In this document: in pieces, positions 1 through 64,000 of the stretch
Numbering within the stretch: the first letter of the stretch is position 1
Layout of the letters: the number at the start of each line of letters is the position of its first letter
Source of the DNA: Mizuhopecten yessoensis
Lineage: Eukaryota
NCBI RefSeq assembly: GCF_002113885.1
Contig: NW_018480057.1
Location: forward strand, 1,606-65,605
DNA: 64,000 bases
Reading direction: 5' to 3'
Program-made: the position numbers and the translations under genes
Notes under the pieces: model-generated
Seen by the model: only the letters and a program-made list of their open reading frames with translations
Database searches by the model: none
Told to the model about the DNA's origin: nothing

Positions 1-3000
1 ACAAAGACAAAACATGAGTATAATAACAGAGACCAAAATATTACAACATGGAAAAATAAAATAAAAACATGTAGGTACAGGAAAAGAGTTTATCACTTGG
101 AAAGCACTTAATAGGCACATTGCACACGGTAAGCACATCAGCACATGGTAATTTAAGCACATTTAGAACATTTGCATACAGCACATAAAAAACAAAACCA
201 TAACATGCACACTGTAAGCAATATAAAGGAGTGCAATGGACATCTCCATGTTTCCTGGTAAATTTCTTCTTTCTGGAAACAACCAGGGGAGAGAGTGATG
301 TTCTGCTTCATCTTTTGTATTAATGAAAACCGTGAATATCTAAGTGCGTTTGTTTAAACTAATTTTGTTTTGATTTTACTGGTACCTTTTTTATGTACAC
401 ATGTTTTACCACCTAAGGAATTAGATGTCTTAAGCCCCCATGAGATGTGCATTTATAAGTTGATTTTTATGTACATTTTGTTTATATTTAGTTCTGCAAT
501 CAAAGAGATTGACTTATTGAAATGTTTGTGAAACATTTTAATGAACTCCTCCGCCTTAATGCCTTATTTCTCACTATACAAGCTCATATTGCTATTCCTC
601 CTACTTGTTTGAATATCGTCTCTAAACATTATTGCTGGTACAGAAATTATGTGGTAACTATGTTCTATCTTAGGATCTTAGAGGGGGGGGGGGGGGGGGG
701 GGAGCAATCAATATTACAACAGACAGGGATGGTTATTGATGGGAGAAAGGAGGATGAGAAATAGGAACTGTACCAACTCTCTCATACCTTTGAGGACTTC
801 ATGAACTTTTTCAAAAGACTGCCAGAACTGTACCAACAGTGACATGACATTTTGAAGTCTGTCAGTTACTTTATAGAGGAGGAACCTCTGACAATCATTT
901 TCTCTCGGACACATGAAAGCCGAGTCCACAGATCCTTCCATCAGCGAATAGTCCAAATGTAGTTCAAATGCTTTCCTCGCAAATTTTTCCTTAATGGAGA
1001 AGTCAGTGATCTTTACTTGGGACAGATTGAATCTGAATATTGATGCTGAAAGCCTGATGAATGTGATTGAACACCCCCTACTGACTAAGGGCACAAATGT
1101 CGGAAACGTTGTTTTGATCAATATAACACTATGGGTGGTGGGAGCAAATTGGAAAAACATTAAAAGTATGTTTTTAAAGATAGAAATACAGGGCATGGTT
1201 TCCTTTTAGTTTTTGTCCAATGAATTAAAAGTCAACGCAAATGTTAAGCAGTAAAAGAAATGTAAGATCCCTGGTATACATTGTACTTTCAACAATGCTT
1301 ATGATCATTATCAATAAAATCAAATAAAAGTTATAATATGTAACTTGATATTTGTTAATTTCGCTCGATTTTACGGTGTCCAACATTTGATATTAAATCT
1401 TGTGTGATATATGAGAGGGATTGCACACGAAATTGTATCAATGTCAATGAAAGCAATTATTTCTTAAGTTTTCAACCATATTTCTTGAAACTTCATTTCT
1501 AAATTTCATACATCAATTGTTCAAGACAGTTTTAAGGTCAAGCTCATTCAGTCAAGGTGAAGGCTACAGCTTCACAACCTGTACATGTGACAGAGAAATT
1601 GTCAGTGCATTTCTAACTAAGTATTCAAACTCAATTTTATAAGACTTGCTCCATCATTCTCAACATTAAATCATGCACTACCTGTTTGCATATACACATG
1701 CAACCTCAACTTTCAATAAGTCTTGTTGTCAACATTTGTTGCACAATTAATGCTATCAGTTCTGAAACCAACAATAATGACAACTGTAATAACATAGTTT
1801 TGTTCTAGCTGGTACATTTGCAGTACTCTTTTAAAATGTATTTGAAATAAATATGTGCATCTTATTTCAAATGCTAGCCTATAAAGTTGATAAAGCTGAA
1901 CATATGCTATACAGTTGTTGTTTTCTTTGTGAAGAATTTATGCAATGGAAATAGAGGGAAAATAATGTAACTCTCCTAATCTTGTGTGAGTATGTATGTT
2001 TATATTTTGTTTATCTTATTCAATATTGAAACATACAACAATGTATCATATTGAATTAGAGTGCTTTTTATCTCATTTGTTCCTAGGAACACAGATTCAA
2101 AATAGTTCCATTTTTCATAAGAAGAGACCTTTTCACTGCAGTGAATATGTAAAACACTGCATTTAAAAGCTTTTCAAAATTATTGAGAGACTTGTAAATG
2201 TATGGGTAGCAGTAATCCACTTGTCTATCCACAATTTAGTTTCAGCAAGTTAACGTACATCCTTATAAATATTGTTCTGTAACAATATACACTGACTGAT
2301 GCAAAATCGAAACTTGAACAAAATTCACACGTATTAAAAAGCATGCCAACCCTGGTCGATGTGCACACTTTACAAAATAACTTGCTTGAATATATATTGA
2401 TCAATATACAAACTTAGACGATAAGTTCAAAGTTGAGTGAAATCCATGCCTAATTAATTAGCATACTGTACTCTGATTGGTCAATGGTTTTATGCCAAGT
2501 AACTTTGTCAGATAAGGCAAGATTCTGAAGAAACTTGGTTGATATCTTATTCAACAACAAAGGCAAAGTTCAAAGATGTTGACAATCTGTGCATAATCTA
2601 TTTAATGGTTCAAAATAATCGGGTATTGGTCAAAGGGGTAAAGCCAGTTTCAGTTTTTAATGTTCTATGAAATACATTATATGGACAAAGGGAAGCAATT
2701 CCTAATTCCTATGCAAATTAATTATCCAAAGGTCTAAAATGATATATTCTAGAGGAAACTTGGTACCCTCTTCTGATAAACCTATAAAGATATACTGTAC
2801 ACACAAGAAGAATAACTTCTATATATCATGTATTGTTGTAAAACAATGGACAACAGGATGGCATCATGTTATTGACATGTCCGCACGTTTCGCAGCAGGG
2901 AATCAGACTATCAACAATAGCAATAACGTAACGTGTTGACTTGTTAATCATAATGACGTCATTGCCATGGTTTCACCGGCAACTTACCCATGTCTCATTT

Positions 3001-3214
3001 ATTTACGCTGTGGATTTCTATAGATTTCCGTGTTGCAGTCTGCGATGTTAGCCACTAAATAAAGACTGATTCATGTGTGTGTGTGTGGGCGGTTTTATTT
3101 TGAGTCTACTCTTATTTCTTACACTTTAATATTGTTTCTTTAATTATCGCAGTGTGTTTGATATCAGTGGAATAAGGTTTAATTTCAAATATACATATAT
3201 TATTCTAACATTAG

Positions 3215-3403
3215 CAGTGATCTCCATGGCCTGTTTTACTATGGAGGTGCGCCATAGTAAAATGATGCTCCTCCATAGTAAAATGTTGTTCCTCCAGGGT
3301 ATTAATTCACCACAATCAACCATGTGAGGAACAATTTAAGATTGCTCAAATTACGTGACTGCAGCTTCCTCCATAGTAAAATCTGAGGCCATGGTGATCC
3401 CTG
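3215..3403. mobile_element. Short MITE (189 bp) with ~18-bp imperfect terminal inverted repeats
   Basis: CAGTGATCTCCATGGCCT (3215) is the inverted counterpart of AGGCCATGGTGATCCCTG (3386-3403). Internal inverted motif TTTTACTATGGAGG / CCTCCATAGTAAAA (3234, 3270, 3368). No clean TSD (ATTAG/GTTAG). Confidence 0.6.
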
Positions 3404-4147
3404 GTTAGCTACGATAACGTAGCTTTCTGACGACGAGAGATTTTTTTCTGTATTGCGTCGTCAGAGCTACGAAGCGGTCCTATGCCAACAAATGGAGCAA
3501 AATCAAAAGTGTTAATCTGTAAGATTGCATATAATTCACACCTCATATGAATATGATGTTATCAAAATATTGCATAATTGTTGAAAAAACGAATCCTTAC
3601 CCATGCTAAATATCTTTTACGAAATTAACAAAGTCCGTATTGGGTAAAAAAAATAATTAGAAACGACCGCCATGACAGATCACGTGTGATGTTGTCTCAA
3701 TTATCCTTTCTATATATGGCCTGCATGGCCAAATATAGTATTACTACTGATGCCGCCATGTTTACTACAATTTCCATATATTGGGTCATGACAACCATAT
3801 TTGGATGTCTGACCTATATCGGAAGAGAGACAAACTTTCCAACATTGCGGTCAATTCAGATTTCGATTACACTTGCTACGTTTACTTGATAATTTAACGA
3901 CATTTTAGGCAGAGTTCAAGTTGTGCAGGATATCAACAGAAATAGTTCATACTACAAACTTATTTATGGATGTGGACCAATGTGCTGTCAATTAGTTCTA
4001 AAATCGCCCCGGCGTGATTCACACCGGGCTTGCTCCATTACAAGGCATGGGATCGATTCCTCCTCTGCCCCGGCCGGGTATTAATATTAGTACTAATCCC
4101 TGGTTAGCTGTCGATAGGCTATACAGTTGTGTTAAATAGCTGTCTAT

Positions 4148-5371
4148 CCCTTTGCCACATGCAAGCGCCTCTTGACGCCTTTACCCCTTGCCACATGTAA
4201 GCGCTTCCCAACGCCTCTACATTATCTCAATGTAAGCGCTTCTCGACGCCGCTACGTCATCTCAATGTAAGCGCCTCTCGACGCCATGCCGTTTGGTAAA
4301 CTTAGACATGGAAAATTCCGTGATTGAGAGCTACACCTATCTGGAAATCACCTATACCATTTTTAGCAGATATCAATGCATCGACCAATCAGATTTGTAC
4401 ACGTCATTCCTACAAATAGGTTTGAATAAATTAACCTAGAAACTGCGAGTCATGAGTGTAGAAAAGTGTCACAACAACGAGCCGTGATGGCGACTGTCAC
4501 AACTATGTTACGGGACATTTTTGAGGAGGAGGAGGATGATTAATAGTTTAATGGCTTCAGCCCTGATGATATTGAGTCAGACATCGATCTTAACGATGTT
4601 TTTGAATGAACTGTCATCAGAAATAAGTCCGAAAATGTTTATGTAAAAGACGAACAGCGACCGGGTGTACCTACGGCATTAGGTAACGACGACTCTGAAT
4701 GGTCTTGAGATTTTTCACCTATCAATTTTAATGATTTTGTTAGAAAAACGAGGCTAATACTTCCAGAAAAATGTTGATGTTGATACTGCAGGTCCCGTTG
4801 ATTATTTCTATCTTTTCTTCAATAAAATCAGTTCACCACCATAGCCCGAGACACACAAACAATTTTACGCTTGAAAAACGAAAATAGATTTGACCCAAAA
4901 CGGTCGGATACAAATTCCGCCGCAATAAAAGCTTTTATATAGGCCTAAATATACACTGTATTTTAAAACTTCTTGTGAGAATTTTGGAAATTTGGTTTGT
5001 TGTTTCATTTGGAAGTGATAATATCATTGTTGAGTCATTTCATTGAATCATAATTAAAGCAAAATGTGTCTATCCTGATATACATACAGCTGATTTCATG
5101 GTTATGTGTTGTTTTTATTAGGAAAATAGCACTGAATTAAAAATTAAGAAATTCTGAACATAATTTTAACTTACTGAAAATGCTTAAAACAACTATTTCA
5201 CCTTCAAAATTAAGGTTATCAAAACAAATCAAAACTTAATTTCTCAAAAACTGCCATTGAGATGGCGTATTCACATTTCAGTCAGTGCAGCAATGTTGCA
5301 TTGCAACAATGTATCTTGGCACTATATCAGTACAGAGTGTTCAAGTGTATTGGCTTGCATGTGGCAAAGGG
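4148..5371 (+). mobile_element. Non-autonomous piggyBac-like element with CTAT target-site duplication
   Basis: Perfect 19-bp TIR CCCTTTGCCACATGCAAGC (4148-4166 / 5353-5371); CTAT at 4144-4147 and 5372-5375. Subterminal repeats at 4185-4285. Degenerate PGBD4-like N-terminus at ~4487-4950 (MATVTTMLRDIFEEEEDD..FNGF; PVDYFYLFF; IKAF.GLNI). Confidence 0.85.
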
Positions 5372-5781
5372 CTATAGGCTAAACAGTTGTTGCGGCATTA
5401 GCCGATCACATTTTATCAAACGGTGCATGCGATGAAACTAATGAAAAAGAATTGACAAATCAGGCCCCCCTTAAAAATTGTTTGTTTTGACAATTTGCAA
5501 CCCACCTTATTTAAAGAAGTGGTCATGGGTAGGTAGCTATAGGTAGTTTTTTTTGCCAAACAACTAGTCTGGCTAGGAGTCTTTAGCCATATTATATATA
5601 TAATTAAACAACACAAACGAAAGTCCTACCATTGTATAGAAAGTCTGAAAAGCCTTATTATCTCAAGGTCACATGGCTTGGCGTTGTCAATTCATAAAAC
5701 TGATTTTATAAAAAGCATGACCTAGCTAGATACATGTAGTTATAACAGCGTTCTTAACTTCTTTGCTTTATTTACTAACAG

Positions 5782-6010
5782 ATGTCATGCTATCGACAGT
5801 GGAGAAGACACAATGCAGAATTGCATGCGATGGCATTGTTGAGTAGTGATTCAGATGATAATCAACATTTGGTTTCTGCTGGGTATAACCCGGGCGCAAC
5901 AGGCAGCAATGCACACGAACAAGATTCTGATGTGGGTGGATCAAATTCGAGTGAAGATGCAGCTGGTGATCAGTCTGATCATGATCTTGATCAACAAGAG
6001 AAACGATTCC
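5782..6010 (+). pseudogene. N-terminal fragment of the EnSpm-like transposase
   Basis: MSCYRQWRRHNAELHAMALLSSDSDD... basic start followed by acidic low complexity. Fused out of frame to the C-terminal RNDSCF segment near 6000 and interrupted by a MITE at ~6013. Confidence 0.45.
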
Positions 6011-6012
6011 TG

Positions 6013-6675
6013 TTTTTAGCCCACCATCATCTGATGGTGTGCTATTCAAATCACCCTGCGTCCGTGGTCCGTCCGTTGTCCTTCGCCGTCGTCCGTCCGT
6101 AAACAATTCTTGTTGTCAGTATTCCTCAAGAAGTATCAGAGGGATCTTTCTCAAATTTTATATGTAGGTTCCCCTTGGTCCTGAGCTGTGCAGGGCAGCT
6201 TTTGAGACTGATCGGATAAACAACATGGCCGACAGGTATCCATCTTGGATTTTGATAGTGTGGGTTTTTTACCGCTATTTCTCCGGAAGAACTAGAGGGA
6301 TCCTTCTTAAATTTTATATGTAGGTTCCCCTTGATCCCTCGTTGTGTATGTTATATTTTGAGACTGATCATAAAAACAAAATGGATTAAAAGAAGAACTA
6401 AACAGATCTTTCTCATATTGCAATGATCGATTCTATTTCTTTCACATTAAGTACTGTACTAGTAAATATGTTAAATGACAAACTCACTTTGAAGGTTGGC
6501 TTTCATATACACATCAGTATTAAGTTTAGATCAAAAGTTACCTCAAGGTGCATTTACTGTTAACATGACTCGATCAAACAGATTAGAGGAAAGAAGAGAA
6601 AAGATCGAACTGACAAAGAACTAATGAAGATGGTACAAAGGTGGGTGCTAAGATCCCTCTGGGATCTCTTGTTTT
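6013..6675 (+). mobile_element. Helentron-associated MITE (HINE / DINE-1 / pearl-like)
   Basis: 5' T-run + AGCCCACC subTIR, CACCATC-N-GATGGTG hairpin, (GTCC/GTC)n microsatellite, ~157-bp internal repeats (6117, 6273), 3' GGTGGGTGCT, hairpin AGATCCC-TCT-GGGATCT, then GTTTT. Inserted in a T-run. Confidence 0.8.
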
Positions 6676-6907
6676 GTTGGAGATAGTTATGTCTTCGTAA
6701 AAGAAAAGCGACCAGATAATAAATGTGTGTGTGACGTATACCATCGTGACAACTTAGAGAGTTTCTTTGACAGTCCTTGTGACTCTAAACTGATTAATAT
6801 AGCACTTCTCCGGAATGAAAGAAGAAATGCAAGACGAAAACTCATGGAGCAGAAGGACCTAAAAAATAAAGCTGTTTGTCTTCCATACGGAAATGGATAT
6901 GTTTTAA
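6676..6907 (+). pseudogene. C-terminal fragment of the EnSpm-like transposase (continues 9667-9697 after the piggyBac)
   Basis: Open frame VGDSYVFVKEKRPDNKCVCDVYHRDNLESFFDSPCDSKLINIALLRNERRNARRKLMEQKDLKNKAVCLPYGNGYVL. Excising 6908-9666 gives ...YVLMLMLHGSERR*. Confidence 0.6.
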
Positions 6908-9662
6908 CCCTTATCCCGCCAAGTGCAGCATATGTCGTTTATATAAACCCGTTTCCCACTGCCAAGCGCGGCATATGTCGTTCCGTAAAACATGCCTATA
7001 CCACTGCCGATCGCGGCATATGTGATGTCGATTCCGGGATTGCCGTTTTGAGTACGGAACTGTGGTGAGAAAATCACTCCTTGCTTTACTTAGAAACGAT
7101 GACGTATTACTTTATACCATTATTTCATTGGCTGACTTTGTCATACCCACAGTTTATTTATAAACTAATCCACCGGACCTTGAGAGCATAGTTTCAAGGT
7201 TTTGTTGACGGCGCGAAAAGATGGCGGACGACAAACTGACAGAAGACGAACGACTGCAGATCATCGACGATATATTTGACAGTGACGACAGCGACAATGA
7301 CTTTGAGGGATTTGGACCAGAAGACTTACTACATGACGCAGAAATTCTACGAGAAATTGACTTTGATCAATCCAATTAAGACGTGGACATTCCCGAAGAC
7401 GACGACAATGGGTGGGTAAAACACAACGTACCTCTAGTAAATGCTCCATTCACGGGACAGCCCGGTTTGGCTAAAGATATTCCAGGTGACGGCGACCCTA
7501 TTGATTTGTTTTCTCTTCTTTTTGACGACGATATGTGGACGACTCTTACAACAGAAACAAACAGATATGCGTCAGATCAAATCAATGCCACCTCCCTAAA
7601 ACCCAACACTCGTTTAAATGGATGGGAGCCTACTATGGTAGAGGAGCTGAAAATATTTTTTCTCTGTTGATCGCCATGGGACTTACACGGAAAACAGACT
7701 TAGAAAGCTACTGGTCGACAGATGAGGCAGTTGAAACGCCATTATTTAGTAAATATATGTCTAAAAATCGCTTTCTTTCTATTCTAAGCAACTTGCATGT
7801 CGTTGACAATTCACTTCACGTGCCCCATGGCCAGGTAGGACATGACCCTCTCTTCAAACTTTGGCCATTTATAACAATGTTGGGGAATTTAAGTGAGGTT
7901 TATACTCCTGGAGAGTTCCTCAGCTTTGATGAGGGTACATGTCCCTTCAAGGGTAGAGTTTGATTTAGGGTCTACAATCCAATGAAACCAAACAAATTTG
8001 GTATCAAATTGTATGAAGTTTGTGAGGCAGAATCTGGTTACACGGTTGGCTTTCACATCTACGACGGGAAATCTGGATGCTGCGACTTCTCTGAGGCAGT
8101 CGATTTAGATGACGACTGTACCATCACCACAAAAACAGTTGTAGGTTTGTTAGCTAGACATGGCCTTTAGTCCAAGGGTTACAAGGTTTTTCTCGACAAC
8201 TACTACAACTCTCCTGAGCTCACAGAAGAACTGGACACGCATGATACATATATCTGCGGGACCCTCAGAGGAAACAGGAAAGGGATTCCAAAGGTATTTG
8301 CTCAGGTGAAAAAAATGTGTCGGGGTGAGGGTATTCATCGCCAGAAAGGAAACACGACAATCGTCCAGTTCCATGATAAGCGTGATCTTATGATAACATC
8401 ATTTCATGAAACAAAACTCTATGTCACAGACAAATCAGATAAAGCAGGTGCACCAATTCTGAAACCCAATTGCATCGTCGACTATGTGAAGAAGATGGTG
8501 CAGTACTACGACGTCTTAGGAAAGACTGTAAAGTGGTGGCGCAAGTTATTCCTGCACCTGTTCAACCTTCTGCCAAAAGTATGGCAATAACACGAAGAAG
8601 AGATATCATCTCGAATTCCGGAAGTCCCTAGTCCATGCCCTACTAGAGGGAGCTGAGAAAAAGACAAGATGAGGAAGGCAGGTCGAACCCTTAGGTCGTT
8701 TGACTGGACGTCACTTCCCTGCATTTATTCCAGCAAAACAGGGAGCAAAAAGAGCACGACCTCTTTGGAATTGTGTAGCCTGTAATGTCAAAGGAGCAGG
8801 AAACAACCATAAAAGGAAACAAACAAGTTATATGTGTGTTGACTGTGGTGTTGCTTTATGTGTACCCGACTGTTTCTCAACATATCACACTTACACAAAC
8901 TACCGACGGGTTCTCAATCCAATACCTGAGAACCAAGATGTAAGTGACACTGACAGCGACGAGTAGATTAGACTCTGCTGCTTTTGTATATAGTGTATAT
9001 TTGCTGCACAAACATGTAAATGTGTTCTTTTCCCGCTTTACCTGTGCTTTTTGCTGCTTTACCTGTGCTTATTAATTGCTACTTTACCTGTGCTAATTGC
9101 TGCTTTACATATATATAGCTATGGACTTGCAAATGTGTTGCTTAACCATGTGCTTATTGACTAACATTCACCATCCTCTTCACTTGGCTGCATGCTTCCT
9201 TTCCACCGCTGTTTACTGTCTGCTCAGCACAAGTTTTGATGTTTTACCTGTGACTACACCTGTACAATTACAGGTAAGTTCAGACTAAGAATACTAAGTA
9301 CTTTTGATTATGAAACTTGGACTTATTTTTCAGGTGATGGTAATAAATAAAAAACTGTTTATTAGATGTAAATTGTCTTTATTATATACAAAATACAAAA
9401 AACACACAAAACTCACCTTTTCTCACCTGTAGTTCCGGAAAGGTAAGTGAGATATCAAAAATTACTTTTGATATGAAAAGAAGAAGTCTTCCTGAACAAA
9501 ACACTTCATATATATTTTCTTGGATTCAAAAACGATAAAAAGTTATTGTTGGTTTAATCAGCTAATTAATTTTGATTAATATAGCTGTTGTTTATTTGGC
9601 AGTGGGAGGTGTACCACAAAATGTATACCCAGCAGACACATGAGTGAATGGCGGGATAAGGG
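6908..9662 (+). mobile_element. Full-length but defective piggyBac transposon
   Basis: TTAA at 6904-6907 and 9663-9666. 14-bp TIR CCCTTATCCCGCCA (6908-6921 / 9649-9662). 12-bp subterminal IR TCCCACTGCCAA (6954-6965 / 9596-9607). Left-end direct repeats GCATATGTCGTT. Confidence 0.95.
7221..8966 (+). pseudogene. piggyBac (PGBD4-like) transposase pseudogene
   Basis: Acidic N-terminus (DSDNDFEGF), PIDLFSLLF, TETNRYA, YWST, MSKNRF, SFDEG (first D), KPNKFGIK, FLDNYYNS (second D), KTVKWWRKLF, C-terminal CxxC..CxxC..LC..CF..YH domain. Several stops and frameshifts; the GGVDxxD segment is deleted. Confidence 0.92.
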
Positions 9663-9772
9663 TTAATGCTAATGCTCCATGGAAGTGAAAGACGTTAAAA
9701 GACCAGTGTTAATTCCAAACGCTGCATGTGCATGGAGATTTCCACGGTATGTTAACTATGCAGAGAGCAGTC

Positions 9773-10457
9773 TGAGCTTACCAAATGAGCTAAGCGGTCA
9801 AGATATATGTCCGTCGTCGTCCGTCGTGCGTAAACTTTTTACATTATCAACTTCTTCTCAAGAACCAGTGGATGGAATTTTTTCAAACTTGGTCAGAATC
9901 ATCCTTGGTAGATGAGGCTACCAAATTGTAAAATTGGGATTCCTACCCCAACCCTAGGGGCCAGGGCGGGGCCCAAAAGGGAAAATTAGCCAATATTTCA
10001 CAAATCTTCTTCTCCAGACTCAGAGGTATTACAGTCATTTTCTCTGCATGGATGGAAAGATCATCAGGGGCTTTATTTAAATTGTAAATTTCAGGACCCC
10101 CGAGCTATCCGTTCTCCCTTGGGGAGGGGGTAAAGTTTACTATAGTTTATATATGGAAACAACACTTTTGGGTATATTTTGACAATTTTCTGTTGGAAAT
10201 TATTTTACTTGGTCCGAATCATTTTTGGTGGATGACGGTATCACATTGTAAACTTTAAATTCCTGCCCCATCTCCAGGGGTTAGAGCGGGGACCCAAAGG
10301 GAACATTTACAAATATTTTAAAATTCTTGTCCTTTGATGACATGACAAGAATTGTATTTCACTTAGTTTACATGCTGATTTCCACATCACATCTAAACAA
10401 TAAAATAAAGCTACCAGTACCTATGATATAACTCTAAGGCCCTTGGGCCTCTTGTTT
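9773..10457 (+). mobile_element. Helentron-associated MITE (5' end degenerate)
   Basis: GTCCGTCGTCGTCCGTCGTGCGTAAAC microsatellite block, two ~320-bp internal repeat units (9890, 10209), 3' palindrome AGGCCC-TT-GGGCCT followed by CTTGTTT. Confidence 0.75.
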
Positions 10458-10459
10458 AA

Positions 10460-11058
10460 ATTTAGCTAAAAATAATTTCGACCCAGATGGCCTCACCTGA
10501 TGGAAATTCTAAATCAAAACGCCGCTGGGCAGAAATTAAAGGCGAAATATAAACAACGACACCTCAACCCTGTGAATATTCACGTTCTTTCCGGAAAGGA
10601 TTAGTATTAAAACCTGCAAGTGCTATTTCTTAGTCAGATATACTGTTGTCTAAGTGGGATTCAGTGATACATACTACGTGAAATTCGTCTGCAATATTTT
10701 CAAGGTGAGTAAGCTTATTTCTTTAACTACGTATGTTTGAATGGAAAATTGTTAATTCATCGGAAGATACAACAGGCCCAGGGTGTTCATGTATGTCCAT
10801 GCAAATCAATAATAAAAGTTGAAGGATAAGGATGAAATTAGTGTTACTGAATTAGCTATGTATAACATAAAAGAGAATACTGTATTGCGTGGTCTTAAAT
10901 GTAAGAAGAAGGATTTCAAATAGATTTCTAAATTCATCAGATACGAAATTTAAATGAATTTTAAATATTGAAGATGAGCTCGAGTGGTTACAGTGTGTAC
11001 GCATGTAGAAATTGCCGACCGCCACCCTGTGTGCTACTATATCGTTACCCATTATCAA
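10460..11058 (-). pseudogene. LINE ORF2 N-terminus (2A-like leader + APE endonuclease fragment)
   Basis: One frame with stops: ...LLLLICMDIHEHPGP-VVSSDELTIFHSNIRS*RNKL...FHVVCITESHL...PFRKERE...GVVVYI...RRFDLE...EAIWVEI. These match the APE motifs NIRS, ITExHL, RxDR, GGVxxY and ExIWVEI. Confidence 0.8.
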
Positions 11059-11689
11059 GAACGGTCATTGTTGGGTGGCTATCGGCAAAGAACATGGGCA
11101 CGTGCGTATACACCTGTCCAACAGTACAAACGGACTCGAGGTGAAGGTCACACCGACGTAAACAAGAGGAAAGTGGGAAGGGAAGGGGGAATAGTAAACA
11201 GGAAAGGTAAATACAAGAAAACAGGTGGAGAACCGAATGATGTTTCTGCTGCTATAAAGAAGAGTAAGAGTTAAAATGATTATCAGGTAGATAGACCGAT
11301 AGACTATGATAATTTTGTATATAATGACGATGTATAGAAAAATGGGAAAACTATTTGCATTTTCAGCATGGTATAACTATATGAATAACATAATCATTAA
11401 TTATATACAAGTCAGCTTGGGACAAACAGATCAAACAACACAGGGTAGGGTACTATAGGTATACTCTTTATATTGACAAGGTAGACATAATCAGACTACG
11501 TAGAGGGTTACACATAGACCATATCATAGGTAAAACGAAAGAATGCATGGGTAATCAAGTAGGCATATATTGGGGAGACACGTGAATCATACGGATATCA
11601 ATCAAGACAGGCTACCTGTTTAGTGATATCAGTGAAAACAATATAGTTGTCTTCTGTGATATCAACCATCATAGAATTCTTGATTTGAG

Positions 11690-12300
11690 ATATCAATCAA
11701 CACAGGATAATTATTTGAAGATTCCAAACAACACATTTTACTTTTGGATATCAAACAATAAATGATACTTATTTTGGATAGCAAACAATGCATAATACTT
11801 GTTTTAGATATCAAACAATGAATAATACTTGTTTTGGATAGCAAACAATAGATGATACAATGAATATTACTTGTTTTGGATAGCAAACAATAAATGATAC
11901 TTATTTTTGGATATCAAACAATAAATAATATTTGTTTTAGATATCAAACAATAATACCTGTTTTAGATATCAAACGATGAATGATACTTATTTTGGATAT
12001 CAAACAATAAATAATAATTGTTTTGGAAATCAAATAATGAGTAATACTTGTTTTGGATATCGAACCAATAAATAATACTTGTTTTAGAAATCAAAACAAT
12101 AAATGATACTTGTTTTGGATATCAAACAATATATGATATTAGTTTTAGATATCAATATCCTTGTTTTGATATATCAAATAACAAATAATATTAGTTTTTA
12201 TTATCAAGCAATATATGAAATTTCTGATACTTGCCTTAGATATCAAACGAATGACCCTTTTTTAAATTCTTTTTAAATATCAAACAATAAATAACATCAT
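11690..12300. repeat. ~30-bp AT-rich minisatellite in the LINE inter-ORF spacer
   Basis: Tandem degenerate units of ATCAAACAATAAATGATACTTGTTTTGGAT. Confidence 0.85.
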
Positions 12301-12619
12301 TCTGTATGCAATACAACCATATTGATGTCCAAATATAATGGTAAGTTAGCATTTCGATACATGGATCTGAATATCTCTAAAGGATCAACTATGTATATGA
12401 ATCGATAAAAAGGATACTGGATCATCACGTTAAGTGATAATAGTACACACATCATGAACGTACGTGACATTTTCAGTCAACAGTGGAGTTATTCGAGCGG
12501 AGAAGGTTGCAGAAGATATAGACGGTGCTGATGAAGATGTTGCTGATGCTGGTTGCAGGACGCGACTAAATCAAAGTACTGAGAGTAAATTCAATACTGA
12601 TCATGCAGAGGAGTCATTG

Positions 12620-13276
12620 TGAAGAGTTGGAATGATGGAATGCAGATGGTGAATGTTTTTGATTAGGATTTTTTACGAATCTCTCGATCATTTGAAGAAA
12701 ATTCTCCCATCGCTGGTCCAGTAAGAATCAATGGACTTGGTCCATTTGGCTCGTCCAAGATCCTTAACTATCGCGCGCGGGATCGCTTGGCTAGCTTTGG
12801 TCAGGTCTTCGGTAATGGCCGGCATATAATTTGATGTTTCCCTTCGCTAGTGGGCTTCCCAATTACAGGAGACCTATAAATATCTTCAGGGCGTAGGTCA
12901 ACATTTAGCTGAGATTTACAGATGTCAATAATGACTGGGTCAGTGAAACGTTGTTGCTCTCTAGATAACTGAATGTTATGAACCTGAGGGTGTTCTTCCT
13001 ACCGTACTGCTCAAGCTCCTCGACTTGGGATGCTAGGGAGCCAACCTGATTCTCAAGAGTTGAGAATTTGGATGACAAGGAATCGTTTAATGTCTTAAGT
13101 TCATTGATTTCAGTGGCCTGGTCATGTATCGTCTGCTGTAGCGGTATAATCATGTCTGCCATAGCATCGCGAACAATAGTCTGGAAAGTTTCACGGAGGT
13201 GGGGTATGCACGCCTCAGCCCATGCAGGTGCTATACTGGATACAAATGAAGGACTGGATAGGGTGGAATGCATCAA
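12620..13276 (-). pseudogene. LINE ORF1p remnant (coiled coil + Tnp22/L1-RRM-like)
   Basis: Coiled coil ending in ELEQYGRKNTLRF (LEQYxRxNxLR motif). Downstream shifted frames give DIYRSPVIGK, ITEDLTK and YWTSDGRIFFK. Confidence 0.75.
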
Positions 13277-13421
13277 GCTGGTAAGGTCTATTCTCTTTCC
13301 TTTGCCTACATCAAGCTGGAGTGGCTGGCCCTCCTCCAGAGAGGAAGTTATCCCCGGCAGAGACGTATAATAATGTATTATACGTCTCTGCCCCCGGGAA
13401 TAAATTTCGCCTTCTATGGGT

Positions 13422-13650
13422 TGGGTGGTCAGTAAGTCCGGGGGACAGTAAGTCCGGGGGACAGTGAGTCCGGAGACTTCCTTTTAGCTGGGCCTGACGG
13501 GGTGGTTCTTGGGTGGTCAGTAAGTCCGGGGGACAGTGAGTCCGGATACTTCCTTTTAGCTGGGGTGGTTCTTGGGTGGTCAGTTAGTCCGGGGGACAGT
13601 GAGTCCGGAGACTTCCTTTCAGCTGGGCCTGATGGGGTGGTTCTTGAAGC
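13422..13650. repeat. GC-rich ~55-70-bp tandem repeat in the LINE 5' region
   Basis: Three units of GGGTGGTCAGTAAGTCCGGGGGACAGTGAGTCCGGAGACTTCCTTTTAGCTGGG. Confidence 0.85.
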
Positions 13651-14769
13651 CGAAATTATGTAGTTGTGTAATTATGTATGACATATACAAAGACATGTAA
13701 ACCAAGATGACCGAGTGTTAGAACAAAGGACAGTGACGAGTCGGTTGGCAAAAACATAAACGTCTCTTCATGGGTGGGTATAATCGGAGTTAAGATGGCA
13801 TAATGACAAGAAGGTTAGCACGCTGTCAAAATGACAGATATGTACCCAACGTCTAAAACACACACAGATGTATAACACAGCATTTCTTGGTGGAGCTGGT
13901 CAGATTCGGACAATGCAGATCGCCATCTTATGACGTCACCCTCAAGGTTGCGATCCCTATGGAAGGGGATCACCGCCATAATATTTTTTAAATAATTAGT
14001 TACTTCTGGTTTGGAATCTTATTCTATGTACATTTGTAAAATTTCCCTAGTTGATAAGTGCAGAGACGTATAAATATATTACAATATACACCTCTCTGGT
14101 AGAGCCAAATTTGTTTATATTATAGCTTTTTATACCCTTTTTTTCAGAAAGTAAAAAATAACATCATGGAAAAATTCTACGTTTCATATAAGCTGCCTAG
14201 ACTAATTGCAATAAGTATATAATTAGTGGTATTAAAGTGGTTCGAAAATCTGTCATATCCATTTTAACCCTCGACACGCTGTACATTACTCCAACAATGT
14301 TACAAGTTTAACACGGCGAAATCCTTAATTGTTTTACAAGCGCCGTGCGGAACATCCGATAAAAATAGCCGACCAGCAGCCTCTTATGGTTTAAGATTAG
14401 TTGTACAAATGCATGTTCCTGTTGTGTCAACAATTAAATCAAGCAAATTATGAAGATCCGCCGAACTGGCAAATTTTTGTAACATATTTTCAAAATTTGA
14501 GAAACCAAAATGTGTGTTAGGAACTTGATGCGCTTTTGTAAATGAAACCGAAGTAAAACTTGGTGAACTGACACAAGAAACTTCAGCATAACAGTATTGC
14601 AAATGATCAAATTAAAATAAAAGAAGAAATCAAACTATGAAAGAATGGTCCGGATTATATCAGTAACGTAACGTATCAGTAACGTAATTCTTAAATACAT
14701 TTGTAGTCTACAAATGCAATATTACCACTCCAACATATAGCTAACTATCTCGATGCTATTATGAAATGT

Positions 14770-15600
14770 GACTTTTACCCGAGTTACTGGAATAAATCTT
14801 TTTATATCAACTTATTAAGTTAGAAGAACCTTATGTAGCCTCGAATTATAGAAGAATCTCTCTTCAATTCTATTCTTTTACAGAAGATTTGTGTCTTAAT
14901 AGTAAAAATATCAGCTCAAGCCAGTTTGGGTTTAGAAAGAAATAGAACTACTGATACCTTATTTTTTGTTCTTAAAATATAACTGACTGAATACACGATA
15001 TCAAAGGTGTATGATTGTTTTATTGACTTTAGTGAAGCCATTGATTGTGTATGAAGGGGTGGTCTACTAGTTAAATTGCTCAACACGGCATATGAACATG
15101 TAAACAAATTATGTTTGATGTGATTAGTGCTGAGGTTTACAAAATTTACCACGGAATATTTTTATACTTTTTATATAGCTCAACATGCAAGATGCAAATT
15201 TAAGATCAACACTTTTTAATGTTTATATAAATGACATTTTAAATGTATTAAGCAATAACCCATTAATTCTAGGATGTTGGAAATCTTCTCTTAGCAGATG
15301 ATCTGTTGATATTAACAGAATCTCCGGAGGGTTTGCAAAAGTATTTGGATAATCTAGAACAATACTGTTCTAAATTGCAATCGTTCATTAATCCCAACAA
15401 AATGAAAACATTTTTTAGCCTAGAAAAACATTACAATAGTAATAAACCATTTTTATTTCAAAATATTTAAACAAGTGACTGAATTCAAATATTTAGATAC
15501 AACACTCTACAGCAATGGTAAATTCACACTTATAGCCAAATAACTTACTGCAAAGAGTAAAACGGTTTTATTTGCCATTAATCAATACCTTTACTGTATT
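14770..15600 (+). pseudogene. Degenerate LINE reverse transcriptase fragment
   Basis: NYRRISL, QFGFRK, FIDFS, ADDLLILTESPEGLQKYLDNLEQYCSK..INPNK in shifting frames. Confidence 0.75.
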
Positions 15601-18600
15601 TTATGATAGTAGAAGAAATGTTTAGTTCCCTACTCAGATATGTGTTGATACATAATTCATGGATACGGTATGTTGATTATTATGAGATAGCTTTCGATGA
15701 CGTCAATAGAGTTAATGCTTAGATATAACTGCGAACATAATCTCCGTCCCAGATAAACTCCTGCAGATTAACCTAAACAATTCAATTCAAGATATTATAT
15801 TGTTTCCAAAAAACAAAAGGATTAGATAACAGGCTATATAAGTTTTCTCCCATTCCGGTTCCAAGATGTGGTATAAGTACATTAAATATAAACATACGGG
15901 TTATGATGGACAAGTGGTACAAATTGACTAGTTAAGAGTATGAATAATTTTGGGAATAGCGATTGTTAACTTAAATGACTTTTGAAGGACTGTTAACTGG
16001 ATTGATTAAAACTTAAGATACAAAAAGGTATAGCAGTTACAAACATACGCAATAATGCTTCTACACTACTGTAAAATATCAATTAACACACATACTCACT
16101 TTCCTAATACACACAATACATTCTTATAAATACACACAAACACCAGTTACACACGTATACACCACACACACCCTAATTTCTCGTCATATACCTATATAAG
16201 TATAATCCATTATAGATAGTATGGTGTGTGAACATGTTCAGCAAATATAACGTCTTGGGCAGAACTAGGACACTATCCAATATTTGTTTTAAAAATCCTC
16301 AAGCTTTATGCTATTTACATAAATATCATAAAATGATACAAATGATCTTGTTAAGCAAGCCCTACAAATTAATATATAAATGTACGATAAAGGCATATAT
16401 ACATGTTATTACATACATTGATACAATTGATAAAGCAATACTAAAATAACATATAATTTTAAGTATGACCCTTGCTATGCTAAGATAAATTAAGATTAAA
16501 AAGTTTGATAAAAACGTTTATTTTATAGTAGGTTTGTTTCATATTTTTTATATTTTGTGATGTGAATAACATAAACAACACTAATAAACTGTATATGTAC
16601 AGTAAAGTTGACAAGTTGAAAATTAAGAAGAATCGTATTTATTGGTACTTAATTTTGAACAAAGACGACTGATAACAAAACTGAGAATAAATAATCATAT
16701 CCTAGAGATCGAAACTTTCAGAGCTAAAATAATTCCTCTGCAACATTTTGTAAGATTTGTAACAAAATCAAGGCCGAGGTACATTTCTTTTTTCTATTGT
16801 ACTTGCAACTCTTAAACATGTTTTCCGAAAATAATAAATTGAATATATCATAAAAAATATATTATTACAGACTTGCAAAGTTGGATTTCAACCAGGATTT
16901 TGCTTTAAATGATATAACAGAATTTCATATTTGTTTTGTTGGTTTCCAAAAGACTTTCTTTTTTGTCAGGTATTTTTGGTAAGGTGATTTCGATGGGTGT
17001 TATCTCTGAGTGCCAAAAGTTTTAAATTCCCTGTAGGGCAACTTTGTTTTAATATGGATTACGCTTTTCATATAATGTGTCTGCGATCCAACAGGTGATT
17101 CTATCTGTAAAACCAGGTGTATTTGGTAAACTTTTGAATTTCCTTTAGTTATATATTTTTGATAACAGTAACAAGCTAATCCATGTAGTATTTGATATGA
17201 TATTAAGTACATAGACCTTTCAATTATAGATAAATGGCATACCAAATTAAAAAAGTTATTATTTGAACAGCTCAATTAATTAAAAGTGAGAAACATCCTA
17301 ATTAGTTTATTAGTTATTTGTTTAGAAAACGCACATTATTTATTAGTACCTCACAGGCGGATACGTGAAAAAATAATATTTCTGAAGGATCAATGTGGTT
17401 TTAGATAATATATAAAATATACAGTATTGATAAATAAAATAGACTTGAAAATAAAGGATTGTGTAACTATTCGTGTTCACAATATATCTAACGTGATATA
17501 GTATGTACAGGTGTAGTTATTGTAGATCGTGTTGGATGATCTTCACCAACAAAGACGTCACTCGTTTCACTGTCCAACACTACAAACACTCAGCTGTTCA
17601 AAAGTGCATCACTTCCCATGTAATGCTTGCTTTCTCTTTGTACATTCCGTTACTTCTGGTATATTCGCTTCACTAGTGACGTTTGAATCGAGAGAGGCCA
17701 GAAACACGATTGATATCAAAACTAATTGATGACTATTTACATGTATAAGTAAAATCTATGTATGCCTACCCTTTGTTGTTTTAACAACCCATTTTTGGTG
17801 TTGAAAATGATGTACCACAAATTAATAAAACAGGTTCATTTTGTCCTGCATTCAAAGTTTAAGAATATGAACTTGATTTAATATTAAAAATGTTATACAT
17901 TGGTAACATTATTTTACGCATGTTAAATATGAGGTGTTCTTAGTTGCAACAACATTGAATATTTACACATGGAATTCAACATTCAAAAATACCCCTAGAG
18001 TTGTTTAATTACAACTGTAGTTGTCAGGTAAAAAGTACATGCATGACTACGTTTTGTTTTTATATACTAATTCATGGTTTGTTCTGATCATGCATTCAAC
18101 AGAACGTTCAGTGTAACCTACGATAATACTAATGTACTTTTTTGTTATTATTTTCTTTGCTGAAAGTTTTTTGTTGTAAAAACTGGATACATTTGTAAGT
18201 ACTAGATACATACTGCAGACCGAGAGATCGGGAATTATCCATGAAAGGTTTCGATTGGTTCTTAAGGTGATCGATCCCGAGATCCTTCTGTTTTAATACA
18301 CCCCATCCCCCCTATCTTTGTCAAATAATCACGAATTGTCAGTCCCAGCTTTTGAACAAAAAAGTGTTGTTTCTCCTGGTGCTATGAGCCATTTATAAGA
18401 AACTAGGCACGAACATTCCATCCTTAGACAATTCTACATTCGGTCTATTCTCATTCTGTAAAAGAACTCTATATGCATAATGGTGTATTTTGTCTTCCAT
18501 GCATATAAAACACGGTCGTGATGACTAGTTTGATTTCAGACTGACGTTTACCAATGGATTCCCTCTATCATTTGGGAGAGGACTTATATAGGCAATGCGC

Positions 18601-18859
18601 GATGTCCAATCCTGATGACTTCTTTTGTTAATAAAATATGTTAAACTTGGAATTGAAATGTAATCCCTCTATCTAGTTAATCATGACGATTATAATAGTT
18701 TCCGTAATCAGTAGTTTTTAAGAGGAAGGGTGATTATCCTAACGCTCAACCTCAATGAGGCCTGTTTTTTCTGTTGGATTTCTTTCCCTTAGATGATTGT
18801 CTTGGTGGACTAATGGATGTCACCATCCAGGTTTTAAAGCAGTTTTCCTTCGCATTTAA

Positions 18860-19830
18860 GACAGCGAATGTGCAGTAATAGATGGAAAAGGTACAACAGA
18901 AGGATTTGGTGTAAAATCTGGTGTAAAACAGGGATGTAATATGTCAGGAGTTTTGTTCCTCTTTATAATAGACTGGATAATGAGAAAAAACAACAGCTAG
19001 TAAAAACACGGGTATAAGATGGAAAAAATGACAACAAATTTAGAAGATATAGACTTTGCAGATGGCATTGCCTTGTTATCCAGCACCAAATAACAGATGC
19101 AAGATTAAGTAAATTTAATTAACAGTTACGCAGCAAAAACAGGCTTAAAAATCAACACAGGCAAAACAAAAGTCATGCGTCTAAATGCTAGCTACTTCCA
19201 GGCAATCACCATCAAAACGTACATGAATTTGTTTACATGGGAGCAACAGTCAGTAATACGGGAGACACAAACGAAGACATCAGAAGGAATATATGATTAG
19301 CATTCCACAAACTCTGATCTGGAGAAGTAACGAAATAAGCAGGAAAACGAAAATAATGCTATTCAAATCAAACGTTATAGCAGTGCTCTTATACAGCTGC
19401 GAACCATGGAAAATGACAAAGGGAGACAAAAAACTACGTGACACCTTTCAACACAAGTGCCTCATAAAGATTCTTATAATCTACTGGCCGAGAAAAGTGT
19501 CCAATGAAACAATGAGAGAAACAGTAGGGGTAAATAAAATCAGCACCTTGATAAAGGAACGTCGTTGGCAATAGTTAGGATATGTTCTAAGGATGGAAAC
19601 TAACGCATACCCACGCATCACACTCGGATGGGCACCGGAAGGAAAAAGAAAGAGGGGAAGGCCGAAAGAGAACCATTGAAAGAGAAAGGAAAATCTGGGT
19701 TTCGGGTCATGGACAGATCAGCCCAGGACAAAAACACAAGGAGAGGACTTGTTCATGGCCCTATTCTCCACTCGGAGAGACAGAAACACATGGAGAGGAC
19801 TTGTTCATGGCCTTATTCTCGGAGAGAAGG
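18860..19830 (+). mobile_element. 5'-truncated RTE-clade LINE fragment (RT C-terminal half)
   Basis: GVKSGVKQGCNMSGVLFLFIIDWIM, LEDIDFADGIALLS, GLKINTGKTKVM, KIMLFKSNVIAVLLYSCEPW, IKERRW, WAPEGKRKRG. Frameshifted. Confidence 0.9.
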
Positions 19831-19851
19831 AATTAGGTCAAACGTAAGTTA

Positions 19852-20150
19852 ATGACGGACAAAGAGTGACCTACCTAGATCATCGCCGGCCAGTGTATGG
19901 ATATGAGTACTGACGGACAAAGAGTAACCAACCAAGTTCATCACTGGCCATTGTATGTATGTGAGTACTGACGGACAAAGAGTAACTTATCTACTTCATC
20001 ACTGGCCAGTGTATGTATATGAGTACTGACCGACAAAGAGTAACCTACTTAGTTTCATCACTGGCTAGTGTATGTATGCGAGTACTGACGGACAAAGAGT
20101 AACTTACCTAGTTCATCACTGGCTAGTGTATGCATACGAGTACTGACGGG
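19852..20150. repeat. ~58-bp minisatellite (5 units)
   Basis: TGACGGACAAAGAGTAACCTACCTAGTTCATCACTGGCCAGTGTATGTATATGAGTAC repeats. Confidence 0.9.
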
Positions 20151-21156
20151 ACGCCTCGGTTGTGATTTTGTTACAGCATCTTTTTTCTTTTTTTTCTTTT
20201 TTCTTTTTCTTCAAATATTTTATTCCTCCCCAGCTGAAATTACCCGATCTCGCTCAGTTACAGGTAAAAAAAATATTCTCGCACCTTTTAGTTCGAAAAG
20301 TATCCCGCCTTGGGCCTCAAATGATAATTACCTCTTTACTACTGAAGCTACATTTGAATGCTTCCGCGTAAAAAAGTAGTCGGTCCTTACTTAGATTACA
20401 ACGTATTTCACAGCGTAGATTATATTTTATCTACAACATCAAATATCTAATATCGGGGTGGATTCTATTTCCTGCTTATTACCTAAAACCCGTAAAAACA
20501 GCTGCTATTCTACTAAAGTTGGAAACTGTCCAAACATTTCACATTTGCATATGAAGCCCGGATGGCAATTGTTAGTGACGTCAATGACCCTGACTGCCCC
20601 CAAAACGTCATAAAATGACGTTACGAACAATAGTGTGACCCCGAAAAGTCACTATAATTCCCCCGCCAGTCTGCGCGTGTAAGCGATCTAGACCCGTGGG
20701 TCTGATAGAATTTCGGATATCTCTGTCTAGTATGCAAGAATACAGAATCTTAGCCCGAGGGTTTCTATGGCAAACAATAACCGTAGAAGATATTTTCCCA
20801 ATCTTATCAATAAAATGTTCCACAACTATGGATATTAGCCCTTTTCTATCATAAATATATGTTCGAAAACAACAGAAATCAGCATTTGGAATTTGGTATC
20901 TTTCCAAGTTTGCATATGTTTTCCCGTTGAAATCCTCCGTAACATACTTTGTTCCTGTAACGTCATTCTATTGTTAAGTTCGATTTAAGTATTACGCAAT
21001 GACGTAATGCTTACTATCATCGGGAATAACGTCAACGTACTTTGTTGCTGTAATGTCATTTTATTGTTAAGTTCGATTGAAGTATTACGTAATGACGTAA
21101 TGCTTACTATCATCGGGAATTACAGAGATTTTATATCACCGGGGATGACAGAGAAG
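20151..21156 (+). mobile_element. Non-autonomous Crypton-like hairpin element(s), left part deleted (paralog of 37945-39053)
   Basis: Right hairpin arm from ACGCCTCGG, TTCTCGCA after the hairpin, and the end motif GCGCGTG..GACCCGTGGGTC..TATGCAAGAA. Confidence 0.5.
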
Positions 21157-21425
21157 AGTGGCCGGGTGGCACAGGGATAGCACACTTGCCATTCACGTCC
21201 GGAAATTCAAATTCCTTTTGTCCGGTATCCTACCACCCTAAGAACCTCTATGCGTTTTCATTCGGGGAATAATATTTATAATTCTCATAAAAGAAATAAA
21301 ATTTATATTTTGTAACAGAGAAACCCGAGAAGGTAAAGCTTGAGACACTTCTGTGATAGTGAAAGAGAAATAAGTTATCATTCAAAGCCAAGAAGATTTG
21401 TCCCGATGAACACAGTGCAGATGTA

Positions 21426-24400
21426 CTACACCTGTGGTCGACCTTTTGCATGCTTCTTACAACATCTGGATACATAATTTGTGATGTCAATAAGGATGAC
21501 GGAGCCAAAAACACAGGCGAGAAAGAGCGCGCCGACGAGGCCAATACCTTTGGAGGACGGACGTGAATCACTGGCACTGATCAACTTTCTCTTCCAAGCC
21601 GACGTCGTGGTCTTCTGTACGAACAGCTCCGATTTCAGGGCTAGAACCATGGACTTCAACTTTTGAACTGTCAAATTTCGAGGAACACTCTGGAGTTTGC
21701 AGTTTGAACACGGACAATGCTCAGCCACTGGTTGAGTTGTGACTTGGGGAAACTGAAAGAGTAAATACAGACTATCTTAGTCCCTGCTAATTTTTCATAT
21801 TTTGTTTTCATCTCAGGTCATTTAAGATATTCTCGTTTTACTTATATACACATCTTATAAATTTCGTGAAAGATACGAAGCACTTTAGTTCATTGATAAT
21901 CATTAGAAAAATAAGGATGCACCCGGTTAAACGTTAAGTTAGTCGGTTATTTAAGAAAGTAAATAATTAATGCACTAATTAAACAATTCATTCTTTTAAT
22001 ACCCGTAAATGAAATCAAAGGTAAAAAACAGGTCTAAAATGTTCCTTAAAAAATCATGTAAAATTGAATCAAAAGGAAAACGTGCATATACAACCCATTA
22101 TCAAAGTAAATAATTAATGCACTAATTAAACATTTCATTCTTTTAATACCCATAAATGAAATCAAAGGTAAAAAAGGTCTAAAATGTTCCTAAAAAAGCA
22201 TGTAAAATTGAATCAAAAGGAAAACGTGCATATACAACCCATTATCAAAGTAAATAATTAATGCACTAATTAAACATTTCATTCTGTTAATACTCATAAA
22301 TGAAATCAAAGGTAAAAAATGTCTAAAATGTTCCTAAAAAAGCATGTAAAAATGCATCAAAAGGAAAACGTGCATATACAACCCTTTATCAAGTTGTTAT
22401 TTAGATATTATGGTTATGGCAGATAAATGTTTTACATTAATTTCAGTTATACTGGGCAATGCATATTATTGTTAAATATCAAAAAAAGCAAATACAAAGA
22501 AAGGAACCATCTTTTTAAAAAACAGAAAACGTCAATGCAGAAACGAAAAAAAGAGACCCGTTTACTGTACCACATTTAGCACTCAACAATGGAACGTACG
22601 TTCTAACGAATGAAAACTCGGGTTTAAAGTGACAAGAAAAAAAAGGGCCTAGAAAACCCTTTGTTACTTTCGACTACAACGGATGTTTTTAATACAACAG
22701 ATATTTAAACTTACAACATTCGACTACAATATATAATTTGTGTTTAATATAACATATTAGTTTTTAAGCTAGTATTTCACGTAAACCGTATCCAAAACAA
22801 ATCCAGTTTCAATTCAAGTTATCCTACTGATTCAACGACAGTCTGACGTAAAATAATCACTACAAATACAAAATATGAAGCAAGCATTTATACACCAATT
22901 TAAGCAAGTCGATGCTGCAAGCGAAACAATGCTTACTACACCAAATGGCCATTTCGTCTTTTAGAACATTTAGGACCGTAACACTAAAGTTCAAAACAAT
23001 AGAAATGCATGTCTAAAGTGCTTCAGAATAGGTTCAAAAACACAAAAAGACGAGCAAGGTATTTTCCAGTAACCACGAATTTACCACACCCGCCCGATGG
23101 ACCATATGAAGAGTCATTTAACAAGTGAAATGCAAATCACTTGCCTACAGGGGTGCAAGTGACGAAAATTCAAGTAATACATTGTAACTGTTTTACTGCA
23201 CACTCTGAGTACATACTTGTACACGATAAGAATTGCCTCATTATATCTATTGGTTGATTTTATCATACTTCATATTCACCGTTACCTAGCTGTTACAATA
23301 AACCCATTTTTTTCATTTCAGTGGAGAAAAAAACCCAAATAACTCACTGGTGCAGTTAGTGAAATGTTTGGGCAATACGTAAGGTAGAACGATTACGCTA
23401 TGAGTACGTGATATTACTTGGATTTGACCTAGCTTTATATGGTGGGTGTTGTCGATGAAGCAGAAGATGCGTACCCATCCGGATCACATGATCTGATTCT
23501 TCTTGTACGTTATCAAGGAACTCCATGACACTCTTTCCTTTGTTCATATTTTGCACTAGTTTTATCGGTTTGATATCAAGTTATTGGTTTTGAAACTGGG
23601 ATATGCTCTTGTTATTGTTGTTGGTATAGTATTTAATTGTTTTGTTTTTGTTTTAGTTTTTGCTTTTTTATACATGTATTTTCAAAAAGGACTTCGGATA
23701 TAAGTGCAGACAAATTTATCTGATGAGTTCTTTTTTTCAAACAGAGAGCACAATACTACGAATGGTGACAACATTGATCTACAAAGATTATAATGATCAC
23801 CAATACAAAATGCATTGATTATACATGTACACGCATCACCGACACATTTTGATCCTCTCCAAACGTGAATAATCATCACTTTTTCATTAATAGGAAATTC
23901 ATTTGACTGCACAGACCGTTTGATAACAGAAAGCCTCCACCATTTGCGTAAACCTATACATTATAAATACCTATTAAATACTCACTCAGTACAACGGACG
24001 GAAACAGGTATTCTAAAACCGAAGCCATGTGGCGTCCAACACACTAACACACAAAAATGTGATTATAATACAGGATGAGCTCACGTCACATCACAACCCT
24101 CGCAGGTTCGGGGAAAGAATAGGCATGCTGCATTTCACTGACCGGTCGTAAGAGGCGACTTATGTGAGCGGTCGTACGAGGCGACTTATGTGAGCGGTCG
24201 TACGAGGCGACTTATGTACCTTTCCCTACAAGATTGATTGGTCTATCCTTTGTCTTCTGTATAGGAGACATTGAAGCAACCAAGAGTAGACCTGTTGTAT
24301 CTCACTGCATTTGTATTGTAATAGGCGTCTAATGTTGAGACCCTGCATTATCGGGGGATTTCTTCTATGTCTTTTACGAAGAGCATGGAAGGGACAAAAA

Positions 24401-27400
24401 CGTATCTGCTGTCCCCATTGCAACACTTAAGATATTTTTTGTATCCGATCTTTCCTGTCCCCTACCTACATTTTCTTCCCGCCAGTGTCTCTTCTAAAGG
24501 GACAGTTTCATCCCACGTTGGAAACAATTAGACAACAAATATCAATTATTATCTTTTCCTAACGCTTTTTTGGTGGTTTAACATAAAACTGTTGGGGCAA
24601 ACATTTTTTTGCTGGATGTCGGTACAGTAGAATGAATATGTTATGTTGGTCATATATAAGGTAGATGGTTATTATAAACATGTAATATATATTTTCTATG
24701 TGTTTTATGTGTTATAGAGCAGTATGAAATAAAGGCTTTCAAAGTAACACTACAGCCTTAGTCTTGGGCCGATACAGATTAAGATGAAAATGGTCATATG
24801 ATGACCTCTTAATATGCTAATATTAGACGTAATATCTTATCTAAGACTTTAGTATCAACATATGCTGGTGTTCATGATATATCCTATGAAATTTGAAAGG
24901 CAACACACGAATGAAAACAAGTTAAAACTCGCCTCCTGCTTTTGCCTCGCACTCACGATCTACTACATCAAATCTCCTATTCGAAAAATACCAGTTGCTA
25001 TTACCATTACACCAGTGGGACCTCCTTAAAAAGAAGCTTTAATGTTGGAAAGGTCACCAGCCTAGCATCCCCGAAATATATAGGTAAATTGGAATATGTA
25101 TATGTACACACACAAAAATAAAGTATCATCGATATATGTGATGGTTTTTTTAAAGAAAAATATGACAAATATCAAAAATTTGAAAAAACCCACATATACA
25201 ATGTACTATACAGCGCTTATATTACACTTTGGTTACGAAATCAGAATGTACACGAAATATAAGCTCATTGATTGACCTAATGATTTTATAAAAAATAGCA
25301 ATAAACTATTCATGATGCCCAAGAAACAAAACCGCAAACATCTCATCCTGCAAAGTGAAAGCGCCATACCTTAATGCCATTGCCGTACGGGACCAGTCTT
25401 GTGCTTGCTGTTATGAACTTTTTCAACTGACAAGACAGGTGTCCTCCAAACGGCTCATTCTTTGATCTGGCAATGATTGTTTCATTTGTATGTAATTCTA
25501 TGGTGGTGACAGCGAAGCCTGTGGACGAGACAGGTATCCAGGATACATTTCGAGTCGTAAATTGGGCCGCTATGTCCTTTAGGTCACTGTCTTTGGCAAC
25601 AAGACCGACCTGACAAGATGTTTGGTAGGAGGGAGGAGGAGCCACAACGTACGATTTACTGTAGGACGTTACTGGTGTAGGGAAGTACATAGATGGATTC
25701 TGATTATACGTCGTCGCCTTGATATATTGTACAACAAGGATTCGGTAACTAGCGAGAATGTAGCAGAATGAACATTCCATCCAGAACTCAAGCACGTCAT
25801 CAATAGCATGACTAACAAATTTTGAATTTTTATCACATGATGTTATTTTCACGTCTGTGTTGTTTGCCGATGATATGATTTGAACTAAATCGTATCCTCT
25901 TCTAACAAGAACGTATTGCTTTCCCCAGGAAGAAATAGGAGGTAGCGATTCTATCAAATGATCAGAGCCATCAATACCGCCAACAGAGGTTCGATCTGCA
26001 CCTACAAATACTCCCACCTTGTTGTTGGACCTCACTATCACCCCGGATAGGTTAGCTTTGGACAGAAGTTGGAATGTTTGCAGGTGGAGTAAACTCAGAT
26101 GTAATTCGTCACCTGCCTTGTAGGTGCGGCCGTCGAGGTCTAGGGATCCTTTAAAGGTTGACGGGAACACAATTGAGACATTCGTTGTACCTTGGGTCAC
26201 ACCTACAACTGATATGATGCAATGGCCGTTTCCATGGCAGTATGTTAGAGCCACATGGTCAGTGCCTAACTGACTGTCGGGAAATGGAGTGAACATGTCA
26301 CCAGAGTCAATATTTGATATATCCACACAAACGATTGGTGTATTACCTTCTGTGATTATTCTCATACCTTTGTCCTCCTTACCCGTATCACGAAGACTCG
26401 CTACTGGCGTTTGGGTTGTAAGCAAGAAGCCATTCTGCCTAGTGATGTGAATGTGGAGCACGTTGGTCTTGTTTATCATTGTAAGGTTGGCGTTGTCGTC
26501 TTCAGTTGCAATGACAATTGATGTTTCGTGGCCGAATCCAAGTTGATTTGGTATAAAACAGAATGTAAACTGTTCGCTGACGGCTTGTTGAAGACCTTAT
26601 AAAACAAATGATTTATAGTGTAATTTCGATTAGAAAGTAAATACACAGTTTCTAGCGGCACATTCGACATTGCGTTTTTTTCACCATCGATGATGCGCCT
26701 TTTGAGAGCAAAATCTGAGTATCGCTGATACAACTTTTGTCTAAACTGTCATGTCTGGGGAGTTATAAAGAAGGTACGAACCCAAGTGGTTATTTCACAG
26801 CAGTTGTGATATTGTAGCTCTTTACTTTACCTATTATTATTTTTTGACAAATCTGCACAATCTTTTTCCGTTATTGCGCAAATCAAGCAGTATGAGACTG
26901 TCTGTGTTCTATAAGTAGTAAATATGAACCACTATCAACATTCCCATCGGATCATATATAAAATTCCACTAAAAGTAAAAGTAAATTACATTTAGGACTG
27001 CAGGTTAGCTTTTTTATGTAAAAAGCACTGAATGAAAAAGTGGCAAACACATTAGAAAGGTTCTTCGTTGTAGTAAAAGTACCTAATTAATCTTCACTTT
27101 GCCGATTCATACATGACAAATAAATACAAAATTCAATAAACAACCAATGTCTTTCTACATGCATGTAATGATATATCAGAGTATAGCTTTCCCTCTTGCC
27201 GCTGAATCTGACGGTCTTATACAAAATTCCATCAAAGTATAAAATGAGGATAAATGGTAACAAGGTTACCTGTTGAGAGAACCTGGACGTTAGAACACAC
27301 ATTAGATACCGTAGAAAATCTCATACCATCGGCTTATAGAAAAATACTGAAGTGTATTCTGATTATCGATAATCTGTTGTGATATTGAGATGCTGTATCG

Positions 27401-28159
27401 ATAGGTGATTTTTTGAAGAATGGGTCATAAGGGCGCTAATTCTTATAACTAACTTATCTAGACAAAAGTCATTTATAAAACAAAACTTTGGATTATATGT
27501 TATGGATTACTCAAAGCATTTAACATTTTAACGAAACAGCCTCAGCTGAGGGAGCTAATGTTTAACAAACACACCTACTAGAACAGAAGAAAAAAAACTC
27601 CCATCTTTCCCCATCCTCCGTATTTACAAGACCGTTCTGTGTGTAGCTTATCCGTTAGTGTAATTTTTTGTTTAGCAGGGTAACGTTTCGAGAATTTACC
27701 TTACCCTCAACTTTGACAAAGTTCTTGATTACCAACCATGCATACTGTCTAAATTTTACACGATCGAGGTGTCGAAGAATTTGTCACCATAGAAAGCTAC
27801 CAATCTATGGAAAAGACAATATTTGTTTCCTAAAATAACTGACGACGCCCGAGCACTATTCAATTTTAAAGCAGGTTTATCATTCAGAAAAACAAGTTAT
27901 TGATTCAGTCAACACCAACATATCATCTTTTAAATTGCGCAACAAACGCAACCTCGAATGCGCCGTTTGGACGCAGTGGAATGTTTTCAATGTTTCAATT
28001 TCAATGTTTCACGAAGCAGTGCATACAAAGTAACACTGTTTTATACACAAGATTCAAAAGAACAAAACGTTTTAACTGAAATAAAACAAAACAATCCATA
28101 CTTATGCTGGCAAGTATAATCCCAGATATGAACGTGTAGTACATTCTGGACTCAGACAT
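21426..28159 (-). CDS. IgGFc-binding-protein N-terminal domain-like type I membrane protein, copy 1 (557 aa). Exons 28159-28102, 27332-27270, 26595-25370, 21752-21426
   Basis: GT-AG introns with compatible phases (1,1,0). Signal-like MSESRMYYTFISGIILASI. Large exon with SGDMFTPFPDSQLG, LQTFQL, LSGVIVRSNNKVGVFVG, DHLIESLPPISSWGKQY, ILVVQY, NPSM, PFGG (IgGFc_binding-type motifs). Last exon CPC-coiled stalk-SASDSRPSS + TM helix GIGLVGALFLACVFGSVILIDI. Confidence 0.85.
21957..22392. repeat. ~145-bp tandem repeat x3 (intronic; x2 in copy 2 at ~39858-40115)
   Basis: AAAGTAAATAATTAATGCACTAATTAAAC units start at ~21957, 22103 and 22247. Confidence 0.9.
24143..24217. repeat. 26-bp tandem repeat x3 (also ~41820-41893)
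   Basis: CGGTCGTA(A/C)GAGGCGACTTATGTGAG units, each with a GTCG..CGAC mini-hairpin. Possibly a retroelement end remnant. Confidence 0.7.
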
Positions 28160-28354
28160 TCTTTGGAAGGCCATGTTGTTTAACATACAGCCACCACGTC
28201 ACAATGGAACCGTACGGCAATGGTAGAAGACAGACATCTATGTATCTAAGTTATTTAATTGCCTTAGGAATCTTGAATAATTAATGCCTACGATCGAGAT
28301 TTATATATACGAACACTTTGCGAATCGATACTGCACAGTACATTATTAGTCAAT

Positions 28355-29594
28355 TGTGACGAGAACGTACCGAGCTAGCTGTTTGTATTTGGAAATTTCC
28401 GTTCTCCATGCTATTTACGCGCTAGAGTAGAGCTGGTCTTAACCTAGCCCCGGTCAAAACACATAATCCCGGTAGATTGACAGGCAGGGCGGGACCTATG
28501 GGTATATAAGCCTGCCGAAACGCGCGTGCATCGACCAATTAAAACCGCGCTAACAAAAACCGCACAGGTCATCTATCACGGCCTAGTCAATCATATATAG
28601 TGAACATTTTTGACACACAAATCGGCTCAGGTAGGATAGAAATTCACTCGAACCTGACCAATCGAAAACACCCCGTATTGGAACAATACTCGGCTACATA
28701 TGGGATCATCTCCCATCCCGCGACGAGCATCTAGTAAAACATGTTTACTGAAATTTTAACTACTGGTAGAATCATATTTCAATCGAAACCTAGGACCCCT
28801 CCCTCTGACTTCTGTCAGTGAGACGAAACCCACACCCACATGGGTGGAATCATGTAGGCGATAACCCACCGCGTGCATCGCCTTTCAGCGTGCATCGCCA
28901 TTCTGTGTCGGAAGCTAAACGAGAGCAGACCATTTCTTGTTTGTGTTAAGTATACTTGAGAGCGAGCTTTCAATGATGGGGTATGTCTGAATAAGACTAA
29001 TACCCATTACGATCGCTCAATCGAAAGTATCATACCTTACAAGGGCGAGTTATCATGTTGCTTCGGGTCCGCTACATTGATAAATCACGGGCACTGTGAG
29101 AGCTCGTTAGATTGCTATAGGGAGTTATAGGGACCACCGAGTGGTCAGGGTAACTCAAGTTTAGCAAGAGGAGTTCTATAGATTGTACATTACAGGTACA
29201 GGTAGTGCTGCCGAGCTATCATTGTAGCGAGACATCTGCCGAGCTATCGCTAGAGTACAGGTAGGGTGGTCGAGACCTGTGTCGCAGGCTGTGGGAGGTC
29301 AGCGAGCGATCGGCCGCGTGTATAGTGGGAGCGCTCAGTTAGGTTAGTATTAGGTGTTTTATTGTTCGATACGTAGTTATTTTGCATTAACTGTTACATT
29401 GATGTTGCTTTGTATATATCCCCTGTATGATCACAAGCAGTGATTGCTCGGACATAGGCAGTGTTGCAGAGCTCGATTAACTTATCTGCATATATTTGCA
29501 TCTATACTAGAATATTGATACACCCAAGTTGGGGTTAGGTATACTCGCTGGAATCTCCAGTGTGACTGGTACGTACCATAGGGGAAACGTCACA
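28355..29594 (+). mobile_element. Solo LTR (Gypsy-like, 4-bp TSD), copy 1
   Basis: TGTGACG...CGTCACA termini; CAAT duplicated at 28351-28354 and 29595-29598. GC box GGGCGGG, TATATAA (~28503) and CCAAT motifs on the + strand. Confidence 0.8.
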
Positions 29595-31019
29595 CAATCA
29601 AGAAATATATGCGAACCCATTCTGTCATGAAATGTATTGATAACATATTGTATTGGCTTTAATATACTGATTAAAGTCTTTCAATCGATCAATAAAGAAA
29701 TATACTAAATGATGTTTATGTTCAAGATTTTGCAAATAACATCAGATGCATTTTGTTCAAGTGTTTCAGTTGATAAATTTATAGGTGATGGTACATGTAT
29801 TTGTGTTCAAGAATTTCAATCAGTTCATGTTAATTATACCAGATGGCGCTATTTAACCTCTATTTCTATTCAGAATGCGCTTTCAAACATGAGAGCTTTA
29901 TATTCTTTTATTTTAAATATTTAGTTTTCTTCATTTTTGACATAGCAAGATTTAGAAAGACCTTTGGAGCTCTTAAAGCTCCTAAATGTAGTAGGATGTA
30001 TTGCCATAAAGACACATATGTGGGCGCAAAAGGTTGACAATTCAGTAATTTTGCATTTCGTTTGAATTTTGGTATTTCGCAGGCAGATGAAGTCAAGAAC
30101 TTGTCCTTTATACCGATATTAGACCTCACTTACATCACAGTCACTTCTCGTGAACTTGTCCGGTATATAATTATCACGCTTGCGTAGAGCCTGCAAAACA
30201 AACAAGTGTGTGTGACGCTACTACTTGTGACAGTATGTGTATATAAAAAATATACATATATACTGCAATAACAAGTATATATACCAGCGGGGAAAACGAA
30301 ACTGTGCATTTTTCTCTTTCCCTCAGCGACACAGGAACACACCATGCACTATTTTGGCAACTGGTGAAACACAATTATTGATTGGGTTTAAATAAACAAT
30401 TACAAAATTGTAATGTGAAGCTTAGTTAAAACACCGCTGACAAGTTCATGTATCCGGCAACTATGGAGTGTTAGGCAACCAATGTTAACGGCTAGGGTCA
30501 GTAAGCATTTGTGTATTTGGGTTAAACGCTGTACAGATAGAAACGTTCGATAAAGGATCGCTCATTCTGGTTAATGTCCATAGGACCCCACCGTGGGCTA
30601 TGAAGAACATTGATACAAAATCGCCTAAACTGAAATTTCGGCCAGGGATTGGGTTGTTCCGATGTCTGATATACGTAAATGAACTGTAACAATCAAAGCA
30701 ATACCACAGGTTCTTTAAGAAGGCATGCGTCTGCGTATAATCTTAACCTGTCACGTGTCAATATTACAGGTATATACAATACATTCGAAGTCATAAAAAC
30801 ATGACAAATTGCATTAAAATATATTGACATCCAGCCAGTTTGATTTATGAGATATATGCATCGAATATGAATCAATATTTGTTTGTGCTTGGGTTTTGTG
30901 TAATTACTTCAAGCCACACCTGAGTGACGAATCTATATAATTATTGATAAAGATGGTGTGAAAAACGTATTTTAATTGTTGTTGAACAGAGTAGACAAAT
31001 TATGCCCTAGAACGGTTCA

Positions 31020-32121
31020 TTTTTAGCTCACCTGGCACGAAGTGCCAAGTGAGCTTATGCCGTGGCGCGGCGTCCGTCGTCCGTCGTCCTGCGTCAATAT
31101 TTTACTTTAAACGTCTTCTTCTTAATAACCGAAAAGCCTAGGGTGTCGATAATTGGCCAGACGCAAACTGGGATGAAGGGCTACGAAGTTTGTTAAAAGT
31201 AATGACCTTCACCCATTTTCAAGGTCACAGGGGTCAAATATGTTAAAAACTTTAAACATCTTCTTCTCGATAACCAAATTGCCCAGGGAGATGATATTTG
31301 GCCAGTAGCATGCTTGGGTGAAGGGCTACCAAGTTTGTTCAAATGAATGACCTTCTCCTATATTCAAGGTCACAGCGGTCAATTGTCTTAAAAAACTTTC
31401 AAACAACTTCTTCTCAATAACCAAAATGCCCAGGGTGATGATATTAGGCAAGTAGCATGCTGAGATAAAGGGCTACAAAGTTTGATCAAATGAATGACCT
31501 TCTCCCATATTCAAGGTCACAGGGGTCAATTGTCTTAAAAAACCTTCAAACAACTCCTTCTCAATAACCAAAATGCCCAGGGTGATGATATTAGGCAAGT
31601 AGCATGCTGAGATGAAGGGCTACAAAGTTTGTTCAAATGAATGACCTTCACCCATATTCAAGGTCACTGGGGTCAAATGTCTTAAAATCTTTAAACAACT
31701 TCTTCTCAATAACCAAAAGGCCCAGGGTACTGATATTGGACCTGTAGCATGCTGGGATGAAGGACTACCAAGTTTGTACAAATGAATGACCTTGACCAAC
31801 TTTCAAGGCCAAAGGGGTCAAATGTCGTAAAATCTTTAAACAACTTCTTCTCAATATCCAAAAGGCCCAGGGTACTGATATTGGGCCTGTAGCATGCTGG
31901 GATGAAGGGCTACCAAGTTTGTTAAAATGAATGACCTTGATCCACTCTCAACCTGATGTCCTTGTACGACATTCAAGGTCAAAGGCGTCATATGTTTAAA
32001 TCTTTTTCTTATGAATCAAACACTGATATTCTGCCTGTAGCTGTATTTTAGTCCACTTTTAAGATTACAAGTGTGAGACTAATACCAGGTGAGCGATGCA
32101 TGCCCATTGGGCCTCTTGTTT
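31020..32121 (+). mobile_element. Helentron-associated MITE with ~120-bp internal tandem array
   Basis: TTTTTAGCTCACCTGG / CCAGGTGAGC subTIRs, GGCAC-GAA-GTGCC hairpin, (CGTC)n block, ~6-7 units of ~120 bp, 3' GCCCATTGGGC palindrome + CTTGTTT. Confidence 0.9.
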
Positions 32122-32846
32122 AATATACATTTCAATACCCATTAGAGAGAAAAACATTTGCTAGTTTTAGAAATGAAAACAAAATCATGAAGTGGGGAAG
32201 GGCCATTTTCATTTTTATATCCCGATTTCTAAAGCAACATTTCAAAGAAACAAGTATTTTAAACTATCATACTATTCACATTTAATTGTGACAGTTTGAT
32301 TGACAATAAACATAAAATGGTTGTTCACGTATACCCGTGGCTATACAATTAAACTATAATGTCCGGTGTTTTTACTTTTCAAAGTTCGCGATTATGAGAA
32401 AAGCAAATTGAATGAAAGTGTATGTGTTCCATGTCTACGTGCTCTAATACTACACCAAACTCGTAACGTTACATGCGGTCACATAATTAAACTGGCTCTT
32501 ACGTCATATAATTTCGTTTTAAATCGAGTAATATATTGAGTTTCATTCTGTGTAGCCGCTGTGCTATATGCGTATCTTATATACGTCTTACATCCCTGCC
32601 ATATCAGAATCCCCCTCCGATGTAATTTTTACGTAAATAGTGATTTGCCTTCGTCCTTTCTTCAACCTAAATTGGTAGAAAATTGTATTAGGTATGACAT
32701 TCAAGCTAAAAATCACACTGTCAGACGTGCTCATTGAAGTGAATCAGAAATATATAGAAGGGGTGTAGCTCCTGAACCCTAGTTACTGTTACATGGACCA
32801 GTGACCAAAAACGTGCCACTCTGACGTCACAAATACCACGTGACCT

Positions 32847-33370
32847 GCTCAAGCCAGTTTGGGTTTAGAAAGTGAAGCCATTTATTGTGTAGGAAGGGGT
32901 GGTCTACTAGTTGAATTGCATATGAACATATAAACAAATTATGTTTACCACGGAATATTGTTATACCTTTTATGGAGTTAAACATGCAAGATGCAAATTT
33001 AAGATCAACACTTTTTGATGTTTATATAAATGACATTTTAAATGAATTAAGCAATAACCCATTAATTCTAGGATGTTGTAAATCTTCTCTTAGCAAATGG
33101 TTTGCAAAAGTATTTGGATAAACTAGAACAATACAGTTCTAAATTGCAATCGTCCATTAAGCCCAACAAAATGAAAACAATTTTTAGTCAACAAACACAT
33201 CTCCAAAGGTTGTAATAAACCATTTTTATTTCAAAATATTTAAACAAGTGACTGAATTCAAATATTTATGTACAACACTCTACAGCAATGGTAAATTCAC
33301 ACTTATAGCCAAAAACTTACTGCAAAGAGTAAAACGGTTTTATTTGCCATTAATCAATACCTTTACTATA
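32847..33370 (+). pseudogene. Duplicated, further-deleted LINE RT fragment
   Basis: Paralog of 14914-15600. Confidence 0.7.
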
Positions 33371-33924
33371 TTTTAGATTGGTCAATTAGACCTAGGTATT
33401 AGAAGAAATGTTTAGTTTCCTACTCAGACATGTTGATTATTATGAGATATCTTTCGATGACCACAATAGATTAAATGCTAAAATATAACTTTGAACCTAA
33501 TCTCAGTCCCAGATAAACTCCTGCAGGTTAACCTAAACATATGTAGAATGGTTCTTGGTGTTCAATTCAATTCCAGATATTTTATTGTACAGGCTTTAGC
33601 TTATGTAAGTCTTCTCCCATTCAGGTTACAAGATGTGGTATAAGGAAATTAAATATAAACATAGGGGTTATGATAGACAGGTGGTACAATTTGACTATTT
33701 AAGAGTATGAATAATTTTGGGAATAGTTATTGTTAATTTAATTGAGTTTTGAAGAACTGTAACTGGATTGATAAAAATTCAGGATACGAAAGGTATAGCA
33801 ATTACAAACATACACAATAATACTTCTACACTACTGTAAAATATCAATTAACACACATACCCACCTTCCTAATACACACAATACATTAACATTAAAACAA
33901 ACACCAGTCGGACACGGATACACC

Positions 33925-34279
33925 CATCCTCAATACTCCAGGGGTTACGCTCACACTTTCTCTCTGCACCCCTTGAATATGTCATAACAAAATTGAAGAC
34001 ACGAGGATAGCTGTTTGATCGGTCTCAAGTAAAAATACCTGACCAATCGCTAGGTTCGTATATATCCTTTGAAGATTACAAAGGAACGACACCTGACTTC
34101 AAAGCCAGTTAATTTTACCGTTACGCAACCGACAGATTCTTTTGATGTACATTAAGGGAACGAGATCGTCTTCTGGTCTCATCCACAAGGTTGCGCACAC
34201 TGAGCCTTCAGTTTTGCTATGACACACTCCAGGGATGCAGAGAGCGAAAGTGAGCGTAAACCCTGGAATGTCGAGGATG
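33925..34279. mobile_element. MITE (355 bp) with 9-bp TSD, present only in duplication copy 2
   Basis: TIR CATCCTCAATACTCCAGGGGTTACGCTCAC / GTGAGCGTAAACCCTGGAATGTCGAGGATG. GGATACACC at 33916-33924 and 34280-34288; empty site GTATACACC at ~16155 in copy 1. Confidence 0.9.
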
Positions 34280-36069
34280 GGATACACCACACACACCCTC
34301 GTCATATACCTATATAAGTATAATCCGTTATATATAGTATGGCGTTTGCAAGTAATCAGCAAAAAAATCATCTTGGGCAGAACTAGGACACTTTCTAATG
34401 ATTGTTTTAAAAATCCTCAAGCTTTATGGCATAAAATGATACAAATGATCTTGTTAAGCAAGCCTTACAAATAAACATATAAATGTACGATAAAGGCATA
34501 TACACATACATTGATACAATTGATGAAGCAATACTAAAATGGCATATAATTTTAAGCATGACCCTTGCTATGCTAAGATAAATTAAGATTAAAAAGTTCG
34601 ATAAAAACGTTTATTTTATATTAGGTTTGTAACATAATTTTTATATTTTGTGATGTGAATAACATAAACAACACTAATACACTGTATATATACAGTAACG
34701 TTGACAAAAAAAATGAGAAGAATCGTATTGATGAAGGATTGTGAAATTATTCGTGTTCACAATATCTAACGTATGTACAGGTGTAGTTATTTTACAACGT
34801 GTTGGCTGATCGTCACCAACAAAGACGTCACTAGTTTCACTGTCCAACACTACAAACACTCAGCTGTTCAACAGTTCTTCACTTCCCATGTAATGATTGC
34901 TTTCTCTTTGTACATTCCGTTACTTCTGGTATATTCGCTTCACTCGTGCCGTTTGAATTGAGAGAGGTCAGAAACACAATTGATATCAAAATTAATTGAT
35001 GACTATTTACATGCATAAGTAAAACCTATGTATGCCTACCCTTTGTTGTTTTAACAACACATTTTTGGTGTTGCGAATGATGTACCACAAATCAATAAAA
35101 CATAGGTTCATTTTGTCCTGCATTCACAGTTTAAAGATATGCACTTAATTTAATGTTAAAAATGTTATACATTGGTAACATTATTTTTCGCATGTTAAAT
35201 ATGAGGTGATCTTAATTGCAACAACATTAAATATTTACACATGGAATTCAACATTCAAAAATACCCCTAGAATTGTTTAACTACAACTGTAGTTGTCAGG
35301 TAAAAAGTACATGCATGTCTACGTTTTGTTTTTATCTACTAATTAATGGTTTGTTCTGATCACGCATTCACCAGAACGTTCAGTGTAACCTACGATAATA
35401 CTAATGTACATTTTGTTTTTATGTTCTTTGCTGAAAGGTTTTTGTTGTAAAAGCTGGATACATTGTAAGTACTAGATACATAGTTAAGACCGAGAGATCA
35501 TGAATTATCCACGAAAGGTTTCGATTGTCACCAATTATCAGTCCCAGCTTTTGAACAAAAAAAGTGTTGTTTCTTCCTGGTACTATGAGCCATTAATAAG
35601 GAATTAGACACGAACATTTCATCCTTTGACATTTCTGCATCTGGTCAATCGTCATTCTTTAAAAAAAAAAACTCTATTTGCACAATGGTGTCAGTATTGT
35701 CTCCCATTCCTATAAAACACAGTCGTGCTTACTGGCTTGATTTCAGACTGAAGTCTACCAATGGATTCCCTCTATCGTTTGGGAGAGGACTTATATGTAG
35801 GCAAGGCACGATGTCCAATCCTGATGACTTCTTTTGTTAATAAAATATATTAAAATTGAAATTGAAATAGAATTCCTCTATCTAGTTAATCATGACGATT
35901 ATAATAGTTTCCGTAATCAGTAGTTTTTAAGAGGAAGGGTGATTAGCCCAATGCTCAACCTCATTGAGGCATGTTTTTTTCTGTTGGAGATTTCCTTCCC
36001 CTAGATGATTGTCTTGGTGGACTAATGGATGTCACCATTCAGGTTTTGAAGCAGAGTTTTCCTTAGCAT

Positions 36070-36915
36070 TTAAGACAGCGAATGTGTAGTAATAGATGGA
36101 ATAGGGGGTACAACAGAAGGATTTGGTGTAAAATCTGGTGTAAAACAGGGGTGTAATATATCAGGAGTGTTGTTCCTCTTTATAATAGACTGGATAATGA
36201 GAAAAAAACAACAGCTAGTAACAACACGGGTATAAGATGGAAAAATGACAACAAAGTTAGAAGATATAGACTTTGCAGATGGCATCGCCCTGTTATCCAG
36301 CACCAAATAACAGATGCAAGATAAAGTAAATTTAATTAACAGTTACGCAGCAAATACAGGCTTAATAATCAACACAGGCAAAACAAAAGTCATGCGTCTA
36401 AATGCTAGCTACTTCCAGGCAATCTTCATCAAAACGTAAATGAATTTGTTTACATGGGAGCAACAGTCAGTAATACGGGAGACACAAACGAAGACATCAG
36501 AAGGAATATATGATTAGCATTCCACAAACTCTGATCTGGAGATGTAACGAAATAAGCAGGTAAACGAAAATAATGCTATTCAAATCAAACGTGATAGCAG
36601 CTGCGAACCATGGAAAATGACAAAGGGAGACAAAAAACTACTTGACACCTTTCAACACAAGTGCCTCAGAAAGGTTCTAATAATGTACTGGCCGAGAAAA
36701 GTGTCCAATGAAACAGTGAGAAAAACAGTAATGGTAAATAAAATCAGCGCCTTGATAAAGGAACGTCGTTGGTAATGGTTAGGATATGTTCTAAGGACGG
36801 AAACTAACGCACACCCACGCATCACACTCGGATGGGCACCGGAAGGAAAAAGAAAGAGGAGAAGGACATGTTCATGGCCTTATTCTCGGAAAGAAGGAAT
36901 TGGGTCAAACGTAAG
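36070..36915 (+). mobile_element. RTE-clade LINE fragment, duplicated copy
   Basis: Paralog of 18860-19830. Confidence 0.9.
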
Positions 36916-36919
36916 TTAA

Positions 36920-37507
36920 TGACGGACAAAGAGTGACCTACCTAGATCATCACATGGCCAGTGTATGTATATGAGTACTGACGGACAAAGAGTTACCTAC
37001 CTAATTCATCAAAGGCCAGTGTATGAATATGAGTACTAACGGACAAAGAGTAACCAACCAAGTTCATCACTGGCTAGTGTATGTATGCGAGTTCTGACGG
37101 ACAAAGAGTAACTTATCTAGTTCATCACTGACTAGTGTATGTATGCGAGTACTGACGGACATAGAGTAACTTATCTAGTTCATCACTGGCCATTGTATGT
37201 ATATGAGTACTGACGATCAAAGAGTAACTTATCTAGTTCATCACTGGCTAGTGTATGTATGCGGGTACTGATGGATAACGAGTACTTTATCTAGTTTACC
37301 ACTGGCCAGTGTATGTATATGCGTACTGACCGACAAAGAGTAACCTACTTAGTTCATCACTGGCTAGTGTATGTATGCGAGTACTGACGGACAACGAGTA
37401 ACTTACCTAGTTCATCACTGGCTAGTGTATGTATGCGGGTACTGACGGACAAAGAGTAACTTAACTAGTTCATCACTGGCTAGTGTATGCATACGAGTAC
37501 TGACGGG
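36920..37507. repeat. ~58-bp minisatellite (10 units)
   Basis: Same unit as 19852-20150. Confidence 0.9.
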
Positions 37508-37944
37508 AAAAGGGTAATGGTTTCTTGCTTCTATGTAACTAGCAAAATTACTAAGGCACCAGCTTGAACGTTTCGGATTGTTATTGAAAACTCATTTTTT
37601 TTTATACTGGATGTGATGTATTTCGCAAATGACATATGAGTGAATTTAAACACTTATAAAAATATAATCAAATACATAAAAAGATAAAGTCAAAAAATAT
37701 GAAGATTAATTGATCATTTCTCTTATCTGTTTTTCTAACAATAGACCCGATTTCAAATGAAACCCCTGTTTAAACCGCTGGTTCCTTTTTATTTTAGAAT
37801 TAATGAGAGAAACCTCTGACATATGACGGAGAAATCTCACCCCGTGAAATGATTATCTTAATTGTCTAAACCTAAGATTGCTCCAACCCATGTGGCCGGG
37901 TGGCACAGGGATAGCACACTTGTCATTCACGTCTGGAAATTCAA

Positions 37945-39053
37945 GCCGAGGATTAGACTAATAACCTGTAACTGAGCGAGATTGGGTCATCTCAGTCTCG
38001 GGCTAAGATTCTGTAACATCCCAACATCGGCTTACGCCTCGGTTGTGATTTTGTTACAGAATCTTTTTTTCTTCAAATATTTTATTTCCCTCAGCCTTTT
38101 TTTTCATAAATATATGTATATACATATACTGCCTCCAACCAGATATATATACACATATATAAATATTTTGATAGTTGATGTTTGTTACAGACTGAACTCG
38201 ACTGAAATTACCCGATCTCGCTCAGTTACAGGTAATTGTTTTTTTTTCTCTCGCACCTTTTAGTTCGAAAAGTATCCCGCCTTGGGCCTCAAATGATAAT
38301 GACCTCTTTACTACTAAAGCTACATTACAATGCTTCCGCGTAAAAAAGTAGTCCGTCCTTACTTAGATTACAACGTATTTCACAGTGTGGATTATATTTT
38401 ATCTACAACATCAAAAATCTAATGTCGGGGTGGATTCTATTTCCTGCTTATTACCTAAAATCCGTAAAAACAGCTGCTATTCTACTAAAGTTGTAAACTG
38501 TCCAAACATTTAACATTTGCATATGAAGCCCGAATGGCAATTGTAAGTGACGTCAATGACCCTGCCTGACTCAAAACGTCATGAAATCACGTCACGAACA
38601 ATAGTGTGACCCGAAAGGTCACTAAAATTCCCCCACCATTCTGCGCGTGTAAGCGACCTAGACCCGTGGGTCGGATAGAATTTCGAATATCTCGGTCTAG
38701 TATGCGAGAATACAGAATCTCAGCCGGAGGGTTTCTTTGGCAAACAATAACCGTAGAAGATATTTTCCCAATCTTATCAATAAAATGTTCCACAACTATG
38801 GATATTAGCCATGAAGAGGATTCTTTTCCCCTTTTCTATCTTAAATATATGTTCGAAAACAACAGAAATCAGCATTTGGAATTTGGTATCTTTCAAAGTT
38901 TGCACATGTTTTCCCGTTGAAACCCCCCGTAACGTACTTTGTTGCTGTAACGTCATTCTATTGTTAAGTTCGATTGAAGTATTACGTAATGACGTAATGC
39001 TTACTATCATCGGGAATAACAGAGATTTTATATCACCGGGGATGACAGAGAAG
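37945..39053 (+). mobile_element. Non-autonomous Crypton-like hairpin element (37945-38710) plus an abutting related segment
   Basis: Long palindrome TAACCTGTAACTGAGCGAGAT...ATCTCGCTCAGTTACAGGTAA with apex TCGGCTTACGCCTC (38027-38040). Post-hairpin TCTCGCA is complementary to the end TGCGAGA (~38703). GCGCGTG + short palindrome before the end, as in the Crypton at 51720-54102. Confidence 0.55.
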
Positions 39054-39322
39054 TGTGGCCGGGTGGCACAGGGATAGCACACTTGTCATTCACGTCTGGA
39101 AATTCAAATTCCTTTTGTCCGGTATCCTACCACCCTAAGAACCTCTATGCGTTTTCATTCGGGGAATAATATTTATAATTGTCATAAAAGAAATAAAATT
39201 TATATTTTGTAACAGAGAAACCCGAGAAGGTAAAACTTGAGACACTTCTGTGATGGTGAAAGAGAAATAAGTTATCATTCAAAGCCAAGAAGATTTGTCC
39301 CGATGAACACAGTGCCGATGTA

Positions 39323-42300
39323 CTACACCTGTGGTCGACCTTTTGCATGCTTCTTACAACATCTGGATAAATAATTTGTGATGTCTATAAGGATGACGGA
39401 GCCAAAAATACAGGCGAGAAAGAGCGCGCCGACGAGGCCAATACCTTTGGAGGACGGACGTGAATCACTGGCACTGATCAACTTTCTTTTCCAAGCCGAC
39501 GTCGTGGTCTTCTGTACGAAAAGCTCTGATTTCAGGGCTTGAACCATGGACTTCAACTTTTGAACTGTCAAATTCCTAGGAACACTCTGGAGTTTGCATT
39601 TTGAACACGGACAATTCTCAGCCACTGGTTGAGTTGTGACATGGGGAAACTGAAAGAGTAAATACAGACTATCTTAGTCCCTGCTATTTTTTTATATTTT
39701 GTTTTCATCTCAGGTCATTTAAGATATTCTCGTTTTACTTATATACACATCTTAAAAATTTTGTGAAAGATACGAAGCACGTTAGTTGTTCATCATTATA
39801 ATCATTAGAAAAATAAGGATGCACGCGGTTAAACGTTAAGTTAGTCGGTTATTTAAGAAAGTAAATAATTAATGCACTAATTAAACAATTCATTCTTTTA
39901 ATGCTCATAAATGAAATCAAAGGTAAAACATGTCTAAAATGTTCCTAAAAAAGCATGTAAAAGTGCATCAAAAGGAAAACGTGCATATACAACCCATTAT
40001 CAAAGTAAATAATGAATGCACTAATTAAACATTTCATTCTTTTAATACCCATAAATGAAATCAAAGGTAAAAAAATGTCTAAAATGTTCATATGTGCATA
40101 TACAACCCTTTATCAAATTGTAATTTAGATATTATGGTTATGGCAGATAAATGTTTTACATTAATTTCAGTTATACTGGGCGATGTATATTATTGTTAAA
40201 TATAAAAAAGCAAATACAAAGAAAGGAACCATCTTTTTTGAAAACAGAAAACGTCCATGCAGAAACGAAAAAGAGACCCATTTACTGTACCCCATTTAGC
40301 ACTCAACAATGGAACGTACGTTCTAACGAATGAAAACTCGGGTTTAAAGTGACAAGAAAAAAATAAGTGCCTAGAAAACCCTTTGTTACTTTCGACTAAA
40401 ACGGATGTTTTTAATACAACAGATATTTAAACTTACAACATTCGACTACAATCTATAATTTGTGTTTAATATAACATTATTAGTTGTAAGCTAGTATTTC
40501 AGGTAAACCGTATCCCAAAAAAATCCAGTTTCAATTCAAGTTATCCTACCGATTCAACGACAGTCTGACGTAAAATAATCACCACAAATACAAAATACGA
40601 AGCAAGCAATTATACACCAATTTAAGCTAGTCGATGCTGCAAGCGAAACAATGCTTACTACACCAAATGGCCATTTCGTCTTTTAGAACTTTTAGGACCG
40701 TAACACTGAAGTTTAAAACAATAGAAATGCATGTCTAAAGTGCTTCAGAATCGGTTCCAAAACACAAAAAGACGAGCAAGGTATTTTCCAGTAATCAAGG
40801 ATTTACCACACCCGCCCGATTGACCATAGGAAGAGTCATTTAAAGAGTGAAATGCAAATCACTTGCCTGCAGGGGTGCAAGTGACGAATATTCAAGTAAT
40901 ACATGGTAACTGTTTTACTGCACACTCTGAGTACATACTTGTACACGATAAGAGTTGCCGCATTATATCTATTGGTTGATTTTATCATACTTCATATTCA
41001 CCGTTACCTGTTACAATAAACCCATATTTTCATTTCAGTGGAGAAAACCCCTCCAGTGCAGTCAGTGGAATGTTTGGGCAATATGTAAGGTAGAACGATT
41101 ACGCTATGAGGACGTGATTTTACTTGGATTTGACCTAGCTTTATATGGTGGGTGTTGTCGATGAAGCAGAAGATGCGTACCCATCCGGATCAGATGAACT
41201 GATTCTTCTTGTACGTTATCAAGGAACTCCATGACAATCTTTCCTTTGTCCATATTTTGCACTAGTTTTATCGGTTTGATATCAAGTTATTGGTTTTGAA
41301 ACTGGGATATGCTCTTGTTATTATTGTTGGTATAGTATTTAATTGTTTTGTTTTTGTTTTAGTTTTTGCTTTTTTATACATGTATTTTCAAAAAGGACTT
41401 TGGATATAAGTGCAGACAAATTTATCTGATGAGTTCTTTTTTTAAACAAAGAGCACAATACTACAAATGGTGACAACATTGATCTACAAAGATTATAATG
41501 ATCACCAATACAAAATGCATTGATTATACATGTACACGCATTACCGACACAATCATCACTTTTTCATTAATAGGAAATTCATCTGACTGCACAGACCGTT
41601 TGATAACAGAAAGCCTCCACCAGCTGCGTAAACCTATACATTATAAACACCTCATTAGAAGCTCACTCAGTACAACGGACGGAAACAGGCATACAAAAAC
41701 CGAAGCCATGTGGCGACCAACACAATAACAAACAACAATATAATGACAGGATGGACTCACGTCACATCACAACCCTTGCAGGTTCGGGGAAAGAATAGAC
41801 ATGCTGTATTCCACTGACCGATCGTAAGAGGCGACGTATGTGAGCGGTCGTACGAGGCGACTTATGTAAGCGGTCGATCGAGGCGACTTATGTGCCTTTC
41901 CCTACAAGATCGATTGGTCTCTCCTTTGTCTGCTGGATAGGAGACATTGAAGTAACTAAGGGTAGACCTGTTGTTTCCCACTGCATTTGTATTGTAAAAG
42001 GCGTCTAATGTTGAGGCCCTGCATTATCGGGGGATTTCTTCTATGTCTTTTACGAAGAGCATGGAAGGAACAAAAACTTATCTGCTGTCCCCATTGCAAC
42101 ACTTAAGATATTTTTCGTATCCTATCTTTCCTGTCCCCTGCCTACATTTTTTTCCCGCCAGTGTCTCTTCTAAAGGGACAGTTTCATCCCACGTTGGAAA
42201 CAATTATACAACAAATATCAATTATTATCTTTTCCTAACGTTTTTTTTGTGGTTTAACATACAGTTGGGGCAAACATGTTTTTTTTGCTGGATGTCGGTG

Positions 42301-45300
42301 CAGTAGAATGAATAGCACTACACACTGCATATCCTGTATTTGTTATGTTGGTCATATACAAGGTAGATGGTTATTATAAACATGTAATATATATTTTCTG
42401 TGTTTTATGCTTAATAGAGCAGTATGAAATAAAGGCTATCAAAGTACCACTACAGCCTTAGTCTTGGGCTGATACGGATTAGGATGAAAATGGTCATATG
42501 ATAACCTCTAAATATGCTAATATTAGACGTATTATCTTTTCTAAGACTTTAGTATCAACATATGCTGGTGTTCATGATATATCATATGAAATTTGACAGG
42601 CAACAAACGAATGAAAAGTTAAAACTCGCCTCCTGCTGTTGCCTCGCACTCACATCTACTACATCAAATTTCCTATTCGAAAAATACCAGTTGCTATTAC
42701 CATTACACCAGTGGGACCTCCTTAAAAAGAAGCTTTAATGTTGGAAAGGTCACCAGCCTAGCATCCCCGAAATATATAGGTAAATTGGAATATATATATA
42801 CAAACACACACACATAAATAAAGTATCGTCGATATATGTGATGGAAAATTTTAAGAAAAATATGACAAATATCAAAAATTAAAAAAAAAAATATACGGTA
42901 CAGCGCTTATATTTCACTTTGTTTACGGAATGATAATGTACACGAAATATAAGCTCAATGAATTTAATTTTTGGTATCGATTGACCTAATGATTTTGTAA
43001 AAATTTAGCAACAAACTATTCATGATGCCCACGAAACAAAACCGCGACCATTTCATCCTGCAAAGTGAAAGCGCCATACCGAATAGGAGATGGTCTACCT
43101 TAATGCCATTGCCGTACGGGACCAGTCTTGTGCTTGCTGTTATGTATCTTCTCAATTGACACGACAGGTGTCCTCCAAACGGCTCATTCTTGGATCTGGC
43201 AATGATTGTTTCTTTTGTTTGTAATTCTATGGTGGTGACAGCGAAGCCTGTGGACGACACAGGTATCCAGGATACATTTCGAGTTGTAAATTGGGCCACT
43301 ATGTCCTTTAGGTCACTGTCTTTGGCAACAAGACCGACCTGACAAGATGTTTGGTACGAAGGAGGAGGAGACACAACGTACGATTTACTGTAGGACGTTA
43401 CTGGTGTAGGGAAGTACATAGATGGATTCTGATTATACGTCGTCGCCTTGATATATTGTACAACAAGGATTCGGTAACTAGCGAGAATGTAGCAGAACGA
43501 ACATTCCATCCGGAACTCAAGCACGTCATCAATAGCATCAATAACAAATTTTAAATTTTTATCACATGATGTTATTTTCACGTCTGTGTTGTTTGCCGAT
43601 GATATGATTTGAACTAAATCGTATCCTCTTCTAACAAGAACGTATTGCTTTCCCCAGGAAGAAATAGGAGGAAGCGATTCTATCAAATGATCAGAGCCTT
43701 CAATACCGCCAATAGAGGTTCGATCTGCACCTACAAATACTCCCAGCTTGTTGTTGGACCTCACTATCACCCCGGATAGGTTACCTTTGGACAGAAGTTG
43801 GAATGTCTGCAGATGGAGTAAAGTCAGGGGTAATTCGTCACCTGCCTCGTAGGTGCGGCCGTCGAAGTCTAGGGATCCTTTAAAGGTTGAGGGGAACACA
43901 ATTGAGACATTCGTTGTACCTTGGCTCACACCTACAACTGATATGATGCAATGGCCATTTCCATGGCAGTAAGTTAGAGCCACATGGTCACTGCCTAACT
44001 GACTGTCGGGAAATGGAGTGAACATGTCACCAGAGTCAATATTTGATATATCCTCACAAACGATTGGTGTATTACCTTCTGTGATTATTCTCATACCTTT
44101 GTCCTCCTTACCCGTATCACGAAGACTCGCTACTGGCGTTTGGGTTGTAAGCAAGAAGCCATTCTGCCTAGTGATGTGAATGTGGAGCACGTTGGTCTTG
44201 TTTATCATTGTTAGGTTGGCGTTGTCGTCTTCAGTTGCAATGACAATTGATGTTTCGTGGTCGAATCCAAGTTGATTTTGTATAAAACAGAATGTAAACT
44301 GTTCGCTGACGGCTTGTTGGAAACCTTATAAAACAAATGATTTATAGTTTAATTTCGATTAGAAAGTAAATACACAGTTTCTAGCGGCACATTCGACATT
44401 GCGTTTTCCCACTATATATGTTGCGCCTTTTGAGAGCAAAATCTGGGTTTGGCTGATAAAACTTTTGTCTAAACTGTCATGTCTGTGGAGTTATGAAGCA
44501 GGTACGAACCCTAGTGGTTATTTCACATCAGTTTTGATGTTGGAAAGGTTCTTCGTTGTAGTAACAGTACCTAATAAATCTTCAATTTGCCGATTCATAG
44601 ATAACAAATCAATACAAAAGTCAATAAACAACCAATGTCTTTCGACATGCATGTAATGATATATCAGAGTATAACTTTCCCTCTCGCCGCTGAATCTGAC
44701 GATCTTATACAAAATTTCGTTAAAGTATGAAATGAGGATATAGATGGTAACTAGGTTACCTGTCGAGAGAACCTGGACGTTAGAATACACATTAAATACC
44801 GTAGAAAATCTCATATCATCGGCTAATAGATAAATACTCAAGTGTATTCTGGCTATCGAGAATCTGCTGTGATATTGAGATGATGTATCGATATATTAAG
44901 TATTTGAAGAATGGGTCATAAGGGCGTTAATTCTGATTACCAACATATGTCGACAAAAGTCATTCATAAAACAAAACTTTCTTTGAAACAACAAGCATAA
45001 AATGTGGAGGAAAAGTACCGTTTAAAGACATATGGATTACTCAAAACATTTAACATTAAAACGAAACAGCCTCAGCTGATGGAGCTAATGTCTTACAGGT
45101 ACACCTATTAGAACAGAAAAAAAACCTCCCATCTTCACCCATCCTCCGTATTTACAAGACCGTTCTGTGTGTAGCTTATCCGTTAGTGTAATGTTGGTTT
45201 TAGCAGAAGAACGATTCGAGAATTTACCTTACCCTCAACTTTGGCAAAGTTCTTGATTACCAATCATGCATACTGTCTAAATTTTACACGATCGAGGTGT

Positions 45301-45687
45301 CGAAGTATTTGTCACCATAGAAAGCTACCAATCTATTGAAAAGACAATATTTGTTTACTACAATAACTGACGCGGTCCGAGCACTATTCAATTTTAAAGC
45401 ATGTTTATCATTCAGAAAAACAAGTTATTGATTCAGTCAACATCAACATATCATCTTTGAAATTCCGCAACAAACGCAACATCGAATGCGCCGTTTGGAC
45501 GCAGTGGAATTTTTTCAATGTTTCAATTTCAATGTTTCACGAATCAGTGCATAAAAAATAAAACTGTTTTATACACAAGATTCAAAAGAACAAAACGTTT
45601 TAACTGAAATAAAACAAAACAATCCATACTTATGCTGGCAAGTATAATCCCATATAGGAACGTGTAGTACAGTCTGGACTCAGACAT
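39323..45687 (-). CDS. IgGFc-binding-protein N-terminal domain-like type I membrane protein, copy 2 (557 aa). Exons 45687-45630, 44822-44760, 44324-43099, 39649-39323
   Basis: Same exon sizes as copy 1 (58, 63, 1226, 327 nt), all frames open, GT-AG sites retained. Confidence 0.85.
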
Positions 45688-45917
45688 TCTTTGGAAGGCC
45701 ATGTTGTTTAATATACAGCCACCACGTCACAATGGAACCGTACGGCAATGGTAGACGACACACATCTATGTATCCAAATTATTTATTTGCCTTAGCAATC
45801 TTGAATAAGTAATGCCTACGATCGAGATGTACATATTCGAACACTTTGCGAATCGATATTGCAAAATGCATTACTAATCTTCAATACTTGATACTGCACA
45901 GTACATTATTAGTCAAT

Positions 45918-46798
45918 TGTGACGAGAACGTACCGAGCTAGCTGTTTGTATTTGCAAATTTTCGTTCTTCATATTATTTACGCGCTAGAGTAGAACTGGC
46001 CTTGACCTAGCCCCGGTCAAAACACATGGGTGATGCGGAAAATCTCCTGTTGATTGATAGGTAGGGCGGGGCCTATGAATGCATCGCTTTTCAGCGTGCA
46101 TCGCCATGCCATTCTGTGTCGGAAGCTACGAGAGAGCAGACCATTACTTGTTTGTGGTAAGTCTACTTGAGAGCGAGCTTTCAATGACGGGGTATGTCTG
46201 AATAAGACTAATACCCATTACGGTCACTCAATCGAAAGTATCATACCTTACAAGGGCGAGCTATCGTGTTGCTTCGGGTCCGCTACATTGATAAATCACG
46301 GGCACTGTGATAGCTCGTTAAATTGCTATAGGGAGTTATAGGGACCACCAAGTGGTCAGGATAACTGAAAGTTAGCAAGAGGAGTACATAGATTGTACAT
46401 TATAGGTACATGTAGTGCTACCGAGCTATCATTGTAGCGAGACATCTGCCGTACTGAGCTCTCCGAGCTATTGCCAGAGTACAGGTAGGGTGGTTGAAAC
46501 CTGTGTCGCGGTCAGTGATAGGTAGGTGAGCGATCGGCCGCGTGTATATATGCACGTTCTGAGCGGTCAGTAGCTCTCAGTTAGATTAGTATTAGGTGCT
46601 TTATTGTTCGATTGCATTTACTGTTACATTGATACTGTTTGGTATATATACTCTATATATATTTATTAGCACAAGACGTACATGATCACAATCAGTGTAT
46701 TTGCATCTATACTAGAATATTGATACACCCCAGTAGGGGTAGGTATACTCGCCGGAATCCCCCGTGTGACTGGTACGGACCATAGGGGAAACGTCACA
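45918..46798 (+). mobile_element. Solo LTR, copy 2 (internal ~370-bp deletion)
   Basis: TGTGACG...CGTCACA with CAAT TSD (45914-45917 / 46799-46802). Lacks the TATA/CCAAT segment of copy 1. Confidence 0.8.
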
Positions 46799-48777
46799 CA
46801 ATCAATAGATATATGTGAATCGAACCCATTCTGTCACGAAATGTATAGATAACATATTGTATCTGCTTTAATATACTGATTAAAGTCTACCAGATGATCA
46901 AGTTTTTGCAATCGGTAAATAAAAATGACATCAGATGCATTTTGTTGAAGTGTTTCAATTGATAAATGAAAATGTATATTTGATGGTATTTGTGTTCATG
47001 AATTTCAATCAGTTAATGTAAATTATACCAGATGGCGCTATTTACCCTCTAATTCCATTCAGAACGCGCTTTCAAACATGATGGCTTTTGAGGTAGTATA
47101 TTGTTCTATTTTAATTATTTAGTTTTCTTCATTTTTGACAAAGCAAGTATTTCACTGTTTTTGCACAGCAAGTCTTAGAAAGGCTTAATACGAGCTAAGA
47201 TTTATAAAAACCTTTTTAGCTCTTAAAGCTCCTAAGTGCAGTAGGATGTATTGCCATAAAGTCACATATGTGGGCGCAAAAGGTTGAAAATTCAATAACT
47301 TTGCATTTCGGGTGGGTATTTTTCGCACGCATATTATACCGATATTGTACCTCCCTTTCAACACAGTCTCCCCCCGTGAATTTGTCCGGTGAATAATAAA
47401 AACACAAGTGTGTTTGACGCTACTTCCTGTGAGGGTATTTGTGCATACAAAATATACATATATACTGCAACAACAAGATTATATACAAGCCGGGAAAAAA
47501 TGTGCATAGTCTCTTTCCCTCAGCGATACAGGAGCACACCATGCACTATTTGGCAACTGGTGAATCACAATTATTGATTGGGTTTAAATAAACAATTACA
47601 AAATTGTAATGTGAAGCTTAGTTAAAACATCGCTGACAAGTTAATATATCCGGCAACTATGGAGTGTGTTACGCCACCCATGTTAACGGCTAGGGTCAGT
47701 AAGTGTATTTGGGTTAAACGCTGTACAGATAGAACCGTTCGATAATGGATCGCTCATTCTGGTAAATGTCCATGGGAACCGTGGGTTTGGAAGAACATTT
47801 ATACAACATCGCTTCAACTGAAATTTCGGCCAGGGATGGTGTTGTTCCGATGTCGGATATACGTAAAGGAACTGTAAAATTCAAAGCAATACCACAGGTT
47901 CTTTATGAAGGCATGTGTATGCGTATAATCTTGACCTAAAATGATTTTATGTTTAATTTCAAGTGAAATGATACTGCATAAAATCCTAATTCATTTATAT
48001 GCTTAAAGACTTACATACAACACTTACGGCATGCAGAATTTAATTTCCTCATTGATACCTCTCGACATCTTTCGATAATTCTGTTAAGTAGACTGGGAAA
48101 TTATTCTATTTGAATTAAAATTTGCCAGAAAATGACAACTGTGCAATAAGTAGTGAGATTAGAAAGCACTTACACGGCTGAAACAGTTATAAACATATGG
48201 AATCATTAACACGCGCAGGATATATTGTTTTAATAGAAAGGTACCAGAGCCGAACAGTTTAAATGTTATAAATGATACATTATCTAATTCCTGAACAACT
48301 CACTAGAGCTTATCCATCCAAACAAGGAAATAATCCTGTTTGTTATCTTTCTGTTACAGAAGTACGTTATACATGGTCAATCTTCCACGAAATCGGTTTT
48401 AATTACTATGGCCCAAGATGCACGAGTGTATCCAACTTATGTTAACGTTCTTGAAAGTACGCCATATACATGTGTTTAAAAAGAAGATAACGGCCATTAT
48501 TTCCTGGATGTCGAACATGTATTTATTTACGTATTAAGTACATACTTTTTCACGCTACCACTGCAAACGTAACTGTATAATAATAAAACCATAAATCGAA
48601 CTCAAATCAATTATACTAGAGAAAAAGAAAACAAAAACCAGATGGAGACTATTCAAAAAGCACACATAGAATAGGACAAAGATCTTCATCATCGAAGACA
48701 CCCGCCATACAACTTGAGGTCAAATTAAAGTAAATCCTTTGATGTAATACTAATAATAATTAATAATTGGAGGTTCC

Positions 48778-49072
48778 TATATAACGCTTTTTCACAACCT
48801 AGTTCGTAGGTCGTCTCAAAGCGGTTCACAAATTATCATCCGTGGTTATAGGGCCTTTGCAACCAGCCAATACATTACTCAACTCCCTGGGGAGCATACA
48901 ACCGGAGCTGCCAAACCGGTGCTAACAGCTAGCATTCAACAATTCTAGCACTACCCAACCACGTACTCATTTACAGATGAGTAGACTGGAACAAGCGGAG
49001 TAAAGTATCTTGCTCAAAGAAACAACACATTGCCGTGCCGTGGCGCGAACCCGCAACCCTTCGGTCACGAAA
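48778..49072 (-). mobile_element. tRNA-derived SINE (CORE/Meta-like), 5'-truncated
   Basis: Minus strand reads GGGTTCGCGCC (B-box-like), then TTGAGCAAGATACTTTACTC...CTCATCTGTAAATGAGTAC and TGTATGCTCCCCAGGGAGTTGAG, ending in CGCTTTGAG..AGCGTTATATA. Confidence 0.7.
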
Positions 49073-49075
49073 TTG

Positions 49076-49250
49076 ATTGGCTTTGAAGTCGGATGTCGCT
49101 CCTTTGTAATCTTCAAAGGATAGCAGTTGGTCAGTATTCTTCTTACCTGAGACCAATCAAAAAGCTATTTTCGTGCCTTCAATTTTGCTATGACATATTC
49201 CAGGGGTGTAGAGAGTGAAAGAGAGCGTAACACCTGGAGTATCGAGGATG
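49076..49250 (-). mobile_element. Partial copy of the 33925-34279 MITE family
   Basis: Reverse complement of ~33925-34107, including one TIR ending ...GGAGTATCGAGGATG. Confidence 0.8.
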
Positions 49251-51081
49251 ATCGAAAGGAACCATATTAGGGTTTAAATCGGGGTAAACATATCCATAGA
49301 TCCAATTGAAAAAGACACAGTTTTTTTGTTAAGGACGTTTCATCTTTCATATTTATTTTCAAAACAGTAACATTTGTAGAGAATCATATGATGCCGTTGC
49401 TTGTAACTCATCGTTTTTAGCAGTATCCAAAAAGTATCGAGATATTTTAGATAGCAATAACGTAAAAAAACTCTGAAAAAAAGTATAGAAAAGTGATATT
49501 AATTATTGTATACGTCATGCCTACCAAAAGTCAATATAATGCTTAATAACCAATCTGTAAGCGATTGGATTTTACTTTGTGAACTTTGCACGTCTTTTTC
49601 ATAAATTCAAGGACAATCATATTTTCATTAAAAAATGTAAGTTTTGTATAAACACTTCCTATTAGATTAGATACAACTTTATACAACCCATTTTGATATA
49701 TAATGAAAACCTCAAGTTGATAACAAAATCATGGTGAACAATTCGGATTTAGTTGATAATCATCTAGTACATTCGTACAATGGGTTCAAAGCAAGATGGA
49801 CGGACATTCTTTTGTTAAAAAGCCTAGACAATATATTAAACAATAAAACTAACAATCTTTACATGGAGTCAATTATGCGTAGAACGTGATATTTATGGTT
49901 TAATATTTTATACACTGCATCACAAGTATCAGCATAACTTATATATATACAATTATACATTTTTTCTTACATAATGGAATAATATCACATACAAACTTTT
50001 AACCAAATCAGTGTCCACTATTGCTATACATGATATATGTACATTTAGCTCCCATGTCGAACAAAGTTAATCGAATTTTCTACTTAGAATAAGAGAAATG
50101 TTTATTTTGTGATATGATGTGAATGCCATGGCATGTTATGTGGGACAAATCGTTCAAAACATGGTTAGTTTCGCCTGTTTTTGAAGCTTTGGATGATAAC
50201 AAATGTTTACGTGTATTTGTGAATTTCAACATTTCTTTGAGATAAACTTGATAAAATATTAGCGTCAATTTAAAATAATTACACACTTAAAAACTGGACT
50301 CATATGTCAACATATAATCTGAGCTTGTTTATATACATATACAAAATAAATGTACACAAATTTTGAATTGCAAACAACAGTACTTTATGCCGCCTGATTC
50401 AGTTTATATTGATTCTACATGACTAGTCCCTTGGCCGGATGCGCATGATAGCCTCAGCAGATACGGACGAATAATCAATGTCAAACAACGTTTGATTCTT
50501 TTTCAAACCTCATTAAAAGCGAAGGTACAAATGATAAAAGTATCGACACCCCCAGGAGGATTGGATATCACACGGCTGTACTTCAACGGTGATTGATTGC
50601 AATCACACAGGTCATTAAAAAACAACATAGGGATATCACTTAATCGAAACACGTTACAAAGTCTAAATTAAGCGAGATTTTCCAAACAATGAGCGTCTTA
50701 TCTCGACACATTCTGTAGTAATCAGGATTTCCTGTCATATTCATTAAATGCGGCGATGTTATTGACTCTCTCGACTGCTATTTAATGCTTCGATGAAGCA
50801 TTCTCACAGTCCTTGTCATAATCTTTAGTTACAACTTAATGTTTGTTCCTTGTGTTTAGTTAGTTCCTGACAGAGATGATTTCATGTATTTCATAGGTAA
50901 CTATACTAACTATGTACTGTAATTGTATACGGGTTCGTGATGAATTTCGTTCTTGTTTTGGCGTCTCTTTAAATTTTATTGATAACTATTCGTTTCGACA
51001 TTAAATTACGATTGTATTTGTACTATCAATGATGTATGCCCTTCTGAACAGACATACAATATACTAAAGATTTTTTTTTAC

Positions 51082-51335
51082 ATCAGCTTCTTATCTCGAT
51101 CTTTACTTACAATGTGACAAATAGGGACGGCTAGCTATTAAGCTCTATGTGAAGCTTGCAATTACGATTTTCCGATCATTAACTTTCTCTTTCGTGATGG
51201 AAACACCCCTGCTTCCCGATCTACGGTGTTTACATGTCATAGTTGATTCGATATATATGGTCTGCTCTGAGTATCACATTTTCCGCGATAGATGACGGAC
51301 CAACTTACAACACAAGGTTTCGACAGATGTTAATT
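51082..51335 (+). pseudogene. Penelope-like retroelement RT C-terminal fragment
   Basis: SASYLDLYL..GRLAIKLY..DFPIINFLF.DGNTPAS..YGVYMS.LIRY in shifting frames. Confidence 0.7.
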
Positions 51336-51719
51336 GATAACGATTACGTGCTAATCGGCACGAGGCTGTCTCCCCCTAGGGGGTGACAAGCTGATCTTTC
51401 CCGGCTAAAACGGGAGACACACCTGTGAAGGGTAGGAGAATTCTGTTTATGTCTGTTCAGGAGGGCATACATCATTGCTAGTACAAATAAATCCTATTAT
51501 TTCAGTCACAACTCAGCAAACAATAATCTACAAAGATTGTAAACAAAAGCACATGTTGGGTATGAATATCGTCATTCACTTTTGATGACGTCACAATTAC
51601 CGATGACGCATTTTAATGACGTCACAATTGAACACGTGCTTATCGGCACGATGCTATCTCCCCCTAGGGGGTGACAAGCTGATCTTTCCCGGCTAAAACG
51701 GGAGACACACATGTGAAGG

Positions 51720-54102
51720 GTGGGATAATAATAGATTCTATCGCTACTGGTTGTGTAAGATAGAGAAATCTCAACCATCTGACTAAGATTTTTTGTCCAG
51801 AACGAGGCTTGCCGAGTTCTGGACAAAAAAAATCTTAGTCCGAGGGTTGAGATTTTTCTATCTTACACAACCAGTTGCGATTGATTATTTTTCTCCCATA
51901 TCTAACAGTATTTTAATGTGAAATAAAGGTAAACATGGACCCAAAACACATACAGGCAATTTGGCGTATTAATATCCATATCGGTACTACTTTCTCCCTA
52001 ACTTCATGTTGTCTGCTGAAACTGTGAAAGTACAACTTCTGTTGTTGACAACATCATGGAAAAAGTGTTTAAACTTGCAGACAGAGTCACAATAGGAGCA
52101 AATGGGTCAAAAGGGAAAATTGTGGACATTGTAAAACCTTTTGGAACTTATGTAATGTACAAAATTCAGCTGTTCCAGGATGGTAAAATAGTAACTGCTG
52201 CCAAACATGAACTTGTGAAAGGCATGCCAGATGAAGAGTTTGACTTTTTGTTTGATGAACCCATGCATATGGATGCAAGTGAGTCTGAATTCAGTACAAA
52301 TGAAAATGTGTGTGTGCCCCAACCACCTCTCATCCCCCAAACACCGACTGCTGTACGAGCCCCTCCAAAAACTGCCTCCTGTACTATGACAAGATTTGTG
52401 TCGGTCGATGATAACGAGGTTGACAAATTTGTTCACAACAATGAGAACAACAATACTAGAAAAAAAAACATTGTGTCACATGAAATTATTAAAAACACTT
52501 CTGTCTGAAAATGGAGAAATGAGGGAAACCCACAATATACCTCCGATGGAACTTGATACACATTTGTCCAAATTCATGATAGGCGTCCGGCAAAAAAATG
52601 GTAACAATTAACAACCAAGTGTTTTACGAGGGATGCTGGGGTCCTTTGAGCGATATCTCAAAAGACACAGGTATGGCACTAGTCTCGTCTCAGGATATGA
52701 ATTTTCCAAAACACGTGAAGTAATGCGGGCTAAACAAAAGGAGTTGAAAAGGCAGGGCATGGGTAACAAGCCTTTTGCAGCAGATGCCATCACTAACAGT
52801 GACATTGATTTGTTATACAAAACTAAACAACTGGGCTGTTCCACACCTGCATCGTTGATAAATACACTGTGGATGAACAACACTACACATTTCGGAATGA
52901 GAGGTGGTGGGGAAGAACACAGGGCACTGTGCTGGGGTGACATCCAACTCCATTATGACAATGACTTGTGTTTAGAATATATTGTTCATAACGAAAGGCA
53001 AACCAAAACACGCACAGGTAAAGACGCGAATAATACACGAAACGGTCAACCAAGAATGTATGAAACCCCCAACAACAAAGAACGGTGCCCTGTTACAGCG
53101 TATAAACAATACAGCGACAAACGTCCATCAACCTTTTCCGCACCCCAGCATCCATTTTATTTAGCGACGATTACTCATGTCAACAACCCTACCCTTAATG
53201 ATCAATGGTTTATTCGAGGACCCATCGGTCGCAACAAAATTGGTCAACTGTTAAAAACCATGGCAAAAAAGGCTGAACTTCCAGGGGTCGACGACAACAA
53301 ACGCCTAACAAATACCAGCGCACGTAAACATTTGTGTCAGACACTTTTGGAGAACGATATTCCCGACACACAAGCTGTCATGTTTACCGGACACAAAAAC
53401 ATTCAGTCACTGAACAATTATCGCGTCATTACGAACAAAAAACAGCACGAAATTTCGTCTTTGTTGACGAATGCATCAACGACAACAATTGCAGAATCGC
53501 ATTCACAATCGCTTACCACGTTTAGCTCGTCTGCCTCGAGCAACCGTCCCGCGATGGCGGCTGACAAAACTTCCAACGTGTCCACGTGTGCATCCTCGTT
53601 AGAGTCAATTTTCCACAATTCCAGCATTTACGGTGGAACATTCAATATACACGTCCATGATAATTCCAATGATGGAAACAAACAACATCCACGAGCTCGG
53701 AGGGCTATCATCTATAGCGACAGTGATGAAGAATGACTTTCATAACTTGACACATCTCTTCATCGTGTTTGTTGACAACGTAATGGCGTCAATCGACTTT
53801 CCGGCGAAAAACGAACTCTCGAACGAACATCACGTATTGAATAGACAAAGAAAGTTATTTACCGTTAAAAAATATTTTACTGTTAAATATATTAAGAAAT
53901 TGTTATTAAATTCATTAAAAATATTTTCCGTTTGTTAGAACTATTTTTTTATGCGGATTGTTACATTTGTTTACAGTGAAGTTCATTACAACATTCCAAT
54001 GACGTCACAGCGCGTGCAGGCTGTCTCAGCCCTAGGGCGGAGACAGATAAATCTAGCACCGGCAAAACGGGAGATAAATCTGTCAGGTGTGGGAGATTAA
54101 TA
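51720..54102 (+). mobile_element. Crypton (tyrosine-recombinase) DNA transposon
   Basis: YR-coding region flanked by imperfect 14-bp direct repeats GTGGGATAATAATA (51720-51733) / GTGGGAGATTAATA (54089-54102), with a ~180-bp palindrome at the left end (51721-51898). No TIR/TSD. Confidence 0.8.
52056..53736 (+). pseudogene. Crypton tyrosine recombinase (DUF3504 / ZMYM-KCTD1-related YR domain), two lesions
   Basis: NENNNTRKKT, LSKFMIGVRQKNG, PSVLRGMLGSFERYL, LKRQGMGNKP, HFGMRGGEEH, ERQTKTRTG, RCPV, PFYL, PIGRNKI, TNTSARK, TGHKN, SLNNY. Frameshift in the A-run at ~52460-52469 and TAA at 52609-52611; the 367-aa catalytic ORF 52633-53736 is open. Confidence 0.9.
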
Positions 54103-54212
54103 TAATCTTCCTCTACCTTAAGGGTGTGACAGAGAAATGTCCTACCCGAGGGGTGATTTGTTTGTTTGTCTTACCCGAGGCTCTGCCGAGGGTTAGACAA
54201 CCAATAAAAATC
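54103..54212 (+). mobile_element. Truncated left end of another Crypton-like element
   Basis: Hairpin TTGTCTTACCC-GAGGCTCTGCCGA-GGGTTAGACAA immediately after the Crypton right repeat. Confidence 0.55.
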
Positions 54213-55425
54213 ATGTAAAACATGTTGGCAAGTATCACTGAAAGTTAATTTTGGTAATTGAAAAATCATCTGAGGAGGATAAGAAGAAAACGTTTGAGTA
54301 AATAAATTTTAGATATTTTGAAACAGTTTAAACTAAATAATTAGAGATTAATAAGACTAACAGAGCTTTGAATAGCCTGGTAAATTAAATAAAAAGTGAG
54401 CCGGGAGGTTTAAGTTTGAATTATCATAACATTACAGCATGTTCTCTTGCATTGATGGGTTTAAGGCACTGTATATCAATGACGGATATATAAGTATCGG
54501 AATAATCCATTTGTTTTTTAAAGACCTCACTAGGGTTCTAGTGGTCTCAGTTTTAAGAACGATTACCCTTACATATGTAAATGTACGACTGGCACTTATC
54601 GTTACGTTCTTTTGCCATTGATTTGGACATAACCTTTGGCACAACATCAATATATTGTAAAAAATCTAAGTCACGTCCAAGCATGTATACTTAGTTGTCT
54701 ATAAAACAATCACAACATGTCAAAGAGACATATATTGAAATGCCAAGACACAATATTTGTAGGGGTAAATTCCGACATCGCAATCACTTTTAAGAAATAC
54801 AGTGCGACTTTACAGTAGAGGTTGAACCCTACTAAACATGTTTGCGGTGTCTACTACAATTAGACTTTTCCTAGCAATTATGAACAAACAACAAATAGAA
54901 CAAAATCAATGCCTCCTGCTGAATATCATATATATTGCTCCCGTATGGTATCTTTTTAAAAATGATTTTACGATCGAGATTTTCACCTGGTGAAAATATA
55001 AAAAAACAACCTCATTCTCAAGAAATATTCAACAGAATATTCAACAGAAAGAAGTAGGTTCCATCAAAACAAACAATGCGGCATTATTTTCACAGTAACC
55101 AATACAGTTTCACCTTGATCCTTTCACGTTATGCCACAAATCAAGAAAAAAGAGAGGAAAAATCAATGTTAATTCACTGTTCACATATCTCCTTGCCGAG
55201 TTGGTGCTTACTTTAGTTCGAGTTGTCTCATTCAGATCATTCTGGATTTCAAGTTACTCAATTTCAATGATCCACAGCATATCATTGATTAAAATTTTAC
55301 ACGAACACAAATGTAGTTAAGACTGATACAAAGGCATTTTGTATAGGATTAATAGATGTAACCCTTATGATATTTATAGTAAACCATTGGATATTCCAGT
55401 ATGGACATGTGTCAGCTGAACATTG

Positions 55426-58400
55426 TTACGCACGTGTCGTCTGAGTGCCATATCCCGAGGCGTCATTCCCCGTTGTCTCATTGCCCTTATTCTTGTTGCC
55501 ACACTTACACATGTTCTTGCATGTCTGTACAATATATTCCCGGTAACGTCGGTTACATGCCACGTACACCATCGGGTTCAAAAGAGGACTCATAAATAGT
55601 AGAGTCATCGAAATCGAATGACGTAGGTCATTTTGATGCGGAGTATTGTCGATAACGTCATACAGCAAACGTACCTAAAATGATAACATTATGGTATATC
55701 AACTTCCATTGTAAATATAATCCGACGAGAAACGCTTATTCAAATGTAAAGATTTTAAAACATAATAATTCAATTTGATTCAAATGTATTTCATTTTACG
55801 TATGCATTATTGATTAAAGTGTTATTTATTTCATCTGATGGTTTTACCCAATATATTTTCAAATTGAGATATAGTTGTCTGGTTTTATTAAACTATACAT
55901 TTCGTTTTCATGCAAATTATACATTTATTTTGATTCACTTTATTCTAGTCAATTTAAGAAATGAACATTCAGGGTTTTTTTCGAATGTAAGAAATTCATG
56001 ATTACAATGTTAACAAGCTAACGAATCATTTAACAAAATTCCTATTTTTTTTTTTTTTTTGAAAACTTGCCAGAAATGGGGCGTAACAGATGCAGTATAC
56101 AGCCGACACAACTTTGGTTACATTGGCGAAAGCCGTCCGCTTCGTCTGATTATTTGACGTCATATCCGGTCTTGCTAATGCCGGTTCAGGTCGCACCACA
56201 TTAACACGGCGTAGCTGAGGAAATAGAACTTATATTGATTAAATTGTGCAACAATTATATTGTTGTTAGCTTACATACGAAATTCCATCAAAATACGATG
56301 CTACACAAATGCATCAATTGATAATGTTATATAAGAAATACAATCCAATAGGCAATTGAACTTCGTGAAGCACTTTAAGTCATCCATCTTGATTCGCTGA
56401 GTGGGATTAGTTTAAAATATCAGACAAATACTAGTTCATAGCTACTTCTAATTTTGTATTGAAAACAAAATAATCACAGCTGTCCTTGCTCAGAACAAAT
56501 AAACAAATTAAATTGCCCGAAACCAATAGGGGATGGTTTGTATGTGCGTCGAAACAGGGGATCTACGACTTTGAGTCCTGATCACGAACTAGTTATTTTG
56601 GTAACCTGCCTTGAATAACTCTATTGTGGGTAGGAGAGCATCCCTATGTAATGTAGACGGAGAAATATCAACACAGGAGAAGAATGTTTTAGGTTTGGCA
56701 TGAAGATTTGTCGATTAGTGAACCTCAAAAATCTTATCCTGATTATTTTTCTCTCAAAACCTAACCTCCGGTTGCTCAGGTTTAGTTGTAATTTTCAACA
56801 AATGCACCGCTTCATCATAATGTAGCATAATATGGGCGACAACATTGATGACGTAAACCTATTCTGATATGATCATGATGTATAAAGGGATGACGCTATC
56901 ACCTATTGTTTCACAACAAAGGCAGATAATGCAGATTTATTTTCCCTAACAAAAACGGGAATGCACTCCAAAAATGTCACTATCATACGGAGGGATAAAA
57001 CTCCAGACGTATGTGAGGAAGGCCAATGGCGTCATCATTATGAACAGTAAGGTAATTGTGTGTAGGTAATTACCACTTTACCTGTGAATGACTCGGCCAT
57101 CTCTGATTGATGAGCACCACGTTAATGCACTCCTACATATTTATAAAATGGTAACCATGGTGACATCGTGACGTTCCTCTTTACGACAGTTAATCAGGCT
57201 ACGCACGCTATATAAATGACATCAAAACACAAAATGTGGCTCAAACATACAACTCAAAGGAGATGTTTGAACTCAAATATTAACAGTTTGTTTACTAGTG
57301 GGCATTAACAGATGCATTAGTGACTAATAAATGCCAGCCAATGTTGTTAGAGTTACCGATCGATCTATCCCTTGTTCATGTGAAACACTTCTTATGACAG
57401 CCGACAATATCCATGCATTAATAGATAACGACATTGGTTACAATTTGTTTCTTTCTGGGTAATTAATAACGGTCTGGTTTTATACATCAATAAGGTATAA
57501 GGCATATCAGCAGATGTGACTTTCTCTTATATAATGCGAAGGTATCAATACAGTGCAGTTAAAGCGGTATCTGTTAGGGGTGAAGAATTATAAGCGACAG
57601 TATGACAAAAAAACACCTCGCTATCAAACTGAATGATAACTGTCACAACGTTAATTTCAAAATGAAGGATCGACGTAGCATTACAGGCAAAATGCTGGAG
57701 AATTCCACTGTTGTTTTTCTTATATAGAGTGACCTCCCCTTCATTTTGTTTTTGGTGCATTTGGTTGGAGTGACATTATCAGAGGTACATAGTTGGGAAC
57801 CTGGTCTGTCACAAGGGCTGCACTTATACATTAACATGACGATACGATATGTCACGACACGTATAGTAACAGTAGAAGCAAAGAGAGAAGATAGTTTGCA
57901 ATTTTAATAGAAATATTACATCTGGAAATAGACTTGGCCTAGAATGGTCCTGACTTTAAAGTGTACATGCCGAGCTGGATCTGTCATTCGCCATGCTGGA
58001 ACGGATATGAGTTGACTAAATTCAATCATAACCTCCAAAACAATATTGTGTCATACCGTATTCAAAATATCGCGATATATCGTCGAAATATATATATATC
58101 GTTGCAGCCCTATCCGGCACCGTTGTATTTATTTTTATTCGGGACACAAAGTAGACTTTGTCCAGCCCCCAGACCCTCCCCGCCTTCGGCGTTACGCGCC
58201 TCGGACGCTCGACCATCTGTTAGCATACAATCCGAAAATTTATTTGCTACGCTACTGATGTAGCATGATGATATTTAAGATAGCTGCATCTGGTATCAAA
58301 TAAAGCACTCCTCCTGGTATTTTATAGAATAGACTTCAATACACTTAGAAGAAATTTTACGAAAGTTTTCATAACCTGATTTCCAACAATAAGATATATA

Positions 58401-60825
58401 ACAATCTATAATAATTGCTGTTCACAAGGGGACGACACATACTCTGTCGTTGGGTATATATTATTTTCATTGATTCCTCATGTTTCCCTTTCGTGTAGAT
58501 ATCGAATGAATATACTCTTTATGTCGGCTGATTCACATGGCAGCAAATTAACAAATGAGGTTTGTTTCATAAAAATCAAGTTTGTTTGATAAAAATGTGT
58601 AAAGTATCACAATAACACAACACATGTACAATTTATAAAGTATCACAATGACATAGCACAGGTACAATGTGTAAATTTATCACAATGACACAACACATAT
58701 ACAATGTGTAAAGCATCACAATGACATAGCACAGGTACAATATGTAAAGTATCTCAATAACACAACACATGTACAATGTGTAAAGTATCACAATGACATA
58801 GCACATATACAATGTGTAAAATATCACAATGACATAGCACAGGTACAATATGTAAAGTATCACTATAATACAACACATGCACAATGTGTAAAGTATCTCA
58901 ATGACATAGCACAGGTACAATGTGTAAAGTTTCACTATAATACAACGCATGTACAATGTGTAAAGTATCACAATGACATAGCACAGGTACAATGTGTACA
59001 GTATCACTATAATACAACACATGCACAATGTGTAAAGTATCTCAATAACACAACACATGTATTGATTTGTACGTGTGTATTTTAATTTAATACCAACCCC
59101 ATTTCTTTCTCAAACACTTTTAGCCTTCATGTTGCACAAATCAATATAAAAATCAAATCATTTGATAGAACGTGACTTCGTTTGATCATTATTTGTACAG
59201 ATAATAGAGAAGCTACCAATCACCTTTTATAACTAATTGGTTTACTTTGTAGGATTTAAAATGTTGCATGTTAAGGACCGTTTTAAGTCAATTGTTTCCG
59301 GTTGTTGCTAATGATGAACATTCAAATCGATATTGAAATGGCGACCTGATAAGTTACAGTATTTCACGCCAAGTGCCTTAAATATGTATATAAATATACA
59401 ATGAATCAAATCGTGATATTGAGCTTAAGAAATAAATATCACCAATGAAACAAAAGAGGTACTGTATTAAAGTTTTAACTAGTTCAGTCAACCTGAATCT
59501 TGTTGTTCACTGTCGGATAGCGTTGGCGAATCGTAAACGCAAATTTTCCAAAAGGGGTTTAAAACATAACTATTAACTCACAATTGTTTTTGAGCTTCTT
59601 GTCATCAGATGCTTAATGCATAATTCATGTCTAACTTTAGTTTTGATTTTTGATTTTTTCCCCCACAAAAATACTAGATTTGCGGGTTTATATAATATAC
59701 TATAGTGTACATTTGCGTTTAAATTGTCATTAAGTTACTCTGTAAACAACCGTTAACTAACGCTGGATTAGAGGTTAACGACTCGTTAAATTCAACCACA
59801 CCACTAACTTAACTATAGTTTTGATTTTTGATTTTTTTCCCCACAAAAATACTAGATTTGCGGGTTTATATAATATACTATAGTGTACATTTGCGTTTAA
59901 ATTGTCATTAAGTTACTCTGTAAACAACCGTTAACTTACGCTGGATTAGAGGTTAACAACTCGTTAAATTCAACCACACCACTAACTTAACTATAGTTTT
60001 GAACAACCATGGAGAGTCCTGGAGATACATGTAGTATGGCTTAGACATATGTTTTTTCTGTTAGTTCTGATATTGTTTTCTTTAACTTATTTTCATATTA
60101 AAGAAATGCGTATCGGGTGATGTGGTTTTATTTTCTAAACTTACCACATAAATTATACTAATGTTGAAATACATTATCACAATGGTCGCAAGAAGACCTT
60201 CTGTAGCAAGAACTCCGAGTATAATTCTGTGAGAAAATCCTGCTATCCCCGCACTGAAGTTGTAAGCACATATTCTGTTTTCGTCATAAAACACGTACGG
60301 GGCTGCCAGTCCCGTGAAGGGAAGCATAAGCTGTAGAAGTGTAAAAAATAGAGTAAATACAAGCACTATTATCACGTTACCACGCGTCACGGATGACCGG
60401 TAGTAGAGTGGTTTCACAGTGGCAAGATAACGACATCCAGCCATAATGATGACCACCCATGCTGACCAAATGACCATTGTGGTTGCCAACCATCCGAAAA
60501 AGGAACAAAGATGAACATCCATTATGTTTTTGCATCGAATCCACCCGCCAATCCACATTACCGTGAATAACGCCATAGTCACAAAATCGTTAACGGCGAG
60601 CGTCAGAACAAGAAGGTAATCAATCCCCAAAATGTCCGATCTAATTTTTACCAATATTATAATGGAAAAACTGTTAAACACAAGACACAAGATAAGAAGT
60701 ATTGGCAGTTCAGCCTTACTGAGGTCGAGAATACAGTCTATCTCGGGTCCGGATTGACCATTGGGCAGGGAAGACGATTCATTTGTCGAATTTATTAAAG
60801 CATCTGATGCATTTAACACTGTCAT
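55426..60825 (-). CDS. Class A (rhodopsin-like) GPCR, prostanoid-receptor-like orphan (357 aa). Exons 60825-60145, 56214-56071, 55674-55426
   Basis: N-terminal N-glycosylation sites; TM1 N, TM2 LAVND, TM3 C and MAGCRYLA, P.YY in ICL2. Middle exon LRRVNVV...TAFANVTKVVSAVYCICYAPFL (ICL3+TM6). Last exon VRLLY...LLNPMVY. All junctions phase 0; second intron is GC-AG. Confidence 0.88.
57813..58112. mobile_element. Old hAT (Ac-like) MITE in GPCR intron
   Basis: AAGGGCTGCA / TGCAGCCCTA termini, CGATA(C/T) subterminal motifs, 8-bp flanks TCTGTCAC / TCCGGCAC (6/8 match). Confidence 0.55.
58594..59062. repeat. 36-bp minisatellite (~13 units), intronic
   Basis: AATGTGTAAAGTATCACAATGACATAGCACAGGTAC units; 12-aa periodicity in the spurious ORF 58633-59058. 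Confidence 0.92.
59632..60001. repeat. ~179-bp tandem duplication x2, intronic
   Basis: TAACT(T/A)TAGTTTTGATTTTTGATTTTT... units at ~59632 and ~59811. Confidence 0.9.
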
Positions 60826-62281
60826 GTTGTTTTTACTCTCAAGTAATGATGCTATTGATGCTTCTAAATGTCCCTCACTAGTTTCCTCTCGCTAGCTTCA
60901 TAAACACATTCCTATGACAACCTGAGTAATCAGTGATTAATTTGTAAAGTTCCTGTTGGCACCATGACCAGTGAGATACAGCAGCATTGAAGCCGAGTAG
61001 GTGTAACCACACGTTAACAGTTCCATACAACAGTATATCAGTGTCTCGCTCGTCACGTCCTAACCTATATTGTATCAATAAAACCAGACCACTCATCACT
61101 CCAAATAAATATTGACAAAGGTATCTCCCTCGTCTCTATCTATAAATATACCGTGTTCGGGGTTACTGATTTACGGTATAGTAGTTTTTCCTCCGCTTAG
61201 AGTCACATACCTGTTCAGGTGGGTGTTTTTTGTATTCCTTTAAAAGAAGTTGATGTTCCAGGTAATAATCTGTTAAATCATTCCATTTGGGTTTTTTAAG
61301 CGTTGCTCTTGCTGTCTGGCCGCTTTATACATTGTGTGATTGGAACCGCGAGTTGCGTTCTGTTAAAAGTCATCCTTTTATTAAACATTTCAAATAATAT
61401 AAAATAGTCCCTCGCTGTACTGAGAGATACTTCTTGTACTTCGTGATAAACCTGTGAAAACCATAAACAATCTGGCTTATTTTATTACCAGTATTTTATT
61501 CACACGTATTCCTTGTACTGTCGAGCCTTGCTGAATCGGGCAACACTAATTCCGCTGGGCCTATCACACAAACACAATTTTGTCTCCTGTTCTTCTTCAA
61601 TCATTTTCAATATTCAAGCCGTTTTGATAGTTCAACAATTATGAATTTCCTGATAAATATACGTTATGTAACATATTCTTGCCCTTTCCTATTTGTATTC
61701 TGTTAAAACATATTCTGTGTAACCCATCTTCACAGTATTGAAGCCATATCGCTAACTTATGGCTGTGGTTTCTGGCCGTATTGTAGTTGAACGTTCTCAT
61801 ATTCCTTAACTAAGTATTCAATTTCAGCCAGCTAATCCCTGCAATACCATTCATATTTGATATGCTATATTGAACGACGGAAACTGTCACGTTGGTAAAC
61901 CATCCAGGCCTTTACCATCCAGCCTTTATACACTCCGCTAATGAGGACTTATACATCTGGGAATTTGAGAAGGACGTCAGTTCATCTCATGTCTATTTCG
62001 TCATTAGGTGGTTAACGCTCAGGTACATCAAAATAGTGCTATCAACATGATTGTATTGTATGACGGCTAGCGACTGACAATCATCATGTCCGGTGGCCGC
62101 ATTGTGTGTGATCACGTGATAATCAATATGAATGATCAGGGTCAACCTAAATGATATAACGCGTTGCGGTTATTTTTCCAGTATCATGTAGTTTTGAAAT
62201 TTTATAATGAAAAATTGCAAGCTGTTAAAGAGAATTATTACATTTCTAATTACATTACATAAAAAGAAGAAGGTTTCATTC

Positions 62282-64000
62282 TTAATACATAAAGTACATC
62301 ATTGTGTACATGAGGTATGTGGCTGAATACACGAGGTACACCATTTTCTATATGAGATTTGTGGCTTTATACATGAGGTACATCATTTGGTATGATGAGT
62401 ATGTGGCTTAATACATGAGGTACATCATTTGGTATATGAGGTTCGTGGCTTAATACACGGAGTACATACTTTTGTATATATGTGTATGAGGTTTGTGGCG
62501 CTTAATACATGAGGTACATCATTTTGTATATGCGGTTTGTGGCTTTATACATGAAGAACATCATTTTGTAGATGAGGTATGTGGCTTTATACATGAGGTA
62601 CACCATTTTGTATACGAGTTATGAGGCTGACTACACGAGGTACAGCATTTTCTATATGAGGTTTGTGGCCTTATACATGAGGTACACAATTTTTTATATG
62701 AGGTATGTGGCTTAATACATGAGGTACACCATTTTGTATATGAGGTATGTGGCTTAATACATGATGTACATCATTTTGTATATGAGGTATGTGGCTTAAT
62801 ACATGATGCACATCATTTTGTATATGAGGTATGTTGCTTTATACATGAGGTACATCATTTGGTATGATGAGTATGTGGCTTAATACATGAGGTACATCAT
62901 TTGGTATATGAGGTTCGTGGCTTAATACACGGAGTACATACTTTTGTATACATTTGTATGAGGTTTGTGGTGCTTAATACATGAGGTACATCATTTTGTA
63001 TATTAGGTATTAGGCTGACTACACGAGATACACCATTTTCTATATGAGGTTTCTGGCTTTATACATGAAGAACATCATTTTGTAGATGAGGTATGTGGCT
63101 TTATACATGAGGTACACCATTTTGTATACGAGTTATAAGGCTGACTACACGAGGTACAGCATTTTCTATATGAGGTTTGTGGCCTTATACATGAGGTACA
63201 CCATTTTGTATATGAGGAATGTGGCTTAATACATGAGGTACACCATTTTGTATATGAGGTATGTGTCTTAATACATGATGTACATCATTTTGTATAAGAG
63301 GTATGTTGCTTTATACATGAGGTACACCATTTTGTATATGAGGTATGGTGCTTAATACATGATGTACATCATTTTGTATATGAGGTATGTGGCTTAATAC
63401 ATGATGTACATCATTTTGTATATGAGGTATGTTGCTTTATACATGAGGTACACCATTTTGTATATGAGGTATGGTGCTTAATACATGATGTACATCATTT
63501 TGTATATGAGGTATGTGGCTTAATACATGATGTACATCATTTTGTATATGAGGTATGTTGCTTTATACATGAGGTACACCATTTTGTATATGAGGTATGG
63601 TGCTTAATACATGATGTACATCATTTTGTATATGAGGTATGTGGCTTAATACATGATGTACATCATTTTGTATATGAGGTATGTGGCTTAATACATGATG
63701 TACATCATTTTGTATACGAGGTATGTTGCTTTATACATGAGGTACACCATTTTGTATATGAGGTATGGTGCTTAATACATGATGTACATCATTTTGTATA
63801 TGAGGCATGTGGCTTAATACATGATGTACATCATTTTGTGTATGAGGTATGTGGCTTAATACATGAGGTACACCATTTTGTATATGAGGTATGGTGCTTA
63901 ATACATAATGTACATCATTTTGTGTATGGAGCATTTGGCTTAATACATGAGGTACATCATTTTGTATATGGAGTACTGAGTTCGTGGCTTAATACATGAT
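62282..64000. repeat. 42-bp satellite array running off the window end
   Basis: GGCTTAATACATGA(G/T)GTACA(T/C)CATTTTGTATATGAGGTATGT, about 40 units. Confidence 0.95.

Follow-up and report, generated by a model that had tools for sequence, protein, structure and literature searches.

Do Crypton transposons integrate at the ends of their own relatives, and do they accumulate in this way as ordered arrays comparable to the cassettes of an integron? The question is raised by a locus in the scallop Mizuhopecten yessoensis, for which an earlier note had proposed that Crypton-family units are stacked head-to-tail, each inserted at the terminus of a relative. We read positions 51000-54800 of a 64,000-nt stretch of scallop DNA (the window) and compared them with the whole 988-Mb assembly of this mollusc, which was also used for all genome-wide comparisons and counts. 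The closest named protein comes from Mizuhopecten yessoensis, at 97% identity. All coordinates below are window positions unless a contig or locus is named.

A Crypton between the tail and the head of its relatives

The comparison divided the locus into four pieces, all on the forward strand. The first is an isolated 95-nt fragment of a tail (R) motif of the B/DB type (51346-51440), which is 94% identical to 51633-51728 and has single-copy DNA on either side. This is the tail-motif fragment that the earlier note had recorded at 51346. Read depth rises from single copy to ~1000x at ~51346 and drops back at 51440, where the loose ends of contigs built from the reads of other individuals part ways. 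The second piece is a 5'-truncated, non-autonomous DB unit (51491-51728), composed of a body with TGACGTCA boxes and an R motif (51633-51728). Exactly this span is matched by at least 40 genomic copies at 89-93% identity, while the head palindrome of ~172 nt that directly precedes the body in DB copies elsewhere is absent. The R motif of the truncated unit contains an internal hot spot, site-I, between 51675 and 51676, and its tail tip ends in GTGGGATAA at 51728.

The third piece, a Crypton of family C, starts at the next base. It is a CryptonA-type element of 2369 nt with both ends complete (51729-54097), as defined by full-length copies, junctions and contig ends. Its head (L) palindrome (51729-51900) ends in TTCTCCCA, the inverse complement of its own tail tip, and is followed by a tyrosine recombinase gene that is broken in this copy (52056-53736; Pfam DUF3504 at 8e-25 and a partial Phage_integrase match). 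The R motif of the Crypton (54011-54097) contains a CTAG-apex hairpin, a site-I between 54045 and 54046, a second hairpin and the tail tip. The tip consists of GGGAGA at 54091-54096 plus one base, and all copies end there. The fourth piece, directly adjoining, is a DB-family head palindrome of which the initial 116 nt are present and the right arm is truncated (54098-54213). More than 40 copies (88-92% identity) start at the identical base, and complete palindromes of ~172 nt are visible in loci L032-L060. The window copy of this palindrome breaks off near 54204, and reads from other individuals run on through it.

Thus, the tail of a relative directly to the left of the Crypton and the hairpin-bearing head directly to its right are both present as the earlier note had described them. 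The homology claimed between the left-flank motif and the Crypton's own right end also holds, since the two R motifs align by BLAST at 75% over 80 nt (E 7.6e-6), and an alignment of R motifs from five families has a mean column identity of 65% and preserves the order of the sub-motifs. A 17-mer quoted in the earlier note occurs twice in the window, and only twice since the version in the Crypton itself is shorter by one base. We considered a 42-nt inverted repeat (51015-51056 and 51448-51489) as a MITE or as the head palindrome of a B unit, and rejected both, as its arms are single-copy by depth and it has neither a head start nor a tip complement. An Rfam scan of the whole window returned no known RNA family, indicating that the hairpins do not correspond to any ribozyme or other RNA already described.

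The same end-then-start adjacency had been reported at ~38710 and ~20740, and both junctions are real. A unit of a fourth family, F, occupies 20455-20740, with an R tip at 20740 and a head-like start at 20741, and ~45 genomic matches end at 20740 or a few bases away. Its paralogue junction lies at 38710/38711. However, the two junctions are located inside one 17.5-kb segmental duplication (17501-27889 versus 34771-45417, 92-98% identity) and count as a single event, so that the three examples in the window reduce to two independent loci.

The family-C element and its recombinase

Family C consists of seven full-length copies (95-97% identity) and of ~150 deletion derivatives of ~390 nt with the same two ends, in which 235 nt remain from the head and 74 nt from the tail (94-97% identity). 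Junctions read from 27 copies with differing flanks establish that all of them start with TAATAG and end with GGGAGA plus A. Contig loose ends from four individuals diverge at 51729 and 54096, and read depth in four individuals suggests ~5 full-length C copies, ~150 C-type heads and ~750-1400 DB-type ends. The two ends of the element, TAATAG... and ...GGGAGAA, are unrelated to each other, and there are neither terminal inverted repeats nor long direct repeats. Insertions nested in a known motif display zero duplicated bases: the native E motif gagac/aagg is found with its insert as gagac, then an element ending GGGAGAA, then aagg, with no target duplication.

The encoded recombinase scores well over the cutoff for DUF3504 (3.5e-25) and just under it for Phage_integrase (23 bits against a cutoff of 27.1). 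Its best and only solved relative is QRICH1 (1.6e-7), a domesticated Crypton derivative. Domesticated DUF3504 genes do not retain the catalytic Arg...Arg...His...Tyr set of CryptonA recombinases. The residues R288, K323, R429, H452 and Y461 are invariant in 12 relatives (38-54% identity) and fall within the expected motifs, their catalytic assignment being by motif only. The window copy of the gene is frameshifted within a run of A residues near 52461-52470, and at 52609-52611 a Tyr codon is replaced by TAA. Both positions are intact in collapsed contigs from four other individuals, which have TAT at 52611 and lack one A at 52461. An intact ORF of 565 aa is present in one of the seven full-length copies, at L002:1831-3528. 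Since the full-length copies are 3-5% diverged and the ORF is intact in only this one, the activity of the family may belong to the past. The ORF list holds no further ORF longer than 150 aa inside the element, and neither the ORFs nor a domain search revealed a reverse transcriptase, RNase H, methyltransferase or second enzyme. Judged by its gene content, its lack of terminal repeats and its lack of target duplication, family C is a CryptonA-type DNA transposon.

A common plan and a palindrome across the tail-head joint

The recombinase-encoding family C and the abundant, gene-less families DB, E and F are built on one plan, which is most complete in C, DB and E. The head starts with TAATAGAATC and forms a palindrome of ~170 nt, the body contains TGACGTCA-type boxes, and the tail is a motif of ~90 nt with a CTAG-apex hairpin, a second small hairpin and a tip of the GAGAA type. 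In the Crypton, the arms of the head palindrome (51730-51794 and 51827-51891) are 88% complementary, and its DNA fold is calculated at -67.7 kcal/mol (z -17). The R motif folded alone is weak (z -1.9), and we therefore make no energy-based claim for the tail hairpins.

Alignment of the tail tip plus head with the reverse complement of the palindrome's inner end revealed that each head palindrome carries at its inner end the tail tip of the same element in inverse-complement form. It varies by family along with the tip, being TTCTCCCA in C and DB, TTCTCTTACCCTG in E and TTCCTGC in F. Thus, the palindrome is complete only across a tail-head joint. The crossover is positioned 8-13 nt inside this joint-spanning palindrome, and the arms adjacent to it differ by a constant 2 nt in length in three families. 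The word CGAG appears in both arms on the same strand, resulting in mismatches of one polarity. Relatives of the recombinase from marine metagenomes (38-53% identity) are mostly accompanied by a palindrome of 130-180 nt, located 200-450 nt downstream of the gene, which has a similar same-strand mismatch but with the opposite polarity relative to the recombinase gene.

One explanation of this design is that the joint works as a folded single strand or cruciform, a site of the attC or CTX attP kind, at which one strand would be exchanged at the tip and replication would complete the reaction. Such an exchange would explain single-point junctions without homology. It would be in keeping with the family-specific tip complement, with the constant asymmetry beside the crossover, with the same-strand CGAG mismatches of one polarity, with the retention of a mismatched palindrome by relatives in other organisms, and with a crossover at one point that leaves no duplicated core. 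Paired binding sites in duplex DNA would, however, explain palindromes as well, the mismatch polarity is reversed in the metagenome relatives, and large apex deletions are seen in many copies, which may simply be dead. The palindrome features fit a folded-strand site of the attC/CTX type, but they do not amount to proof, and we consider such a site unlikely.

Stacking is precise and polar but limited to a minority of copies

To place the locus in a genome-wide context, we counted exact words, so that the resulting figures are lower bounds; the reversed-pattern control gave 0 each time. There are 517 exact heads of families C and DB in the assembly. The earlier note had suggested that the terminal core is reused as the integration site, and the tail tip is indeed reused, precisely and in one orientation, but by only 12 of the 517 heads (2.3%), which directly follow a relative's tail tip. 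Another 34 (6.6%) follow the site-I word within a relative's tail motif, a class that had not been foreseen. Together the two classes account for at least 8.9% of the heads. Random placement would be expected to yield ~0.0004 events at the tail tip and ~0.0002 at site-I, corresponding to enrichments of ~3e4 and 1.6e5, respectively. Neither motif word stands in front of the other 471 heads, and ~90% of copies are solitary. When joints between a tail tip and a head of any family are considered, 40 exact joints are direct and 0 are inverted (a tip followed by a reversed head). Exact tail tips number 1380 genome-wide, and ~35 of them are followed by a head.

We had also obtained a figure of 37% nesting for family C from 60 sampled loci. 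It was dropped as biased in favor of the exact pattern counts, because the query carried the tail motif and so enriched nested copies among the 60 loci. Stacking is therefore real, precise and polar, yet limited to a minority of copies: roughly 10% of them are located precisely at the tail of a relative or within it, and all of these share one orientation. With regard to the ordered arrays of autonomous and non-autonomous units that had been proposed, the families do pile up head-to-tail, but this is not the rule.

Targets resemble the tail-head joint

The flanks of the solitary copies display a clear preference. Among 28 non-nested left flanks, G is found at -3 in 22, A at -2 in 27 and T at -1 in 21, a preference for GAT with p ~1e-12. 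Right flanks after GGGAGA (n=42) have A at +1 in 39, A at +2 in 36, T at +9 in 34 and C at +10 in 24. The p values of the target logo range from 3e-6 to 1e-16. The element's own tail-head joint reads GAGAA, then TAATAGAA, then TC, and the targets of solitary copies thus imitate this joint, with a spacer between the crossover and TC of 7 nt in the targets versus 8 nt in the joint. Since the base at -1 varies, the position of cleavage is uncertain by about one base. A finding of mostly solitary copies with random flanks had been named in advance as evidence against stacking. Most copies are indeed solitary, but with non-random flanks.

The tail of a relative contains two hot spots, namely the tip itself and site-I, which reads GAGAC or GTGAC after the CTAG hairpin and lies 53 nt upstream. 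These two words appear to be simply the best available imitations of the tail-head joint, which would explain why relatives attract one another. We read this as target mimicry by the recombinase, and not as an integron-like platform. Beyond the class of recombinase and the polarity, the likeness to integrons drawn in the earlier note was not borne out: a fixed platform, an integrase-plus-promoter arrangement and gene cassettes were all missing from the scallop units.

Array units begin and end at the hot spots

The 53-nt stretch from site-I to the tip is also found in tandem arrays. Arrays such as those on contigs C216, C306 and C5536 were read as pattern coordinates. In a hybrid joint, the tip leads directly into the sequence normally found downstream of site-I. 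We counted 92 such joints, spread over more than 50 contigs; among them are runs with a period of 53 nt, for example eight consecutive joints on C5536 and many more on C216. Twelve of the 92 are between different families and represent the right-hand junctions of nested insertions. Family F forms arrays of up to five units with periods of 395-465 nt on five contigs. Periods of ~22 nt also occur and equal the distance from the GGGAGA of the second hairpin to the GGGAGA of the tip. From these patterns, we infer that the arrays are seeded when directly oriented, tip-like words recombine with each other, those of 53 nt presumably starting between the tip and site-I. Later growth may proceed by unequal exchange, and homotypic arrays can grow by unequal crossing-over without a recombinase.

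This leads to the question of whether stacks and arrays alike are by-products of unequal crossing-over, replication slippage and segmental duplication, with no choice of site by a recombinase. One of the examples first put forward is a segmental duplicate of another, and the arrays with periods of 53, 22 and 57 nt are homogeneous runs that slippage or unequal exchange could extend. However, the heterotypic junctions are base-exact (C after B, D after C, and the 12 heterotypic joints between a tail and a second half), the orientation is absolute at 40 versus 0, array units start and stop at the two insertion hot spots, and solitary copies carry the same target consensus. We consider it very improbable that such processes account for the pattern.

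The possibility that the locus is one larger composite element with long direct repeats, comparable to the split repeats of DIRS/Ngaro elements, is the most improbable of all: an R motif does lie on either side of the Crypton body in the window and ~53 nt of host motif lies on both sides of four sampled copies, but insertion into a duplicated 53-nt unit accounts for the two-sided copies, a reverse transcriptase is lacking, 471 of the 517 heads have no motif word before them, and the composite is refuted for C and DB by the unrelated left flanks of most copies (at least 15 of 27 family-C junctions and 23 of 26 DB junctions).

Proposed mechanism

Taking these results together, we consider it likely that the families form a CryptonA group that chooses joint-like targets, with relatives serving as hot spots, and that stacks, nests and arrays are the outcome. 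The recombinase would join a head to its target at a single point without target duplication. The preferred target would have G-A-T/C/A on the left, then A-A, and then TC about 8-9 bases on. Each resident element would offer two very good imitations of the joint in its tail tip and site-I, and incoming units of any family could land at these hot spots in the same orientation, producing stacks such as R(B)/Crypton/L(D). Landing at site-I would produce nested insertions, and the 53-nt stretch between the sites would give rise to tandem arrays. A preference for spots resembling the tail tip would thus bring about one copy in ten into the tail of a relative.

Direct observations comprise the anatomy of the units, where exactly they are joined, their polarity, the consensus of the targets and the genome-wide counts. 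The joining itself is probably performed by the encoded recombinase, via a circular intermediate. Cross-mobilization of DB, E and F is suggested by the end motifs that these families share. Short-read contigs from four individuals stop in repeats; they showed no transposition event, circle or empty site, and those listed include no joint from 51728 to 54098.

Implications

No class of eukaryotic DNA transposons is understood less well than Cryptons, whose ends, target choice and mechanism have largely been a matter of guesswork. The locus and the genome-wide counts supply exact ends, a target consensus, two hot spots in a conserved tail motif, a strict polarity and a palindrome that spans the junction and varies together with the tail tip. 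All of these are concrete substrates for the biochemistry of a eukaryotic tyrosine-recombinase transposon. The arrays also indicate how short satellites (periods of 53 and ~22 nt) could be seeded, and modules mixed between families, by a site-specific recombinase, which is relevant to the question of where the abundant repeat arrays of bivalve genomes come from.

If the tail-head joint were in fact a folded-strand site, integron-like recombination would extend to animals, and the scallop units would be a eukaryotic counterpart of cassette dynamics. Any stretch between two tip-like words, from the 53-nt segment separating the two sites up to the autonomous element of 2.4 kb, would then be a cassette open to excision, to stacking and to shuffling among families, and the 2-nt bulge and the same-strand CGAG mismatches would mark one strand.

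Comparison with known systems

Animal Cryptons have been described as lacking terminal repeats and a defined end structure (Kojima and Jurka 2011; PMC3212892). The scallop element resembles CryptonA elements in having a single ORF for a tyrosine recombinase with DUF3504 and no reverse transcriptase or DDE transposase, in having no terminal inverted or long direct repeats and no target-site duplication, and in that non-autonomous derivatives far outnumber autonomous copies (Goodwin 2003; PMC3212892). It departs from them in its highly structured ends, with a 170-nt head palindrome that includes a tip complement and a two-hairpin tail common to several families, and in the target consensus, self-targeting and arrays displayed by the scallop families. 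Our literature search found no description of end structure, target consensus or stacking for an animal Crypton.

Helitrons and Helentrons are rolling-circle elements with a Rep/helicase gene in their autonomous copies, a 3' hairpin, insertion between fixed bases and tandem arrays. The hairpins, the absence of duplication and the arrays of the scallop units are reminiscent of them, but the autonomous copy that shares its ends with short units (family C) encodes only a tyrosine recombinase. DIRS1-type retrotransposons use a tyrosine recombinase and have an internal complementary region that matches their joined tips. Similarly, the tail tip plus the head start of the scallop element have their complement at the inner end of the head palindrome. 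Unlike DIRS1, the scallop element has no reverse transcriptase, RNase H, methyltransferase or inverted terminal repeats.

In terms of function, the nearest analogues of the scallop units are bacterial, namely integron cassettes, different Xer-dependent phages stacked at dif, and integrative elements that accrete in tandem. In integrons, IntI recombines attI with attC, and the integrase gene stands beside a fixed attI and a promoter, followed by gene cassettes bounded by attC sites. The scallop units are similar in their tyrosine recombinase, in hairpin-forming sites with strand-asymmetric imperfections, in single-point crossover without a duplicated target and in polar arrays. They differ in that they have no attI platform, cassette promoter or cassette ORFs and in that the recombinase gene lies inside one of the mobile units. 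In addition, ~90% of scallop copies are dispersed, and insertion also takes place at an internal site of each unit.

The phages CTX, TLC and VGJ integrate at dif via XerCD, and integrative elements in bacteria accumulate by tandem accretion at attL/attR. These systems use one chromosomal site and host recombinases, and CTX uses a folded single-stranded site. In contrast, the scallop recombinase is encoded by the element, the host is an animal, and loose mimic sites throughout the genome are used as well. The scallop families and these accretion systems have in common that the end of every integrated element retains a copy of the target that can be used again, next to which further elements of the same or other families can be joined, giving ordered heterotypic arrays.

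Possible exchange of modules between families

The recombinase-encoding family C and its gene-less relatives of family B appear in combinations other than those in the window. In contigs assembled from read runs of other individuals (X13 and X14), window position 51899, within the family-C element, is joined to 51494-51497, at the start of the truncated B unit, so that at these other loci a head palindrome of the C type is followed by a body of the B type. This arrangement suggests that families may exchange modules at the inner end of the head palindrome.

The junction of the gene-less family F lies within a segmental duplication of ~17.5 kb (window 17501-27889 compared to 34771-45417, 92-98% identity). 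Thus, two of the examples of head-to-tail stacking cited in the earlier note represent a single event. In both duplicates, a satellite with a 58-nt period (19771-20150 and 36897-37575) precedes the F unit by a few hundred bases.

Local repeats and tandem arrays

A 42-nt inverted repeat with arms 95% alike (51015-51056 and 51448-51489) is squeezed between an isolated fragment of the tail motif and the truncated B unit. Read depth revealed both arms to be single-copy; the repeat is unique DNA that has been locally duplicated in inverted orientation.

Short arrays of the terminal portion of the tail motif have periods of ~22 and ~43 nt, which agree with the spacing between two GGGAGA words. This group, comprising short arrays plus one single duplication, is found in the scallop assembly (G000) at C216:41738-42099 and C63:17518-18116, and at locus L023, in the right flank of a family-C copy. 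A tandem array of ~46 copies with a 57-nt period (C306:563651-566232, pattern coordinates) has a unit that includes the word spanning the CTAG hairpin and site-I, the internal insertion hot spot. Three unrelated arrays of tandem repeats also lie in the window; their periods are 42 nt (62177-63966), 36 nt (58594-59145) and ~146 nt (31100-31977).

Comparison with distant recombinase relatives

Distant recombinase relatives in marine metagenomes carry a long palindrome directly downstream of the gene (L061:2120-2300, L062, L090, L094, L097 and L139). In L061, a tip-like word and a AAAGAATC start stand in front of the palindrome, resembling the scallop tail-head joint. The same-strand mismatch in these palindromes is CTCG on the sense strand of the gene, a polarity opposite to that of the scallop element.

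Follow-up and report, generated by a model that had tools for sequence, protein, structure and literature searches.

A near-palindromic end-module carrying mirrored G·A sites in a Crypton lineage of the scallop Mizuhopecten yessoensis and other animals

The stretch of DNA analysed here, called the window below, comprises 64,000 nucleotides of the scallop Mizuhopecten yessoensis (contig NW_018480057.1, assembly GCF_002113885.1). Its plus strand carries, at 51729-54096, a CryptonA element of 2.37 kb that is full-length but decayed and has a gene for a DUF3504-type tyrosine recombinase; we refer to its family as fam0. The element starts with a crossover box at 51729-51738 (TAATAGATTC in the window copy; consensus TAATAGAATC), and a near-palindrome occupies 51730-51891, with arms at 51730-51794 and 51827-51891. 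Its apex at 51803-51816 consists of CGAG, GC, a TT loop, GC and CGAG, forming a tandem G·A site with a mini-stem, and a second mirrored site is represented by CGAG at 51841-51844 in the right arm, its left-arm partner having decayed to CATCTG (51776-51781). The hairpin is followed by a subterminal inverted copy of the right terminus (51888-51910), where direct reading gives TCTCCCA at 51892-51898 after a T-run, and by the recombinase gene at 52056-53736. At the other end lie a module at 54000-54046, made up of TGACGTCA (54000-54007) and a 26-bp palindrome around CCCTAGGG (54021-54046), blocks of which are also found in the right ends of related families, and the right terminus itself at 54080-54096, which ends in GTGGGAGA and which we propose as a recombinase-binding arm, RBE1. 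All of these features are on the plus strand.

The recombinase gene is broken by a frameshift near 52461, where an A-run is 1 nt longer, and by a stop codon, TAA at 52609-52611, where other copies have TAT; both breaks had been recognised in an earlier note made from the sequence of this DNA alone. An intact natural open reading frame of the fam0 type is present at L002:1830-3524 (565 aa). Natural intact recombinases include those of the copy at G000:C4656:734535-736921 and of families with proteins of 640 aa and 506 aa. The protein matches DUF3504 (about 3.5e-25 to 8e-25) and the C-terminal part of Phage_integrase (about 5e-5 to 7e-5), the latter match falling below the Pfam cut-off in fam0 and above it, at 3.7e-10, in the related family L062. 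Residues R288, K323, R429, H452 and Y461 are invariant among 15 homologues, and the His of the HxxR motif is replaced by Thr. Sequence searches of solved structures, made with the single protein and with a profile, returned QRICH1 only, and no Cre or Xer alignment was obtained in that way. No second long open reading frame was found within the 2.37-kb element. RNA-seq contigs (Logan) lie over the fam0 gene at low depth. No circle joint of fam0 was found in the Logan contigs, where the single large 'goes back' joint belonged to neighbouring repeat families.

Using BLAST against the genome we identified seven long fam0 copies, 95-97% identical and spanning positions 1-2367, together with over 35 short derivatives. 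The latter join positions 1-234 to positions 2294-2367, with about 77 bp between. These short non-coding forms are the commonest copies of the family and retain just the hairpin and the terminus. The ends of fam0 were mapped from 25 left and 24 right junctions. Homology among copies begins exactly at the outer edge of the hairpin, the crossover box is unchanged at 25 of the 25 left junctions, and the 24 right junctions stop at the terminus. In a related element, comparison of an empty site, GAGAC|AAGG, with its occupied counterpart revealed exact insertion of T...GAGAA with no target duplication. The empty-site comparison places the outermost bases of the element at the T preceding AATAG and the A following GGGAGA; in the window copy this final A is replaced by T at 54097. 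The junctions are sharp, with the element's spacer at all 25 left junctions and the target's spacer at 23 of 24 on the right, the two spacers being unlike. Targets follow the preference G/T-A-N | A..AATC, which is like the element's own junction and the ends of its relatives especially, and they resemble the core on both sides of the crossover, including the 3' end of the right terminus (G/T-A-N). This preference for targets resembling its own ends leads to head-to-tail stacks, and four head-to-tail junctions of this kind stand in the assembly. A duplex core is also present, comprising the terminus, a 9-bp spacer and the inverted box with which the hairpin starts, and this box-spacer-box geometry is recognisable in several families.

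The earlier note had drawn attention to three matches to one apex motif, at 51804-51815 and 54177-54189 on the plus strand and at 38027-38040 on the minus strand. All three are there, against 0.06 expected in the window, and three or more were seen in 0 of 100 shuffles. Across the genome the motif occurs 3018 times and a reversed-pattern control 482 times, a 6-fold enrichment, and at 20 of 30 sampled loci (about 23 by eye) the apex is the midpoint of an ungapped palindrome, 9 to 75 bp long. The three long palindromes described around these matches are real but unequal. The one at 51730-51891 is complete: its arms, 65 nt long, show 88% complementarity, and there is also an inner 20-nt pair. The one at 54098-54204 is partial and represents a relative by its left arm, its apex and some 12 nt of its right arm, and that at 37960-38237 is interrupted, with outer arms of 38 nt and inner arms of 14 nt. 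The near-palindrome measures roughly 160 nt in fam0 and 130-190 nt overall. Predicted DNA folding energies of family representatives range from -45 to -98 kcal/mol on either strand, and in nearest-neighbour terms the strands differ by 0 to 4.5 kcal/mol and are hardly separable. The inverted copy of the terminus placed after the hairpin was also borne out, TCTCCCA at 51892-51898 facing TGGGAGA at 54090-54096, and TCTCGCA at 38249-38255 facing TGCGAGA at 38703-38709. The terminus covaries with this copy in fam1/X, in L061 and in the unit near 38 kb, each with its own sequence.

Described earlier as unrelated, the stems are instead diverged relatives with short common blocks, the mean left-arm identity between families being 0.36; arm complementarity is 0.89 within a family and 0.36 between families. 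In an alignment of 13 families, the predicted stem covariation around an invariant C-GA-G ... C-GA-G apex was found. Paired cells amount to 92% as against 59% after shuffling, 17 of 20 stem pairs are altered on both sides, and the covariation score of 0.85, against 0.20 on shuffling, is reached by 0 of 500 shuffles, slid controls attaining at most 0.22. The apex columns C-G-A-G and C-G-A-G are each invariant or conserved in 12 of the 13. The conserved GA/GA apex is real, but one or two further mirrored CGAG/CGAG sites lie outside it, making two or three in all. Isolated 2x2 loops in 14 hairpin families are C-GA-G opposite C-GA-G or C-AA-G in 19 of 23 cases, and a search of the hairpins for a conserved single-base bulge found none, so that the attC-like irregularities expected from the earlier reading proved to be symmetric 2x2 purine loops and not the extrahelical bases of attC. 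CGAG is the sole 4 bp common to all lineages. Among 26 distinct fam0 copies the second mirrored site has CGAG on both arms in 16 and is partly converted or decayed in the rest; four of the 26 show arm-to-arm conversion of CGAG to CTCG in one arm. Mutation pressure tends to perfect a palindrome, yet the mismatches persist across phyla. The apex loops seen are TT, TTT, TCT, GAA, GTAA and GCA, with G·A mismatches on their flanks. On the G·A strand they include GCGAAGC and GCGTAAGC, published as extraordinarily stable single-strand DNA mini-hairpins with melting temperatures of 76.5 and 71.5 °C (PMC13037366), and the match to known mini-hairpins is confined to this one strand. The hemichordate apex has a C-GCA-G loop, of the GNA class (PMC3201870).

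The window also contains other, related units. The right end of a related family (51632-51728, plus strand) abuts the fam0 copy head-to-tail and is a direct repeat, at 93% identity, of a second copy at 51344-51440. On the other side a third, related unit begins (54097-54204, plus strand), with the box TAATATAATC at 54098-54107, a left-arm CGAG at 54147-54150 and the apex at 54176-54190, and ends abruptly at 54204. It is homologous to families fam7, fam8, fam10 and fam11, and contigs of other copies run on beyond the position of this break, supplying the absent right arm. Further upstream, the hairpin of family fam14 (37960-38237, plus strand) has reversed mismatch polarity; its apex, which contains GCGTAAGC, lies at 38026-38041 on the minus strand, and an insert of about 130 bp interrupts the right arm at 38070-38199. 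Alignment with L050 and L039 indicates that the fam14 element body continues on the plus strand.

Linkage of the apex with Crypton recombinase genes was seen in four other organisms besides three autonomous families of the scallop, as had been anticipated, so that all the computational checks suggested in the earlier note speak for its reading, which is nevertheless supported in part only. Recombinases 33-56% identical to that of fam0 adjoin the same hairpin design in scallop L061 and L062, Saccostrea echinata, Ptychodera flava and two ENA contigs, and the box marks the outer edge of the hairpin in most scallop families and at the oyster and hemichordate loci. Between scallop L062 and a Ruditapes copy the hairpin arm is about 85% identical and the proteins 52% identical; both, which form one recombinase lineage, have the CGAG sites and no GGC/GCC apex. 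The end definitions of L063 (a 37%-identity family), the oyster element and the hemichordate element rest on single copies. No CGAG hairpin was found near homologues in Pecten maximus, Paramuricea and Mya within 3.5-4 kb flanks, or near scallop L063 in one 5.2-kb stretch, although L063 has a palindrome close to its recombinase homologue. These hairpin-free homologues may be decayed, domesticated or of another lineage. The hairpin lies just 3' of the recombinase gene in 7 of 8 lineages and is inverted relative to it in fam0. Its orientation to the gene thus varies by family while its position at the element end is constant, which argues against a role in RNA.

We also examined the polarity of the hairpin relative to the box. 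In the genome the box is followed by the apex in its G·A-strand form 474 times (0 for the control pattern) and by the complementary apex in 75 cases, of which one family with a box on both sides accounts for the majority. True flop copies, in which the polarity is reversed, occur in fam0 (L052), fam1, fam7/8 and the L061 type, at about 5% of copies in several families, and fam14 is wholly flop. We considered whether the polarity (about ten families against one, 474 against 75) proves a single-strand substrate and rejected this, since flop copies and fam14 still propagate. Because polarity can be inverted with propagation kept, in L052 and others as well as in fam14, we place little weight on it, and the flipping of asymmetric sites in about 5% of copies and in one family weakens a one-strand reading. 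An origin of flop copies through recombinase-mediated inversion between mirror core sites was rejected, as both L052 spacers are unchanged; exchange within the stems fits them better.

The sole protein of the element is a tyrosine recombinase with the catalytic residues, and insertion is site-specific, with little homology and no target-site duplication, as in Cryptons. The customary absence of terminal inverted or long direct repeats does not describe these elements, in which a near-palindrome lies subterminally and a second, inverted terminus copy is present. We class them as Cryptons from the protein and the mode of insertion, and regard the mismatch in end repeats as a difference of description and not of kind; a survey of animal Cryptons did not find terminal repeats (Kojima & Jurka 2011, PMC3212892). 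Like CryptonA (Goodwin 2003; PMC3212892), the fam0 lineage has a single DUF3504 tyrosine recombinase gene, no reverse transcriptase, no target duplication, more non-autonomous derivatives than autonomous copies and slight microhomology to the target. It differs in its sharp ends, its 130-190-nt G·A near-palindrome, its crossover box and the inverted terminus after the hairpin. The hairpin is a conserved left-end cis-module of this Crypton lineage and not an accident of one locus, and the near-palindromic end-module with mirrored G·A sites is a real, conserved and apparently undescribed cis-element. We regard it as very probable that selection maintains the hairpin as an intrinsic component of the recombination site.

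Read along the G·A strand, the element begins with the box TAATAGAATC, a family-specific left arm and one or two mirrored CGAG sites, and continues through the apex, a T-rich or GNA/GNNA loop flanked on each side by 2 bp and then CGAG, into the right arm; a T-rich spacer, the inverted terminus copy, a body that contains the recombinase gene, a right-end module and a terminus ending GAGAA complete the order. In a circle or a head-to-tail stack the terminus meets the box, giving a junction of about 200 bp that is nearly palindromic, with the crossover GAGAA|TAATAG near its left base. Here the recombinase may bind on both flanks of the 9-bp spacer, to the terminus and to the inverted box at the hairpin start. 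The palindrome could act folded, as a single-strand hairpin or a cruciform in which the terminus would pair with its subterminal copy, while the apex mini-hairpin, together with the sheared tandem G·A sites, would nucleate and mark the fold. A single pair of strands might then be exchanged and replication finish the process, as with integron attC and CTX phage attP(+). Indirect signs of one-strand exchange in a folded strand are the sharp junctions and the mini-hairpin loops of one strand. That the site acts folded rather than as duplex is something we infer, and whether the hairpin works in the folded state at all seems to us evenly balanced. The full proposal, that a widespread animal Crypton lineage recombines through an extruded, G·A-marked hairpin or cruciform, with one-strand exchange at GAGAA|TAATAG and completion by replication, would make it a eukaryotic counterpart of attC and CTX and explain the cassette-like stacks; we offer it tentatively and hold it in this complete form to be rather doubtful.

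Since a duplex core exists, integration is explicable without folding, and it is a fair possibility, though less likely than not, that the site operates only as duplex. Ordinary double-stranded recombination would then use a core of terminus, TAATAGAA spacer and inverted box, and the palindrome would represent two mirror-image core-like sites with accessory arms, comparable to the arm and accessory regions of lambda attP or cer/psi, in which CGAG provides short directional duplex binding sites for the N-terminal region of the recombinase or a host factor. The recurrence of the box-spacer-box geometry, the resemblance of targets to the core on both crossover sides and the continued propagation of flop copies and fam14 all suit this account, as does the conservation of arm sequence, beyond pairing, between L062 and Ruditapes. 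One-arm conversions show that the arms copy each other, and such copying can maintain arm complementarity without selection for folding. However, the 4 bp common to all lineages are little for duplex recognition, and the CGAG sites are always mirrored in position, as in a fold, and never freely placed. The loops moreover equal known single-strand mini-hairpins, on one strand only, and a two-step duplex exchange would not usually leave junctions so sharp where the spacers differ, since with a 6-8 bp overlap it should give both spacer outcomes.

It is improbable that the hairpin instead serves another stage of the life cycle, as an origin or priming signal of a circular or single-stranded intermediate, such as rolling-circle plasmids and phage G4 have in their single-strand origins, or as a transcript element such as a terminator, stability element or small-RNA precursor. 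In single-stranded phages, mini-hairpins of the GCGAAGC type have been described at origins of replication and priming (PMC13037366), and the position 3' of the gene and the RNA-seq contigs would be in keeping with a transcript element, but the inversion of the fam0 gene makes a fixed mRNA role unlikely, the abundant non-coding derivatives retain exactly hairpin and terminus, and the crossover lies at the edge of the hairpin. Matches in Rfam 15 are all sub-threshold and of the generic long-hairpin, miRNA-precursor kind, the best, MIR2670, scoring 50.9 bits where the gathering score is 117. Foldback repeats are plentiful in this genome, and some recombinase homologues, such as L063, have palindromes without CGAG sites close by. 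That an unrelated foldback or MITE lies beside Crypton copies and shares its apex through chance or composition is nevertheless very improbable, given the identical terminal position in all fam0 copies, other autonomous families and other phyla, the end of copy homology at the hairpin's outer edge without target duplication, and the 6-fold apex and 474-to-0 box-plus-apex enrichments. Identification as a foldback element or MITE was rejected because target duplication is absent and the hairpin of short copies is always paired with the Crypton right terminus. A telomere-resolvase (protelomerase) target was likewise rejected; it needs an exact central dyad, and the centre here is asymmetric.

Integron attC is known to recombine as a folded bottom strand (PMC8876359). 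Both attC and the Crypton site are imperfect palindromes with the crossover near one base, split between the two ends of a unit, with structure kept more than sequence, head-to-tail arrays and sharp junctions. The Crypton site differs in its eukaryotic host, its DUF3504 enzyme in place of IntI and its longer palindrome, and folding is a property that we infer for it; each unit is either equipped with its own recombinase or a short derivative, and its loops are symmetric tandem G·A. Identity with attC was rejected, as the enzyme is of the DUF3504/Crypton type, with QRICH1 and not IntI its sole sequence relative of solved structure, and the irregularities are not the extrahelical bases and unpaired central spacer of attC. 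On the CTX phage attP(+) forked hairpin, a substrate of XerCD ascribed to Val et al. 2005, one strand is reportedly exchanged and replication completes the reaction. The Crypton end is alike in that two inverted core-like sites about 100-150 nt apart could pair within one strand, with the spacer imperfectly paired; enzyme and host are different, and the Crypton also has a usable duplex core and no known single-stranded stage. Parvovirus and poxvirus hairpin termini exist in flip and flop forms, and the MVM left hairpin carries a GA/GAA 'bubble'. They share with the Crypton palindrome imperfect hairpins, asymmetric positions in two inverted forms and, as their functional asymmetry, a purine-purine bubble. 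Whereas those hairpins terminate linear viral genomes, are processed by HUH nickases or resolvases and occur in the two forms at about 50:50, the Crypton palindrome is chromosomal, has a flip:flop ratio of about 95:5 and accompanies a tyrosine recombinase.

Of all classes of DNA transposon in eukaryotes, Cryptons are understood least, and the DUF3504 domains of the vertebrate regulators ZMYM2-4, QRICH1 and KCTD1 derive from them. To our knowledge, transposition has not been reconstituted for any Crypton, and published accounts described animal Crypton ends as featureless. The exact ends, crossover box, target rule, intact natural recombinase genes and structured cis-element shared across phyla now make biochemistry feasible, and even if the site works as duplex, the hairpin is a practical signature with which to find and delimit Cryptons in animal genomes. 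If it does act folded, this would be the first eukaryotic tyrosine-recombinase system using a folded DNA substrate, and it would show mini-hairpins and tandem G·A mismatches employed in nature as marks for recognition. In either event these poorly understood elements gain a defined, testable recombination site.

The earlier note had described three palindromes sharing the apex stem-GA-GGC-N(2-4)-GCC-GA-stem, and all three matches are present in the window (51804-51815 and 54177-54189 on the plus strand, 38027-38040 on the minus strand) against 0.06 expected by chance. The apex lies at a palindrome centre in 20 of 30 sampled genomic loci, approximately 23 when judged by eye, representing several diverged families. 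Wherever a family's palindromes centre on this apex, 5'-CGAG-3' occurs at mirrored positions on the same strand of both arms. If folded, this strand would form tandem G·A/A·G mismatches between C:G pairs and the opposite strand T·C/C·T mismatches. The apex had been taken to be the conserved element; it does contain a genuine mirrored CGAG site, but only the innermost of several, with a second located 17-30 nt further out and a third in the oyster. Across 14 families, the mirrored CGAG/G·A kind accounts for 19 of the 23 isolated 2x2 internal loops. Aligning the 16 stem positions adjoining the apex from 13 families showed that the stems covary around an invariant apex, as the note had anticipated. 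Paired cells reached 92%, compared with 59% in shuffles, and pairs changing on both sides numbered 17 of 20. The covariation score of 0.85 versus 0.20 was reached by 0 of 500 shuffles, with slid controls at or below 0.22, and the C-G-A-G columns were invariant.

The hairpin at 51730-51891 forms the left end of a decayed CryptonA copy at 51729-54096, which we call fam0. At 52633-53736 its plus-strand ORF gives matches to DUF3504 at 8e-25 and, at 5e-5, to the C-terminal half of Phage_integrase, the signature of a CryptonA recombinase. A protein 97% identical to this recombinase is attributed by its sources to Mizuhopecten yessoensis. Searching the 988-Mb genome with 51730-54100 returned seven full-length copies spanning positions 1-2367 at 95-97% identity, and more than 35 short derivatives retaining only positions 1-234 and 2294-2367. 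In the gene of the window copy the A-run near 52461 is longer by 1 nt, and positions 52609-52611 read TAA; a natural copy, L002, encodes the 565-aa recombinase uninterrupted. Comparison of 15 homologues showed R288, K323, R429, H452 and Y461 to be invariant, which fits an active tyrosine recombinase. Two further matches were observed. One, recombinase-like and 61% identical over 186 aa, lies within a 1912-aa open frame (G000:C5172:333089-333640); gene fusion or domestication could account for it. The other, the 439-aa Crypton-type protein P0035, is labelled as a Gammaproteobacteria metagenome bin and is probably misbinned animal DNA.

The fam0 junctions are sharp at 25 left and 24 right ends. 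The empty site of a related element reads GAGAC|AAGG, and in the occupied version T-AATAGAATC ... GTGGGAGA-A is inserted with no target duplication; the comparison defines the element as extending from TAATAGAATC to GAGAA. Targets carry G/T-A-N 5' of the insertion point and often A..A.AATC 3' of it, and thus look like the element's own junction. Many insertions sit directly behind a relative's terminus, or else within a relative at a box that resembles a terminus. The fam0 copy in the window is bordered upstream by a relative's right end (51632-51728, with a second copy at 51344-51440) and downstream by a different relative's truncated hairpin (54097-54204). The assembly contains one exact head-to-tail self junction of fam0 and three with 1-2 mismatches. 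At L019:1771-2003 the right ends of two different Crypton families stand tail to tail, 6 bp apart, creating a palindrome of approximately 230 bp; relatives' ends serve as targets in both orientations. Another long palindrome, with arms at 51012-51055 and 51442-51490, lacks CGAG sites. Between these arms lie approximately 386 bp whose end, at 51440, is a right terminus of Crypton type (..GGGTAGGAGAA); the interval looks like an insertion in or next to a hairpin apex.

Directly behind the hairpin the right terminus (for example GTGTGGGAGA) is repeated in inverted form, from TCTCCCA onwards, and the two co-vary between families (TGGGAGA, GGTAAGAGA, TGCGAGA). The start of the left arm also resembles the inverted terminus, giving the duplex junction the order terminus, 9-bp spacer (A|TAATAGAA) and inverted box, the layout of a conventional tyrosine-recombinase core. 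The far end of the palindrome holds a mirror-image core-like site whose spacer is T-rich, and in a circle or stack the whole junction region is a single near-palindrome of approximately 200 bp. The unit near 38 kb is flanked by a 54-nt direct repeat, 100% identical and spaced by 1163 bp (37891-37944 and 39054-39107); either a duplication confined to this region or a composite unit could explain it. A segment of approximately 260-300 bp at 38427-38719 (also 20234-20830), carrying TGACGTCA and the right terminus TGCGAGA, is very high-copy, with 1797 first-look candidates at 82-89% identity; the unit's hairpin part is rare.

The proposed linkage of hairpin and recombinase holds in two further scallop families with intact genes, in Saccostrea echinata, in Ptychodera flava and on two other eukaryotic contigs. 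At L061 a 640-aa open frame encodes a recombinase 56% identical to that of fam0, with the hairpin module at the terminus-defined end. The L062 recombinase (506-aa open frame, 41% identical) also has the module; homology among approximately 40 copies ends at the hairpin's outer edge, which maps the element's end, and this hairpin has two CGAG pairs without the GGC/GCC apex. Palindromes with the box TAATAGAATC adjoin homologous genes in the oyster S. echinata, with three mirrored CGAG pairs and an apex identical to that of the scallop, and in the hemichordate P. flava, with two pairs and a compensated mini-stem (GCC/GGC, GCA loop). The two further contigs, whose proteins are 33% and 41% identical to that of fam0, carry a hairpin of the same principle. 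A Ruditapes philippinarum copy has a decayed hairpin. Its left arm (L067:5914-5970) is approximately 85% identical to that of L062 (3440-3510), exceeding the 52% identity of the proteins; either the arm is strongly constrained or it was transferred horizontally. Near the homologues sampled in Pecten maximus, Paramuricea, Mya and scallop L063, no hairpin of this kind was observed. A 2011 survey reported terminal repeats to be absent from animal Cryptons (PMC3212892), and the Crypton literature we surveyed describes no hairpin, stem-loop or palindrome for these elements.

Does the hairpin act folded? Folded-site action is known from integron attC and CTX phage and is proposed for the Crypton hairpin. 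Several observations favour it. The mismatches are always mirrored, always purine-purine on one strand and always in a C_G context, in which tandem sheared G·A pairs are known to be stable. On the strand bearing CGAG on both arms, the G·A strand, two apex variants are exactly GCGAAGC and GCGTAAGC, and the P. flava apex is a C-GCA-G loop; their complements are not such mini-hairpin motifs. Both variants are published as extraordinarily stable DNA mini-hairpins (PMC13037366). The G·A mismatches tend to be lost by mutation, and in 4 of 26 copies CGAG has become CTCG on one arm by conversion, yet bivalves and a hemichordate alike have kept them. The junctions are also all of one type despite unlike element and target spacers, as single-strand exchange completed by replication would yield; from a classical two-step exchange both types would be expected. 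A role in RNA is argued against by the hairpin's variable orientation to the gene (sense in fam0, antisense in seven other families) combined with its constant position at the crossover.

The signs of folding are all indirect, and a duplex core is also present, so that folding remains an unproven reading. Recombination purely as ordinary double-stranded DNA, which we regard as possible but rather doubtful, could use this core of terminus, spacer and inverted box. Palindrome arms can also homogenise mechanically, without selection for folding, and predicted folding energies differ between strands by just 0-4.5 kcal/mol. Polarity is variable as well. The box followed by the G·A apex has 474 genomic matches and the box followed by the complementary apex 75, the majority of the latter belonging to a family in which both sides carry the box. 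True flop copies, in which the asymmetric hairpin positions lie on the opposite strand between unchanged flanks, occur in several families at roughly 5%, and fam14, the family of the window hairpin at 37960-38237, is flop throughout. Such variability better fits a cruciform, with both hairpins formed, or the duplex reading than a strictly one-strand substrate. In L052 (G000:C107:728455-731466) and others every asymmetric position is inverted, including both CGAG pairs and the loop, and in a few copies, such as C798:349839, the apex alone; these sequences suggest exchange between arms at variable points. Action of the hairpin in folded form, as in attC or CTX phage, is nevertheless the best single reading, with about an even chance of being correct.

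The observation of the earlier note is thus confirmed and extends to a widespread CryptonA lineage, in which the hairpin very probably belongs integrally to the recombination site and is under selection, a component that apparently had not been described before.
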